This document shows, piece by piece, positions 1 to 64,000 of a DNA stretch of 64,000 nucleotides. The translations under genes were made by a program, and so were the position numbers. This DNA is from Nitrospirota bacterium (GTDB taxonomy: Bacteria > Nitrospirota > UBA9217). The stretch lies in the NCBI GenBank assembly GCA_963754875.1, contig CAVWHO010000002.1, positions 20,194 to 84,193 of the forward strand, given 5' to 3'. Numbering within the stretch: the stretch's first letter is position 1; each line of letters starts with the position of its first letter. Under the pieces are notes generated by a model. It was not told the DNA's origin, did not search any database, and worked only from the letters and a program-made list of their open reading frames with translations.

Positions 1-1
1 C

Positions 2-163
2 ATCTTCAATCCCTACTACACGACGAAACCGCGGGGGACAGGGCTGGGGCTGCCGATCACCAACAGGATCATCAAGGCCCATAAAGGAAAAATCGAACTG
101 AAAAACAGGGAAACCGGGGGGGCGCTGTTCACGATCAAACTGCCCTGTACCGCATCGGGATAA
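2..163 (+). CDS. Sensor histidine kinase, C-terminal HATPase fragment (5' truncated by window edge)
   Basis: Frame 2 reads IFNPYYTTKPRGTGLGLPITNRIIKAHKGKIEL...*, containing the F and G2 boxes. Confidence 0.9.
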   Translation: MFNPYYTTKPRGTGLGLPITNRIIKAHKGKIELKNRETGGALFTIKLPCTASG

Positions 164-318
164 TAAAGGAGCATGCGGAGGTCTCAAGCGCCAGCAGCGT
201 GCTGGGGAAAAGTCTCATGATTCACGGACCTGTAGCCGCAGTGACAGAGCAAAGCACCGGCGCATTAAACTGTTGTAAATTGTTTTTAAGACGAGCGATA
301 ATAGCCAAGGAGGCACCG

Positions 319-669
319 ATGAAGAAAGTACTGGTTGTCGACGACGAAGAGAATATCCGGGAGCTCTATAGGGAAGAGTTGGAAGAGATGGGCTATGCCG
401 TGACGACCGTTTCCGACGGCGTACAGGCGCTCACCGTCATGGACACGGGGAAATTTGATCTCGTCACCCTCGATATGCGCATGCCCGACCAGGACGGCAT
501 TGAGACCCTGCGAAAGATGAAGGAAAAGGACAGCACGCTGCCGGTAATCATCTGCACGGCCTACGAAGAGTACAAGCAGGACTTCGGGAGCTGGTGCTCG
601 GACGCCTACGTCGTAAAGTCAGCGGATACCACGCTTCTGCGCGAAACAGTAAAGAAGATCCTGGGATGA
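319..669 (+). CDS. Single-domain response regulator (receiver)
   Basis: VLVVDDE, LDMRMP and VVKS receiver motifs; AAGGAGG ribosome binding site before ATG 319. Confidence 0.93.
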   Translation: MKKVLVVDDEENIRELYREELEEMGYAVTTVSDGVQALTVMDTGKFDLVTLDMRMPDQDGIETLRKMKEKDSTLPVIICTAYEEYKQDFGSWCSDAYVVKSADTTLLRETVKKILG

Positions 670-1955
670 ACGAGCGGGCGGAAGTGATCGTGGAGAAACT
701 TGTCCACGGCGGCAGCGGTCTTGCGCGGCTCGGCACGGGCCAGGCGGTCTTCGTTAACGGCGTGCTGCCCGGCGAGCGAGCCCTCGTAGCTGTCAATCGA
801 AAACGGAAAGGCTTCTTGGAAGCCAGTGTGGTCGAGATCATCACTCCGTCGAAACACCGCATCACTCCCCCCTGCACCGGGGAAAAGCAGTGTACCGGTG
901 CGACGTGGCCGCATATCGCCTATCCTGCCCAGCTCATGTACAAACAGGAGATCCTTCAGGACACCCTCTCAAGAATCGGCGGCATCACTCCGAGGCGCCC
1001 TCTTTCCATTCTCCCGTCCCCCCGGATTGACCACTACCGGCTGCGCACGCAATTCAACGTCCGAACAGCGGAAGGAGAACAGCGGATCGGTTTTTTCCGC
1101 CAAGGGTCGTACAGCCTCGTAGAAGTCGATGACGCATTTCTTATCCATCCGCTCATCAACAAAACGCTGAAGGCCGTCAGGTCGCTCGTTCACCAGCTTC
1201 CTCCGGTCACGGAAATCCACATTAACGCGACCCCCGGCGGAGAAGTCCATCTATTGTTTTTCAGCGGGCTGGACGCGCTGCCTTCAATGGAACCGTTTTA
1301 CATGAATCTAAAAAAAGCAGTGCCTGAGGTGATCGGGATAACCGGATTTGCACACAAGAATAAGGCTTTCGTCCTCGGAAACAACCGGCTGTCTCTTGAA
1401 GTGGGTGGATTGAAATACCGCGTCACGGAAGGCAATTTCTACCAGGTCAACTGGGAGCAGAACAAAAACATGGTGGGGACGGTCCTGGATTTTGCCGAGC
1501 TCGCGGGACAGGAGACGGTCCTCGACCTCTATTGCGGCATCGGCAACTTTTCCTTGCCGCTCGCCCGGAAGGCGGGGAACGTCATCGGCATCGAGTCCGG
1601 CTATGCCGCCATCGAAGATGCAAAAGCAAATGCAGAACTGAACGGAATTACGAACGTGGAGTTCATTGCCGATGATCTGCAAAAAGGCCTCAAGACGCTC
1701 TTACAGCGGAAGATGCGGGCGGATGTCATTGTCCTGGATCCGCCGAGGGCAGGCGCTACGCTGAAAACCCTCGAACGCGTGCTTGCCTTTGTCCCGCAGA
1801 AGATCGTTTATGTGTCGTGCAATCCCTCGACGCTCGCGCGGGACCTGAAATTCTTCCACCTCTTCGGTTTCCGCCTCGACCGCCTCCAGCCCGTGGACAT
1901 GTTCCCTTACACTTATCATATCGAATGCATCGCAGAGATGAAGCGGGAAAAATAG
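666..1955 (+). CDS. rlmD: 23S rRNA (uracil-C5)-methyltransferase, RlmD family
   Basis: TRAM-like N-terminus, FYQVN, LDLYCGIG, DPPRAG, YVSCNP and DMFPYTYHIE; ATGA overlap with the upstream gene. Confidence 0.9.
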   Translation: MNERAEVIVEKLVHGGSGLARLGTGQAVFVNGVLPGERALVAVNRKRKGFLEASVVEIITPSKHRITPPCTGEKQCTGATWPHIAYPAQLMYKQEILQDTLSRIGGITPRRPLSILPSPRIDHYRLRTQFNVRTAEGEQRIGFFRQGSYSLVEVDDAFLIHPLINKTLKAVRSLVHQLPPVTEIHINATPGGEVHLLFFSGLDALPSMEPFYMNLKKAVPEVIGITGFAHKNKAFVLGNNRLSLEVGGLKYRVTEGNFYQVNWEQNKNMVGTVLDFAELAGQETVLDLYCGIGNFSLPLARKAGNVIGIESGYAAIEDAKANAELNGITNVEFIADDLQKGLKTLLQRKMRADVIVLDPPRAGATLKTLERVLAFVPQKIVYVSCNPSTLARDLKFFHLFGFRLDRLQPVDMFPYTYHIECIAEMKREK

Positions 1956-1976
1956 ACGAGTCGCATGAATCGCGTG

Positions 1977-3299
1977 TCAGTGGTTACGCGCCTTTTTTTT
2001 CTTCTTTTTCCCGGAACCGATGTCCTTCCGTGCAGGTGATGCTCGCTCTTTATCCTTCACAGCCGATCCTGGCGTGGGTGTTGATGCTGAAACGGCGCTA
2101 CTCGGCGTTGAAACCGTCATCGGCGAAGGAAGGGGAGCGCCTGTCCCCGTCGCTGTCCCCGCAGCATCCTGCAGTATCGCGCCGGGACTCGTGGGCGTGC
2201 TTGTTGTAGTCACCTGCGGCCGTATCACGGGCGGAACCGTGAAGGACGGCAGTGCCGGCTGGACCGCAGAAGGCTGCCCGGACGGCCGGTTTGCCCGCAT
2301 CTCGTAGAACAGGACGCCGCCTGCCGCGAGCACGAGTATTGCCGAGGCAATGAGGGCAGTGCCGAGCCGTCCGATTGCCGGCGCCTTTACTACGGCAATC
2401 ACGGTTTCCTGGTCCGGGGCCGCATCGAACACGTTCATGGACACCAGATAGCCCGCGATTCGCCGGAGGGAATCGGCTTTCGTTGACCTGCGGCCAAGCC
2501 GCTTTTCCAGTTTCCTCTGTACCTCGAGCACTGACCCAAGTCGTCTTTTGGTCTTCTTCCGCAGGCACTTTTTGATGAGCCGCTGAAGGCCCCACGGGAT
2601 ATCGCTGTTCACGCGGCGCGGGGCAGGGAATTTGTCTTTCAGGATCTTGGCCGTGACCGATCGCGTATTATCATCCCGGAAGGGCTTGATGCCGGTGAAC
2701 ATCTCATAGAGCACGATGCCGAAGGAAAAAATGTCCGACCGGGCGTCGAGCGACTGGCCGAGAATCTGCTCGGGAGACATGTAGGCCGGCGTACCGATGA
2801 GCGTGCCCGGCATGGTCAGTGCCTCCAGGTTCCTGCTCTGGGCGATGCCGAAGTCCATAAGTTTTACTTCGCCGTTCCGTTTGATCATGATGTTGCTCGG
2901 TTTGATGTCGCGGTGGATCAGCCCTCGCATGTGCGCGTAATCGAGGGCGTTGCACACCTGGATGGCGATCATGACGCCGACATCTACAGGCACCGGCCCG
3001 GTCTTCTCGATGACGTCGGCAAGGTTGGCGCCGTCCACGTACTCCATCACGATGCTGTAATGGGGCCTTTTCCAAAAATCATAGATGTGGACGATATTTT
3101 CATGCTGGAGCGAAGCGGCCACTCTGCTTTCGCGTTCAAAACGCCGGACGATCTGGGCGTCCGCCTGGTAGGCCTTCTTCAGTTCCTTGATGGCGACCGG
3201 CCGGTCCAGGGACTTCTGGACGGCTTTGTATACGGTGGCCATGCCGCCGGAGCCGATCTCGCCGACTATTTCGTATTCATCTTTTATCTGTCTCGTCAT
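1977..3299 (-). CDS. Hanks-type Ser/Thr protein kinase with TM helix and Pro/Ser/Thr-rich tail
   Basis: GSGGMATV, VAIK, HRDIKPSN, DFG, YMSPE; one hydrophobic helix followed by a low-complexity basic tail. Confidence 0.95.
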   Translation of the reverse strand: MTRQIKDEYEIVGEIGSGGMATVYKAVQKSLDRPVAIKELKKAYQADAQIVRRFERESRVAASLQHENIVHIYDFWKRPHYSIVMEYVDGANLADVIEKTGPVPVDVGVMIAIQVCNALDYAHMRGLIHRDIKPSNIMIKRNGEVKLMDFGIAQSRNLEALTMPGTLIGTPAYMSPEQILGQSLDARSDIFSFGIVLYEMFTGIKPFRDDNTRSVTAKILKDKFPAPRRVNSDIPWGLQRLIKKCLRKKTKRRLGSVLEVQRKLEKRLGRRSTKADSLRRIAGYLVSMNVFDAAPDQETVIAVVKAPAIGRLGTALIASAILVLAAGGVLFYEMRANRPSGQPSAVQPALPSFTVPPVIRPQVTTTSTPTSPGAILQDAAGTATGTGAPLPSPMTVSTPSSAVSASTPTPGSAVKDKERASPARKDIGSGKKKKKKARNH

Positions 3300-3495
3300 T
3301 GGCTTTTCCTGGATGCAATGCTGCGCGATGACATGAGTAAACTGGAAACCATGCGGTTCTTTCTTTCTCCCAACCCGAACGCGCAGCTGCCAGACAAAAC
3401 TATGTGCCGCTTATGGCACAAAGTTCCCGAAGCGCGACGGTGTAAAATTTTCCTGCCGCTTTGACAAGAATATAATTCGTAACTGACTCAAGGGC

Positions 3496-4257
3496 CTATA
3501 CATCCGTTATCCATACCACAACCGCGGTAATATTGTCCACCCCTCCCCGGTCGTTTGCCGCAGCCAAAAGCTGCTGCACGGCTTCCCGGGGTGCTGCCTC
3601 AGCGAGAATCCGGCCGATGTCTTCATCATCCACCATCTCCGTCAGGCCGTCGGTACACAGGAGAAACCTGTCGTTCTTCTGCACACTCTGCCGCATAACG
3701 TCCGGCTGGACCCCGTCGGCTGTGCCCAGAGCCCGGGTGATCATGTGGCGGTAGGGGCTCGATCTCGCCTGCTCAGGCGTCATGACGCCTGCGCGGACCT
3801 GGTCCGCTACGAAGGAGTGGTCGTCCGTCAATTGTTTGAACTCGCCTGACCTGAGAAGATAAGCGCGGCTGTCCCCGACGTGGGCGATGCAGACAGACTC
3901 TTTTCTGAAGAGGAGCGTTGCCAGCGTCGTCCCCATGCCTGCCAATTCTGGACGCAGCTCTTGAGCATGCCGGATTTCGTCGTTCACAAAGGTGACAGCC
4001 TGCCCCAATATGGAGTTTTCCGACCCGGTCTTGCGGACGGGCCCCGGGGGTGCGGTCTGTTCTTTTTCCCGAATCAGATTTACTACGGCCTCGGCAAGCG
4101 CCTCCACGGCGATGCGGCTTGCGACCTCGCCTCCTTCGCTCCCTCCTACCCCGTCTGCAACGGCATAGAGCCCCGTCTCGTCATCAAGCAGATAGGCATC
4201 TTCGTTATTGCTTCTTCTTTTTCCTTGGTCGGTTCCGCCAAACGAAATTATTTTCAT
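3496..4257 (-). CDS. PP2C/Stp1-family Ser/Thr phosphatase
   Basis: NEDA, VADGVGG, MGTT, HVGDSRAY, LCTDGL, GGVDNIT. Confidence 0.95.
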   Translation of the reverse strand: MKIISFGGTDQGKRRSNNEDAYLLDDETGLYAVADGVGGSEGGEVASRIAVEALAEAVVNLIREKEQTAPPGPVRKTGSENSILGQAVTFVNDEIRHAQELRPELAGMGTTLATLLFRKESVCIAHVGDSRAYLLRSGEFKQLTDDHSFVADQVRAGVMTPEQARSSPYRHMITRALGTADGVQPDVMRQSVQKNDRFLLCTDGLTEMVDDEDIGRILAEAAPREAVQQLLAAANDRGGVDNITAVVVWITDV

Positions 4258-4452
4258 ATCTTTGGTCTCACCTGCCTGCTCCGACGGCAGCGTTCACGGA
4301 ACAGACGCCATACAATTCCTCAGGGTATTCGTACTTTTCTGTTTCCCCTGGCTGCGTAATTCCCTGAGCTTATGATTATGATAGGGCAAAGCCCTACCTA
4401 CGTCAAGGTGAAATCCGTATTCTTTATCGGTCCAGTATGCTACAATATCGAT

Positions 4453-5800
4453 ATGAAAAAAGCTGCGAAAACATCCTCTCCTCCGGCCAGAAAGCCGGAC
4501 CAGACTGAAGTATTGGCCGGCGTAGGGCAGAAGCCGCTTGTTCTCAAAAAAGCCCGTTTCGTCGTTACGAAAGGCAAGGATGACGGCAAAGAAATGGTAC
4601 TTCAGAATCCCCTCGTCACGATCGGCACCCTGCCGGAAAACAGCCTCGTGCTGACGGACCCCACGGTCTCTCGCAGGCACGCCAGTGTCGAGGAGACTTC
4701 CGGCGGCTATGTTCTGCGCGATCTCAACAGTACGAACGGGACGTTTCTCGAAGGCGTACGCGTCGGCGAGGGGTATCTTCAGGCGGGCTCCCATATCCGT
4801 CTGGGACAAACCGAGATGGTCTTCTCGCCTCTGGAGGAACGTATCGAGAACCTCCGCAGTTCCTCTGACCGTTTCGGCGACCTCATCGGTACATCTCGGA
4901 CCATGCGGGAAGTCTTCGGCATACTGGAGCGCGTTGCGCCCACCGATATCACCGTGCTCATCCAGGGCGAGACCGGCACAGGGAAAGAACTCGCAGCACG
5001 GGCCGTCCACAGCCGCAGCCGCAGGGCAGCGGGGCCCTTTGTCGTGTTCGACTGCGGCGCCGTTGCCCCGAACCTGATCGAAAGCGAACTCTTCGGCCAT
5101 GAGAAGGGTGCATTCACCGACGCGGTCAAGTCCCGCCAGGGGGCCTTTGAGCTTGCAGAGAGTGGTACGCTCTTCCTGGACGAAATCGGGGAACTTGCCA
5201 CTTCACTCCAGCCCAAGCTCCTCCGCGCCCTGGACCAGCGCGAGGTGAGGCGCGTCGGCGCCGAACAGACCGTCAAGGTGAACGTCCGCGTTGTCGCCGC
5301 CACAAACCGTGACCTTGAAAAAGAAGTAAAAGCCGGTCGTTTTCGTGAGGACCTGTTCTATCGCCTTTCAGCCGTAAGCGTACAACTCCCTTCGCTCCGC
5401 ATGCACAAGGACGACATCGAACCGATCGCCGGACACCTGCTCGCCGGAATATCCAAAGAGGCGGGCAAACAGCTTACTGGCTTCTCGCTCGAAGGCACTG
5501 GCGGCACTTACGGCGTATGCCTGGCCGGGCAATGTCCGGGAGCTCAAGAACGTGCTTGAACGCGCAGCAGCGCTGTGTGAGGGGAATCGGATCGAAGCAA
5601 AAGACCTGTTCCTCTCCCAGGGGAAGAAGACCGCGACGCTTGAGGGACTGAGTGGCAAGACCCTCGAAGAGATCGAAAAGGCAGCCATCTACGCCACGCT
5701 CAGGTCCGCTGCCGGCAATAAGACCGAATCCGCAAAGGTGCTCGGCATTGCCTATTCGACACTGTATGAGAAAATGAAAAAGTATGGAATCAAGGAATAG
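4453..5800 (+). CDS. FHA-domain sigma54 enhancer-binding protein (FHA-AAA+-HTH); one frameshift near 5495
   Basis: FHA motifs (VSRRHA, DLNSTNGT), GETGTGKE, GAFTDA, FLDEIGE, FREDLFYRL; after the frameshift WPGNVREL and a Fis-type HTH. Confidence 0.92.
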
Positions 5801-5860
5801 AGAGCTGTGCAAAAGTTGATAAATTCGATCTCCCTCTTTTTTCGTTCTTCCGCCCTTCAC

Positions 5861-5996
5861 TGATGTAATCGTACAAAAGCATCCTCACTCAAAGGCACGA
5901 AGACACAAAGAAGAATTGACTTTTGTTTTTCAAAGCGTCTTTCTCCGGCCTCAGTGCCGATCTGCGAAATTATTACTTTTTACGAGTTTGTCATCA
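5861..5996. repeat. Short element with imperfect terminal inverted repeats (MITE/REP-like)
   Basis: Left end TGATGTAATCGTACAAAAG, right end CTTTTTACGAGTTTGTCATCA, lying between convergent genes. Confidence 0.55.
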
Positions 5997-6315
5997 TTGC
6001 CGCTGTCGCAATCACCGCAGTAATCGCCAGTGCCGTAAAAAGTACCCACGGCCACGATCTCCTGAATAGAAGTCTCGGACGAAGAACGCCTGAATCCGTC
6101 TTTACGGTGATGTGGGGCCTGTATTCCCTACCCGGTTTGAGCATCCTGCTCTGAACGCGGAACAACAGCCACGCCGCTTCGGGACCGAACGACGTAGGCT
6201 TCGGTCTGATCCAGCGGTCGTCCGCGGACAGGGTCCCCGTCGTGCCGCTGCAGCCCAAGGCCATCACGGGCACGCTCACCCAGGCTGCTTTTCTCCACCA
6301 CGAAAGCTTGATCAC
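5980..6315 (-). CDS. Small membrane-anchored hypothetical protein, possibly the frameshifted C-terminus of the adjacent kinase
   Basis: GTG start overlaps the kinase TGA (GTGA); C-terminal hydrophobic helix. Confidence 0.55.
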   Translation of the reverse strand: MIKLSWWRKAAWVSVPVMALGCSGTTGTLSADDRWIRPKPTSFGPEAAWLLFRVQSRMLKPGREYRPHITVKTDSGVLRPRLLFRRSWPWVLFTALAITAVIATAAMMTNS

Positions 6316-7176
6316 CTTTCCCGGTTTGGCATAAATGATTTTCGCTCTTTCTCTTCACCGGCGCCGATAAGATCGAGAAGGACCTTCTGGATGGCGATCT
6401 TCATTTCGTATGCGCTCTGGTAGCGTTTGGTCATGTCCGGTGCGAGCGCTTTTTTGATAATGGCCGCCGTCTCACGGCTCATCTTCCGGTTCATCTGCCT
6501 CGGGTCCTTGAAATCCAGCAAGTTTTGCGGCGGGTGTTCTCCGGTAAGGCAGTGATACAACGTAGCGCCGAGCGAAAACAGGTCCGAACGCACGTCGGTC
6601 TGGCCCGTGCCGTACTGTTCCGGCGCGGCGTATCCCGGTGTGCCGTACACGTAGGTGTCCTCGGTCCGCTCCTCCTTGAAGAAACGGGCAATGCCGAAGT
6701 CGATCAGCTTCACTCTGCCGTCATGGGCGATCATGATGTTCGAGGGCTTCATGTCACGGAACACGATGGGCCGCGGCTTTTGCACGCTCAGAAAGTGCAT
6801 GGCCCTGCAGATCTGGAGCGCCCAGGAAAGCGCCAGCCGCTCGTCCACCGGTTTCCCGTGCCGGCTGTCCAGCATCTGTTCCAGCGTCTTGCCGCGGATG
6901 TACTCCATGACGATGTAGTAGCGCCCTGCAGCGAGAAGTAATCGTAGACTTTCGGCAGGTTCGGGTGCGTCAGGCGCGTAAGTATCCGCGCCTCGGTCTG
7001 GAACTGGGCGAGCGCTTCGCGGACCTTTGGCCACGTGCAGCCTGTCTGTCCGGAGTTCCTTGACAGCCAGGACTTTTCCTCCTCCGCGAGCGGTCCGCAA
7101 CCTTGTACACGCAGCCCATCCCGCCTTTGCCGAGGATGCCGACGATCTCGTATCGTTTTTTGAGAAGACGATTCAT
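6312..7176 (-). CDS. Hanks-type Ser/Thr protein kinase (about 3 frameshifts in the N-lobe)
   Basis: Joined frames give RYEIVGILGKGGMGCVYK, LAVKE, HPNLPKVYDYF, FRDMKPSN, DFG, GTPGYAAPE. Confidence 0.92.
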
Positions 7177-7212
7177 AAGTTCTCTCAGAAGTCTTGGGCG
7201 CGCTGTTAATTT

Positions 7213-7306
7213 CCTCCCCTTCAAGGGGAGGAGTAAGCTGGGGATGGGTCTCGCTGGATCGACAAGAACCCATCCTCACGCCAGCCCTCTCCTTGAAGGA
7301 GAGGGC
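7213..7306. repeat. REP-like nested palindrome doublet
   Basis: CCTCCCCTT-C-AAGGGGAGG and GCCCTCTCCTT-G-AAGGAGAGGGC in inverted arrangement, with an inner GGGATGGG/CCCATCCT pair. Confidence 0.75.
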
Positions 7307-7383
7307 TTTTTGTTGCGGCAGAAGTTGAAGTTGTGGAGACACCGTAAACCTGCTCCCCTGCCCCTCTGCTCCTTGCTCAACTC

Positions 7384-9637
7384 CTACGCCGCCTTCGCTC
7401 CGCAGTGCACGCAGAACTTGGCAGCTGTCTTGACCGGACTTCCGCAGTCCGCAGCACGTGCGCTTGTTTTCTTCGCTGAACACGATCGTGGTTTTTCCCA
7501 CGTCGATCACGTCTCCGTCTTTGAGCACTTGCCTGCCGGTGACTTTCTTTTTGTTCACAAAGGTGCCGGCACGGGTTCCCTTGTCTTCGATGATGTACTC
7601 GCCGCCTTCCTTGAGGACCGCGGCGTGGTGCTCCTCAATGCTGCTGTCCTTGAACAGGCCGAGCGTGTTCAGCTTCTCCCTGCCGATGGTCACCGGTGCA
7701 GCTGATGTCGATGTCCTTCTTCGTGCCTTGACCGCGAACAAGGCTGAGATGTCCTGTCTGGTACTGCTGTTCGACCTTCCTGAGCGAAATTCCGACAAGC
7801 CCCAGAATGCTTGCCAGGGTCACGCCGAAAGCCCAGCCCGGAGCCGCGGCGCTCGCGCCGAACAGCGATGACTCGGGCTGGAAGTACGCGCGCGTAGCCT
7901 GCTGGCCTGTCTTGAGACTGAGCGTTACGTTCCTGAGGTAGTCGGCCCTCTTGTCCGTCAGGTAGGTAATGACGTACTCGTTCCGGATCCTCTTGCTGAT
8001 GGTCTCGTAGATCTCCGACAGATCCATCGGCAGCTGGGCGTGAAGAAGTAAAAGCCTCCGGTTTCCTCGGCGATGAGCTCAAGGCGGGAGGCCCGCACGT
8101 CTTTTCCGAGGCCGATGACGTAAACGGAAACGTCTTCTTTTACCGCCGCAGCGATCGACTGGTTCATATCGAGGGCGCCGCGGTTGGCGATGCCGTCAGT
8201 CAGGACGATTACGGCCCTCCTGCCGGGAATGTTCTGCACGAGTTCCACGCCGCTTGCGATGGCGTCAAAGAGCGCCGTATGGCCGCCGGCCTTGATGGTG
8301 TCCGTTGACTGTTTCAGCCGCGCCATGTCATCAGTGAGCGGTTCTACCCGTTCAACACGGTCGCTGAAGGTAATGAGGCCCGCCCGGTCGCCGGGCTCCA
8401 TGAGCGACAGGAACCTCTGCACCGATTCTTTGGCACGCATGATCTTCTCGCCGATCATGGAGCCGCTCCGGTCGACGACAATGGCAAGGCTGAAAGGCTC
8501 CGGCTTGCCGCTTGTACCGTACATCAGCATCGTATCGATCGAAACGGGCTGGTTATTCTCCGTGAGCGTTACATCTTCTTTTCCCAGGCCGCGTATTGGT
8601 TTACCCGAGGAGTCGAGCACTGAAACGTAGGCCTTGACCACGGGGAAGTTGCTCAAATCAAACTGACTGATCTGGACCGAAGCCGGGTCGCCGGCCAGTG
8701 CCGGATGCGCTCCCAGGGCGATCGTGCCGAGAACGACGATCGCGGCCGCAACAGCAGCCTTCTTCACGGCTGAAAACATGAGCAGGATGCTCCCCACCCG
8801 GATGACATCGCCGTCGGAGAGTCTGCTTTCGTGGGTCAGTTTCTGGTTCACGTACACGACCTTTCCGTCTTCATCCGCTTCTATCGAGAAGTGGCCGTTC
8901 TTTCTCTTTATGAAGGCATGCTGTAACCCGACGCCTTCCGCACCCGAGAGACAGACATCGGAGCGGTCGTCCCTGCCCACGACGTTTGTCTCTTTGAGAA
9001 GCGGGAACTCCCTGTTGATGTGCCTTCCCTTGATGACCTTCAATTTCGCCGATACGAATGCCTCCTCAACGAGGCTGATGAAAGCGCCGATGGACAGGCC
9101 GAGCAGAATGAGCCCGGCAAGTGTTGACCAGATCGACGTTGCTGAAAGCTCGTTGAGCATGAGCCCGCCGAGCAAGCCCGCCGATAGCGCCCGCCGAAGA
9201 AGGCCGTATAAGGCGCGCTCTCGTGACCGGATCATCACGCCGCCGCTTACTCCCACGGCAGCGCCGAGGATTGCCCATCCCAGTGCAACGGCGAGGGCAA
9301 CGCCCAGAGATGCTTTAAATCTTCCTGCATTCGCAACGGCCGCGCCGAGCGCCGTAAAGGCCGTGCTGCCCAAAACTGCGCCCACAGCGCCGCCGACCAG
9401 GCCTGCTGCTGCGCCGTATGCTGCACGCTTCAGTGCGGCCTTATACTGCCTTCCGGTGATCGGCTCGTGACTCCAGAGGAATGCGCCGATAAACATGCCT
9501 GCAAGGCTGCCGAGCATCATTTCAGTGACCAGCCCGCTTGCGGATGTTGTTGACAGAGATATAACGAACGCCCAGGCAGCAGAGCCTCCGAGAGCGCCCG
9601 CAATGGCATACAATACTATGTTTGCTATGGTTGTCAT
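7384..9637 (-). CDS. Multi-TM FHA-VWA-FHA-zinc-ribbon membrane protein (several frameshifts)
   Basis: Gly/Ala-rich TM block; FHA1 (VVGRDD...QHAFI...DGDVIRVG); VWA (DRSGSM, GHT, LTDG); TM; FHA2 (TIGRE...HHAAV...GTFVN...DGDVIDVG); CxxC...FCVHCG; TAG at 7384. Confidence 0.85.
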
Positions 9638-9676
9638 ATGATCCTCCTGTAGCAATAAGGAGACGAGAGCCAGGCA

Positions 9677-9701
9677 TCAGGAGTCTTTTTTTGACTCCTG
9701 A
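9677..9701. repeat. Intergenic hairpin with 9-bp stem
   Basis: TCAGGAGTC-T7-GACTCCTGA. Confidence 0.6.
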
Positions 9702-9722
9702 CCCCTTGCCCCATTGCTTTCC

Positions 9723-10161
9723 TTACGCCGCCTTTACCGACAGCGACAATTTCCCGAACTTGACTTCATCGCCGGGCTTGATCGTCTTGCGGCGCATGGG
9801 GCTGAATCCGTTTCCTGTTGATGTACGTACCGTTCGTGGACCCCATGTCCTCGACGGTATAGTCAGCGCCTGAACGGTGAATGACCGCGTGTTTTCGGGA
9901 TACGCCCTTTTCCATGCCGCCCAGACTGGTCAGGTCCACATCGGGAAACACCTCGCTGATGGGGTCTTCCCTGCCGATGACTACTTCGTCTTTTGCCGGG
10001 ATCTCTAGTTTGCTTCCGTCAGGAGATGCGAGCACGATGTGCGTGTTGCCTGTTTCTGTTGCTGTTTCGACAAGCTCCGGCATCTCATCCAGCTTTGCTC
10101 CGCACTCTTCACAGAAGAGCGCTCCTTCGATATTTTCCATCTGACATTCTTTGCATTTCAT
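9723..10161 (-). CDS. Zinc-ribbon plus FHA domain protein (frameshift near 9788)
   Basis: CKEC...FCEECG; IGRED, GVSRKHA, DMGSTNGT; corrected end IKPGDEVKFGKLSLSVKAA*. Confidence 0.9.
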
Positions 10162-10241
10162 GGTAGTGTCCTCCTCTTTTTTTTGGACCGCGGCAACCGC
10201 GTTGCCCTTATTAAACGTCGACATGGTCGGCTCGCTCTATG

Positions 10242-11496
10242 TCACTTCATTGCCTGCGTCAGCTTTCTCGTGCCGTACTCGAGCTTCTTGGTCCCCACGG
10301 AGCTCAGGCTGCCGGTCTTCTTGAGCGTCAGGATTTCCCTTTCCGCTGTTTCAGCGAGTTCGTCTTCACCCAGGTTCAGAAACACCGTGGCGGCAGCCTG
10401 AAGCTTCTGCGTCGCGGCTGCGATATTGCCTGCCTCCGCTTCCGTCAACGCCCTGGTCTGGAGCTTGAATGCGCTCACTTTCTCCACAAGGTTCATCACC
10501 TCGGCATTCACCTTCGCTGCTGCTGCAGCATCTGCAGTGAACGTGACGAAGAGGTCCGTCTTGCTCTTCTGCGCCCTGATGCCCTCCGTCGGGAATGTCA
10601 TAGGAGACTTCCACCTGGCCGAGTCGGAACTTCCCGGCCTTTTCTGCAGGAACGCGCGCCTCGATCAGCATTGCCTGACCCCTCGCCCCGTCGAGGGTGC
10701 CGAGATCTGCGGACACGATGCTGTTGTTCACGGCTTTATGCGTCACATCGGACGATCATCGGGACCGTCGTGTATACTTTGATGGGCCGAACGCCGGGGC
10801 TCATGCGCATCAGTGACGTTTCAGGTTCGTTGCAGCCACGGCCTGCATGCCGTCCACTTCCTGCTGGAACGCATCGAGGATCGAGATGGGGTTCTGTATC
10901 CAATGGGAGTTCCCGCGGGACCGCTCTGCGATCTGAAGCAGCAGTTTTTCGTTCCAATCGTCGCCGATGCCGATGCTCGTGATCGCGATGCCCTGCTTTC
11001 CCGCCTCGTCGGCCACTTTGAGGCTCGCATCCTCGTCGTCCCAGGTCCGGCCATCGGTGAGCAGCAGAATCCGGTTTACGCGATCCCTTGCATATCCCTT
11101 CATTACTTCTTTTAATCCGGCCCTGAGCCCGTCCGATATCTGGGTCCCGCCGCGTGCGATTATTGACTCGATCTTTGTCTTGATCTCGTCGCGGTTCTGT
11201 GCAGCCTGGTTCGAAACCAGCGTTTCGACCTGGTCGTCAAAGATCGTGACCGAAACAAGGTCGCGGTCGCTCAAATGATCAACCACGTAGCCCACTGCTT
11301 CCTTCATGTTCTCCATCTTCTCTCCGTCCATGGAGCCGCTCCGGTCAAGTACAAGGGCGAAGTTTGCGGCCATGGCGCCGAGCATTGTTCCGCTTTTCGG
11401 CTTGATGTCTATGAGCGCATAGACCGCCTGCTCCGAGGCGATGGCCGGCAAGGTGTCTTTGCTCATAATGCATCGTACGTTTAATTCGTTCTTCAT
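10242..11496 (-). CDS. Cytoplasmic VWA-domain protein with helical C-terminal extension (about 3 frameshifts)
   Basis: MIDAS residues DRSGSM, GGT, LLTDG; reading continues through frames 10736, 10366 and 10242 to ...TKKLEYGTRKLTQAMK. Confidence 0.88.
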
Positions 11497-11588
11497 TGTT
11501 TGTTCCTCCTTTTCGTATTCGGTACAAGGCAGAGAATTGAGTGCTGAACATACAGGTGCCTATCTCTACCCTTTGTTTCCAGCTATGC

Positions 11589-12533
11589 TCACGATACTCT
11601 CGCGACTATCGCGGTAATATTGTCTTTCCCTCCGTTCTCATTCGCCAGCCGTACCAGTCTTGTTCCAGCGGACACGGCGTCGCTTGCCTCCGTACATATC
11701 CTGTGGATGTCTTCATCCGCAATCTCTCCCCAGAGGCCGTCCGTACAAAGCAGTAACGTCCCGCCTTTCTTGAGCTCTACACAAACGGTATCTACTTTGA
11801 CAGTCTCGTCAGTCCCGATCGTGCGAAAGAGCAGGTTGGATTTGGGGTGGTTCCTGGCCTCTTCTTTGGTCAACCTTCCCGCCGCAACGAGTTTCGCTAC
11901 CAGGGAATGGTCGGTGGTGATCTGGGAGATGGACCCGTTCTCGATCCAGTAAACCCTGCTGTCGCCGACATTCGCAACATAGGCAATGTCATTTGCCACG
12001 AGTGCCGCACTGAGCGTTGTGCCCATATCGGACCCCTTGCGCACTGCCTCCTTCAGCACTTCGCTATTGGCCTCCTGCACAGCACGCTCAACAAGACCAC
12101 GGTGATCAGTACTCAGCGAATGATTCTCCTGCACGACTTTGCAGACCGTCTCAACAGCGATCCTGCTTGCCACTTCTCCAGCATCGTGACCGCCCATGCC
12201 ATCGGCAACAATAAAAAGGACCTTGCCTGCAAATTCAAGGACTGCAAAATTATCCTCGTTGTGATCTCGTACCCCGCCCGTGTCCGTGATCCCGTACCAA
12301 ATCGGTGTGCGATCTGACACATCAGAAGGAACCGGACCATCAGGTTCGGGTCCCAGTCTCAGTGTGTGGACAGGCTGGAGCACTCGTGTCGCGTTAAGGG
12401 ACTTCTTCACCGTTGGTAAAGTTTGACTGCTTTGATCACTCTTTCCAAAAATCAGAAGATGCTGCATCATAACGACCTCCTGTACGCCTCTCCCCGTGAT
12501 CTTTTTCAGACATCCCATAAATCCATGCTCCAT
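11589..12533 (-). CDS. PP2C/Stp1-family phosphatase with N-terminal extension
   Basis: RDHNED, VADGMGG, MGTT, NVGDSR, LCTDGL, GGKDNIT; GGGAGA before ATG 12533. Confidence 0.93.
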   Translation of the reverse strand: MEHGFMGCLKKITGRGVQEVVMMQHLLIFGKSDQSSQTLPTVKKSLNATRVLQPVHTLRLGPEPDGPVPSDVSDRTPIWYGITDTGGVRDHNEDNFAVLEFAGKVLFIVADGMGGHDAGEVASRIAVETVCKVVQENHSLSTDHRGLVERAVQEANSEVLKEAVRKGSDMGTTLSAALVANDIAYVANVGDSRVYWIENGSISQITTDHSLVAKLVAAGRLTKEEARNHPKSNLLFRTIGTDETVKVDTVCVELKKGGTLLLCTDGLWGEIADEDIHRICTEASDAVSAGTRLVRLANENGGKDNITAIVARVS

Positions 12534-12586
12534 ATCCGTCTCCCGTCTTTTATGCTGTTCTGTTCCGTACTTATGCAATGGTGTTT

Positions 12587-12603
12587 TGCATAGCATGTGC
12601 CAA
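12587..12603 (-). promoter_or_regulatory. Sigma54 (-24/-12) promoter
   Basis: TTGGCACATGCTATGCA has GG-N10-GC spacing, about 55 nt upstream of the PP2C start. Confidence 0.7.
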
Positions 12604-12842
12604 AACTCGGAAAGGCCATCACCACTGTATTTGCCCGGAAGAATTGTCATACGATTCCGAGGGTTGCCGTTTTTCAAGGGTGCTGGAGAGGCATTCGGGT
12701 TGTGCAGTCCAGGGAGAGAAGTTATTTGATTATCGAAGAGCAGTATTCGATTTTCGAATGCTCTGGAAAGGAAAGTTTTTAATCAAAGCAGGTATCAACA
12801 GTGTGCCGCTTTTTTGAATGGGGAGTAAGAAGGGATTGCAGC

Positions 12843-13872
12843 TCAGGAGATCCTCAGCACTTTCGCGCCGCGGATCTTTCGTTCTTTTAGTTCGAGAAGG
12901 GCGGTATTTGCTTCCTCAAGAGAATACTCCTGGATTTCCGGCCTGAGAGGCATATCTGCGGCCAGTTTTAAAAAGCCCTCCACATCGGACCTTGTGATGT
13001 TCGCAACGCTCTTGATCTCTTTCTCCATCCAAAGGTCTCTGCGAGTAATCAAGATTGAGGAGCACATCCTTGTCCGTGTCCTCTTTCCTGATTGCATTGA
13101 TCACAAGCCGCCCCCCCTTTTCGAGGTTTTTCATGGCATCAACGATTGGCTTCCATGCGGGCGTCGTATCGATAACAGCATGCAATTTTTCAGGTGATGT
13201 CTCTTCTGAGTCTCCGGACCAGACAGCGCCGAGCTCCGTTGCGAACGCCCGTTCTCCCTCCGTTCGGGAGAAGACATAGATGGACGTTTTAGGATACAGG
13301 TGTCGCACCATCTTGAGTACGAGATGTGCTGATGCGCCGAAACCCGTTAGCCCGATCGGATCCCCGTCTTTCATATTTGCCAGACGAAGTGCGCGATAAC
13401 CGATAGCACCTGCGCATAAAAGCGGAGCGGCTTCAGCATCGGAAAATAATTCCGGTATCTTGTACGCGAATGCCTCAGGGACCGTTGTATATTCCGCGTA
13501 GCCTCCGTCAGCGTCCCTGCCCGTTGCCATAAAATCGTCACAGAGGTTTTCCCTTCCGCGTGTACAGAACTTGCAAGTACCGCAGGCAGAATGGATCCAG
13601 GCAATGCCGACTCTGTCATTGATCTTGAATGTGCCTGCTTTGTTGCCGAGTTCCGCTACGCGCCCGACGATTTGATGACCGGGTATGATCGGATATTTCG
13701 TGGGAGGTGTCCTGCCTTCGATTTCGTCGAGCTCCGTGTGGCACACGCCGCAGACTGAGACCTTGACAAGGATTTCACGGTCTTGAGGAGCCGGAACAGG
13801 CAGGTTGACAAGTTCGAGGGGTGAACGGTTTTCAGCGAGGTTCGTGCTTTTCTTCAAAGCCATGGCTTTCAT
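12843..13872 (-). CDS. Zinc-dependent alcohol dehydrogenase family protein (frameshift near 13040)
   Basis: CGVCHTE, GHQIVG, CGTCKFC...NLC, APLLCAG, GFGASAH; C-terminus lies in the second frame. Confidence 0.93.
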
Positions 13873-13965
13873 AGTCTTCGCCTCGAACACAACGATGCGG
13901 TGCTTCATTTTTATTATATCAGATTGTTTATTGCGTACGACTGGGAGGAGACGAGGGTATGAGCG

Positions 13966-14496
13966 TTACAGTTCTTTGAGCAATACTTCGGACAGGTCTT
14001 TACGTTTCGAAGCGTGTTTCTGTGACGCTGGGTGCCCCAGGGCAACGACAGCCATGAGTTCCAGCTCTTGCGGCAATCCGAGAAGATCCCGCACTCCCTC
14101 GGCATTCTTGAGAATTTCACCGAGCCAGACGGCGCCGAGACCGAGGGCATGGGCGGCGAGGAGCATGTTCTGGATGCAGGCGCCCATGGCCTGGTGGTCC
14201 TTAACGTCGTGGTACATCGCGCTTCTGTCCACAAACACGGCAATGCATGCGGCTGCACGCTCGATGATGAAATTATACTTTGTGTGCTTCGCCAGCTCGT
14301 TGCGGACTTCGGTGCTCCGCACGATAACGAACCGCCAGGGCTGGTTGTTCGTTCCTGAAGGCGCCCAGGTTCCGGCTTTGATGATCTCGATAAGCTGTTC
14401 ACGTGCGATTGGCTGGTCAGTGAACTGACGAATGCTGCGGCGGGTATAGATACCTTCTAACAAATCCATGGCAGTCATTATAGTGCTTTTAGCCAT
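13966..14496 (-). CDS. Nitroreductase family protein
   Basis: RRSIRQF, APSGTNNQPW, QNMLLAAHALGLGAVW. Confidence 0.93.
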   Translation of the reverse strand: MAKSTIMTAMDLLEGIYTRRSIRQFTDQPIAREQLIEIIKAGTWAPSGTNNQPWRFVIVRSTEVRNELAKHTKYNFIIERAAACIAVFVDRSAMYHDVKDHQAMGACIQNMLLAAHALGLGAVWLGEILKNAEGVRDLLGLPQELELMAVVALGHPASQKHASKRKDLSEVLLKEL

Positions 14497-14748
14497 TCAT
14501 TTCCACGATTATGGCGCATCGAGTTGATTCACAATAAATGTTATCCAATCACATTTTGAAAAGTATCCTTGACCCGTACCAGAGATCGTCTTTATTCATG
14601 TTTTCACTCTGCAGTCAACCGAATAAATTTATTATTATCTATCATGGAGATGACAAGTTAGTTTCTTCTATTTGCCTCCCACAAAGCTATTGCATGCTGG
14701 GCGAGAAGAAAAGTCAAGCCGTAAATGGGCGACACTAAGAGCCATGGA

Positions 14749-15456
14749 CTACAACACTTTGAACGATCCCAATACTTTCTCTATTTCCGCCTGTTCCCGT
14801 TCAAAGTTATCTTTAGGGATTGAAATCGCCACTCGATACATTGACTTTTCCTGCTGTACCAGCAATAAGTCGGTTCTCATCAAAACACCGTTTTTAGAAG
14901 TTTCTAGATAACCTCTTCTCTGATCCGTATTTTTGCCCTTTCCTTCAAAGACGTATGTCTTGGGAGGGTCGGCCTTCGCCCCAATCTGGATCAGATCTTT
15001 AACGAGGCTATCAACATCTTTCACCAATGCTTGCTTCATAACGACTATGGTAAAAGAAGTTTTTTGATCACTGTTTCTGTTCGTTGCGATAAGAGAAACG
15101 ACACTGCTCGAACTTGCATAGGTAAGTCCCTTGGGGATTAATATTTGATAGCCATCCGGAGATTTAAATAGCAGTTCGTCTGAAGCGATGGAACCGTTGC
15201 TTAATGCATTTGCCAGTTCATTGTTCGACGGAATTCTTTGCGCCGAAATTTGATGAAACCCTTTATATGTCTCGCTGCCTGCAAGCGCAAGGAAGATCAA
15301 GACAACGAGCAGGACCCACCATTTTCTGTGAAGTCTCAGCTGCCGTTTGTTGAAGTAATAAAAGAGGAATCCACCTGCAATGACTAAATAGACCGCGGCG
15401 TACACAAATATGGGCAGATAGGCTTTCACGAAATGTTTCCTCCTTGTGGCCTGCAA
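14749..15456 (-). CDS. Hypothetical membrane protein with two N-terminal TM helices; start uncertain
   Basis: 235-aa ORF, AT-richer than its neighbours, hydrophobic N-terminus. Confidence 0.65.
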   Translation of the reverse strand: MQATRRKHFVKAYLPIFVYAAVYLVIAGGFLFYYFNKRQLRLHRKWWVLLVVLIFLALAGSETYKGFHQISAQRIPSNNELANALSNGSIASDELLFKSPDGYQILIPKGLTYASSSSVVSLIATNRNSDQKTSFTIVVMKQALVKDVDSLVKDLIQIGAKADPPKTYVFEGKGKNTDQRRGYLETSKNGVLMRTDLLLVQQEKSMYRVAISIPKDNFEREQAEIEKVLGSFKVL

Positions 15457-15494
15457 TTCTTTCTCTAATATGATTCAGTGGAATTCCTAACTGA

Positions 15495-16436
15495 CTAATA
15501 CGGCGCCGTGAGCGACACTATCAAAGTTGCGCTCGCCGCCGTATTGCCCAGCTTCGCCGTGATCGTTGCCGTCCCGGCGATGTGTTGCGTGATCACGGTC
15601 ATCCCCTGTCCATTTACATTATAGGATCCGATCTTCGCAACCGTTGTGTCCGATGAGCTCCAGATCACCGACTGGGTAAGGTCCTCCACAGAGCCGTCAT
15701 TGAATGTTCCGGTGGCGGTAAAGAAGACACCTACCATTCTCGGGACGACGTCATCCTTCGGATTGACATCGAGTGACACGAGCGCCCTGCCTGATACGTT
15801 AATGATCGCCTCGTTCGAGGTAATGTTCCCCCATGACGCCGTAATGGCGGCGGTCCCGCCGCCTACGCCCGTAACCGTGCCTGAGTCAACGGTAGCACAA
15901 ACGTCATTGGAAGTGCTCCACGTCGCCATTGAGGTTATGTCCTGCGTAAAAGTCTCGCCGCCGTTGGTGAACGTCCCCATAGCGGTGAGAGCGGTCGTGA
16001 TTCCGCCGTCGACATCAGCGATGGCGGGAGAGACAGCGATGGCGGTCAACTGCGCGTTCTTTACGGTCAGAGCCGCGCTGCCTGACAAGCCTCCCGGCTC
16101 CGTTGCCGTGATGGTGCACGTATCGGGGCCGGCGACCTGGGCCGCCGTTGCCACACCCGATGCGGAGACGGCCACCATCGTGTCCGAGGAGGTCCAGTTT
16201 ACGAACGTGGTCATGTCCTGCGTGGAACCATCCGAATACACTCCGGTGGCCCGTAACTGCAGTTGAGTTCCTCCCGCCATCACGGGGGCAGGCGGCGTGA
16301 TCTGGATGGACACAAGATTGTCGAATCCGAATTGAGACACCCGGCAAGCGTTGACCGATGCCAGGCCTGCAAATACGGCCGTCGCTGCAAGTGTGAGCAC
16401 GATTGTGCGGACTTTTCTTTTTTGTGGCGCTTTCAT
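15495..16436 (-). CDS. Lipoprotein with three bacterial Ig-like (Big_2) repeats
   Basis: Lipobox-like VNAC; three repeats of ATGxYSDG...D.T..V.WxSS...VA. Confidence 0.88.
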   Translation of the reverse strand: MKAPQKRKVRTIVLTLAATAVFAGLASVNACRVSQFGFDNLVSIQITPPAPVMAGGTQLQLRATGVYSDGSTQDMTTFVNWTSSDTMVAVSASGVATAAQVAGPDTCTITATEPGGLSGSAALTVKNAQLTAIAVSPAIADVDGGITTALTAMGTFTNGGETFTQDITSMATWSTSNDVCATVDSGTVTGVGGGTAAITASWGNITSNEAIINVSGRALVSLDVNPKDDVVPRMVGVFFTATGTFNDGSVEDLTQSVIWSSSDTTVAKIGSYNVNGQGMTVITQHIAGTATITAKLGNTAASATLIVSLTAPY

Positions 16437-16497
16437 AATGTATATACCAGGTTAATCAAGTGAAATAATGCCGTGGGACGGCTGTCTCCGCGAGGGA

Positions 16498-17220
16498 TCA
16501 TCCTGCCGTTTCCGCATCGTTAGCCGGGGCCTGCACGATCTGTCCGTCCCGCATTTCAAGTATGCGATCTGCCTGCTTGGCCAGTTCCACGTTATGCGTG
16601 ACCATGAGTATGGTCACGCCGACTTCCGCGTTTATTCCCTCCAAGATCCGGACGATCTCCGTTGACCGCTTTGAATCGAGATTTCCCGTGGGTTCGTCGG
16701 CCAGCAATATTTCCGGGTTGTTTACCAGCGCCCGCGCGATCGCCACCCGCTGCATTTCACCTCCGGAAATCTGGCCGGGGAGATGGTCCTTGCGGTGATC
16801 GATCCCGAGCATCTTCAGATAACCGGAGACGTCCGTCCCGGCCCCTTCTTTGCGATAGAAGGTCAGAGGCAGCATGATATTTTCCAGCACAGTCAGGGTG
16901 GGGATAAGGTAGAAATTCTGAAAAATATAACCGAACGCCTCACGCCGGATTTCCGTAAGTTTTTTTTCGGACAGCCGGCGGCCTTCACTGCTGAAGATCG
17001 TGCGCCCACTAAGCTGCAATTCGCCCAACGAAGGGTTGTCGAGACAGCCGAGAAGGTTTACGAGGGTGGTCTTGCCGGAACCCGAGGGTCCGATGATGGA
17101 AACGAATTCCCCCTTCATAATCCGCAGCGATACATCGTGCACTGCGGGGATCGCCTCATTTCCTCGGTGATACACCTTGGTCAGGCTTATCGCTTCCAGA
17201 GAAACGTCTTGCCGTGTCAT
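16498..17220 (-). CDS. ABC transporter ATP-binding protein (LolD/MacB-like)
   Basis: GPSGSGKT, ISGGEMQRVAIARAL, LADEPTGNLD, VTH. Confidence 0.95.
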   Translation of the reverse strand: MTRQDVSLEAISLTKVYHRGNEAIPAVHDVSLRIMKGEFVSIIGPSGSGKTTLVNLLGCLDNPSLGELQLSGRTIFSSEGRRLSEKKLTEIRREAFGYIFQNFYLIPTLTVLENIMLPLTFYRKEGAGTDVSGYLKMLGIDHRKDHLPGQISGGEMQRVAIARALVNNPEILLADEPTGNLDSKRSTEIVRILEGINAEVGVTILMVTHNVELAKQADRILEMRDGQIVQAPANDAETAG

Positions 17221-18410
17221 CCTCCAACCTCGCTCCGTATCGCCTCAAGCGGCCTGATTCTACCCGCCTTCCAGGCAGGGTAAAGTCCGCTGAGGATCCC
17301 TATACCAAGGACTGTTCCCAGCGTCAGCAGCACCAGGCGCGCGTTGATCAGCACCAGCCCTCCATTCGGCGCGAACGTCAGCAGGTGGCGAAACAACAGC
17401 TCCGTGATCCCAGAAAGGAGCATCGCCAGGACCACACCGAGGATGCCTCCCGACGTGCAGATGAGCAGTGTCTCGATCCAAATGATCTGGAAGATGTCGC
17501 CCGGCATGGCGCCGATTGTCTTCAGAATGCCGATCTCCTGGAACCGTTCGTGGACCGACATCAAAATGGTGTTGACAACTCCGACCATTGCGATCAGGAT
17601 TGCGATGATTGCAATCGAAATAACCAGCACCTTGGCCGTGGAAACGAGCGACAGGATCGTTTGCTTTACTTCCGCCAGGCTTACCACCTGGACGCCAGGG
17701 AGCGAGTACAGCGCATTTTCGATCTTGTCGACGTCGGCGTCCTTCTGGATTTTTACCCCGATAGTCGTCAATTTATTCTGCTTATCGAATATTTTCTGGA
17801 GGGCGCCCAGCGGCACGAATGTCGTCCCGTCGTCCTGGGTGCCGGTCCTCTTCAGGATCCCAACCACCTTGAGCGCCACGTTTTTCTCGGGGATGAGGAT
17901 CATGTCCCCGACCTCCCGTTGCTCCAGCTCCGCAGCCTCGTATCCCATGACGGCTTCATAGGCTTGCGGATCCGTGAACCACCCTCCCTGGCGAAAGGTG
18001 AAATAGGTCTTCATCGCGCTATAGCTTTTCGGCTCGACGCCCCAGTACGCGGCGAGGCCCCCGTTTTGTCCCTTGTTCGGATCGAATACGGCTGCCATCA
18101 TCATCGGGGTGATCTGCGCCACGCCCGGTTCTTTTCTGACCGTCTCGCTGACAGACTGGTCGATATACTTCAGACCCGCGCCGCCCTTCAACATCATAGT
18201 GGCGGCCTCGTAAGGGCAGCCCTTGGCCATGACCAGCATTTGAAAGCCCATATTATTGATATCGTTGTTCAGCGCGGTCTCGAAACCGTTATTGAACCCT
18301 AGCAGACTCACCAGCACCCATGCCGAAATCGCAATGCCGACGACAGTCAGAAGACTGCGGACTTTCTTACGCAGCAGGTTCTTATAGGCCACCTGAAATT
18401 TCGTGATCAT
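17217..18410 (-). CDS. ABC transporter permease (MacB/FtsX type)
   Basis: RSLLT N-terminus, large periplasmic loop with KGCPYE, ERFQEIGILKTIGA, YPAWKA...PLEAIR. Confidence 0.93.
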   Translation of the reverse strand: MITKFQVAYKNLLRKKVRSLLTVVGIAISAWVLVSLLGFNNGFETALNNDINNMGFQMLVMAKGCPYEAATMMLKGGAGLKYIDQSVSETVRKEPGVAQITPMMMAAVFDPNKGQNGGLAAYWGVEPKSYSAMKTYFTFRQGGWFTDPQAYEAVMGYEAAELEQREVGDMILIPEKNVALKVVGILKRTGTQDDGTTFVPLGALQKIFDKQNKLTTIGVKIQKDADVDKIENALYSLPGVQVVSLAEVKQTILSLVSTAKVLVISIAIIAILIAMVGVVNTILMSVHERFQEIGILKTIGAMPGDIFQIIWIETLLICTSGGILGVVLAMLLSGITELLFRHLLTFAPNGGLVLINARLVLLTLGTVLGIGILSGLYPAWKAGRIRPLEAIRSEVGG

Positions 18411-19099
18411 CGTTGCACTGCTCCGTTCGACGGCGACTGCGCCGCATACACTAGTTCCTTCATCAGGACGAGGTTCTTCTTCGTTGCCCGCATGACTGCC
18501 CGGAAATCCGCTTCAGCCTTGGGCGCCGGATTCTTGATTTCCGCGATCCTGCCCGCCGCCTTTCCCGAGACGACGTCATACTCGTCGAAATCCTTGAGCG
18601 TGAGTCCTATGAACTGCTTTCCGAACGCGGCAGCGCGCAGTTTGCCCGCATATTGACTGGTCATTTTCTGGATGTAAAACGCTTTGATGCGCTCGTCGCG
18701 GTCGAGGGCGAGAAAAACCTGAATGCCGCCGTACTGACCTTTTTGGTTGACGCCGTGGATGTAGCCGATCTTCTTTTTGCCCCCGTAGATCTCGTACACC
18801 GTATAGGGGTTTTCGATTGTTTCGTACAGCCCATGAAAGGTGTCGCCCAGCTCCGCTTCGATTTTTTTGAGGAGCTTTTCTCCCCCCTGATCCACGATGT
18901 TCACGTAAAACGCCTTATACCCCGTCGACTCCGGGAAGATCCACGCCACATCGCGGTCGGGGTCGTTGAGCGAGCAACCGACCGCCCCCCAGGCCGAAAG
19001 AGCGCCCGCCAGCAAGGCGATGAGGCCCGTGGCAACGGCGATCAACGCGCGCAGCCGCAGTGCCGGGTATATTTGCGATCGCCGTCTAGCGGTCTGCAT
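18407..19099 (-). CDS. Exported protein with RnfG/FMN_bind-like fold
   Basis: Signal peptide; KGQYGGIQVFLALD...FGKQFIG...DVVSGK resembles the RnfG-like core. Confidence 0.55.
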   Translation of the reverse strand: MQTARRRSQIYPALRLRALIAVATGLIALLAGALSAWGAVGCSLNDPDRDVAWIFPESTGYKAFYVNIVDQGGEKLLKKIEAELGDTFHGLYETIENPYTVYEIYGGKKKIGYIHGVNQKGQYGGIQVFLALDRDERIKAFYIQKMTSQYAGKLRAAAFGKQFIGLTLKDFDEYDVVSGKAAGRIAEIKNPAPKAEADFRAVMRATKKNLVLMKELVYAAQSPSNGAVQR

Positions 19100-19138
19100 T
19101 GGTTTCGTTCTCCTTTCCTGCCGGCGAATCCGCGCAGG

Positions 19139-20194
19139 TTACAGGTGCAGCGGGCTGTAGTAATAGAGCTGCACCAAGAACCTGTTGTCGTTCAGAAGGC
19201 GATCGTAGGCATAGGACGTCCGCACCGTGAATTCCGGCGTAGCCTGGAAGCTGAAGCAGAGGGCCGGCCGCTGATCCAAATCTCCTGCGAATTTCCAATA
19301 CATGTCCTGTATTTCGAGCTTGTACCGCGCCTCCGGGTCCAGGTTTATGCCAAACCGGTAGAATAACGCGAAGAGGTCTTCCCCGAACCACTTGCCTGTG
19401 TACAGTTCGAAGCGATGTTCAAGGTTGTCTTGGAGAACCGTCAGATCGGTGCCCGCCAGCTGCATCTGGAGCGGCTCGTGTTCCATGAGTGTGTAGCCGG
19501 TCGTCTCCAGGGTCTTGCCATACCCCAGGGAAAATCCGGCGTTATAATTGTCCCGCTCCAGCACCCCGTAGGACACACGGGCCGCGGTCATATAATGGCT
19601 GTCGAACGGCAGTCCAGGAAGGCTTTGATAGAGCGGCATCCCCGTCCCGGAGGTCACGCTGGCCGCAATATTGCCCCAGGAATAATCTCGGTAGCCCCCG
19701 ATGCCCCAGTCACGATCATAAAAACCAAAGCGCATGCCGACCGTCTCAAGCAACAGACCGTGGCTATCGAAATAGGATGCAAGACCGAACGCGGGACGAT
19801 CATGGCCTACCCACACATAAGCCCACGGCGTTTTTACTTTCAGCCAGGCGTTGAATATCTGCGGCTGCAGGGTATAGCCATCCTGCTCCTTCGTGAACAG
19901 CTGCGGTTCTGTTCTGTAGCCCGCGCCCTGTTCAACCGGCATGACCGACATCCGGCCCTGGAGAGCAAAAACAGCGACGTCGCCGGTCTCGCCGGAAATT
20001 CGCTGCAGGTAATCGAACCCCAGACTCGGCTGCTGCATCTCTGATTGAGGATTGATCGAGTACGACACCGTTTTCCCGAGCGCGGACGAGTAGCCGAATA
20101 TGTCCTGCGCTTCGAAATAAAGGAGGTGGTCCGAGGCCCGCGCGCCTTGCGCCAAAAACAGAAGACATGCACAGCAGATGAGCGTCTTATACAT
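19139..20194 (-). CDS. Exported protein, putative outer-membrane beta-barrel
   Basis: Signal peptide ending ARA; aromatic/Gly-rich alternating strands; porin-like GHDRPAFGL and DRDWG; C-terminal FLVQLYYY. Confidence 0.65.
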   Translation of the reverse strand: MYKTLICCACLLFLAQGARASDHLLYFEAQDIFGYSSALGKTVSYSINPQSEMQQPSLGFDYLQRISGETGDVAVFALQGRMSVMPVEQGAGYRTEPQLFTKEQDGYTLQPQIFNAWLKVKTPWAYVWVGHDRPAFGLASYFDSHGLLLETVGMRFGFYDRDWGIGGYRDYSWGNIAASVTSGTGMPLYQSLPGLPFDSHYMTAARVSYGVLERDNYNAGFSLGYGKTLETTGYTLMEHEPLQMQLAGTDLTVLQDNLEHRFELYTGKWFGEDLFALFYRFGINLDPEARYKLEIQDMYWKFAGDLDQRPALCFSFQATPEFTVRTSYAYDRLLNDNRFLVQLYYYSPLHL

Positions 20195-20642
20195 CGAAGC
20201 GATAGCCGCCGCGGTAAATGACCTTGCTGTCCTTCACCATGGTAATCTTTATTTCCCAATCGCCGGGCATGGTAATACTGACCGGCGCGAGATAGTCTCC
20301 CTTCCTGGAGAGCTGGAAGGAATAATGGTCCGTCCCCATGGAAGGCATGGAGGGCATGCTGGAATCAGCCGTAATAGCGAGCGATCTGTCTTTTTCTCCT
20401 TTATTGTTGAACACCTGGATCTTCATAATGACCGATCCCATTTTTGGTTTCTCAACAAATCCGTAGATCATGTACCTGTCGTTTCCGATTAGGACTTTTT
20501 CCCCGGGACCGGGCATTGAAGCGAAAGTGGCCGCTTGCCGTGTTCCCGGCGTTTCAGGGCTGCCTGCGTAAAGAGACGGACCGGGAAGTAGTGCCAAGAA
20601 AAAAAAAGCAACGATGAAAAGGCGCCTTCTATGAAGCAACAT
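20187..20642 (-). CDS. YtkA/FixH-like exported protein with Met/His motif
   Basis: Signal peptide; SSMPSMPSMGTDH, KGDY, MPGDWEIKI. Confidence 0.75.
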   Translation of the reverse strand: MLLHRRRLFIVAFFFLALLPGPSLYAGSPETPGTRQAATFASMPGPGEKVLIGNDRYMIYGFVEKPKMGSVIMKIQVFNNKGEKDRSLAITADSSMPSMPSMGTDHYSFQLSRKGDYLAPVSITMPGDWEIKITMVKDSKVIYRGGYRFDV

Positions 20643-20701
20643 GATTTCCTCCTTCTTATTTATAAAAAATGCAGCTTCACTGCGCAAATTTTTCGTAGTG
20701 A

Positions 20702-20730
20702 ATGTTACTTCCGCTTATGAAAGTTGTCAA
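20702..20730 (-). promoter_or_regulatory. Sigma70-type promoter for the ytkA-like/ABC unit
   Basis: TTGACA-17 nt-TAACAT. Confidence 0.65.
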
Positions 20731-20875
20731 GGTTAATTGCATCTTCCTGCACGTTTGGATAATGCTTCTGTTACCAGGGCATTTCATTCGATCTGAGGCG
20801 CGAACGTGCAAGCTCGTGCAGCAATGGCACGAGTTATGCTAACTTTCCGGCGAAGTTTCTTATTCAAAAATAAGT

Positions 20876-20908
20876 AAAAAAAAGGGGAGCGGTTATACCG
20901 CCCCCCTT
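20876..20908 (-). terminator. Intrinsic terminator
   Basis: AAGGGGGGCGG-TATAA-CCGCTCCCCTT followed by a T-run on the minus strand. Confidence 0.85.
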
Positions 20909-20931
20909 GAAAGATGAAAATCTTACAGAAA

Positions 20932-22692
20932 CTAGTTTTTCTTGAAAAGAACACCGCAGGTAGCGCGGGTTGTAACATCGCCAGCAGCGACATGGCACTG
21001 CCCAGCGTTCGATCCGCAGGTCGGTGTTACGTTGCCAATGAACGCCTTGTTATTGATATCATAGAGCTGAACGCCGCTCGTCTTATACCCCGGCACGCCG
21101 GCTCCTCCGGCTTGCGCCTGGGTTTGGTCGGTATAGTACCGAAGGGACAGGATAGCGTATTTGCTGTCCGGGGTCGAAATAACGTCATGTACTTCAATGC
21201 CGCCGTACGTGCCCGCTCCCAGGCCGGTGGTGATGGCTCCGGGTTTCGAGACGGAGTTAGCATTGCTGGTGGTACCAGTGTTGGAATAGACGCTCAGGTC
21301 GCTGGCATTGAGGATGATCAAGCGGTCGGACCCGGATTGCAGAATATAATTGCCGTTAGGTGTAAAGGTGGCGCGATACGCAATCGTCCCCTGGAGCGAA
21401 CCGTCGCCGCTCGTGGTTGAATCGGACGGTGCGACAGTGACCGTTCCCGTCGATAGGACTTTCTCAGGTGTCATGGTGCTGATGCCGGGCGTCGAGGTGC
21501 TGGCTGATTCAAGATCGCTAGCATTGACCAGATACGTTCTGAGGAAACCGGCCAGGTTGTTCGTAGTGGAGAGGCCGCTAACGACGTTCATGACCATGTA
21601 AACCTTGCTTCCGTCGGGACTGGAACCGCCGTGAATGAACGCCAGCGGCGGCTGACCGTAGTTGCTGGGGGGATTAAGATTATCCATGGCGTGGTCGATC
21701 TGCCAGATGTACGTTCTGGTAAAGTCCGAGCCTCCGCTCGCAAGTACGTTGCTGACGCTGCCCTGTGCGCCGGCATTCAGTTTCGCCAGCGGAACAGCAT
21801 CGAGGTAGGCCGGGAAGCTCATCGACATGGGGAGATAATAGCCATTCGTCTTGTCCATTCCCGATGCGCAGTATTCAACGGCCGACGTGGTGCCGAACTC
21901 CTCAGGCGCCATGGCAGATAAGGCCCCGGCGATGTTTTGGCTGGCGCCATAGTCGATATCGATCACCGAGTTTATTCCATTGTTCGTCGCCGCAGTATTG
22001 GCCTGCGTCAAATCAACGTAGCCGATATCGGCAACTCCGCTAGAGTTGGGGTGGGAGGGGGAGGTGGGTACGGGCCTGGACATGATCGCGGAATAGTAAA
22101 TCTTCGTGGGGTTAGTCGCGTCGTCAAACCTTATGTCGTGGAAGACGGTTTTAGTACTAGACTGGCTGGGCGCGCCGTTAAGCTGAATCTTGGACGCACT
22201 TGCTGTGTTCACCGTGATAGGTGAAGTGGTATTCGTCGGGTCGATCGTTACTGAATATACGGCGATATGACCGCCATTCTGGGATGCCTGGTAGAGCGTG
22301 CCGGAAAGAACTGGAGCAGCCACTACCGTCATCGTGCGCGTCCCGGAGACGGACCCCGACGTTGCGGTGACCGTGACCGGCCCGGCAGCAACGGCTGTTG
22401 CGAGACCAGTGCTGGCGCCGATCGTCGCGATGGCCGTGCTCGACGTGGACCAGGTTATTACAGGCGACGTGGCGGTGCCGTCTGACATTAATGCCGTTGC
22501 GGTGAACTGCTGGGTATTGCCGACCGTAACGGTAGGGGCAGTAGCCGGGGCCACCGTTATCGAGGCCAGCGTTGCAGGGCCCGCCGGGGTACTGTCGCTG
22601 CTGCTGCTGCCGCACCCGAATAGCATCATCATACCAAGGACAAGGACGACCGATAAAGCAGTGAGAAAGGTCACTTTTGCTGACTTTTTCAT
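20932..22692 (-). CDS. Lipoprotein: Ig-like domain plus putative beta-propeller and C-terminal CX6CH
   Basis: Lipobox LFGC, Ser linker, Big_2 repeat; SPDGSKVY, TPNGNYI and TPDSKYA propeller-type turns; CGSNAGQCH near the C-terminus. Confidence 0.75.
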   Translation of the reverse strand: MKKSAKVTFLTALSVVLVLGMMMLFGCGSSSSDSTPAGPATLASITVAPATAPTVTVGNTQQFTATALMSDGTATSPVITWSTSSTAIATIGASTGLATAVAAGPVTVTATSGSVSGTRTMTVVAAPVLSGTLYQASQNGGHIAVYSVTIDPTNTTSPITVNTASASKIQLNGAPSQSSTKTVFHDIRFDDATNPTKIYYSAIMSRPVPTSPSHPNSSGVADIGYVDLTQANTAATNNGINSVIDIDYGASQNIAGALSAMAPEEFGTTSAVEYCASGMDKTNGYYLPMSMSFPAYLDAVPLAKLNAGAQGSVSNVLASGGSDFTRTYIWQIDHAMDNLNPPSNYGQPPLAFIHGGSSPDGSKVYMVMNVVSGLSTTNNLAGFLRTYLVNASDLESASTSTPGISTMTPEKVLSTGTVTVAPSDSTTSGDGSLQGTIAYRATFTPNGNYILQSGSDRLIILNASDLSVYSNTGTTSNANSVSKPGAITTGLGAGTYGGIEVHDVISTPDSKYAILSLRYYTDQTQAQAGGAGVPGYKTSGVQLYDINNKAFIGNVTPTCGSNAGQCHVAAGDVTTRATCGVLFKKN

Positions 22693-22868
22693 AACTTGCA
22701 TTCCTCCATAGTTAAAGTTATTAGGTCGTTTAGGAGACTTGACACGTTACCGGGCATTGCTTGTCTGCCATTTTGAATCTCTGGGTTCACCTCCTTTGAA
22801 TTTATCGATCATACTTCTACTTTTGTTTCGGAGAAAACCGGGCTGGTCATGATAAGTCTGACAATCAA

Positions 22869-23825
22869 TTAGTGGCCCCCCGCTCCATTGACAGGCAAGT
22901 AAATACTGCCCGTAATCCCTCCAATTGTTGCGGTGATTGTTGCATGACCCAGATAGACCGCTGTCACCACGCCTGAACTGTCTACGGTAGCAATATCAGG
23001 GTTCTCCGAATTCCACACAACCTGCGAGGTAATATCCAGAGTGGTAGTATTCTGGGTGGCGCTGTCATAGAACGTGCCGGTCGCGGTCAACTGGACAGGA
23101 GGTTGTCCTACCTTAACCGTAGACGCTGCCGTAACTGCGATCGACTGCAATACTCCCGAATTCAAAACAGTCAACGCAGCCGTGTTGGAAGTTACACCGT
23201 TCCATTGCGCGGTAATATCGGTTGCTCCCGGGGAAACGGCTGTTGCCAGGCCCGAGTGAGCGTCAATGGTAGCGACCAAGGTTGTTGAGGAACTCCAGGA
23301 AACCAGGCCTGTGATATCCTGGCTCGGAATTGTCTCGGTCCCGTCGCTGAAAAGTCCGGTTGCGGTGAACTGCTTAGTCAATCCGTTGTTTACGGATGCA
23401 GCGCCCGGAGATACCGTAATTGTCTGGAGGGTCAGGTTTTTGATGGTCAATTGCGTTGACCCGGTCATCCCCTGGCTGGTAGCGGTGATATTGCACGTTC
23501 CTGATGACGTGACGGCCGTGACAAGCCCGCTGGCAGATACGGTGGCGATCGATGAATCGGTTGTGCCCCAGGTAATCGATGCAGACAGATCGGTTGTCGT
23601 CAAATCGGTGTATTGACCGGTTGCTTTTAACTGCTGCACGGTCTGTGCCGCCATCGTGACGCTCCCTCCCACTGCCGTGCTATTGACTGGTGCTATCGAA
23701 ATAGAGGAAAGCTTCTTTCCTTCATAGGATGTAAGACCGCAGCCGTGAACCACAATTATGGTTATCATCAATGTTGAAAGCGCAAGAAGAACTGCAAGTA
23801 ATTTCTTGTCTTTGAATATCTTCAT
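22869..23825 (-). CDS. Lipoprotein with three Big_2 repeats (paralog of 15495..16436)
   Basis: VHGC lipobox; three ATG...D.T..V.W.S repeats. Confidence 0.88.
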   Translation of the reverse strand: MKIFKDKKLLAVLLALSTLMITIIVVHGCGLTSYEGKKLSSISIAPVNSTAVGGSVTMAAQTVQQLKATGQYTDLTTTDLSASITWGTTDSSIATVSASGLVTAVTSSGTCNITATSQGMTGSTQLTIKNLTLQTITVSPGAASVNNGLTKQFTATGLFSDGTETIPSQDITGLVSWSSSTTLVATIDAHSGLATAVSPGATDITAQWNGVTSNTAALTVLNSGVLQSIAVTAASTVKVGQPPVQLTATGTFYDSATQNTTTLDITSQVVWNSENPDIATVDSSGVVTAVYLGHATITATIGGITGSIYLPVNGAGGH

Positions 23826-23851
23826 TTTGGAATCCTCTCAATCGTAATGAT

Positions 23852-25045
23852 TTAAAATCTTGCCTGGAGCTGGAGCAACGTCGTATTGAAATCCTTGGAA
23901 GGCGGTTTGTTAAAGGCGATTTGTTCCAATTCAAGCGTAAGTCTCAGGTCCTGTCCTTTTATATAGTAGTTGAGCCCTTCCGCGTTCCAGTCTATGTGCT
24001 GATCAGCTACACCGTTTAGGCTCGCGAATGCCCATTTTTCCATACGCCCATAGACCTGCAATTTCCAGAGCATGTAGGCGCCCTTCCAGTAGTAGCCGTT
24101 TTTTTCTCCGTAGATATCCACGGCTCCGGGGGCTCCGCGCGTTCCTGCTCCGCCAAAGTCCTGCTTCAGATACGCGCCGGAGAGCGTAAACGTGCCGACC
24201 TCCGTCGGATACTCGAAGAACCCGTCGTAGGTATAAGCTTTATAGTCATCCTTGCCGCTGCCCACGCCGGTGGAGGTGTCGAAGGCCGAATAGACTGCGT
24301 TGGCCTCCGTTTCATACCCGGCGCCGAAGGTGAGCACTTTTTTCTTGCCGAGGTAGGACCCTTTGTAGCCCAGGTTGGATTCAGGATCGAGCAGGGTGAC
24401 ATGCACCCTGCCGGTATAGCGGTAGCCCGCGTTATCCGGTTTTTGATCGCCGTAGTTGTTGCCGTTCATCACGGCTGCCCGATATTGGAAAACATTATTG
24501 AAGAGATTGCCCCAGAACACAACACCGCTGTCGCGAGTCGTTTTGTCCCCATTGCCGAAGGGGCCGAGAATAAACGGAGAGCGGTCCATCGAAAGCGGAT
24601 CGAAGCAGCCGTCGTTCACTTCACGGGTCAGCTGTGTTTTTGTTTTTCCCGCGCGGATTTTGAATGCATCGGCATAGTCGGCGGTCAAGTAATAATCAAG
24701 CGCCGAGAGCGCATACTTGCTCGCTTCATCGGTTACAAACGTATCGCCGATTTTTCGTCCGCCGACGTACTCCAACTGCAGCGCGTATCCATAGGTTTCA
24801 TTTGCCATCCCCAGAAAGCTGAGACGATCTCTCATGAGGTAAAAATTATTTGTCGTTTTGTTGTCCCCATTCACATCGATGCTGCTCTGCGCCTCGCGGG
24901 CCTGCACCTGGTAATCAATGTCCAGAAAGCCCCCGTTGCCGAACTCGACCACGGTGTACGCTTTGGCATTTTGGCCACCCGGTCCAATCAAGAGAAATCC
25001 ACCAACCAGCACACCCAACATCAATCCTTTTAAGAAACGCCCCAT
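23852..25045 (-). CDS. extI: ExtI-like outer-membrane porin
   Basis: LTRE...C..PLSMDRS, TRDSGVVFWGNLF, HVTLLDPE..GYKGSYLGKK, GEKNGYY and terminal LQARF match, from memory, the Geobacter selenite/tellurite-operon porin ExtI. Confidence 0.75.
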   Translation of the reverse strand: MGRFLKGLMLGVLVGGFLLIGPGGQNAKAYTVVEFGNGGFLDIDYQVQAREAQSSIDVNGDNKTTNNFYLMRDRLSFLGMANETYGYALQLEYVGGRKIGDTFVTDEASKYALSALDYYLTADYADAFKIRAGKTKTQLTREVNDGCFDPLSMDRSPFILGPFGNGDKTTRDSGVVFWGNLFNNVFQYRAAVMNGNNYGDQKPDNAGYRYTGRVHVTLLDPESNLGYKGSYLGKKKVLTFGAGYETEANAVYSAFDTSTGVGSGKDDYKAYTYDGFFEYPTEVGTFTLSGAYLKQDFGGAGTRGAPGAVDIYGEKNGYYWKGAYMLWKLQVYGRMEKWAFASLNGVADQHIDWNAEGLNYYIKGQDLRLTLELEQIAFNKPPSKDFNTTLLQLQARF

Positions 25046-25107
25046 GTCTTCTCTCTCCTCCTTAAAGCCCTCCGCTAGGGATGTTAGATTTAAATTATTA
25101 TTCATAT

Positions 25108-25126
25108 TTCTGAAAGCGTTTCAGAA
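25108..25126. promoter_or_regulatory. Perfect inverted repeat (operator candidate) in the porin leader
   Basis: TTCTGAAA-GCG-TTTCAGAA. Confidence 0.45.
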
Positions 25127-25192
25127 CTTTTAGATCCGATGTCGTTTGATGCACGTAATTTCAATTTATTTAGCGGAGAATGAGTATGTTGC

Positions 25193-25220
25193 ATTATATA
25201 AAAGGATTAACTAATGTCAA
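25193..25220 (-). promoter_or_regulatory. Sigma70 promoter for the porin operon
   Basis: TTGACA-16 nt-TATAAT. Confidence 0.75.
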
Positions 25221-25608
25221 CGTGAAATTTTGTGCAGCTAGGATTCTAAAATTGAAGTTTTAGCTGTTCTGTGCAACTTTTCTTCACACTAGGGAACAAA
25301 ATATATAAAACCGCATTTTTTTTAGTTTGTTGCATAGTTTCACAACTTAATCATGATTACGAAGTCATCTCTTCACTTTGAAACGTAAAGGCTCACGCGG
25401 GAGCGTCTTTTTAACCTACTGATCCGCAAATTTCAATTGTGTCTTTGCCCATTGCTGGCGCTCATATCGTTTAAACGAGGATTTTGCCCGGCAATAATGA
25501 AACACGGACACTCCTCTTCATGCAACAGAAGCAATATTTTTTCTCTAAGACCGGTTTCTAATTTCTTTCTCTTGCATTTTTTCACTGGCTGTATTACCGT
25601 ACGGAACC

Positions 25609-27303
25609 ATGCATCTACAACACAGATTTGGATGGCATCGCTTCGTCATTCCCGGAATAATTTGCCTGATCGGCATTATCATTCCTCTCGCACAATACTA
25701 TTTCCGCAGGTTCGATGATAACACCTTTACCAGCTGGCACATGATTTTCAGTGCCACCTCTTCGTTCAATTATTTTTTTGTCTTTCTCGGCGGCGTCTTG
25801 TCGGCATTAATCCTGTTCAAGATTCGGTTGCCCTTACCGCGTGCTCTCTTCCTCTTTCTCGCATGCTTTGTCGCGGCCGCCTTTTTTTGGAGTATGCCTG
25901 AAGTAAACACCGTGAGCGCCCGCTACGTTACCCAGGCAAAATATCTCGAACTTTACGGAGTGCGTTATTTTTTCAAAGAATGGGGACACAGCATCCAGGC
26001 ATGGATGGACTTGCCCGCCATTCCCTTTCTAAACGGAATCATATTCGGGATCGTTGGAGAATCGAGAATCTATATTCAGATACTCACGGCTTTCCTCTTC
26101 GGGATGACCTCGGTCGTGACGTACCTGATCGGGAAATCGCTTTGGGATGAAGAAACCGGCTTTTATGCAGGCATTTTGCTGCTCGGAATTCCCTATCTCA
26201 TCATTCAGACGCCGCTTATGCTCCTTGACGTACATACGATGTTTTTCCTTACCCTGTCGATCTATCTTTATATCCGGGCACTGGAAGGAGGCCTTGCCCG
26301 GGCGATAGTTGCTGGGTGCTCCATCTTTGTGGCTTTTTTTTGCAAATACTCGGTTTGGCCGATGCTGTCCGTATTGCCGGTCATATCGTTTGTTTATTAT
26401 TTTCGTAAGGAAGGTCCCGCTCGCCCCGAGATCCTCCGGAGAAGCCTCCGGGTATTCCTGCTTACCCTCCTTCTTATCGGCGTACCCGTCCTACTCAAAT
26501 TCGATGTCATCGTCTATCAGATCAAACTCATGATGGAATTTCTGAGGCCAAGTCTCGGTCGGTGGACAGAGAAGTTCTCCTCAATCTATCTTTTCCAGAT
26601 CAGCCCCGCGATCACCATTGCTGCAGCTGCGTCAATCGTTCTGGCGGCAGCAAAACGGGACCTCAAATACCTGGTCGTGGTTTGGTTGCCGTTTCTCGCC
26701 GTCTTTTTTGAGATAAAGCGGGTCCGTTACATACTCCCCGTTTTCCCGATGCTGACGCTGATGGGGTCCTACGGACTCGCGGCGCTTCGAAGCCCTGAGC
26801 AGCGAAAGGCCGTCGTCACTGCTGCGGTTACTGCCTCGCTGGTGACCTGTTACTTTCTCTTTCTGCCTTTCCTTAATCAATGGAGCTTCGTCAACTTGAA
26901 ACATGCGGGGGAATTTCTGGATACTCTGGACGTCAATACGGTTGAGGCGATCGCGATTCCACAACAGCATTACCCCGTCAACCCGGCCGTTGCCGTGCCC
27001 CTCCTCGATCTCTATACGCACAAGAGGATCTCCTATGAGTATGTCCCCGGCGCTTCCACCCCCGATGAAGATTACCATACCTCGCGTTTCCGCGACAGTT
27101 GGGAGTACGTGAACCCTCCGTTCTATGCAGGCGATACTCGGACCGCGTCAGGAAAAACAGCCTTTGTAATAATAGCCGCGGACCCGCATGACAAGATTCC
27201 ACCCGAATTAAACCCTGCCATCAGCGCGATGCACCATGAGAAAGCATTTTCCACGAACATCCCTTTTTTTTACAATCAGACCCTCGTCACGATTTACTGG
27301 TAA
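25609..27303 (+). CDS. GT-C fold (ArnT/PMT-like) membrane glycosyltransferase, copy 1
   Basis: More than 10 TM helices; WMDLPA, TYLIGKSLW, LMLLDV, FCKYS, KRVRYILP. Confidence 0.85.
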   Translation: MHLQHRFGWHRFVIPGIICLIGIIIPLAQYYFRRFDDNTFTSWHMIFSATSSFNYFFVFLGGVLSALILFKIRLPLPRALFLFLACFVAAAFFWSMPEVNTVSARYVTQAKYLELYGVRYFFKEWGHSIQAWMDLPAIPFLNGIIFGIVGESRIYIQILTAFLFGMTSVVTYLIGKSLWDEETGFYAGILLLGIPYLIIQTPLMLLDVHTMFFLTLSIYLYIRALEGGLARAIVAGCSIFVAFFCKYSVWPMLSVLPVISFVYYFRKEGPARPEILRRSLRVFLLTLLLIGVPVLLKFDVIVYQIKLMMEFLRPSLGRWTEKFSSIYLFQISPAITIAAAASIVLAAAKRDLKYLVVVWLPFLAVFFEIKRVRYILPVFPMLTLMGSYGLAALRSPEQRKAVVTAAVTASLVTCYFLFLPFLNQWSFVNLKHAGEFLDTLDVNTVEAIAIPQQHYPVNPAVAVPLLDLYTHKRISYEYVPGASTPDEDYHTSRFRDSWEYVNPPFYAGDTRTASGKTAFVIIAADPHDKIPPELNPAISAMHHEKAFSTNIPFFYNQTLVTIYW

Positions 27304-27351
27304 TAATGGACTTAATTTCTTATAATATTAGAGCACAATGGAGAAGCGTGG

Positions 27352-28794
27352 ATGAGCCAGGGGAGTGATTGCAACGGAGCCGAAGACCGGATCGTCGTTC
27401 TGGGCGCGGGGCTTACCGGACTTTCCGCAGGATATGTCCTGTCCGCCGCCGGCCGCACGGTCGCTGTTTTCGAACATGATTCCGTTGTCGGCGGGATCTC
27501 GAAGACGATCGAACGGGGCGGGTTCCGGTTCGACCTGGGGCCCCACCGGTTCTTTACCAAGGATGCGCGCATAGAGGCCTTTGTGAAAGACCTGATGGGT
27601 GACGAACTGATGAAGGTCCCGCGCAAGACGGAGATCTTTATTCGCGGAAAGTATTTCAATTATCCGTTAGAACCCGTGAATGCCGTGTTCGGCATGGGCA
27701 TTTTTACGACGCTGCGGATCCTCGCAAACTACGGATGGGAGCGGTTCAAACGGCTCGTGCGGAAACCCGCGCCCGTGTCCCTCGAAGACTGGGTGGTCGC
27801 AAATTTCGGACGCACCCTGTTCAATATCTATTTCAAGGAATACAGCGAGAAGGTGTGGGGCGTCGATTGCAGCAGGATCAGCGCCGAGTGGGTCGCACGG
27901 CGCATCAGGGGGCTTTCGCTCTCCAAAGCGGTGATGAACGCGTTCTTCAAGTTCAAAGGCAGGGACATCCCGTCGCTCGTCAATCAGTTCCTGTACCCCC
28001 GGCGGGGGATCGGCCGTATCTCCGAAAAACTGAGCAGGAAAATCGAGCAAACAGGCTCGGTGTCCCTCAATACCTCCGTGGAACGCGTCAACCGCTCCGG
28101 TTTCACGATAGACAGCATCGCGGTCAAAGACCAAGAGGGCACCCGCATCATCGGCGGAAATGAATTCATCTCGAGCATCCCGGTCACGAAGCTGATCAGC
28201 CTGCTGGACCCGCCCGCGCCTCCGGACGTTCTCAAAGCGGCCGCAAGCCTCAAGTTCAGGGACATCGTTGTCGTTACCGTCATGGTCGACCGGCCGCACG
28301 TCACGAACCAGACATGGATCTATATTCCGGAAAAGAACATCCCCATCGGCAGAATCCACGAGCCGACAAACTGGAGCAGCGACATGGCGCCGGAGGGACA
28401 AACGCTCCTCGTGACGGAATTCTTCAGTTTTGAAGGAGACGCGATATGGAATACGAGCGACGCCGGTCTGATATCGATTGCAGTAGACAGCCTGGCCCGG
28501 CTCGGCTTCATCCAGCCCCGTGAAGTGATCGAAAGCGTGGTCACCAGGGTGCCGAAAGCCTACCCTTTGTTTGAGGTAGGATATCAGAAGCAGGTCGAGG
28601 TAATCGAAGACTATTTTTCCCGTTTCGCGAACCTCCACCTCGCGGGCAGGGTGGGAATGTTCAAATACTATAATATGGACCATGCAATCTGCTCGGGGAT
28701 GGGGGCCGCGGAAAAAATCCTCGCGGAAAGATCTAAAAACGGCCGCGGACAAGACTGCTCGGACGCAAAGGAAATCCTTAAATCCTGTTTGTAA
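27352..28794 (+). CDS. FAD-dependent oxidoreductase (UDP-galactopyranose mutase/HemY-like), copy 1
   Basis: GAGLTG, FDLGPHRFF, YSEKVWG, GRVGMFKYYNMDH. Confidence 0.85.
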   Translation: MSQGSDCNGAEDRIVVLGAGLTGLSAGYVLSAAGRTVAVFEHDSVVGGISKTIERGGFRFDLGPHRFFTKDARIEAFVKDLMGDELMKVPRKTEIFIRGKYFNYPLEPVNAVFGMGIFTTLRILANYGWERFKRLVRKPAPVSLEDWVVANFGRTLFNIYFKEYSEKVWGVDCSRISAEWVARRIRGLSLSKAVMNAFFKFKGRDIPSLVNQFLYPRRGIGRISEKLSRKIEQTGSVSLNTSVERVNRSGFTIDSIAVKDQEGTRIIGGNEFISSIPVTKLISLLDPPAPPDVLKAAASLKFRDIVVVTVMVDRPHVTNQTWIYIPEKNIPIGRIHEPTNWSSDMAPEGQTLLVTEFFSFEGDAIWNTSDAGLISIAVDSLARLGFIQPREVIESVVTRVPKAYPLFEVGYQKQVEVIEDYFSRFANLHLAGRVGMFKYYNMDHAICSGMGAAEKILAERSKNGRGQDCSDAKEILKSCL

Positions 28795-28884
28795 ACCAAG
28801 AGACAAGCCTTTCTTTCCGGGCGTTGCGTCTACGCAAAAATTGCACGGGATTTTGAATTTTTCTCCCGGAGATTGGTGCTTGTT

Positions 28885-30324
28885 ATGAAGTGTGCTCTTC
28901 TCATACCTTCCTGGGTCCCGGAAGATATTTTCGCTTCCAAGACGGCTGCGTCCCAGATCAATTACTGGCAGCCCCTCGGGACCCTTTCCGTGGCCGCAGT
29001 GCTTCAGAAAGCGGGCCATGACGTGATGTTCCTGAACGGCGCATTTCTAAGGCAGGAAGAATTGCTGCAGGAGGTCGAGAAGTTTTCTCCGGCATTCGTC
29101 GGGATTTATTCAACGACCTTCGGATGGGGAAAAGCAAAGCGGACGGCGCTCGAGCTCAGGACGATCTTCGGAAAGAACGTATTCATCTGTTCAGGGGGGC
29201 CCTATCCGATCGCGGTTCAGGAACGGAGTCTTGAAGATGCGGGAGAGAGCATAGACGCCATCGTGACCGGCGAAGGCGAATTTACGGTCCTCGAAACAGT
29301 CGAACGGCTTGCGGCAAGGAAGAGTCTGGACGGGGTACAGGGACTCGTCTGGCGCGATCACGGAAAAATCATAAAGAACCAGCCCAGGCCGCTCATCGAG
29401 GACCTCGATTCGCTTCCGTTCCCCGCGCGGGAACTCCTCGGCGACCCGAACCTCTACATTCCCACACCCGCCACGTACCGCCGTAAGCCCGTAACCGTCA
29501 TGATGACCTCGCGCGGGTGCAACAGACACTGCATCTACTGTTTTCAGCTCGATAAAGAAAGAAAGACCGGGATCCGCTACCGCAGCATCGAAAACGTTAT
29601 GAAGGAGATCGAGCACTGCCTCGCGCAGGGCTACCGGGAGATAAAATTCCTCGACGACACGCTCGCAGCCGATTACAACCGGGCCATGCAGTTCGCCCAA
29701 GAAATCAAGGCGCGCAAGCTCGATTTTACCTGGTTCGTATCAGCCTGCGTGAACCAGGTCGACAAGCCCCTGCTCCAGGCGTTCAAGGACGCTGGCTGCT
29801 GGGCAATCCTCTTCGGCGCCGAAAGCGGGGTCCAGAAGAACCTGAACACGATACGGAAAGGAACGACGACTGACCAGATCCGAAAAGCGGTGAAAGCAGC
29901 GAAGGAGGTCGGCCTTGTCGTCCAGACGCCTTTCATGTTCGGCATCCCGGGTGAGACCTATGAAGAGGGCCTACAGACGATCGAGTTTGCTATAGACATC
30001 GATCCCGACATAGCAAGTTTCCACGCCATTACGCCTTTTCCAGGCACTTACCTTTACGATCATTTGGCTGAATACGGCGAGATCTCCGAGGAGCTGACCG
30101 ACTATACGTACCAGGGCGCAGCGTTCATTCCGCGGACAATGACGAGGGAGCAGATCCTCGACCTCAGGCAGACCGCGTTCAGAAAATTCTACTCCCGTCC
30201 CTCTTTCATTATAAAAAGAATGTTCTCCGTCAGGAGCTGGGACGACCTCGCAACTCTGTTCAAGGCAGGCCGGAGTCTCTTCTGGCTTTGGTTCGCAAAA
30301 GACCTTTTCAAAAAAAGAATGTAA
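28885..30324 (+). CDS. B12-binding radical SAM protein
   Basis: PLGTL, GGPYP, GEGE, SRGCNRHCIYC, GAESG, PFPGT. Confidence 0.93.
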   Translation: MKCALLIPSWVPEDIFASKTAASQINYWQPLGTLSVAAVLQKAGHDVMFLNGAFLRQEELLQEVEKFSPAFVGIYSTTFGWGKAKRTALELRTIFGKNVFICSGGPYPIAVQERSLEDAGESIDAIVTGEGEFTVLETVERLAARKSLDGVQGLVWRDHGKIIKNQPRPLIEDLDSLPFPARELLGDPNLYIPTPATYRRKPVTVMMTSRGCNRHCIYCFQLDKERKTGIRYRSIENVMKEIEHCLAQGYREIKFLDDTLAADYNRAMQFAQEIKARKLDFTWFVSACVNQVDKPLLQAFKDAGCWAILFGAESGVQKNLNTIRKGTTTDQIRKAVKAAKEVGLVVQTPFMFGIPGETYEEGLQTIEFAIDIDPDIASFHAITPFPGTYLYDHLAEYGEISEELTDYTYQGAAFIPRTMTREQILDLRQTAFRKFYSRPSFIIKRMFSVRSWDDLATLFKAGRSLFWLWFAKDLFKKRM

Positions 30325-30455
30325 CTACAACAAACCTGTCTCACTCAAAGCCACGGTGGCCGTAGTTCCCCGAGATAAAAGATGCCTGATATCCTAACGA
30401 AGGAACATTTTCCCTTTCTTGCATTTTCATTTGAACTGAATTACTGTACAAGATC

Positions 30456-32162
30456 ATGACTCCCTCCGCCGAATACGAATCAGCAAAAAGATTAACAGCC
30501 TGGCTTCCGGCTCTTCTCACCTTGACCACGACCGCAGTGCTGTTTTTTTTCCGGCGGTATGATGACAACAGTCTTGCCAGTTGGAACGTCATTTTTCTGA
30601 CCGTGGGCAAACCCGGCCGTTTTTTTATTTTCTTATCAGCGGCGTTGTTCTTCGCGTCCCTGATTTCCTTCTGCCGCCTTTCCCTGCCCGGCCGCACACG
30701 CCCGCTCCTTCTTTTTGCCGCATCGGCAGCAATGGCAGCGCTCTGCTGGTCGATTCCGGAAGTGAATATCGACGTGTCACGGTATTTCGAACAGGCGAAA
30801 TACCTCGAACTGCACGGCGTCAACTTTTTTTTGAAGGAGTGGGGGAGAGAGATCGCGGCATGGACAGACCTCCCCACGGTCCCCTTTCTTTATGGTTTGA
30901 TCTTCAGGCTCTTCGGTGAAGAGCGGATTTTTATACAGATATTTACTACACTGCTCTTCGGGATGACGACGGTTCTCACCTCGTTCATCGGCGCAACGCT
31001 TTGGGACGACGACACGGGGTTTAACGGCGGCGTCTTACTTCTTGGAATGCCCTATCTCATAATGATGGCGCCTCTTATGCTTGTAGACGTTCCGACCATG
31101 TTCTTTCTGACACTCTCCGTCTTTCTTTTTTTGAAAACAATCACATCAGGGCGGACAGGATGGGCATGCGGTGCTTTAGTCTCGGTCTTTTTTACTGTTT
31201 TATGCAAGTATTCAGCACTCTTTCTGCTCTCGGTTTTGCCGCTTATATCCATCATATATTGCCTGAAGCATCCGAGCCAACGCCGCCTGATACTCAGAAA
31301 CACTTTTGCGGTAGTTCTATTTTCCGTTCTTCTGCTCGGCATCGCAGCGATCCTGACCCATGACGTCGTTGCGGAGCAGCTGCGGCTTCTTTTCGCTTAT
31401 CAAAAGCCGGGGCTGGGCCGGTGGTCTGAGAGTTTTGTTTCCACCTTTTTATTTCAAATCAGCCCCCTAATCACGCTCGCGGCGCTCGCCTCTCTCTTGG
31501 CGGCCGCGGTCAGGCGGGACCTGAAATACCTGATAATAGCATGGCTGCCCCTCCTGATCTTCATTTTTCAGATAAAACGCATCCGCTATGCGCTTCCCGC
31601 TTTTCCAATGGTTGCGCTTATGGCTGCCTACGGCCTCACCGTTCTCAAGGACCGGCGTGTTGTAAAAGCAGCCGTTTCGTGCGCAGTTGCCGCGACCCTT
31701 GCCCTATGCCTCTTCGCGTATATCCCCTACCTGAAACAATTGAGTTCGGTAAACCTTCAGGAAGCGGGCGCATTTCTTGACACCCTGGAGATCGATGCCG
31801 CGGAGGTCTTCCCCGTTCCGGAGCGGGAATACCCCATCAATCCCGCGATTGCCGTCCCCCTCTTGGATCTGTTCACGAAGAAAAAAATTATCTTTGCCTA
31901 TGACCCCGGGGCATCTTCTGCCGACATGGATGTCAGTCTGTCCCCCTATCGTTTCAGCTGGGAATATAAGAACCCCGCTTATTATCTCCCTGGCGCCACG
32001 GGCGCCACGGAGAAAAAAGCGATCGTGGTGATTTCCGGCAGAACGAGGGACAGCATGCCGCCGTCAATTGAAGAAAGAATCAAGGGGTACACCCGGTCTA
32101 AAAAATTTTTTACCGCTTGCCCGTTCTATGAATATAAAACGCTCGTCACGGTCTTCTGGTAA
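30456..32162 (+). CDS. GT-C fold membrane glycosyltransferase, copy 2
   Basis: Collinear paralog of copy 1 (RRYDDN, PEVNIDVSRY, WTDLP, LVDVP, NPAIAVPLLDL). Confidence 0.85.
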   Translation: MTPSAEYESAKRLTAWLPALLTLTTTAVLFFFRRYDDNSLASWNVIFLTVGKPGRFFIFLSAALFFASLISFCRLSLPGRTRPLLLFAASAAMAALCWSIPEVNIDVSRYFEQAKYLELHGVNFFLKEWGREIAAWTDLPTVPFLYGLIFRLFGEERIFIQIFTTLLFGMTTVLTSFIGATLWDDDTGFNGGVLLLGMPYLIMMAPLMLVDVPTMFFLTLSVFLFLKTITSGRTGWACGALVSVFFTVLCKYSALFLLSVLPLISIIYCLKHPSQRRLILRNTFAVVLFSVLLLGIAAILTHDVVAEQLRLLFAYQKPGLGRWSESFVSTFLFQISPLITLAALASLLAAAVRRDLKYLIIAWLPLLIFIFQIKRIRYALPAFPMVALMAAYGLTVLKDRRVVKAAVSCAVAATLALCLFAYIPYLKQLSSVNLQEAGAFLDTLEIDAAEVFPVPEREYPINPAIAVPLLDLFTKKKIIFAYDPGASSADMDVSLSPYRFSWEYKNPAYYLPGATGATEKKAIVVISGRTRDSMPPSIEERIKGYTRSKKFFTACPFYEYKTLVTVFW

Positions 32163-32200
32163 AGATCAGGGATACATCTGTTTAGGGGCGCTGCATTAGT

Positions 32201-33577
32201 TTGGAGGATGTCTTGACTCAGGCGAAAAAAGAGGTCCTTATCCTCGGAGGAGGCCTTACCGGACTCTCAGCAGGCTTCATCCTGGCCGGACACGGCCTTC
32301 CGGTGACCCTGTTCGAAGCGGACTCCGCGGTGGGCGGCATATCGAAAACGATCGAGCACCAGGGATTCCGTTTTGATCTCGGCGGCCACCGTTTTTTCAC
32401 GAAAGACCCGCGAATCGATGCCTTCGTAAAAAAACTGATGAACGGTGAGCTTATCACCGTGCCGCGCAAAAGCAAAATTTTCTTGCGCGGAAAATATTTT
32501 GACTATCCGCTCAAACCGTTCAATGCGGCGTTCCGCCTGGGGCTCCCGTCCACGGCCCGCATACTCGGCGGATACGGGATAGAGCGCCTGAAGCATCTCT
32601 TCAAGGAACCTGAAGCAGTCTCCCTCGAAGATTGGGTAGTTGCCCATTTCGGGCGGCCCATGTTCGATATCTACTTCAAAGAGTACAGCGAAAAGGTCTG
32701 GGGGATCGACTGCAATCGAATCAGCGCGGAATGGGTCGACCAGAGAATCCAGGGCCTTTCTCTTTCCAAGGCGATTGCAAATGCCGCATTCAAGAAAAGA
32801 ACAGGCGAGATTCCAACACTCGTCGATAGTTTCATGTATCCCCGGCTTGGAATCGGCCGCATATCAGATGTCTTGAAGGCTGGAATAGAAAAGTCGGGCA
32901 GGGTCTTTACCCGGACCCGGGTCGAGCAAATCAACCATGCCGGCGGGAGAATGGAAAGCGTCGTAGTAAATAGCAGCGGAGCTTTGCGCAGAGAAGATGG
33001 GAGCCAATTTGTTTCAAGCATGCCGGTTTCCGCTCTCGTGAAAATGCTGGACCCGGCCCCGCCGGAACGGGTGAAGGCCGCTGCGTCAAAACTCAGGTTC
33101 AGGGACCTTGTGATAGCAGCCGTAATGATCGACAGACCCCGGGTGACGGACCAGACGTGGATCTACATCCCCGAACGGAAGATCCCCTTCGGCAGGATCC
33201 ACGAGCCGACCAACTGGAGCGCGGACATGGCCCCACGGGGGAAGACCCTCCTGGTGCTTGAATTTTTCAGTTTCGAAGGCGACGTTATGTGGGATGCAGA
33301 CGACCGCACGATCGCCGATATCGGAATCGACCATCTTGAGCAACTCGGCCTCATCAAGCGCAGCGACGTGATTGACAGCGTCGTCGTGCGGGTCCCGAAA
33401 GCATATCCCCTGTTCGAGGTGGGCTACGAAAAATATTTCAATGAAATCGCCGCGTATCTCGCAGGCTTCGAAAACCTCCATAGCGCCGGCAGGTCCGGGA
33501 TGTTCCGGTATTACAATATGGACCATGCGATGGAGTCGGGGCTTGACGCAGCGGAAAAGATTATTCTCAGATCGTAA
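32201..33577 (+). CDS. FAD-dependent oxidoreductase (UGM/HemY-like), copy 2
   Basis: GGGLTG, FDLGGHRFF, GRSGMFRYYNMDH; paralog of 27352..28794. Confidence 0.85.
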   Translation: MEDVLTQAKKEVLILGGGLTGLSAGFILAGHGLPVTLFEADSAVGGISKTIEHQGFRFDLGGHRFFTKDPRIDAFVKKLMNGELITVPRKSKIFLRGKYFDYPLKPFNAAFRLGLPSTARILGGYGIERLKHLFKEPEAVSLEDWVVAHFGRPMFDIYFKEYSEKVWGIDCNRISAEWVDQRIQGLSLSKAIANAAFKKRTGEIPTLVDSFMYPRLGIGRISDVLKAGIEKSGRVFTRTRVEQINHAGGRMESVVVNSSGALRREDGSQFVSSMPVSALVKMLDPAPPERVKAAASKLRFRDLVIAAVMIDRPRVTDQTWIYIPERKIPFGRIHEPTNWSADMAPRGKTLLVLEFFSFEGDVMWDADDRTIADIGIDHLEQLGLIKRSDVIDSVVVRVPKAYPLFEVGYEKYFNEIAAYLAGFENLHSAGRSGMFRYYNMDHAMESGLDAAEKIILRS

Positions 33578-33582
33578 TACAC

Positions 33583-34662
33583 TTATATCTTCACATATTC
33601 CCGAAGGAGGAGGGGATAGAGCCCAGGATTGAACAGGATATTCGTCATGAAGTAGCACTCATGGGTGCAGAAACATTCGCCTTGTTTGATCGATTCGACC
33701 GTTTTTTTCGCCCTTGCTGAACTGAGGACCTTCCCGATGTCATACCCGGCCTCCCGTACGTTTCCCACAGAGCCGGACAGCATCTCGCACGGCTTTACCT
33801 CTCCGGTTTCAGTCAACACCACGTTCAGTCTCCCGGCAAAGCACGGAATGATCCTTTTTTGTTCAAGCACGGTTCGATGAATCAGCTTCCGTTGAAGGAT
33901 GTCCTGGGCGGCCTTGATTCGCGCACCCGCGAATCGATACGTCTTCGCGGACCCGGCGGTCAAGTTCTTCCCGAGCCTCTCGATCGCGGCCCGGTATTTC
34001 TCCGAATCGACCTCCTTATACCGAGCGTCGGACAGGTTTCCCCTGACAAGCGAGATCGTGTGCGTCCCGATGTACTTCATCCCATTCACAAAATCAATTA
34101 TCCCATCCATCTTGTCCTGGTTCTCGGAGCAGAAAACCGTGTTGATGCCAAGTTCAAAATGGGGATATTCCGACAGAAGCGGTTCGAGCAGGTTATACGT
34201 CTCGATCGTTTTTTCAAAGCTCCCCGGTGTCGCGCGGACCACATCGTGGTCCCTGCCGATTCCATCGAGGGAAACCTTGACCACGATCACGCTGTTTCGG
34301 CATTCTTTGAGGATCCTCTCGGTCTTCGAACGGATAACGGCAGGAAGCATGCCATTGGTCGAAAAGAGGATAACAGCCGGCCTGTTCGCATCGTGGAAGG
34401 TCTTGCTGATTTCGACGAGATCATCCCGCAGATAGATCTCCCCGCCGGAAAAGGCAACCCAGAGGAGTGATCCGAACGAGCGCGAAATTTTCCGGATCTC
34501 GTCGAGGGACAGCTCCTGCTGTCCGGTTGCAACGGAATCCGAACTGCGCAGGTAGAAGCAAAAGGGGCATTTCGAGTTGCAACGACGGGTCAGGAAGAAC
34601 GTGAGCTGAAGCGGTTTCCGCTTCCACAGGATCGAGGGTGCATGTCTGAGAGGCGAGTGCAT
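33583..34662 (-). CDS. Radical SAM protein with SPASM/twitch-type C-terminus
   Basis: CNSKCPFC, SGGE, SLDG; CFAG...PCE...CFCTHEC. Confidence 0.92.
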   Translation of the reverse strand: MHSPLRHAPSILWKRKPLQLTFFLTRRCNSKCPFCFYLRSSDSVATGQQELSLDEIRKISRSFGSLLWVAFSGGEIYLRDDLVEISKTFHDANRPAVILFSTNGMLPAVIRSKTERILKECRNSVIVVKVSLDGIGRDHDVVRATPGSFEKTIETYNLLEPLLSEYPHFELGINTVFCSENQDKMDGIIDFVNGMKYIGTHTISLVRGNLSDARYKEVDSEKYRAAIERLGKNLTAGSAKTYRFAGARIKAAQDILQRKLIHRTVLEQKRIIPCFAGRLNVVLTETGEVKPCEMLSGSVGNVREAGYDIGKVLSSARAKKTVESIKQGECFCTHECYFMTNILFNPGLYPLLLREYVKI

Positions 34663-34700
34663 AACTCAAATCCAGATTATATCAGGAGTTTTTGCCGCAA

Positions 34701-35741
34701 CTAATCCATTCTTTCTTCGTGATCTTTTTTTTCCTTTGGCTGAGATATGGTAACCTTTTTACTGCCCCGAATCAAGCCATGTTTGACGAGCCCCGCCAAA
34801 CCTCCCGCGATCACGGGAAAAGGGTAGATCATCGTGTAGTAAAATCCCCCGATTACCGTAAACCAAAGTCCCTTGGACCTGTTGAACAGTGTGAGCAAAC
34901 CGCTGCTCAAAAAGAGGTTGACAGCGAGCAAGAACGGGAGTGGCAACAGCCAGCCGGGTTGATGCCGGATGAAAAAAAGAAGCACAAAAAAAACGCTCAG
35001 GGAAAAAGAGGCCCCATTGATCTTGAGCTCCAGGGAAGCCGTCCCGGAGTCTGCCAGCAGGTCCTTGTTTAGGAAAGAATAGGCCGTCCAGTACAGCGAC
35101 TTACGAAATGCATTGCGGAGCGACTTGATCGGGGTAAAATTGAAAATATGCATTACCTGGATCCCGGGCTTCATAACGAGCCTGAACCCGGAATCCCGGA
35201 ACCGGTGGCAAAATTCCACGTCTTCCAGGATAGGGAAAAAATTTTCCCTGAAGCCCCCACTCGTGCTGAATATATCCTTGTCGATCACCAACGCGTGGGT
35301 CGCGATATAGTCCGGCTCTTTCTTCTTTGTTTCCGAATAGTGAATAAACAGGGACTGGAATAGACTGAAGAAATCGGTATCGTAGGGAAGTGGCGTATAG
35401 GTCCCGCCGATGACCGCACCTGGATTCTCGGCCACCGCCTCATTTGCGAGTGAGAGCGCATCGTCCCGGATGAGGCAGTCCGCATCGGTGAAAAAAAGAA
35501 TTTCACCCCGACTTTTTTCCGCCCCCCGGTTTCTGGCCGAGGACGCGCCTGTGTGCTTTTCGAGGGCAATAAGCCGCACGGGAAACTGCCTGATGACCTC
35601 GACGGAGTCATCTTCAGAACAGTCGTCGACAACGATTACCTCGAAGCTCCCATACCACGACGCACATGCTGCTTCGAGACATTTCCCGATCGTTGAACTC
35701 CCGTTATAATTGGGGATGATGAGGGAGATTGATTTTTCCAT
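34701..35741 (-). CDS. GT2 glycosyltransferase with C-terminal TM helices
   Basis: IIPNYN, VVDDCSED, ARNRG, FTDAD, LEDVE. Confidence 0.93.
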   Translation of the reverse strand: MEKSISLIIPNYNGSSTIGKCLEAACASWYGSFEVIVVDDCSEDDSVEVIRQFPVRLIALEKHTGASSARNRGAEKSRGEILFFTDADCLIRDDALSLANEAVAENPGAVIGGTYTPLPYDTDFFSLFQSLFIHYSETKKKEPDYIATHALVIDKDIFSTSGGFRENFFPILEDVEFCHRFRDSGFRLVMKPGIQVMHIFNFTPIKSLRNAFRKSLYWTAYSFLNKDLLADSGTASLELKINGASFSLSVFFVLLFFIRHQPGWLLPLPFLLAVNLFLSSGLLTLFNRSKGLWFTVIGGFYYTMIYPFPVIAGGLAGLVKHGLIRGSKKVTISQPKEKKDHEERMD

Positions 35742-36140
35742 TATTCCGTTCGAAAGGCCGGTGTCGACCCTTGGAGAGCACCATACACCCTTTTGCATCT
35801 GCATGCCACTTTTTTCCGGACGTGACGTTTTTCCATTGGATGTGCACATCCGGATAGTAATAAGAATCGTGCGTAGCCTGATTTCTCCTTACCTGACTTG
35901 CTGGGGCCCACGCAGTTCGCTTCGCATATCCTCGATAGGGATGCCCGGTTTGTTTACACTTCGCAGCGCTCACATGATTACCCGGCGAGCTGCCATATCG
36001 TAGGGCGGATCCGCTATGCGACATGGTGTAGCCTGTAGCCTTCACCTTCCGGATAACGTTCAGAGCAACTGCTCCCGAACCCGCAGGTGTCGGCATAATT
36101 GTGCTGCGCTATTTACAATAAAGGCGAGCAGAAAGAAATG

Positions 36141-36181
36141 AAAAAGTGCACCCCACCTCCCGGGTCAGAGAGGTGGGGTGC
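36141..36181 (-). terminator. Intrinsic terminator with 12-bp stem
   Basis: GCACCCCACCTC...GAGGTGGGGTGC followed by ACTTTTT on the minus strand. Confidence 0.85.
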
Positions 36182-36333
36182 GGGGAGGAAATATGACGAA
36201 TCATATTCCCGGACTGCCTAGGTGAGAAACAGGGTTTTCAGGGCCATCCTAGTCCGGTAGCGCCAGTGTCCCCGCTTTCCCTGTCATGGAAGCAGAAAGG
36301 CTGTTTTTCAACTTTGCCAAAATGCAACTTTAT
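36141..36333 (-). ncRNA. Candidate structured small RNA of about 190 nt, family not recognised
   Basis: Lies between a sigma70-like promoter and a terminator; nested stems and a UUCG hairpin; no long ORF. Confidence 0.5.
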
Positions 36334-36339
36334 GAACCA

Positions 36340-36368
36340 AGTATTAAAGAAAAATCTCATCTTGTCAA
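36340..36368 (-). promoter_or_regulatory. Sigma70-type promoter
   Basis: TTGACA-17 nt-AATACT. Confidence 0.6.
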
Positions 36369-36727
36369 CTTGAAATTATGAGCAGTATTGCTTCTAAAAT
36401 GCTAGATGTAGTCGTAACATTGCTGATGCAGAAATCCTCAGGGAAATCGTGACAGAGAGACATCCTCGGCTCAGAAAAGGAGTAAGCAACGCGTCGAATA
36501 GGCCGGGCATATCAGCCTCTGTTCAGGTCAGCGCACGTTTCAGACAGATGCATTTTCTTGCCGTGAAAAGAGCGAGAATTGGGGGTATCATTTACCAAAA
36601 CGCGAGGGAAGAGAGAACTGCATCAGACACGGCTCCGCGCCGTCCTAGTATATCATTTCAGAATGCATCGGCTTGCGGCAGTTGACGTCTCTCAAACAAA
36701 TGCCGGTGAAAGGCAGGAAAGCGTACT

Positions 36728-37219
36728 TCAATGAGGAGGATCACGGAGAAAACAGACGCAGTCTAAAACGACCCTGCTCCTCTGACATTCGTGCGAGTCC
36801 TTTTTTATCCAATCTTCAACCAGCGGCGCTATGGGTTTTAGCCGCTTCAGCGCATAATAGACTTTCACTTTCGACGTGTTGCTTTCGAGCCTTGCAATGT
36901 CTATAGCAAAGAGCATGTCTACGTCAAGGACGCCCGCATAGGCTATGCTGATCCGCGCCATGCCGTTTTCCGCGTCAGCGTCCCCCCTAATCCGTATGTT
37001 GTCCCCGTACACCGCCCCTTCGTAACAGTTTTTTGCATGATCCAGTGTCTTTCGGTAAACAGCTTGGTAGTCCTCATCCACGGTGAACGAATACACTCCG
37101 GCCGGATTTTTGCGGAGCATGTCTGCGGTCGTCTGGCCGCAGCCGCACATGAGCAAAATGAGCACTCCGGAAAAAATATTTTTCACAAAAAACCTTTGCA
37201 TCATTTCGTATCGTATCAT
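36728..37219 (-). CDS. Hypothetical lipoprotein
   Basis: Hydrophobic stretch ending LMCGC; 163-aa ORF. Confidence 0.75.
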   Translation of the reverse strand: MIRYEMMQRFFVKNIFSGVLILLMCGCGQTTADMLRKNPAGVYSFTVDEDYQAVYRKTLDHAKNCYEGAVYGDNIRIRGDADAENGMARISIAYAGVLDVDMLFAIDIARLESNTSKVKVYYALKRLKPIAPLVEDWIKKDSHECQRSRVVLDCVCFLRDPPH

Positions 37220-37348
37220 GAGTCAACCTTCGGGCGCCATGCATTACAGAAGAGGGCATTTATTGTGCGCCTTGTCGAATTCTCCACAGCAGCGCGGATA
37301 TTCTACTCCGCGTTATCAAACGCCTCATTCAATGCGGCGTCGTCACAT

Positions 37349-38155
37349 TCATTTCAGTAGTTCCCCATATTCTCCTGGCCTGCGGTTTTTGAGGAAGCCC
37401 CAGGTCTCGGAAGCAGCGGCGCGTTCCGCAAGGTTGACGTCCGCGATCACGATCGCCTCTTTGCCGCCTGCCAGTTCCGACGCCATCTCGCCCCAGGGGT
37501 CGGCACAGAAGCTCCGCCCGTAAAACGAAATGCCTTCTTCCTGACCGACGCGGTTGACGCGAAAGATGAAGAGATTGTTCGCAAAGGCGTTGGCCGTAAT
37601 GGCACGCTCCCAAAGTGTGTGAGAGTTAAGGGAGGAAGCGGTCGGTGAAAAAATGATCTCCGCACCCTTGAGCGCCAGGATGCGGCTCCCTTCGGGGAAG
37701 AGGTTGTCCCAGCATATCTGGACGCCGATCTTTCCCTGGGATGTTGCGAATACGGGGAAGCCGGCATCGCCGGGAGCAAAGTAATATTGCTCACGGTAGA
37801 GCGGCAGGTTCGGTACATGTATTTTGCGGTAAGTGCCAACGATCTTACCTGAATCGAATACCGCCGTACTGTTATAGTAATTGTCCTTCGCGCATTCGAA
37901 GAAAGGTATGAGGAGAACCGTTTTCGTGTTTTCGGAGAGTGTTCGGAAAAGTTCGAGATGCTCGCTCGCGGCATCCAATGCCCAGGAGAGAAGTGAACCC
38001 TCTTCGCGCCTTGGGAACCAGGGAGTGAGGAAGAGCTCAGGATAACAGATGATCCTAGCGTCCTTGTCAGCCGCCACCTTGGCCATATCCACTGCGCGCT
38101 GCACGTTCCGTTCGAGGTCATTGCCAGCGCTTATCTGTATACCGGCGATTCGCAT
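37349..38155 (-). CDS. Carbon-nitrogen hydrolase (nitrilase superfamily)
   Basis: Glu-Lys-Cys triad in YPELF, YRKIHVP, ICWD. Confidence 0.93.
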   Translation of the reverse strand: MRIAGIQISAGNDLERNVQRAVDMAKVAADKDARIICYPELFLTPWFPRREEGSLLSWALDAASEHLELFRTLSENTKTVLLIPFFECAKDNYYNSTAVFDSGKIVGTYRKIHVPNLPLYREQYYFAPGDAGFPVFATSQGKIGVQICWDNLFPEGSRILALKGAEIIFSPTASSLNSHTLWERAITANAFANNLFIFRVNRVGQEEGISFYGRSFCADPWGEMASELAGGKEAIVIADVNLAERAAASETWGFLKNRRPGEYGELLK

Positions 38156-38407
38156 AAGGGATCTTTCCCACCGACGAACACGGAGAAGTCAAAAAAAAAC
38201 CGAATCGTCTGGGAAACCGATGAACTCAGAAAGACCGGATGAAATTACCCGGTCCTGCCTTGTCGCTGCGCACCTCCACAAACATCAGCGCCCCAAACAT
38301 TTTAACTTTTTTTACTTTGAACTGAGAACCCTGAGCCGCGAACTACATGCCATTCCTTTCATTCATTGGCATTGAAAAATATTACCACGGGAGGAAATGT
38401 TTGGCTA

Positions 38408-39190
38408 CTACATCTTGTAGTTAGCCATACTTATTCCGGAAGGACCTCTCCGTTTTCGTGTATTATTGAGGATCACTGTTAATAAGCAGGCAGGTATAAA
38501 ATAGAGTAATTCGTTAAAAAATATTTCTCCAAAATTCATTTTCTGTTTTTCCGATTTTACGAACTTTTCCAAGTCATTAAATGTATCTTGTTTTTCAATA
38601 GTTATGTTTTCTTTAAAATTGAAATTGTCTTCCCAAAAGAAACTTACAACAGGCGAAGATACATATAGGTTGAGATAATATTTGGGGTATTTTAATAGTG
38701 CAGGCGTTTTATGGGTAAAAACCAAGGTCCCATTATTGTCCCTCTCAATTAGCCATCGGTGGTGATAATAGCCAGTATATTGCCATTTTTCTATTCCCCT
38801 TGTAGTTTCGAGCGCCCTTGATGGAATCTCAATATATCCTCTTTTGCCGATTCTAACGATTTCACTACATACCCAGATTGGGTCTCTAATATCTTCTAAT
38901 GTATGGGAGCAAAATACAAAATCTACTTCCTTGTCTTTGAAAGGGAACGGTGTCCTGTCACACAAATCCCTCACTATCCAATCGGTCTTTGAAAAACATT
39001 CTTTCTCATCAGCATCGCCAATAGCATTATTTATTGATCTTGTTTCATAGGGAAGAATGTCAATTATCTTATTTGCCCTTTTAAGGGGTTGTACCCACCC
39101 ACCAATATCAACTACCAAGTCGTGCGGATTAATTTTTGACAAAATCTCCTTGCTGTCTATTTGCATTAGATTACACTCCTCCACTTTCAT
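38408..39190 (-). CDS. Class I SAM-dependent methyltransferase-like protein, AT-rich
   Basis: VVDIGG, PFPFKDKEVDFVFCSHTLED. Confidence 0.85.
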   Translation of the reverse strand: MKVEECNLMQIDSKEILSKINPHDLVVDIGGWVQPLKRANKIIDILPYETRSINNAIGDADEKECFSKTDWIVRDLCDRTPFPFKDKEVDFVFCSHTLEDIRDPIWVCSEIVRIGKRGYIEIPSRALETTRGIEKWQYTGYYHHRWLIERDNNGTLVFTHKTPALLKYPKYYLNLYVSSPVVSFFWEDNFNFKENITIEKQDTFNDLEKFVKSEKQKMNFGEIFFNELLYFIPACLLTVILNNTRKRRGPSGISMANYKM

Positions 39191-39464
39191 CCATTTAATT
39201 GTGAGTTCCCCTTATCCTCAGGACTACAAAGGCGCCTCGCGTTCATAAGAATGCTCAGGGACCTCTTCCGGCCATGTCATCTATCGACCCGTCTTGACCA
39301 AAGCACGAGAAAATACTTAGACAGTACAATGTCTAGGCTTTTTTCATTTTTTCAGCTTATATGGACGGCATATCACTTTTAATTCACAGCGACAGCCCGA
39401 AATAACCGATTTCATTCAATGCAATAATAAATTTCATCCGATGCGAGAACTTACATAAACTCAA

Positions 39465-42106
39465 TTACTTCCCATGACACTTCTTGTACTTGAGCCCGCT
39501 CCCGCAGGGGCACGGATCGTTCCTGCCGACCTTCTGTGCTGCATGGACAGGGGCGGGCTTGGCTGCAGCCGCAGCATTGCCAGCGCCCATGAAGCTCAGG
39601 TTCGCGATCTGCTGGCGCTGCCTGCGCTCGATCTCCTGCCCTTGCTCCTTGGCAGCCGCCTTGATGCGGAACAGGTTCTCGACGGTTGTCTCGACGATGC
39701 GCAGCTTCATCTCCTCGAACATTTCGAAGCCTTCCCGTTTATACTCAACGAGCGGATCCACCTGTGCATACCCTCGCAGGCCGATGCCCTCCTTCAGGTG
39801 ATCCATGGCGAGGAGATGGTCTTTCCATTGATGGTCCACGGCCTGAAGCATGAACACCTTTTCCAGGTGCCGCATCAGCTCCGGACCGATCTCCTGGTCT
39901 TTGTCGTCATAGCTCTGCTTGACTGCTGCCCACAGCTTCTCGCGGAATTCCTCACGGGGGAGAGACTGGGGATCAATGCCGGTCATACGAAAGGAGAACT
40001 TTGATGCAAGGGCGTCGGTAAGACCCGTAACGTTCCACTGCTCGGGATAAGCGCCCTCGGGACAGTAAAACCCGACCATGCCGTCGAGCATGTCCTCGGC
40101 CAGCCCGAGCACCTCTTCTTTCAGGTCCTCGCCGGCCAGGATCTGGCGGCGTTGTTCGTAGATCACTTTTCTTTGCTGGTTCATCACGTCATCGTATTCA
40201 AGGATGTGTTTACGGATATCAAAGTTGTGGTCTTCGACTTTCTTCTGTGCGTTCTCGATGGCGCGCGATACCATGCGGTGCTCGATGGGAACGTCCTCTT
40301 CCATGCCGAGCCTGCCCATAAGACCGGCGATGCGGTCCGACCCGAAGATCCGGAGCAGGTCGTCCTCGAGGGAAAGATAGAACCTCGACGAGCCGGGGTC
40401 TCCCTGGCGGCCGGAACGTCCGCGGAGCTGGTTGTCGATCCGGCGAGACTCATGCCGCTCGGTGCCGAGGATATGAAGTCCGCCCGCAGCGATGACTTTC
40501 TCCTTTTCATCGGCGCAGAGGGCCTTGAACTTCTCAAGTGTCTTGTCCCACTCTTCCTGCGCATGTTCTTTTCCCTTAAGGGCCTGGCGCGTAAGTCCCT
40601 CGGGGTTGCCGCCCAGGACGATGTCGGTGCCGCGGCCCGCCATATTCGTTGCAATCGTGACCGCTTCATGCCGGCCGGCCTGCGCAATGATCTCTGCCTC
40701 CATCTCGTGGTACTTGGCGTTCAAAACCGAGTGTCTGATGCCTTTTTTCTTCAGAATTGCGGCCAGGGCCTCGGACTTGACGATTGAGATGGTGCCGACC
40801 AGCACGGGCTGGCCCTTCTTGTGACACTGCTTCGATTTCTTTGACGGCAGCGTTAAATTTTGCTTTCTCGTTTTTGTAGATAAAGTCCGGGCTGTCGGTA
40901 CGGATCATGGGACGGTGTGTGGGAATGACAACCACGTCGAGGTTGTAGATCTTCGCGAATTCCCCCGCCTCGGTCTCGGCCGTACCGGTCATGCCTGCGA
41001 GCTTGTTGTAGAGCCGGAAATAGTTCTGGAACGTGATGGACGCCAGCGTCTGGTTCTCGTTCTCGATCTTGACGTTTTCCTTGGCCTCGATGGCCTGGTG
41101 GAGACCGTCGCTCCAGCGCCTGCCCGGCATGAGCCTGCCCGTGAATTCGTCCACGATCAGGACCTCGCCGTCCTTGACCACATAGTCCACGTCGCGGTGG
41201 AACAGGGCATGGGCCTTCAAGCCCTGATGCACGTGGTGCACCAGATCGACGTTCGAGGGGTCGTAGAGGTTGCCGGCGTTCAAACAGGCGCTCGACCTTG
41301 ATGTTCCCCTCCTCCGTCAGCGCCACGGTCTTGGTTTTCTCTTCGATCGTATAATCCGCGTCTTTCTTAAGGCTCGGTATGATCCGGTTGATCTTGTAGT
41401 ACTTGTCGGTGGACTCTTCCGCGGGGCCGGAGATGATGAGCGGCGTCCGGGCCTCGTCGATCAGGATCGAGTCCACTTCGTCCACGATGGCGTAGTTGAG
41501 CTCGCGCTGGACGTACTCCTTGAGGTCGAATTTCATGTTGTCGCGCAGATAATCGAAACCGAACTCGTTGTTCGTGCCGTAGGTCACATCCGAGCCGTAC
41601 GCCGCCTGCCGTTCCTCGTCGGTGAGCCCATGGACGATGACGCCGACAGAGAGGCCGAGGAAGCTGTAAACCTTGCCCATCCATTCCGAGTCGCGCCGCG
41701 CCAGGTAGTCGTTGACGGTCACGACGTGCACGCCTTTGCCTTCGAGGGCATTCAGGTACACCGGCAGCGTGGCGACCAGTGTTTTACCCTCGCCTGTTTT
41801 CATTTCCGCGATCTTGCCGGAGTGAAGAACGATGCCGCCGACAAGCTGGACGTCGAAATGCCTCATTATGAGGACCCGTTTGGCCGCCTCTCGTACCACG
41901 GCAAAGGCTTCGGGCAGAATGTCGTCAAGTGACTCGCCTTCCTGCAAACGCTTCTTGAATTCGTCGGTTTTCTCTTGCAACTCTGTATCAGAAAGACCGG
42001 AGATCCCCTCTTCAAAGGAGTTTATTTGGTCCACCTGAGCCTGGATGCGTTTTAGCTCCCTGTCGTTCGCCGTGCCGAATACTTTTTTCAGGATCGTACC
42101 AATCAT
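39465..42106 (-). CDS. secA: Preprotein translocase subunit SecA (frameshifts near 41283 and 40830)
   Basis: [52 protein letters not shown] motif [19 protein letters not shown]. Confidence 0.98.
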
Positions 42107-42414
42107 CTATTTCTCTCCACCTTTGCTCAGCCTCTTTAGAGAATTTGGCCGCCGGCCACGGGTCTGCCTCCCACGCCCTGTGAGAGGCCTTCTATTCACC
42201 CCACTGAGGATGCGGCCGCCTTCTCGAACAAAGAAAAATCATTTTTCTTTACAGTTGATTATAATATCATTTTTCCCCGGGAATTCAAGAGAATAATCTG
42301 GCGGTGACGGGGAGTGAGATTATGGTTTAGCTGTTTGAAGGTGGGTGAGATGTATAGAGGTGCTTATTTAACCTCTCTGTGCAGAGGTATGCCGGCTAAT
42401 GCAACATTTATTAC

Positions 42415-42443
42415 TTGACAAAAAAAAGCGACAAGTGTATAAA
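42415..42443 (+). promoter_or_regulatory. Sigma70 promoter of the arsR-family gene, probably leaderless
   Basis: TTGACA-17 nt-TATAAA; ATG 8 nt downstream; no Shine-Dalgarno sequence. Confidence 0.7.
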
Positions 42444-42451
42444 ATTGTAAC

Positions 42452-42790
42452 ATGAAAAGCATTTTAACCGATAAATCCATATTTGAAATGCAGGCTGAGA
42501 TCTGCAAGACCCTCACCAATCCAAAACGCATCGAAATCCTTAACACGCTCAAAAATGAGGAAAAAACAGTGACGGAGCTGGTGGGCGCCCTCGGCGCTTC
42601 CAAAGCGAATGTTTCCCAGCACCTTGCCGTCATGCGCCACAAAGGAATCCTTGCAACGAGGCGGGACGGCGTGAACATTTACTACCGCGTAGCAAACCCC
42701 AAAGTCATCGAAGCTTGTTCCCTGATGAAAGAAGTGCTCTTTGAACAACATGCGTCCAGAAAAAAAACAGTGATGGGTGTAGCGAGTTGA
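42452..42790 (+). CDS. ArsR/SmtB family transcriptional regulator
   Basis: CKTLTNPKRIEIL, NVSQHLAVMR, RRDGVNIYY. Confidence 0.93.
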   Translation: MKSILTDKSIFEMQAEICKTLTNPKRIEILNTLKNEEKTVTELVGALGASKANVSQHLAVMRHKGILATRRDGVNIYYRVANPKVIEACSLMKEVLFEQHASRKKTVMGVAS

Positions 42791-42858
42791 ACCGGAATAT
42801 TGATTTCAACCTTCCCTTCTTTCCTGTCTCATAAAATATCTCCGATTAATAATTAACT

Positions 42859-42893
42859 AAAAAAACCCCGAAGATGGGGGCTCTTCGGGGTTT
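42859..42893. terminator. Intrinsic terminator between convergent arsR and csp genes
   Basis: AAACCCCGAAGA-7 nt-TCTTCGGGGTTT with a flanking A-run. Confidence 0.85.
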
Positions 42894-42953
42894 CGAACAC
42901 TCGATACAAAATTTACAACAAAACAATAGACCTGTTGACTGCGGAACTTGTCG

Positions 42954-43160
42954 CTAAGACGTTTTAGCTACGTTCGACGCCTGTGGACCTTTATCGCCTT
43001 GTATAATGTCGAACTGAACCACCTGTCCTTCTGATAGCGTTTTGTATCCCTCGCCCTGAATAGCGGAATAATGCACAAATACATCGCGACCTCCGCCGTC
43101 AGGCTCGATAAAGCCATATCCCTTTGATTCGTTGAACCACTTTACTTTCCCCGTAGACAT
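42954..43160 (-). CDS. Cold-shock protein (CspA family)
   Basis: [36 protein letters not shown] ribosome binding site. Confidence 0.97.
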
Positions 43161-43370
43161 AAAACTTACTCCCTCCTTGTTTGTCTCCGCTGCGCTGGCA
43201 ATTGCCCCCCGGCCAAAACCATGGCGGAAACGGTTTTGTTTCAAAAGGGAAAGAGTTTTCAGTCCCGCGTGGTCTCTTTTCCCTGGCCAACCATAGGTCG
43301 CTGCTATTAATTAATGGAGAGGAAGAATAGATTTAGATGTGAGGATGTGGCTGCCCGATATGACCTCTTT

Positions 43371-44306
43371 TTAGTTCAAGTATTTTACCGGATTCACGGG
43401 AAGACCGTTCAAACGAACTTCATAGTGAAGATGCGGTCCCGTGCTGGAACCGGTATCGCCCACATAGGAGATGATATCACCGCGCTTTACCTGCTGTCCG
43501 GCCTTCACGTTGAGCCGTGAGTTATGCCCATATATGGTTTTGATGCCGTAGCCATGGCTGATTTCTACCATATTGCCGTAACCGGTGCTGAAACCGGCTC
43601 TGACCACGACACCGTCTGCAGGCGCCACCACCGGTGTTCCCGTCTGAGCGGCAATATCGAGTCCCTCATGAAAGGTAAGAATCCCGCTGAACGGCGAAGT
43701 CCGATTTCCAAAGGGAGACGTGATCCAACCTCGAACAGGCCAGGTCGACGGCGTTGACGCATAGAGCGAACGCTTGTCCTCGAAATACTCAATCAGCATC
43801 TGTAGACTGGTTTCCTGCCGCGAGGCCGCGCCTTTGAGCTGGGTGAGTTCCTGGTGCATTTCCTTCAGCGCCTCTTCCTGCTTCTTCTCACCCATGGCCG
43901 TCAGATTCTGAAGGCCGAGTTCGTCAGGTCCTCCGATGCCGAGCACCTGCTGAGCCTTGTCCCGGGGGCCCAGGCTTACAACACGGCGCAACTTTGTATC
44001 GAGGTCCCGGAGAAAAAACATCTGGCGTTTATAGTCGAGGAGATTAAGCGCAAAGCTCTGCACCTGCGCCTTTTGCTGCATCAATTCCTCGCGCACGGAC
44101 TGCAGTTCCCAGATTTTGTCTTTGACATCGTTGTATTCGTAGATAAGATAGAGGGAGAGGACAAGAAGCGCACCTAAGGAAAGAAATACGGTCTTGAGAA
44201 CGGATTTAGATATGCTCAATGTTCGGACGCGTTCGTTGGGACCGGGCAGGAACATAAAGGTAAAATATTCTTTTTTCTTCTGTTTCCTGGACTTATTTAC
44301 CCTCAT
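43371..44306 (-). CDS. M23 family metallopeptidase with TM anchor and coiled coil
   Basis: HEGLD, YGHNS, STGPHLHYEV. Confidence 0.95.
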   Translation of the reverse strand: MRVNKSRKQKKKEYFTFMFLPGPNERVRTLSISKSVLKTVFLSLGALLVLSLYLIYEYNDVKDKIWELQSVREELMQQKAQVQSFALNLLDYKRQMFFLRDLDTKLRRVVSLGPRDKAQQVLGIGGPDELGLQNLTAMGEKKQEEALKEMHQELTQLKGAASRQETSLQMLIEYFEDKRSLYASTPSTWPVRGWITSPFGNRTSPFSGILTFHEGLDIAAQTGTPVVAPADGVVVRAGFSTGYGNMVEISHGYGIKTIYGHNSRLNVKAGQQVKRGDIISYVGDTGSSTGPHLHYEVRLNGLPVNPVKYLN

Positions 44307-44549
44307 CGTTCCTCCGAAAAGGCACACCGGCTCAATTAAAAAGTAACACAAAGGGTGCACAAAAGTCAAGGTTTATTCTTTTATACATACATGCGCAAAA
44401 TGCATATAACACAAGATATAGTGTCTGTAACCCTGAACAAGTAACTACATCTGGAGGAAGTCAGCAATTTCACAATCTTCAGAAAAATCTCTTTCTGTTT
44501 AAATTCTTTACTCCTTATTTTCGTTTTGTTACGGGCTCTGCCCGGTGAT

Positions 44550-44871
44550 TCATCCCTGCGTCGAATCATTGAGCCAGCGAAGATACTCTGCAGAACCGCC
44601 GACGATCGGAAGGGCAATCACTTCAGGCACAGATATAGGAATGAGTATCCTTGACCCGGGCAATGATGCGGTCCAGAAACGGCTGTCTGCTCTTCACGAT
44701 GATAAGCGTTTCGCTCTCGTCCTGCGTCTTCCCTTCCCAGAAGAAGAGGGAGCGGATCTGGGGCACGATATTTGCGCAGGCGGCAATGTGCTCGTTCACG
44801 AGTGCGGTCCCGATCCGCGCGGCTTCTTCCTTCGATGATGCCGTAATGAGCACAATGATTTCATCGGCCAT
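44550..44871 (-). CDS. cutA: Divalent-cation tolerance protein CutA (frameshift near 44633)
   Basis: AACANI, WEGK, HSY; second frame gives VPEVIALPIVGGSAEYLRWL. Confidence 0.92.
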
Positions 44872-44885
44872 AACCGCCTCCGTAC

Positions 44886-46987
44886 CTATTGTTTGCCGTA
44901 TGCACCGATGCCTTTGAGGTCCAGCATCGCCATGAACCGCGACTCTCCCGGCACGATGGTGTACGTCGTCCTGATCCCCCAGCACTGTGCCGAATAATTC
45001 ACGATATAATCCAATTCGGTGATCCTCTTGTGCTCCATGTCCCGTGTCAACTGGGCCCCCAGGCCCCACTTCCCGAGCTTAATGCTTCCTCCGCCGATGA
45101 GAGACTGCGTTGCCGGTTCCCGCAAATATTGTTCGGAGAGATTCAGCGATAGCGTCCCGGTCGTGAGCCCGGCGCCCACGTGTGCGACGACATCGCATGA
45201 TCGTACGTGTCGAAACTGGCGTTCGCTGTGGCTGAAAACAGCTTCGGCGTCTTGATGTACATCTCACCGAGAACATCCGACCGCACATGGCCGTTCGGCT
45301 CTCGCGCCGCATTCATATTGTAGGCCTGCGAAAGCTTCATGACCATCAGATCGAAACTCGTATACGCCGGCGAGTCCTTCGATTCCTTGTAATGGGCAGT
45401 CAGACGGTTGACCAGCGAGACCGTCGTGGTGTTCATTGACGCCACGGAGTCTACGGCGTCGAACTGAGGAATATCACCGTGATCGATATGGGGAATGTAG
45501 GTATAGGAGACCGTTGGTTCGATCGAGTGTCTGATCCGGCCGATGCCGGATTCCCTTGTCCGTCCCGTAGATCCGCGAAATGCGCGCGTTCAGGTCCACT
45601 CCCGCATAAGCAAATTTTCGCTCCATCGGTCCGGCTGAGGAGGCGCTCTGATCGTAAAACGTCGCCCGCACGCCTGCCCGCGGCGTCAGGCTCAAGCCGC
45701 TGCTCCCGAACGGTGCGGCAAGCTCCGGGTTGAAATCCACGCGCCTGGTACCGTCTCCGCTCTGCTTCACGAAATTCGTGGCCGACCCTTCGAAGTTTAC
45801 ACGGACCGGACCGCCGAGCGTTTCTTCATAGATGGTGTACCTGAGCTCCGGCAGTTTCTGGACGGTCTTGTCGTTCGGTTGGGTGAGGTCGGTCGAATAC
45901 TGGCCAAGAAGGTAGAGAGATGCCGTGTTCCACCGCTCCACGTAAAAGGCATTCGAATCGACGTAGGGTTTGGATTTCACTTCCAGCCTTTGATCGAGGT
46001 CGTAATAGTACTGGTCATCGCTCACGAGATTGATATCGGCCCTGAACGACAGGTCCTCGGCAAACTCTTCCTGATGTTTGAACTGGAACTCCCACCTCGT
46101 AGTGCTGTTGTGGTTCATGTCCCAGACTTTGGCATAGGCCTGTCCCATGGATTCGCGGGAGTTGTTGTACCGGTACTCGATGCCGGTACCGTTTCCAACG
46201 CGCTCCCGGTAATCGGAAGATAGCGTCATGTCCTTGTAGTCGGAGATTGCCCAGAAAAACGCGTTCTCGACAAAAAAACCGTCGCGGCTGCTGTATCCGG
46301 GAACGGGGATCAGAAACCCGGACTGTCTGCGCACGGGAAAGAGAAAATAGGGTGTGTAGAACACCGGCACGCCCGCCACATTAAACGATACGCCGCTGCC
46401 CGTCGCATACCGTGCCATGTCGATATCCATCACGTCGGCCTTGAGATACCATTGGTCCTCATCGCAGGTCGTAAACTTGACCGTTCTCGACGTGGTAGGC
46501 AGTTTCCGACTTCCGTTCTATCATATCACCCTTCATATGATAGTTGTCTTTCTTCATGAACAGGTCGCCCTTCGTGACGATCCCCTCGCTGGTGTTCAGG
46601 TTGACCTTCAGGCTCTCGGCATGAACAACGTCTCCTTCGTCTTGAAGATAAACGTTGCCCTCTGCTTCGGCTTCGCCTGTTTTATTGTTCAGTACGACCT
46701 TGTCCGCCTCGAGCCGGATGCCCTCATACTCGATCTTCACATGCCCAATGGCAATATACACGTCGTTGGTCCGGTCATAATCGAGTTTGTCTGCCGTAAC
46801 CGTTACCGGGATTTTCTTCGGAAGTTCCTCTGCCAGAGCGTGCCGCGCCGCACCGGAGGCCATCAGACCGGAGAGAAGACTCGAGGGCAATGACGAATGC
46901 GGCAATCTCTGTCCTCGTCATCCCGCTCGGTCCATCAGCGTTTTGTTCTGCATTCCGCACCCGGCATTCCAAATTGGCCGATCTCAT
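44886..46987 (-). CDS. lptD: LPS-assembly protein LptD-like (multiple frameshifts; start approximate)
   Basis: VTADKLDY, AEAEGNV, FTTCD, VPVFYTPY...RQSGFLIP, QKLPE, HSIEP, YSAQCWG across successive frames. Confidence 0.88.
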
Positions 46988-48335
46988 CCTTTCAGACTCG
47001 TGAGCGCCCCTGCCCGTCCCCTCTCCGGGGAAAATAAAGCTCTCGCGTCGCCGACGACATAGAGAGATCCGGTGATCAAAATAAGATCGTCCGCCGACGC
47101 CCTCTCCCGCGACTCGTTCGATCGCATCTCCCACCGCTGCGGCAGCATCGACTGAAGCGTGCAGGTTTCGGACCTCTCTTGCCAGCACGGCGACATCCAG
47201 GGCACGCGAATACTGCGGCCTCGTGACAACGATATGATCGGCGAGCGGAACGAGTTCGGCGAGGATCCCCTGGTAATCCTTGTCACCGAGAATGCCGATG
47301 ACCAGCACGAGCCGGCGGTACAGCCGGTTTTAACTCCGCGATGGTCCCGGCAAGCGCTCGCGCCGAAGCGGGATTATGGGCGCCGTCAAGATAGATATCC
47401 GGCCGCTGCGCAACCCGTTCCATTCGTCCTTCCCAGCGCGCCTGAGCGAGTCCGGACCGCAGAAAGGCATCGTCAACGGTTATGCCGGCGTCTCTAAGGC
47501 ATTCGATCGAGGCAAGAGCAAGGCAGGCGTTGTCCACCTGGTGCCGTCCGGTCAGGTTCAGCCGCAGACCCGCATAGGCGGACGTCAATCCCCGGTAATC
47601 GAAGACCTGGCTTATTCCCGGAACGCAGTTCTCGGGCCAGAAATCCCTCTGCAAGCGATACACGGGGGCGCCTTTTGCCGCTGCTTCACGTTCGAAAAGT
47701 TGATACACTTCAGGCTGTTGTGCGCCGGTCACGAGCGGCACCGCGGGTTTGATAATGCCCGCTTTTTCACCGGCGATCTGCTCCAGTGTCGTGCCCAGAA
47801 ACTCAGTGTGCTCGACGTCGATGTTCGTGATTATCGATACGAGCGGGGAGATCACGTTCGTCGAGTCAAGCCGTCCGCCCATACCCACTTCGATCACGGC
47901 AATGTCGACGCCTCGATCGGCGAAATACCGGAATGCAATGGCTGTCGTCACCTCGAAAAACGTAGGATTCATCCCGCCCGACCCGCCGGGATCTTTCAGG
48001 CCGCGATATGCGCCCCGCACGGTTTGCGCCAGAGCAACGACGTCGGCCTCGGCAATGGGCTCGCCGTCCACCCTGATCCGCTCGGTAAAACTGATGAGAT
48101 GGGGAGAGGTGTAAAGGCCCACACGGTAGCCGGCAGCCTGAAGCATGCTCGCGATACATGCTGAGGTCGATCCTTTCCCGTTCGTACCCGCTACATGAAC
48201 AGTTCGAAATTTCCGATGGGGATCGTCCAGGATCTTCATAAGCATGACGCTGTTCTCCAGCGCCAGCTTTACACCGTGTTTCTGGAGGGCAAAAAGATAG
48301 TCAATTGTTTCCTGGTATGCTCTGTCAAGAGGCAT
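46984..48335 (-). CDS. folC: Folylpolyglutamate synthase/dihydrofolate synthase (frameshifted 3' end)
   Basis: VAGTNGKGST, YTSPHL, EVGMGGRLDSTN, LDGAHN, ITGSLYVVG. Confidence 0.96.
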
Positions 48336-48400
48336 GCTCGATTGTTATCCGTTTCTCTCGGTCTGGTCCGCCGTTCTGGAAGAGGTTGCGCCCCCGACCG

Positions 48401-49261
48401 TCATTCCACGGTCGAGTTCGTCGGACCAGTCGCAGGCGCAGCAGGTATCGCTGTCACCGTGGGCGCCTGCACGGGTACAGGCCGCTGGGCCGGCGCGGCA
48501 GACGGCGGATGTTGCTCAACAGTTTTGGGTGCGGCGTGCAGCTTCAGAGTAAACGGAACCGACTGGGCGCCGGGAATCGACTCGAGCCGTTTCCGGTTGA
48601 AACTGACCCGTGCCACCGGTTCGATCCGGTCAAAAAATATTTCGAGCTCCCCGGCCGTCAGACTGCCGGACACCTCCCGGTCAGATTCGCTGAATTTTTT
48701 TTCGCGAAGCTGCCCGTTTCCGCGCATAATTTCGTTGATCCGCAGGACGGCTGCCGTATCGTTGTCCGGGATAATGTTCACGACCAACCGTGCCACAGCC
48801 GGGGCTGAAGGGATCGTTGCTGCCGGCACGCTGGCAACAGGCATCGTGGCCACGGCAGTCTCCGTTTTCGGTACTGCCGGTGCAGCGGCCGAGTTTTTTT
48901 CCGGTTCGGTCTTCACGATCTTATCAAGCTCAAGATCAAGCTGGCGCGGTGTCGTGGCATAATAATATATTCCAGCCGCCGCCAGCACGATCGCCGAAAG
49001 CCACAGCGGCCGGTAGAATACTTTCTTCAGGCCTGACATCAAGGATAACCCGTCCTTCACCCGCTGGACAAGGCCCTCGGACACATCAATGTCATTCAGT
49101 ATCCGGCGCGTCTCATCTGCTCGTCTCAGCCCTTCGAATTCTGACCTGCAGATCACGCACGCGGCCAGGTGGCGCTCAATCCTGGTCCGTTCGATCCTGA
49201 AGACATGGCCGCGCAAGTATCGGGGAAATGCTTTTCTGGTCCGTTCACAGTCTTTCTTCAT
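48401..49261 (-). CDS. zf-HC2 anti-sigma-like membrane protein
   Basis: DC...HLAACVIC, one TM helix, Pro/Ala-rich periplasmic part. Confidence 0.75.
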   Translation of the reverse strand: MKKDCERTRKAFPRYLRGHVFRIERTRIERHLAACVICRSEFEGLRRADETRRILNDIDVSEGLVQRVKDGLSLMSGLKKVFYRPLWLSAIVLAAAGIYYYATTPRQLDLELDKIVKTEPEKNSAAAPAVPKTETAVATMPVASVPAATIPSAPAVARLVVNIIPDNDTAAVLRINEIMRGNGQLREKKFSESDREVSGSLTAGELEIFFDRIEPVARVSFNRKRLESIPGAQSVPFTLKLHAAPKTVEQHPPSAAPAQRPVPVQAPTVTAIPAAPATGPTNSTVE

Positions 49262-49419
49262 GGTACATCCTCATGCCGCCCGCAGCAATTGCACCGCCGG
49301 AGCTTGGAATCATTCCGAATCGAAGCGGATCTCGTTCTGAAGTACATTGTGCCGTCCGCAATGCGGACCTGTGGTTCCTGTTCGTCATGACGGCTTCTGT
49401 CTCTTGGAATTCAGGAACA

Positions 49420-50224
49420 CTACACGCCGCCGACCTTCACCTGTTCGGCGCGCAGGAGCGAATCGCCGAGGAATAGTTTGCCGATTTTCTCAAAACGTGC
49501 GGGCGTGTCGGTAACATAGTACTTCCGAATACCCTCGCCATTTCCGGTCCCGCGCCACTTCAGCTTTTCGAGCACGTCGGCCACTTCCTTGGCTGTTTCG
49601 GTCGCGGAATCGATCAGCGTAATTCCGGCTCCGACAGCCTTGCTGATCACCGTCTTGAGCAGCGGGTAATGGGTGCAACCCAGCACCAGGGTGTCGATGC
49701 CCGTGTCTTTCAGGGAGACAAGATATTTCCGCGCGACCAGTTCCGCAACGTCGTTGTTCGTCCAGCCCTCTTCGGCAAGCGGGACAAAGAGCGGGCATGC
49801 CAGGCTGTGACACGTCTACGTCGGCGGCGAGCTTCTTGATCGCCTTTTCGTATGCCCCGCTCCCGATTGTGGCTTCTGTGCCGATCACACCCACCTTTCG
49901 CGTCCTGGTTGCACGGACCGCGGCGCGCGCGCCGGGTTCGAGCACGCCGATGACCGGCAAAGGAAACTCCTTCTTCACCGCATCGAGGCTGACGGCGGTC
50001 GCCGTGTTGCAGGCCACCACGAGCATCTTGATCTCCTGCGCGAGCAGGAACTGCGTGTTCTCAAAACTGTAGCGCGTCACCGTTTCCGCCGACCGGATGC
50101 CGTAGGGCACGCGCGCCGTGTCGCCGAGGTAGATGATGTTCTCGTCAGGCAGCGTTGCCACGATCTCTTTGAGCACCGTCAGCCCGCCGATGCCGGAGTC
50201 GAATATGCCGATTGCTTTTTGCAT
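49420..50224 (-). CDS. murI: Glutamate racemase (frameshift near 49805)
   Basis: IFDSGIGG, ACNTA, LGCTHYP. Confidence 0.96.
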
Positions 50225-50236
50225 GATTATAAGAAC

Positions 50237-50290
50237 AGTCTCAAGTTTCAAGTCTCCGGTCTCAAGTTATAAAACATGAGACTTGAGACC
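50237..50290. repeat. Inverted heptamer tandem repeat
   Basis: AGTCTCA AGTTTCA AGTCTCC GGTCTCA followed by the inverse units TGAGACT TGAGACC. Confidence 0.7.
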
Positions 50291-50294
50291 AGTT

Positions 50295-50896
50295 TTACTG
50301 TTTTACCAGATCCATCCTCTTCGTGAACGTCCGCGACAGGTCCATATGCCCGGCGAGCGTCTGCGCTTCCCTGCCGTCCACCAGAAAGCGGACCTGTTTG
50401 ATCTCCTCGAAATTCTGCATTACCGTGTTCACCATCGCAAAGAGGGCGAGGAACTCTTCTCCTGCCGATGCGCTGATGTCCTGTTGCCGGGACCGGACGA
50501 GATCAATGTACGCTGTTCCCTGGCCGTCAAGGTAGAACGCCTTGAGTTTGATGTCGCGAAACACCGCAGTCTGCGCGGCCCGCTGGTCGCTCAAAACTGC
50601 GGCCAGTGTCTCCCGCGCCTGCGCCTGCGTATCAGGCTGTCGTTTGACCGATGCCGTGCCGGCCAGAAGTGCGCCGTTTACGGGATAGTAGACCGTAATG
50701 GTAAGCGGCTCGTTCCGGAAAGCAGGCTGCACCAGGGTTTGAGGGCCTTCCCTCGTTCGATTTCCGCACTCCTCTGGCGCCATGCGTCCGTATCCACAGG
50801 AAGGCCCCGCCTGCCGCCGCAATGAGAACGAAGACGAGCAACCAGGACGAGCAGCATCCGGTTGTCCCTGATGCTCCTATCGGTCATCTCTGACAT
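50295..50896 (-). CDS. GerMN domain protein (frameshifts at 5' end)
   Basis: N-terminal TM helix; GTAYIDL, AMVNT, VRFLVDGRE..TLAGHMDL. Confidence 0.88.
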
Positions 50897-51890
50897 AGTG
50901 TTCGATCCCTCCGGCGATGCTCTCAGCAACCTTCGTCCGGTCCTGGTCCATCCCGATCTCGATCAGGACCGCCGCGGCATCCACGGCCTTCAGTCCCGAC
51001 AGCGGCGCCTGTACGGCTCGGCGCTGTTCACGCCGGAAAGCTGCCGAGCGAGCAGCCGGCCGAGCACTCCGCTTTTCTGCAGGTGCGCTGCCTGCTGCGT
51101 GCCCCACAGCATTTCCTGCTGTTCGCTTCCGGTTTCGTAGCCGAGAAAATCTCCGCTCACGGGTTTCGTCTGGGCCGCAAAAGCGCCCGTGTCGCCGGAG
51201 ACGTCCTGAATATAGACGCGCGATTCCATGCCGGCTGCGCCGTGAATGCTCACATATACCGCAGCGCCGGCGGCATTGGCAAGTGCGGCCCGCTCGTCGA
51301 GTGAAAGGGCCTGGTCCTTTTCGCGGGTCAGGACAACCTTAATCCCGTCGCTTTTTTGGAGCAGTTTCCTGACGGCCAGAGAGAGGTCCAGAGCAAAGGT
51401 CTTTTCCAGTCCCTGGGCTGTCAGGACCCCGATGTCCTTGCCCCCGTGTCCCGGGTCGAGCACGACGACCAAACCGCTGCCTGCCTGCACGCGGCGCAAC
51501 CGGGACCGTCCCCTTCGCAATATCGATCACGATCCGGTCCGGCGCGCGAAGCGTGAAATCCTTCACCTGACCGGCCGCGGCATCGAGGTGTATCACGGCA
51601 TAATTTCTGCCGCCCTCTTCTCGGGCCTCAATGCCCGCGATAACGCCGTCATGGACAACGGGCATCTGCGATTTGAGCAGCAGCGGGCCTTCATAGGAAC
51701 TCAGCAGCACGCTCCGGCCGTCCTGGGACCGCGTCAGAGAATAGGGCGCCGCCGTTTCGATCTCGAACACGATGCGGGTAAATGCCGCATAGGAGGACGA
51801 GCGGACCGTTTTTATCGTCAGTCCCTTTTCTGCTGCTGTGGCCGGAGCAGTCAAGAGCGCAAGAGAGAGAATAATGAGTAGTGAAAACAT
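50877..51890 (-). CDS. N-acetylmuramoyl-L-alanine amidase (AMIN plus Amidase_3; frameshifted)
   Basis: TRIVFE, PDRIVID, LDPGHGG, EK, SIH, AVLIEIG. Confidence 0.9.
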
Positions 51891-52022
51891 TACGCATACA
51901 GCGTGGCATAGTAACATATCAGGCGGATTAGTGCAACCGAAAGCCGGGAAAAACCCCTAAAAAAACAGGCAGTACAAGTAGAATTTGCATCTTCCCCGGG
52001 GCTGTGTTAATCTGTCAGCCTG

Positions 52023-53962
52023 ATGAATGCGCTCAAGATCTTCGGCGAAACGGGAATGATCGCGCAGGCCATGCGCATGGCCTACGAGCACCGGCCCCAG
52101 CAGATTGAGATGGCCGCGGCTGTCGAGAAAGCGCTCGGCGACAAGTCGCATTTGATCGTCGAGGCGGGCACGGGCGTCGGCAAAAGCCTGGCCTATCTCG
52201 TTCCCCTGGTCATCTGGACGCGCGAAGAGAACTGCCGCGCTGTCGTTGCCACCTATACCAAGGCGCTCCAGCAGCAGCTCGTGGACAAGGACCTTCCCTT
52301 CCTCAAGAGCGTGCTCGGCGATTTCCGGTACGCGCTCTGCGTCGGCGGCGAGAACTACCTCTGCCTCCGCCGCTTTGACTATCTCCGCATCGGCAATCTC
52401 TATGAGCAGAACGAGATCGAGCCCTTGAACCGGCTCTTCGCCTGGTCCACGATGACGCGCACCGGGCTCCGGAGCGAGCTCGACATCGAGCCGCCCGCCG
52501 GGCCTCTGGGCCAAGGCCTGCCGCCAGGCCGATCTCTGCTTCGGCAAGGAATGCTCCTATTACAAGGATTGTTTCTACCAGAAGGCCAAGGCGATCGAAC
52601 AGCAGGCCCACCTCCTCGTGGCGAACCACCACCTTTTTTTCGCGGACATGGCCACGGGCGGCAACGTGCTGCCGCAGTACAGGGCCGTGGTGTTCGACGA
52701 GGCGCACCAGGTCGAAGACGTGGCCACGGATTATCTCGGCGTCGAGGTCACGAACTTTTCGGTGAAGTACCTGCTCGACACGCTCCTCTCCCAGCGCACG
52801 CGCAAGGGACTGCTCACCCGCCTTACCGTGCAGGATGCCGATGTGCAGGTTGTGCGCGGCATGGTCGACGGACTCCGCGTCGATCTCGGACAATTTTTTT
52901 CTGAACCTCCATCCGTTTCTCGCCAAAGAACCCGCGCTCCGGATCAGGCAGCGAAATATCGTGCCCGATATTCTGAGCGAGCCGCTCATGGAACTGCGGG
53001 ATTCGCTCCTCGAACTCACCGCCGGAATCGCAGGAGGAGGAACTTGAGGTCAAGGCCTTCGCCGCCCGGGCCCAGTCCCTTGCATCGGCCGTACGGATCA
53101 ACCTTGACCAGAGCGCGGACGGCTTCGTCTACTGGGCCGAGCGGGAGAACATGCGCTACCGGCTCGTTGCATCGCCCATCGACGTTGCCGAGACGCTGCG
53201 CGAAAATCTCTTCGGCAAGACGGATACGGTGATTCTCACCTCGGCCACGCTCTCCGCAGCCGGCACCTTCACCTACATCAAGAACCGGCTCGGCCTCGAC
53301 GCGCCGACGGAATTGCTGCTCGACTCGCCCTTTGACTTCGAGAACCAGGCCCTGCTCTACATCGCATCGGGCCTCGACGACCAGCAGGCAAGCGGGTATC
53401 AGGAACGGTTCGACGCGGAATTGAAGTGCAGTACTGTCCGTAACGCAGGGAAGAACGCTCGTGCTCTTCACCAGCTACGGCCAGTTGCGGAAAAGCGCGG
53501 AGACGCTGCGGCAGGGAAATGCCGGAACTCGGTTTCCTCTGCCAGGGAGAGATGCCGGCGTACCGGCTGATCGAACAGTTCAAAGACATCCCGAATGCCG
53601 TGCTCATGGGCACGGCGTCGTTCTGGCAGGGCATCGACATCCCCGGCGACGCGCTCCAGTGCGTCGTGATCGCGAAACTGCCCTTTGCCGTGCCTGACGA
53701 ACCGATTGTCGAAGCGCGCATGGAGCGGCTCAAGAACCCGTTCTTCGAATATCAGGTCCCGCAGGCAACGCTGCTCTTCCGCCAGGGCTTCGGCAGGCTC
53801 ATCCGCACGAAGACCGACCGCGGCGCGGTTGCCGTTCTCGACTCGCGCATCATGACCAAGAACTACGGCAAGTGGTTTTTGAAATCGATCCCGAAGTGCA
53901 GGATCACTGATGAGCGGGAGGAGTTCAGGAAGTTTTTTGAAGGGTTAAGGACTACCGAGTAG
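52023..53962 (+). CDS. dinG: DinG/YoaA-family ATP-dependent helicase (multiple frameshifts)
   Basis: EAGTGVGKS, NYLC plus further Fe-S cysteines, DEAH, TSATL, FWQGIDIPG, QGFGRLIR. Confidence 0.93.
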
Positions 53963-54008
53963 ATACACGACGTCACTCCACAACATCAAACAGGAAGCTG
54001 AAAAAAAC

Positions 54009-54686
54009 ATGGCACAGCCATGGCAAACCATAGATAAGGCTGAAACCCCGGACGGTCTCCTTGAACTGCGCAGACGGGGCGAGCGAGACTTCCTCATCAT
54101 GATTAACAACCGCGTGCTCATGAACAGCAGCGCGAACCGGTCGGAAATTGTGCTGGGAGAGCAGGCTTGCAATCTCGTAGCTGCACGCAAAAATCCGCGT
54201 GTGCTGATCGGCGGTCTGGGTATGGCGCTCACCTTGCGCGCTGCCCTTGACTCTTTGCCTCCATCATCCCAGGTCGTCGTGGCTGAGCTCAACCCCGTTG
54301 TAGTCAGTTGGTGCCACGGTCCTCTTGCAGTACTGACCAAAAACGCGGCATCAGATCCGCGCGTCACGCTCGTGCTCGATGATGTTTCTAAAGTGATAGC
54401 TCAGGCAGCACAACCAGGATCGCAAAAGTTTGACTCAATCGTTATCGATCTTTATGAAGGCCCCGGCTCAGCCACAGACGCAAAAAACGACCCTTTCTAC
54501 GGCAGCCGTGCGCTCAGTTCAACGGCCGCAGCCCTTACTCCGGGCGGTGTTTTTGCTGTCTGGGGAGAGAACCCTGAGGCTGATTTTGAAAAACGGCTCG
54601 CTGCTGCGAGATTTTCAATAGAGCGCCTGCGACCGGGAAAAGGCGGGTTGAGGCATGTAGTATATATTGCGCAGGTCCGCCAGTAG
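54009..54686 (+). CDS. Spermidine synthase-like SAM-binding protein
   Basis: VLMNS, VLIGGLGMALTLRAAL, FDSIVID. Confidence 0.85.
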   Translation: MAQPWQTIDKAETPDGLLELRRRGERDFLIMINNRVLMNSSANRSEIVLGEQACNLVAARKNPRVLIGGLGMALTLRAALDSLPPSSQVVVAELNPVVVSWCHGPLAVLTKNAASDPRVTLVLDDVSKVIAQAAQPGSQKFDSIVIDLYEGPGSATDAKNDPFYGSRALSSTAAALTPGGVFAVWGENPEADFEKRLAAARFSIERLRPGKGGLRHVVYIAQVRQ

Positions 54687-55203
54687 AACAGAGCGGTTCC
54701 TTCAATCTCATTCATTCTTATGTAGTAGTTCAAAATCACCTATCTAAAACTGCTCAATCTGCAACTTTTTCCCGATTCTCGAATATAGTCTCTATCTAAC
54801 ACTTTGATATTTTGCAAATTGTAACTCCTTTTTACTCTGGCACTCCGTATGCAATAAAGGGAAACAAGAAGACAAAAGAAATCGGTGATCAGGATGAGAT
54901 ATTATCCGCTGACAGACGGCTACAGTGACGAAGAGGACACAGAGATCGTAGATATATTGATCGATAGCTCTCTCTATCTGGATATGGACCTCGCGGAACG
55001 GTTCAGGCTGGTGCGCTATCTTGCAGCGTCTTATTACCACTGCTCTTCCAAATGAAGCGCAGGATTCTCAGACCGGCTGATGAATAGTGTTCTGAGGACA
55101 AGCTCTTTCGGAATGGCAGAAGTTAATTACCTCACCCCCCCATCCGTTCGCCCTTTGGCGGTGCTCAACGGATCAATTGCTTTGTTGCTAAGACGAATGG
55201 GGA

Positions 55204-55890
55204 TCACTTACCCACAGTACCTGTAATAGCGTTCTGAAACTCCTGGGCCGTCACGACCATGGCCTGCCCGGGAAAGACCTTTTCCAACAGCACCCGGTGT
55301 ACTTCATCGCTCCGGTCGGCACAAGCATCACCAATAATGACGAGTTGGTAGTCCATGTCAGCGGCCCACCGCACCGTTGAAAGGACCACACCGCTCGTTG
55401 CTATGCCGAACATGGCGAGGGTGTTGATGTTCTTCGCGCGCAGGATGGTTTCCAGGTCAGTGGTCGAGAAAGCACCGACGCGACGTTTCGTAACCACGAT
55501 GTCCCCGGTTTGCGGCGCAACCTTCGGATGAATTTCAGCTCCCGGAGTGCCTTCTCGCAGCCAGCCCGATTTTTTCAAACCGCTGAACATCCTGTTCTGA
55601 GGATTGATCTCGGGATATCCGTCCCGGAAACGCACGACCACATAGATCACCTGAAGGCCAGCCCCCCGCGCTTCCTTCAGGATAGCACTTGCCTTCTCCA
55701 GCAGAGGAGCGCGGTCCTTTTCCGGAAGAAAGTTTACGATATCGTTTTGATAATCCATGATCAAAAGAGCGGTCCTGGTCTTATCGATGGTAAGCGCCGG
55801 CTTGTCTTCGGCAAAAACCTGGACCTTGAATACGGGGAGAAGCAAGATTGCCAGGGCAAGAGAGAGCATGATACGATTGTTGAAACGCAT
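55204..55890 (-). CDS. Isochorismatase-family hydrolase with signal peptide
   Basis: ALLIMDYQND, KRRVGAF, GIATSGVVLST, DACAD. Confidence 0.9.
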   Translation of the reverse strand: MRFNNRIMLSLALAILLLPVFKVQVFAEDKPALTIDKTRTALLIMDYQNDIVNFLPEKDRAPLLEKASAILKEARGAGLQVIYVVVRFRDGYPEINPQNRMFSGLKKSGWLREGTPGAEIHPKVAPQTGDIVVTKRRVGAFSTTDLETILRAKNINTLAMFGIATSGVVLSTVRWAADMDYQLVIIGDACADRSDEVHRVLLEKVFPGQAMVVTAQEFQNAITGTVGK

Positions 55891-55919
55891 TGGTATGGTC
55901 CTCCATTTTTATGAGTTTT

Positions 55920-56303
55920 TTATTTTTTATCTACGCTGAGCGGACCTGAGCCGAAATGCGCGATCAGGAGAGCAGCTCCCAGCATGGAGATGTTCTTCAT
56001 GAAATTAGCCATCTGCATCTGCCTCATCATCGCGTCTGAGTATGCCCAAAAATTATGGATCATGAAGGTAACCGGCAAGAGAAAGACTACGATGAGCCAC
56101 GCGCCGTACTTCGCTTTATATCCCAGCAGGATGCTCAGCCCGCCCACAAAGGCGATTATTCCCGACAGAGGCACGACAATCGAAGCCAGAGGTACCCCCT
56201 TATTTGCAGCATACCCGATGGAACTGGCCATGAAATGAGTAGGGCCGGACATGATGAAGATCGACGAGTACAATATTCTTCCGAGCAAGACGATATATTT
56301 CAT
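55920..56303 (-). CDS. DoxX family membrane protein
   Basis: LGRIL...F, HNFW, FMKNISMLGAAL, GSGPLSVD. Confidence 0.92.
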   Translation of the reverse strand: MKYIVLLGRILYSSIFIMSGPTHFMASSIGYAANKGVPLASIVVPLSGIIAFVGGLSILLGYKAKYGAWLIVVFLLPVTFMIHNFWAYSDAMMRQMQMANFMKNISMLGAALLIAHFGSGPLSVDKK

Positions 56304-56392
56304 AGTTGATCCTCCTTTTGGCGGCACTATTTACAATAAGTATACCACGGAGCATTTGAGGATAAAGGCACGGGGACAACGAACGTCAGGGG

Positions 56393-56971
56393 CTATCGGC
56401 GATCCGCAAGAGTTTCTGCAGCGATTTGTTCGATTGAGATACCGAAGTCGTTGTGTAACTGGTCGAGAAATTCTTTCGCCTTTACTGTTGCATCCGAAAA
56501 TCTCCGGAGGAACAATTCATTGCCCTTGTAGCGCCGGGCGATCGATTCGCAGCGCCCAGCGAAGGTAGTCGGCCTGTCAAACTCGACCATGCCGTCGATG
56601 AGCGGGACCAGACGTTCTTCGATTGAGGTGGGGAAAAAATCCTGTTGAGGGAGACCATAGAGCGTCGCTTCAGCGCTTGCCATTCCGCACAGGACGTGAG
56701 AGGCGCAGATAAAGGCTTCGCGATCATGGCCGAGGCCCCTGAGGAGCCAATAACCTTCCATTCCATGCAGGATCGGATCATGGGTTTTATACCTCCCGAT
56801 ATCGTGCAGCAGCGCGCCAGTCGTGAGGTATTCGGCATCGATAGGGCATTTTGGCGACAGGATTTCTCCGACCCGTTGTGCGACCCGGGAAACAGCAAGG
56901 CAATGCCTGATCCAGGTCGCGTCCCCGCCGTAACAATAGAGCAGTTTCAAAGCATCATCGTAAGACAGCAT
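56393..56971 (-). CDS. HD (HDIG) domain protein
   Basis: RHCLAV, LLHDIGR, HGMEG. Confidence 0.88.
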   Translation of the reverse strand: MLSYDDALKLLYCYGGDATWIRHCLAVSRVAQRVGEILSPKCPIDAEYLTTGALLHDIGRYKTHDPILHGMEGYWLLRGLGHDREAFICASHVLCGMASAEATLYGLPQQDFFPTSIEERLVPLIDGMVEFDRPTTFAGRCESIARRYKGNELFLRRFSDATVKAKEFLDQLHNDFGISIEQIAAETLADRR

Positions 56972-57142
56972 CGTAGCTCCAAAAAAAAGGCTTGTCGAGG
57001 GCCGTTCTTATGCCCCACAGTACCAGGTGTATGCCGCTTTGTCAACGATGCAGCGCCCCTTCCCTCTTGACTTTCATCGCGCCTTTGCCTATTCTCATTG
57101 AAGAAACAAGTTCTTGATGTGGGATCCCCCTATCCTTTGCCG

Positions 57143-58288
57143 ATGATGCTCCGACAATATGCCAAACAACTGGTCGTGGTGATCGCACTTCTCCAACCCG
57201 AAGCCGCGGTGCCTTCCCTGCTATTCTTCGGGAAGACGGCTACTGCCTGTATGGCTTATCCCGGCCGCGCCTGGGCAGATGAAAGTCCTTCTGCACCCCA
57301 CGCACCTGCTGCACGGACGGAGGTTTGGACGTCGCCGACCATATCCTCCCTTTCCCGGGTTGAAGAAAAAAAAAGTCGGCCTGTGACGCCCCTGAAGCCG
57401 GAAGAAAGCAAAGAGGAGCCGACTTTCGTAGATGTGCTGCATGGCGGGATATCGAACGAAATCCTGTCGACAGCGGACTGGATGGATTCTTTTTTTGCCG
57501 ACCCAAATTACGTGAAGGAAATAAACCGGTCATACGTTCGGTTCCGCTATGAAACTTTTCAGGAAGAGCGAGCGAAGCCATCCTTCAAGCCCGCAGTCGA
57601 CTTGCGGCTGGCCCTGCCGGAGCTGGAACGGAAGACGCATCTCGTGTTCTCGGCAGAGCCGAACGAACCCCCCACCGGCCCCAGTGCACCGGTGCGGACT
57701 ACCGCTGAACGCTTCGGCACAACGGAGCAGGCGAACTTCACGACTGCACTCCAATACTTTCTCAGGACGACTCCCAAAGAAAATTCCGCCGTACTGAGCG
57801 GCGTACAGTTCAGCAGATTCTCGCCCGTTTTGTTTCTCGAGCCCCGCTACCGCGTGCTCGCCCCGTATCGCGTCTGGCAGTTGAGGTTCACACAGGAACT
57901 CCTCTGGAGAACGGACACGGCCTGGCAAACGGATTCACGATTTGAATTCGAGCGGCAGTTGCCGAAAGATTTCTTTTTCCGCACGTCTCTTGACGGAGTT
58001 TGGGCGTCACGCGTCATTGGGTACGTCTACGGCCTCGCTTTTTTGCTGCGCCAGTCCTTCGGCCCAACCCAGGCCGTTGACTACGAGTGGATCAACACCT
58101 ACCAAACCAGACCGGTCAACGAACTAACGGAAATCGACTTCAGGATGAGATATCGCCACAGTTTCTGGCGGGAGTGGCTCTTTTTTGAAGTGGCCCCCCA
58201 GGTCAGGTTCCCAAGGGACAATAATTTTGACAACATACCGGGGGTTTTGTTCAGGCTGGAAATGTTTTTCGGAAGGAATGCGGGATGA
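57143..58288 (+). CDS. Hypothetical protein, putative outer-membrane beta-barrel; start uncertain
   Basis: DSFF, LRLALP, WREWLFFEVAPQ and terminal RLEMFFG strands. Confidence 0.7.
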   Translation: MMLRQYAKQLVVVIALLQPEAAVPSLLFFGKTATACMAYPGRAWADESPSAPHAPAARTEVWTSPTISSLSRVEEKKSRPVTPLKPEESKEEPTFVDVLHGGISNEILSTADWMDSFFADPNYVKEINRSYVRFRYETFQEERAKPSFKPAVDLRLALPELERKTHLVFSAEPNEPPTGPSAPVRTTAERFGTTEQANFTTALQYFLRTTPKENSAVLSGVQFSRFSPVLFLEPRYRVLAPYRVWQLRFTQELLWRTDTAWQTDSRFEFERQLPKDFFFRTSLDGVWASRVIGYVYGLAFLLRQSFGPTQAVDYEWINTYQTRPVNELTEIDFRMRYRHSFWREWLFFEVAPQVRFPRDNNFDNIPGVLFRLEMFFGRNAG

Positions 58289-58323
58289 GGCGGACAGGTT
58301 ATCTGCTTTGCTGTTCCAGGGAA

Positions 58324-59808
58324 TCAGCTTTTATCATCTACTCGCCTGAAGTCTATATGCCCACGTTCCACATCCGTGTGGACGAGCTGTACGCGAACGC
58401 GTTGCCCCACGTCCATCCCCTCAAACCCGCTTGACAACCTTCCTTCAATAGGCGGGTGAAGCAGCCTGACCCAGGTGCCTTTTGCGGCAGCGCCGGTAAC
58501 GATGGCGTCGAAGCGCTCCCCGATCCGGTGTTCCAGAAGCATGGCTGCCGCGGATTTTTTTACCTGCCGTTCCACCTTCTTTGCCGCGTCCTCTTTTTCC
58601 GTGCAGTGTTGGGCCAGCCTCGCAAGCTCCTCGTGTCCATAGGGGAGTGATTTCCCCTCTATTGCGGCCTTGAGCAGACGCTGCGTGATCACGTCAGGAT
58701 ACCGCCGGTTCGGTGCCGTGGCATGGGTATAGTCCTTGACTGCGAGGCCGAAGTGGCCCCCTGATGCAGCGCCCGGCATCTGGACAGCATATTCACCGGG
58801 CCCCATGAGCTTGATGACGGAAAGGGAAAGATCGGGGAACCGCAGCGGGTCATCGGCCCGCTCCCGTGTCAGAAACGTTTCCAATGCCCTGGCGTCGGGC
58901 TCGTCCGGAAGTTTGAAACGCCGTTCCGATGCAAGCTCAACGATCCGGTCCCACCGTTTCGGCGTGCGTACGATCCGGCGGAGGGAGGGCAGTTTTTTTA
59001 AGGCGAGAAACCGCGAGGTCACGCCGTTTGCCGCGATCATGAAATTCTCGATGATGTCCTTCGCCCTGTTCTTTTCTTCAGCTTCAACGTCCTTGAGATC
59101 GTCTGCATCGAACACCAGACGCGCTTCCACCGTTTCCAGGGTCAGCGCGCCGTGATCGTGCCGGGACGCTTCCATCCGTTGCGCGACGCGGTCCTGGAGC
59201 CGCAGGTTTTCGGCCAGGCCGACGACTTCATCGATCTCTTTCGGCAGGGGCCCGGCATTTTCCAGCCAGGCGGCGACACTGTTATAAGCAAGTTTCGCGC
59301 GGTTATGGACCAGCGCGCTGTACACATCGGATTTATCCAGGCCGCCGTCAGCATTAATTTCCATTTCGATCACAACGGCAAGCCGGTCTGACGCGTAATT
59401 GAGGGACGTCAAATCCGTTGAAAGCTTCTCAGGCAGCATCGGGAAGATGCGAGCCTCGGTATAGACCGATGTCGTGTTTTGGCGGGCGTGTTCGTCTATG
59501 GCCGAATCTTTTTTAACGACGGCATCGACGTCGGCAACGGCGACCAGGATCTTCACGGCCCCATTATGCAGAGCTTCCGCGACCGTAAGTTGGTCCAGAT
59601 CGCGTGAATCGTCGTTATCTAGGGAGCACCAGAGCAGGTGCCTCAGATCGCGTGTGGGGCCTTCTGCTTTTGCGGCAAGGCCTTGGATGCTGTCAAGCTC
59701 GGCAAGGGCTCCGCGGGAGAAGTCCGGGAGCAGCCCCCGTTCGAGCATGGCGTGACGGGCGATACGTTGAAGGAGGGCACGGTGTTGTCCGGAATGTGCA
59801 TGTGTCAT
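58324..59808 (-). CDS. RNB-domain exoribonuclease (RNase II/R family)
   Basis: LDNDDSRDLDQ, IENFMIAAN, HFGL...YTHATAPNRRYPD. Confidence 0.93.
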   Translation of the reverse strand: MTHAHSGQHRALLQRIARHAMLERGLLPDFSRGALAELDSIQGLAAKAEGPTRDLRHLLWCSLDNDDSRDLDQLTVAEALHNGAVKILVAVADVDAVVKKDSAIDEHARQNTTSVYTEARIFPMLPEKLSTDLTSLNYASDRLAVVIEMEINADGGLDKSDVYSALVHNRAKLAYNSVAAWLENAGPLPKEIDEVVGLAENLRLQDRVAQRMEASRHDHGALTLETVEARLVFDADDLKDVEAEEKNRAKDIIENFMIAANGVTSRFLALKKLPSLRRIVRTPKRWDRIVELASERRFKLPDEPDARALETFLTRERADDPLRFPDLSLSVIKLMGPGEYAVQMPGAASGGHFGLAVKDYTHATAPNRRYPDVITQRLLKAAIEGKSLPYGHEELARLAQHCTEKEDAAKKVERQVKKSAAAMLLEHRIGERFDAIVTGAAAKGTWVRLLHPPIEGRLSSGFEGMDVGQRVRVQLVHTDVERGHIDFRRVDDKS

Positions 59809-60029
59809 AGCATGAGAAAGTATTATAGACGACAGCACAAAAAAGTGCAAGCCAAGAGATGGGGAAGAGGCGCTACCGGTGTATTCTCGTCGTTCGTTCC
59901 CCAGCTCGAACACGCGGTTAGGGATCCTATTTTTTGTACGTACGACGATGAAGTGTTTTTCAAGCAAGATAAGTGGAAAATCCGTCGCTCCGGCATGTTC
60001 GAAGGCAAAGGAAGACGCATAGAACGATC

Positions 60030-60752
60030 TTACATTTTTGTTCTGGGCATGCCGTCTTCCGGCATGTTCGCTTCGACGAAGTTTCCGGAGGGGATATCGG
60101 CCACCGGTGCGAAAAAAATCCTGTTTTTCGTCGCCTTGTTGAGCACGATAATATTTCCACGGGACAGGACGATCGTAACGTCGTCGAACATGGCATCAAG
60201 CCCGGAGTGGTTGGAGTCAAAAGAATCAGTTACCGGGTTTTGAGCGGTGCAGTACTGCTGGAAGATCGGCGACAGCATGGCCATCAAGCTGTCGACGACA
60301 GCCGGGAAATCCTCAGCCGCGCGCTTGAACACGGCCGGATCTTCCGAAAGAAAGAACGCAGACGAATCGGTGGATTTGGCAGCGCCTGCTACCGCGGCAT
60401 GAGAGAACGGGTTTATGTTCGCCGTATCAGACCCTGCATCGAGAGAGAGCAGGCTTCGCATCACCGCTCCCTCTTTCCACTCGACCTTCAGCAAGAAGGG
60501 CGCCGCCAGTCCCCGGACATCGAAGGAGAACGATCCGTCACGCTTCGTCGGGGTGGTAATGACCCGCGGCGGGAAAGAAGAATCTTTCAGCGAAACAGTG
60601 CCGACTATCGGTGTCCCGGATGCCGCAGCGCCCGACACGGTCGGAAAGGCAAAAATCGGTATGATTGGCGCAGGGCTGCTGCTGCGGATGACATATGTGG
60701 CGCCCAGAGTAACTGCGCAGGACAATAAGATGACCCAGATCATGTTCCGCAT
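60030..60752 (-). CDS. Hypothetical exported or membrane-anchored protein
   Basis: N-terminal TM helix; GAAASGTPI.GTVSLKDS...DGSFSFDV...PFLLKV...ANINP; GGGAGA ribosome binding site. Confidence 0.75.
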   Translation of the reverse strand: MRNMIWVILLSCAVTLGATYVIRSSSPAPIIPIFAFPTVSGAAASGTPIVGTVSLKDSSFPPRVITTPTKRDGSFSFDVRGLAAPFLLKVEWKEGAVMRSLLSLDAGSDTANINPFSHAAVAGAAKSTDSSAFFLSEDPAVFKRAAEDFPAVVDSLMAMLSPIFQQYCTAQNPVTDSFDSNHSGLDAMFDDVTIVLSRGNIIVLNKATKNRIFFAPVADIPSGNFVEANMPEDGMPRTKM

Positions 60753-60817
60753 CGAAATCTCCCGAGTAAATCCTGCCCGTACTGCTTTCAAAACTGCATT
60801 CTTTCTCTATGGATCAA

Positions 60818-60833
60818 AGCAAGTCAAATGCCA
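60818..60833 (-). promoter_or_regulatory. Sigma54 (-24/-12) promoter
   Basis: TGGCATTTGACTTGCT has GG-N10-GC spacing, about 65 nt upstream of ATG 60752. Confidence 0.72.
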
Positions 60834-61474
60834 TCTCACTATTTTTTTATCCCCTTGATTTATGAGCATATTTTTTTCCTGCGCCCTTTTATACAGTCTA
60901 TATTACTTCAGGTTTGTATGAATAAGCATTCAAGAGAACCGGTGCAGACAACAGAAACCGGCAATAGTCAGCGAAAAATCCGTTAGTTACATTTCTGTAG
61001 GGATTTACATGCACATAATCAAAAAAACGAGCGCTATTGCTCACATCGGGGAGAGGTCCCCTGAGCCGGTCGTGTCAAGAAAAGGGGGTATGCTGAAGTA
61101 GGCATAAGCCGGCATCGTCGAGCAAGTGCATCGTGGAAATAGGTTAAGCTGGGTTTTGCGGGAACGCGTTCATCGCGATTGTCGTAAAGTCTGACCGTTT
61201 GATGACGATCTTATTTCTGGCAGTATTCTGAGAACGGTGTAATCATTTCATAAATCTGAGAAATCAGCACCTTTGATCAAGGGAGCAATGTTAAAGATAT
61301 ACCAATGCTTGACTATTTTAGTTTCTTTGCTTACACTACACTTATGAAAAAAACACTCCCGTAATCAACCTGCCGTTGCATGAATAATCGTCGAGGCAGG
61401 GAGTTCACAGACGAGCATTCCCGTTCCCCTGGGGAAGACAGTTTCAACCAATTTTTAGAGAAGCGAGATCGCAC

Positions 61475-61933
61475 ATGACCGATACTTTAGCTAAGATCCG
61501 ATGCAAAACCTGCTTGCAGTTGAACCGAGTATCCCTGGACAAACTCGGGGAAAAACCGCTCTGCGGGAGTTGTAAGACAACTCTGGACGTCCCTTCTCGA
61601 CCCGAATGGGCCAGAGCCGATAGCTTCGACCGAACGGTGTCGTATTGGGCTGAAACCCTTCTCGTCGTGTTCACAGCCCCTCTCTGTGTTTATTGCAAGA
61701 TATTCGAGCCGGTGTTGAATGATCTTGCCCGGAAACGGATGGGGAAGCTTAAGGTGCTGAAAGTCGATACCGAGGTGGACATAATTCTCGCACAACGTTT
61801 TAAGATCGAAAAAACGCCGACGTTTATTGTGTATCGAAGCGGTGTGCAGCTCATCCGTGTCGACGGCCCGCCAAAGGACAAATCCGACCTCGTCATGTGG
61901 ATCGACAATCTCATTAATTCGACGAATGTATGA
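61475..61933 (+). CDS. TrxC-like thioredoxin with N-terminal zinc ribbon
   Basis: CKTC..NRV...CGSC; active site CVYC; TPTF. Confidence 0.85.
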   Translation: MTDTLAKIRCKTCLQLNRVSLDKLGEKPLCGSCKTTLDVPSRPEWARADSFDRTVSYWAETLLVVFTAPLCVYCKIFEPVLNDLARKRMGKLKVLKVDTEVDIILAQRFKIEKTPTFIVYRSGVQLIRVDGPPKDKSDLVMWIDNLINSTNV

Positions 61934-62116
61934 TCCGCTCTGCCCGATACCGCGAGCACAGCCCGCGCCAAGGCATCCCCCTGCCTCACTGCCTAGCCGC
62001 CGGTAAGCTTACCCGCAGAGGTGGAGATGGGTATGGTCTATGATCAGGCCGCTAATTGTTTCCGGAGGCACAAAGTATCCTCGCAAGTACGTCGGCGACA
62101 GCTACCTCGGGTACAT

Positions 62117-63808
62117 TCAAACGTGCGACTCTGGGAGGAAAAGGCTGAAGGTAGTGCCTATCCCGATTTTGCTGTCGACGCGAATAAATCCGTCATGTTC
62201 TTCGACGACCTTCTTGGTGATCGAGAGACCCAATCCCGTGCCTTTCAAGAGCAATTTCGTTGTAAAGAAGGGTTCGAATATTCTGTTGATGTTTTCCGCC
62301 TCGATTCCCTTACCGGTGTCCTGAACGCGTATCGCTACATACGATGTTCCGCGTACCTGCTCTTCGTCAATGCCGACCGTCAGGGTCCCGCCCTGGGACA
62401 TCGCATCAATGGCATTGGAGAGAAGGTTCTCAACTGATTGAAGTATCTGCTCCTTGTTTCCGAAGACGGCCGGGACATCCGTGAGATGACTGCTGACAAC
62501 GATGGACTTTTCCCTGCAGATGTCTTCATACATCATCAGGGCTCTCTCCATGATTTCATGAACATTGCACTCCCCCCTGCGGTCGGCGTCCCGCCGCGAG
62601 AAGAGGAGCACGTTCTGCAGGACATTTTCGAGCCTGATTGCCTCCGTGAAGATCAACCCTGCATATTTTTTTTCCTTGGTCCCTTCAGGCAGTTTATCAA
62701 GCAGCCTGTTCGCGAACCCGCCGATGGCCATCAATGGATTTTTGATCGTGTGTGAGACATTGGCCGTGATCCGCCCGAGGGCCGCAAGTTTTTCCGATTC
62801 GTTGAGCTGCTCCCGAAGACGGTTTTTTTCCTTTTCCGATTCATACCGCTCGATGAGTCCGGCAAGTGAATTTGCGATCGCTGCGAGAAATTCCTCCTCT
62901 TCCGGCATGCGCCGGTGACCGCCCATCACTGCCACGTTGATCATCCCCAGGGTCCTCTCACCGAACGCGATGGGAACGCAGTACTGCCCTCCGGATCCCG
63001 CAACGGTATACTGGATTTCGTGAGGCACCTCAAGGCAGTCGGCGGTAATGATCTGACAGGATGCCGCCTGTACAGCGGTCATGCCTTTTTCGAGGAAAAC
63101 GGTTTTGCAGGAATCCACCTGCGCCACGGAAAAGCCATGCATTGTCTTCAACTCGAGCGTTTTCGGGTCCTGGGTTGTAAGATAGATACTCCCTCTCGCA
63201 TGCCTGGCAAAACTCGGGATCGTGAGTATCAGATCGAGGACTTGGCTGAGCTGATCATCGAGCGATATGGGCTCCAGGGATATCTTCAGGACCGAGCTGA
63301 TGGTCTTCTGGATCTGGTAATTCAAGGCGATCTTGTGCTCGGCATTTTTCTGCTCCGTGATGTTCCTGACCACCGCCATGGGAAACAGTTCACCGCCCGT
63401 CGTTAAATAACTCAAGCTGATATCAATGGGGAATTCCGTGCCGTCCTTTTTCAGTCCAAACAGTTCAAGGCCGCTCCCCATGGGTCGGACATGGGGATCG
63501 GCAACATAGCCCGCCACATGCTTGCGATGACGGGCGCGAAAGCGCTCGGGCATGAGGATCTCGATATTTTTCCCGAGCAATTCCTCTTTCCGGTAGCCGA
63601 ACATTTTTTCCAGCTGAGCATTGATATGGGCGATCTTCCCTTCCTTGCTGATAAGAACCAGACCATTGGGAAGCGATTGAAGAAGCTTGTCATATTGCTG
63701 CATCGACAGCTGCAGCTCATGCCTGCCTGTTTCCAATTTTTCCTGTAGCTTCGGGGCCTCCTCCGTGTTCACGCTGAGACAATCAATTGTCGTGCACCGT
63801 TCCGTCAT
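62117..63808 (-). CDS. PAS-GAF sensor histidine kinase
   Basis: Heme-PAS-like LMPERF...H...RPMG..LELFGLKKDG; GAF; HTIKNP, NAIDA, DTGKG, GTGLGL. Confidence 0.93.
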   Translation of the reverse strand: MTERCTTIDCLSVNTEEAPKLQEKLETGRHELQLSMQQYDKLLQSLPNGLVLISKEGKIAHINAQLEKMFGYRKEELLGKNIEILMPERFRARHRKHVAGYVADPHVRPMGSGLELFGLKKDGTEFPIDISLSYLTTGGELFPMAVVRNITEQKNAEHKIALNYQIQKTISSVLKISLEPISLDDQLSQVLDLILTIPSFARHARGSIYLTTQDPKTLELKTMHGFSVAQVDSCKTVFLEKGMTAVQAASCQIITADCLEVPHEIQYTVAGSGGQYCVPIAFGERTLGMINVAVMGGHRRMPEEEEFLAAIANSLAGLIERYESEKEKNRLREQLNESEKLAALGRITANVSHTIKNPLMAIGGFANRLLDKLPEGTKEKKYAGLIFTEAIRLENVLQNVLLFSRRDADRRGECNVHEIMERALMMYEDICREKSIVVSSHLTDVPAVFGNKEQILQSVENLLSNAIDAMSQGGTLTVGIDEEQVRGTSYVAIRVQDTGKGIEAENINRIFEPFFTTKLLLKGTGLGLSITKKVVEEHDGFIRVDSKIGIGTTFSLFLPESHV

Positions 63809-63925
63809 ACTTTGTTCCTCTGAATCTATAATTCCTGAAGCATTTGATGTTTATAATTTACCACCTTTTTTGTCCTGTATCATTGCTTTTTCTTGTTTTC
63901 AGCATCAGGTTCCTCATGAAACGAC

Positions 63926-63962
63926 AAAAAAAGAGCGGAGCCGGTACTTGACCCGGCTCCGC
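63926..63962 (-). terminator. Intrinsic terminator of a gene outside the window
   Basis: GCGGAGCCGG-8 nt-CCGGCTCCGC plus a T-run on the minus strand. Confidence 0.85.
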
Positions 63963-64000
63963 CTGCACTTCGAAAAACCGACAATGATCGGCGATTACTT

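Follow-up and report, generated by a model that had tools for sequence, protein, structure and literature searches.

A six-bladed propeller lipoprotein with a heme c motif and a predicted metal crown in a Nitrospirota locus with an ExtI-family porin and a MacB-type cassette

What might be made by a locus in which an outer-membrane porin, Ig-domain lipoproteins and a beta-propeller precede the genes of an ABC transporter, and do these genes form one system? The locus lies in a window (the whole stretch of DNA that was analysed) of 64,000 nucleotides from an uncultured Nitrospirota bacterium, and its features are listed in Table 1. An earlier reading from sequence alone, hereafter the sequence-only reading, had described nine co-directional genes in two promoter-led units, i.e. 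unit 1 with the porin, a lipoprotein and the propeller, and unit 2 from a YtkA-like protein to another Ig lipoprotein. This architecture was borne out: the ORF check placed nine ORFs, all on the minus strand, within 15495..25220, and the promoters and the terminator are conserved. Since the total number of promoter-like sites across the region is at chance level (15 vs 11.6 ± 3.7 in shuffles), the support for the two promoters comes from conservation, i.e. both hexamers of each are invariant in 4/4 aligned orthologous regions. At the position of the terminator, the orthologues keep a G-rich/C-rich hairpin that is followed by a T tail, and the gene order is the same in the window and in three other genomes. 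No RNA elements were found in an Rfam scan of 14000-26500.

Table 1. Coordinates of the features of the locus within the window
Feature	Position	Strand	Remarks
Promoter 1, TTGACA-16-TATAAT sigma-70 site	25193..25220	-	12/12 match
ExtI-family outer-membrane porin	23852..25045	-	start probably at 25045, longest ORF from 25105
Lipoprotein candidate, three Big_2 Ig-like domains, Cys29	22869..23825	-	PF02368 x3, lipobox-like Cys
Lipoprotein (Cys30), Big_2 (47-126) and six-bladed beta-propeller (128-589)	20932..22701	-	likely start 22692
Predicted metal crown H145, H188/D189, C278, M294, H357, R443, H505/D506, C582	20956..22269	-	
Expanded heme c motif C562-X6-C569-H570	20992..21018	-	loop preceding the last blade's inner strand
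Intrinsic terminator	20882..20908	-	12-bp stem and T tail; hairpin conserved in orthologues
Promoter 2, TTGACA-17-TAACAT	20702..20730	-	10/12 match
YtkA-like secreted protein, Met-rich patch	20187..20642	-	likely start 20642, ribosome-binding site
Secreted protein, putative beta-barrel	19139..20194	-	524 homologous clusters
RnfG/NqrC-fold protein, 230 aa, N-terminal Cys invariant	18407..19099	-	2895 clusters
MacB-type permease, periplasmic single-Cys motif GCPYE	17217..18410	-	PF12704 and PF02687
ABC ATPase, LolD/MacB type	16498..17220	-	PF00005
Second lipoprotein candidate with three Big_2 domains, Cys31	15495..16436	-	PF02368, three stretches

The first gene of unit 1 had been labelled an ExtI-like porin, and its product indeed passes the NCBIfam ExtI model NF040900 (360 bits, cut-off 150); a ribosome-binding site precedes 25045. 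The Ig-domain labels hold as well, with Big_2 counted three, one and three times across the three lipoprotein candidates, and the second three-domain candidate is kept at the equivalent place in the loci L031, L032 and L035. ExtI and the Ig lipoproteins were found solely beside the lipoprotein branch of the propeller family. None of extH, extJ and extKLMNOPQS is among the nine genes.

The third product had been described as a propeller lipoprotein, in agreement with its single Big_2 domain and with the AlphaFold model, which shows six four-stranded blades (pLDDT 91.9, pTM 0.93); the likely start at 22692 follows from a ribosome-binding site, and the signal is lipobox-like. Pfam and NCBIfam give no family for this protein, and 56 aligned members of its family searched against profiles returned scattered generic propeller matches, with at most three members per family. 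Solved structures offer no close relative, the best fold matches being six-bladed YWTD propellers, which are metal-free; Foldseek and VIA-align gave generic propellers, with TcDH not among the matches listed, and the ESM Atlas clusters are unnamed or YncE/lactonase-like. The family was not found described in a full-text literature search, most subscription papers being outside its reach. No selenocysteine variant is among the motif matches listed, and the propeller gene ends with TAG. The family is widespread in sulfur-cycling Nitrospirota and occurs in about a fifth of the sampled Nitrospirota genomes, often in several versions per genome.

The sequence-only reading had seen no cytochromes in the window, which is probably wrong, since the propeller ends with a c-type heme motif whose C, C and H are invariant in 94/94 aligned homologues (these counts, like those of neighbour genes at 81 loci, include kin and hence are not independent). 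The spacing of the motif varies, with the canonical CXXCH (X2) in 65 of the 94, X6 in 19, X4 in six and X3, X5, X8 and X10 in one each, and in the tree of propellers the CX6CH forms nest inside a CXXCH lipoprotein clade. The host genome has cytochrome c synthase (PF01578) at three loci and many multiheme genes. With a C-x(n)-CH motif in an exported protein and cytochrome c maturation in the host, the propeller is, judging by its sequence, most likely a c-type cytochrome; from the precedent of extended motifs, we infer that CX6CH may serve for heme attachment.

Six His/Cys motifs of the propeller had been singled out as spaced sites. All of them are present and conserved in 92-94/94 homologues, but TCG is not a blade ligand because its C562 is the first Cys of the heme motif. 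In the AlphaFold model, His188, Cys278, His357, Arg443, His505 and Cys582 each start the inner strand of one blade, i.e. they occupy equivalent blade positions, with their convergence judged from blade register and not from interatomic distances. Each crown residue is found in 92-94/94 homologues, except D506 (90/94). Two distant subfamilies retain GGH, a Met, CXXCH and a crown of either H,C,C,H,H,C or D,C,C,H,H,C.

Our preferred reading, to which we give an even chance, is that the protein is a lipid-anchored six-bladed propeller with covalent heme c and a His4/Cys2/Met site, likely for copper, acting as an extracytoplasmic redox enzyme on small sulfur compounds. It might instead be no catalyst, i.e. 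a protein that captures, buffers or redox-conditions copper or another soft metal, with the heme keeping surface or periplasmic metal in the reduced state and the MacB cassette taking it for uptake, delivery or detoxification. We regard this as unlikely, albeit less so than the other alternatives discussed below: the near-invariant R443, R521, S280 and D189 are non-ligand residues and suggest a substrate pocket, and single genomes can carry three propeller subfamilies that differ in crown, which suggests different substrates.

The two units had also been taken to form one system, and this part of the sequence-only reading was not upheld. The usual partner of the propeller family is a MacB-type permease with an invariant C118-C119 (19/19), whereas unit 2 is independent of the propeller and widespread alone, which rules out one fixed nine-gene system; nine loci with unit 2 and without a propeller were examined. 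Within 5 kb of the propeller, the Cys-Cys permease was present at 78 of 94 loci and the GCPYE type at six, never both, and neither was present at the remaining ten, such as L033, where ExtI, Ig3 and the propeller are found and unit 2 is absent. On sequence comparison, unit 2 thus represents a cassette of its own that stands in for the Cys-Cys permease in two propeller clades.

Reciprocally, 80 metagenome loci of the permease had a propeller directly upstream in 58 cases, another gene in three and missing upstream DNA in 19, counts that are partly circular because the permeases used to make the profile were themselves neighbours of propellers and, in one case, of TcDH. Among the 65 loci of the permease's own family, 53 follow a heme propeller and four follow TcDH; the sole Pseudomonadota match of the profile (1/401) follows TcDH as well, in this case with a permease without the Cys-Cys pair. 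That TcDH, an enzyme, is served by the same permease family argues against a mere metal-capture protein.

The independence of unit 2 raises the question of whether the units are unrelated altogether, with unit 1 encoding surface Ig lipoproteins for adhesion or structure, in which Cys would serve for disulfides only. Separate promoters, the terminator and the occurrence of unit 2 alone would all agree with this, as would the top fold matches, which are binding propellers. Adhesion or structure would not account for the invariant C-x-CH and His crown, nor for a gene order kept across four genomes, and the GCPYE-type permease also occurs with a second, separate propeller clade, never alongside the Cys-Cys type; we therefore consider unrelated units very improbable.

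Within unit 2, the labels of the MacB-type permease and the ATPase were confirmed by their Pfam matches, and the GCPYE motif is retained in related cassettes. The YtkA label stands less firmly, as the protein here falls under the PF13115 cut-off (E 7.5e-4, 20.5 of 25.9), but an orthologue is at the cut-off. The putative barrel protein was without a match in Pfam, NCBIfam and PDB searches, and most of its homologues end in a C-terminal YYYxP[IL]. As for the RnfG-like label, the fold stood, with Foldseek TM values of 0.50-0.60 to RnfG/NqrC (RnfG at E 5e-6, TM 0.56) and a weak FMN_bind lead in the ESM Atlas, while Pfam and NCBIfam gave no family. The implied function did not stand: GCxLN is found in 120/120 homologues, but the [ST]GA[ST] flavinylation motif is found in only 3/120 and is absent here, so that the protein is not an RnfG-type flavin electron carrier and flavin electron transfer through it was ruled out.

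Further evidence comes from the neighbour genes. PCuAC or NosL lies within 5 kb of the propeller at 40/81 loci (PCuAC 27, NosL 16) and neither does at 41/81; these copper chaperones are the commonest companions of the propeller, upstream and downstream in separate clades. A NosZ-like metallo-propeller with its own cofactor-loading machinery, as envisaged by the sequence-only reading, fits these data, and the chaperones and the permease shared with TcDH point to copper. The chaperones would also suit a metal-capture protein, as would the heavy-metal genes near unit 2 alone at several loci, i.e. cation-efflux-like, P-type ATPase-like and MerR-like genes recognized by eye from ORF starts.

Sulfur-handling genes or an ExtI-type porin flank 31/81 loci (DsrF-like 19, ExtKL polysulfide reductase 8, ExtI 8), and the host genome contains dsrA, with ExtKL on another contig; a search of the host genome for nosZ found none. 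These neighbours would also agree with a propeller without copper, in which C582 or C278 would be both distal heme ligand and sulfur carrier, in the manner of sulfur cytochromes with His/Cys-ligated heme, and the Cys-bearing MacB permease would move sulfane sulfur or thiol redox equivalents. There is precedent for a Cys-ligated heme in MccSep (excerpts of PMC13510729), and in Treponema a Cys-Cys permease stands among cysteine-metabolism and cysteine-synthesis genes, where the annotation shows no propeller gene in the vicinity. One heme would not, however, need the four His and the Met that are conserved besides the heme His, and the commonest companions remain copper chaperones, which leaves a copper-free sulfur carrier distinctly unlikely.

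How the preferred heme-copper enzyme may be assembled can be outlined in five steps. After Sec export, the cytochrome c synthases of the host would probably put heme on CX6CH. The six blade-start residues together with H145 and M294 would, on the predicted structure, very probably bind a metal next to the heme, where the channel opens. This metal would somewhat more plausibly be copper than any other, handed on from a YtkA/PCuAC/NosL-type chaperone by way of the Cys that the MacB permease exposes to the periplasm, at the expense of ATP; NosDFY performs the ATP-driven copper handover for NosZ. It is fairly likely that, in this clade, the YtkA/barrel/RnfG-fold/GCPYE cassette would substitute for the usual Cys-Cys permease. 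Tentatively, the Ig stalk could, together with the Ig lipoproteins and the ExtI porin, provide outer-membrane placement and a passage for a substrate or product that is an anionic sulfur (or selenium) compound. The built-in heme of the propeller would stand in for the separate cytochrome that TcDH requires.

It is tempting to speculate, although we find it doubtful, that the family represents a new class of metalloenzyme, i.e. a single six-bladed propeller combining heme c with a Cys/His-ligated copper or copper-sulfur cluster, displayed at the surface via ExtI, loaded by thiol-bearing MacB machines as a second general route beside NosDFY (TcDH included) and performing, outside the cytoplasm, a step that is still missing from the oxidation, reduction or disproportionation of sulfur. 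To our knowledge, few copper propeller enzymes have been found (NosZ, TcDH), each with new cluster chemistry. A propeller with a predicted heme and metal site is a target for unexplained periplasmic sulfur steps in abundant subsurface Nitrospirota, and from the permease that they share, a function that can be tested follows for the uncharacterised ABC genes of TcDH clusters, possibly also for those of clade III nosZ. Moreover, the window offers a natural cassette swap (Cys-Cys vs GCPYE), and the spacing of the heme motif forms a natural series from X2 to X10.

Among known systems, TcDH (PDB 5OEX, 5F75, 8Q9X) is likewise a periplasmic beta-propeller in which His residues stand where blades begin, and has downstream a MacB-type permease of the same family as the usual partner of the propeller family; in the window, the GCPYE type takes its place. 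The family profile matches TcDH over two blades (E 0.002-0.01), no more strongly than it matches hydrazine synthase beta or Apaf-1 repeats, and the TcDH residues aligned to R443 and H505 are presumably its blade His. There is no full-length homology to TcDH, for which a genuine member encoded by the same genome reaches E 2e-131. TcDH is a seven-bladed protein with three Cu that is exported by Tat and passes electrons to a separate cytochrome (parts of PMC9456337 and PMC5328954), and its cluster holds four downstream ABC subunits and copper genes (PMC5328954, in part), whereas the propeller is predicted to have six blades, carries a Sec/lipoprotein signal and combines two Cys in the crown with a heme motif of its own.

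NosZ resembles the proposed protein in a His-ligated metal site at the propeller centre and in being loaded with the help of a chaperone and an ABC transporter, and it is among the Foldseek matches to the model (TM 0.41-0.46). Unlike NosZ, the propeller has six and not seven blades, four conserved His rather than seven, a heme motif and, by Pfam and the model, no cupredoxin CuA domain, ending seven residues after C582. In clade III nosZ clusters, a MacB-type transporter replaces NosDFY (excerpts of PMC13685413). NosD was not found in the labelled neighbourhoods of the propeller.

MccA holds a Cys-bound Cu(I) adjacent to a heme. The heme c-copper sulfite reductase MccA/SirA has an atypical extended CXnCH heme motif (PMC6976685, in part), a feature shared with the propeller, but MccA is an octaheme protein of different fold and the propeller a predicted monoheme one. 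RnfG/NqrC flavinylated FMN-binding proteins share their fold with the unit 2 protein, which has an invariant Cys in place of the flavinylation motif. Lastly, the porin passes the ExtI cut-off and thus recalls the Geobacter extHIJKLMNOPQS cluster (ExtI porin, ExtH, ExtKL/MccSep); unlike in that cluster, there are no ExtH, ExtJ, multiheme, Rieske or cytochrome b genes in the unit, and the porin is accompanied by Ig lipoproteins and the propeller.

All nine co-directional genes were found as minus-strand ORFs where the sequence-only reading had placed them, and the two promoter-led units with a terminator held as well: the ORFs fall into groups of 3 and 6, set apart by a strong terminator and two promoters of the sigma-70 type, and the hexamers of both promoters are invariant in all four orthologous regions aligned. 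The porin is a true member of the ExtI family (on ExtI as such, see PMC5877670), Big_2 domains are present in all three candidate Ig lipoproteins, and the permease and ATPase of unit 2 are both of the MacB type. The nearest named relatives are Nitrospirota MAGs (69-88 % identity). The host genome carries dsrA, ExtKL, tRNA-Sec and three cytochrome c synthase loci; nosZ was not found in this 90 % complete genome. A membrane protein gene 3' of the cluster (Table), with a homologue directly behind the propeller in loci L033 and L075, may belong to the unit, and the divergent genes on the other side, kept beside ExtI in L031, L032, L033, L035 and L085, possibly serve surface glycosylation.

Propeller residues 128-589 match no family in Pfam or NCBIfam, and searches returned 40 and 66 homologues. 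Within the phylum, 86 of the 401 genomes sampled gave a match to the propeller profile, weak matches to distant subfamilies included, and three large families gave none (0/76, 0/40 and 0/28 genomes); a second profile matched 8/351 genomes of the phylum of G401 (record title Desulfobacterales), and relatives also occur in Anaeromyxobacter, Rokuibacteriota and Betaproteobacteria records. We aligned 94 full-length, non-permuted sequences; fragments, forms with permuted or tandem propellers and a number of near-duplicates were excluded. The His/Cys sites singled out earlier proved conserved in 92-94 of these. In the alignment H145, D189, S280, H505, R521, C562, C569 and H570 are invariant, while H188, C278, M294, H357 and R443 each occur in 93 sequences and C582 in 92; the remaining His and Met residues show no conservation in this alignment. 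The C-terminal motif reads CXXCH in 65 propellers (four with two CXXCH each), CX6CH, the form borne by the propeller of the window, in 19, CX4CH in 6, with other spacings in 4. Since the extended forms are nested within a CXXCH-bearing lipoprotein clade of the FastTree tree, and CXXCH is the majority form, the motif is most simply read as a c-type heme site with a grown loop. MccA/SirA offers a precedent for extended CXnCH motifs (PMC6976685, in excerpt).

The AlphaFold2 model (pLDDT 91.9, pTM 0.93) shows six blades with four strands each, and the last strand closes the propeller. Among its fold matches, YWTD propellers with six blades come out best (Z 23.5, rmsd 2.8 Å, 258 aligned residues, 13 % identity), and no match in the structure search stands out as a relative. 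The crown residues H188, C278, H357, R443, H505 and C582 lie one per blade, each first in the inner strand, and judging from this blade register they would converge; with standard propeller topology the loops that carry H145, M294 and the heme motif presumably lie on the same face as these residues. Two distant subfamilies build the design on other crowns: one, known from 28 sequences and present twice in the host, has H,C,C,H,H,C, and the other, of five sequences, has D,C,C,H,H,C. Both retain GGH, a Met in blade 2, CXXCH and the xCG at the end. The family also includes propellers that are circularly permuted, arranged in tandem or of a two-heme form.

Coordinates of features in the window, the host genome (G000) and compared loci (L) or proteins (P)
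Feature	Location	Strand	Remarks
TcDH homologue (E 2e-131 to PDB 8Q9X)	G000:C20:106630-108167 (L122:3631-5168)		two overlapping ORFs
Heme propeller, distant subfamily (H,C,C,H,H,C)	G000:C16:170844-171953	-	surrounded by regulator genes of CRP/FNR-like type (identified by eye)
Heme propeller, distant subfamily (H,C,C,H,H,C)	G000:C21:18508-19881	+	Cys-Cys permease behind
ExtKL/MccSep-like pentaheme gene	G000:C13:139974-140909	-	second ORF behind, as expected for selenoprotein
Cluster similar to yeeE-tusA-dsrEFH type II (YTD)	G000:C7:103376-105773	-	labels partly by eye
Membrane protein gene	window 14749-15456	-	low GC (43 %), weak PsbP match
Glycosyltransferase-like, FAD oxidoreductase-like, radical-SAM-like genes	window 25609-30324	+	divergent
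Two-heme propellers	L039:9388-10614; L049:9412-10683; L169:8560-9771		second CXXCH inserted behind first
Circularly permuted and tandem double propellers	L070:8922-11177; P0040; P0042; P0049; P0065		own CXXCH per unit; fibronectin type III stalks in some
DUF4418, Cys-Cys MacB permease, ATPase (Treponema saccharophilum)	L258:4774-6844		amid cysteine/methionine genes

The propeller is regularly accompanied by a MacB-type permease. Of the 96 unique loci found by the propeller (ORF including the heme motif), 94 extend 1.5 kb or more in the downstream direction; a permease of one family, with a periplasmic Cys-Cys invariant in 19/19 aligned, lies within 5 kb in 78 of the 94 and directly adjoins in 73. 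The single-Cys GCPYE type occurs at 6/94 and neither type at 10/94. That the two exclude each other (together at 0/94 loci) suggests that they share one job. Conversely, among 80 metagenome loci found from the Cys-Cys permease, the propeller stands immediately upstream in 58; in 19 the DNA on that side is too short, and three carry something else there. In the window's own family the permease is present in 53/64 genomes, and in 65 of the 78 matches listed it follows a heme propeller 53 times, TcDH four times and neither in eight (three at contig ends). The one Pseudomonadota match in 401 genomes lies behind TcDH and lacks the Cys-Cys. These permease-based counts are partly circular, as the genes that went into the profile lie beside propellers or, in one case, beside TcDH. 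The Treponema locus (Table) shows that the permease family extends beyond propeller loci. The TcDH homologue of the host has a Cys-Cys MacB permease and an ATPase behind it, then a further two permeases and a gene of the YtkA-like type; its split is possibly an assembly error, and TcDH is whole (~520 aa) in four related genomes. TcDH may be a new finding for Nitrospirota that carry dsrA.

The RnfG-like protein of unit 2 has the RnfG/NqrC fold but lacks the flavinylation motif and carries an invariant Cys; it has 2895 homologous clusters, yet occurs in only 13/401 Nitrospirota genomes. The cassette lacks a propeller in nine fetched loci and is therefore modular. Co-occurrence of the two units elsewhere was partly upheld, the cassette lying behind the propeller in L031, L032 and L035 but missing in L033 and L075. 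That the units are unrelated neighbours seems highly improbable. A GCPYE-type permease also accompanies a separate two-heme propeller clade, adjoining two of its three members (L049, L169).

Companion genes, their seeds named from Pfam or NCBIfam, were counted at 81 propeller loci with long flanks: PCuAC at 27, NosL at 16 and either at 40; DsrF-like at 19, FtrD-like at 12-13, ExtKL and ExtI at 8 each, and DUF4418 at 5. The DsrF-like label is suggested by synteny with a DsrE match and by excerpts on DsrEFH type II (PMC13293266). Genomes related to the host have one in-frame TGA in the ExtKL/MccSep-like gene. ExtI reportedly takes part in positioning ExtH, a lipoprotein. It lies near 10 propeller loci; a strict lipobox pattern was matched at four of these, several of the rest being fragments, and at 0/84 of the loci lacking ExtI.

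Excerpts describe TcDH as a seven-bladed tri-copper propeller whose electron acceptor is a separate monoheme cytochrome (PMC9456337), and place downstream of it four ABC subunits with a proposed part in copper acquisition (PMC5328954). NosDFY carries Cu(I) from NosL to NosZ, and clade III nosZ clusters contain a transporter of the MacB type in its stead (PMC13685413). With these systems in view, the most parsimonious reading, which we hold to be evenly poised, is that the propeller may be a heme c-copper enzyme, into which a thiol-bearing MacB machine would load copper and which would act on a small sulfur anion. The chaperones would also suit a copper capture protein, which we consider unlikely. 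Two observations speak against the copper step: the Treponema Cys-Cys permease has cysteine genes around it and no annotated propeller in its vicinity, and half of the propeller loci lack a neighbouring chaperone. A sulfur relay through a Cys-ligated heme, free of copper, we find less likely still.

No description of the propeller family was found in a full-text literature search, nor is it shown in the available excerpts of PMC13510729, PMC12998232, PMC6504805 and PMC11033732. Membership in TcDH, NosZ and the ext operon fails in each case. The propeller system nevertheless probably resembles TcDH and NosZ by analogy in its mode of working, and it differs from TcDH in having six predicted blades and a built-in heme motif, in contrast to seven blades and a separate monoheme cytochrome.
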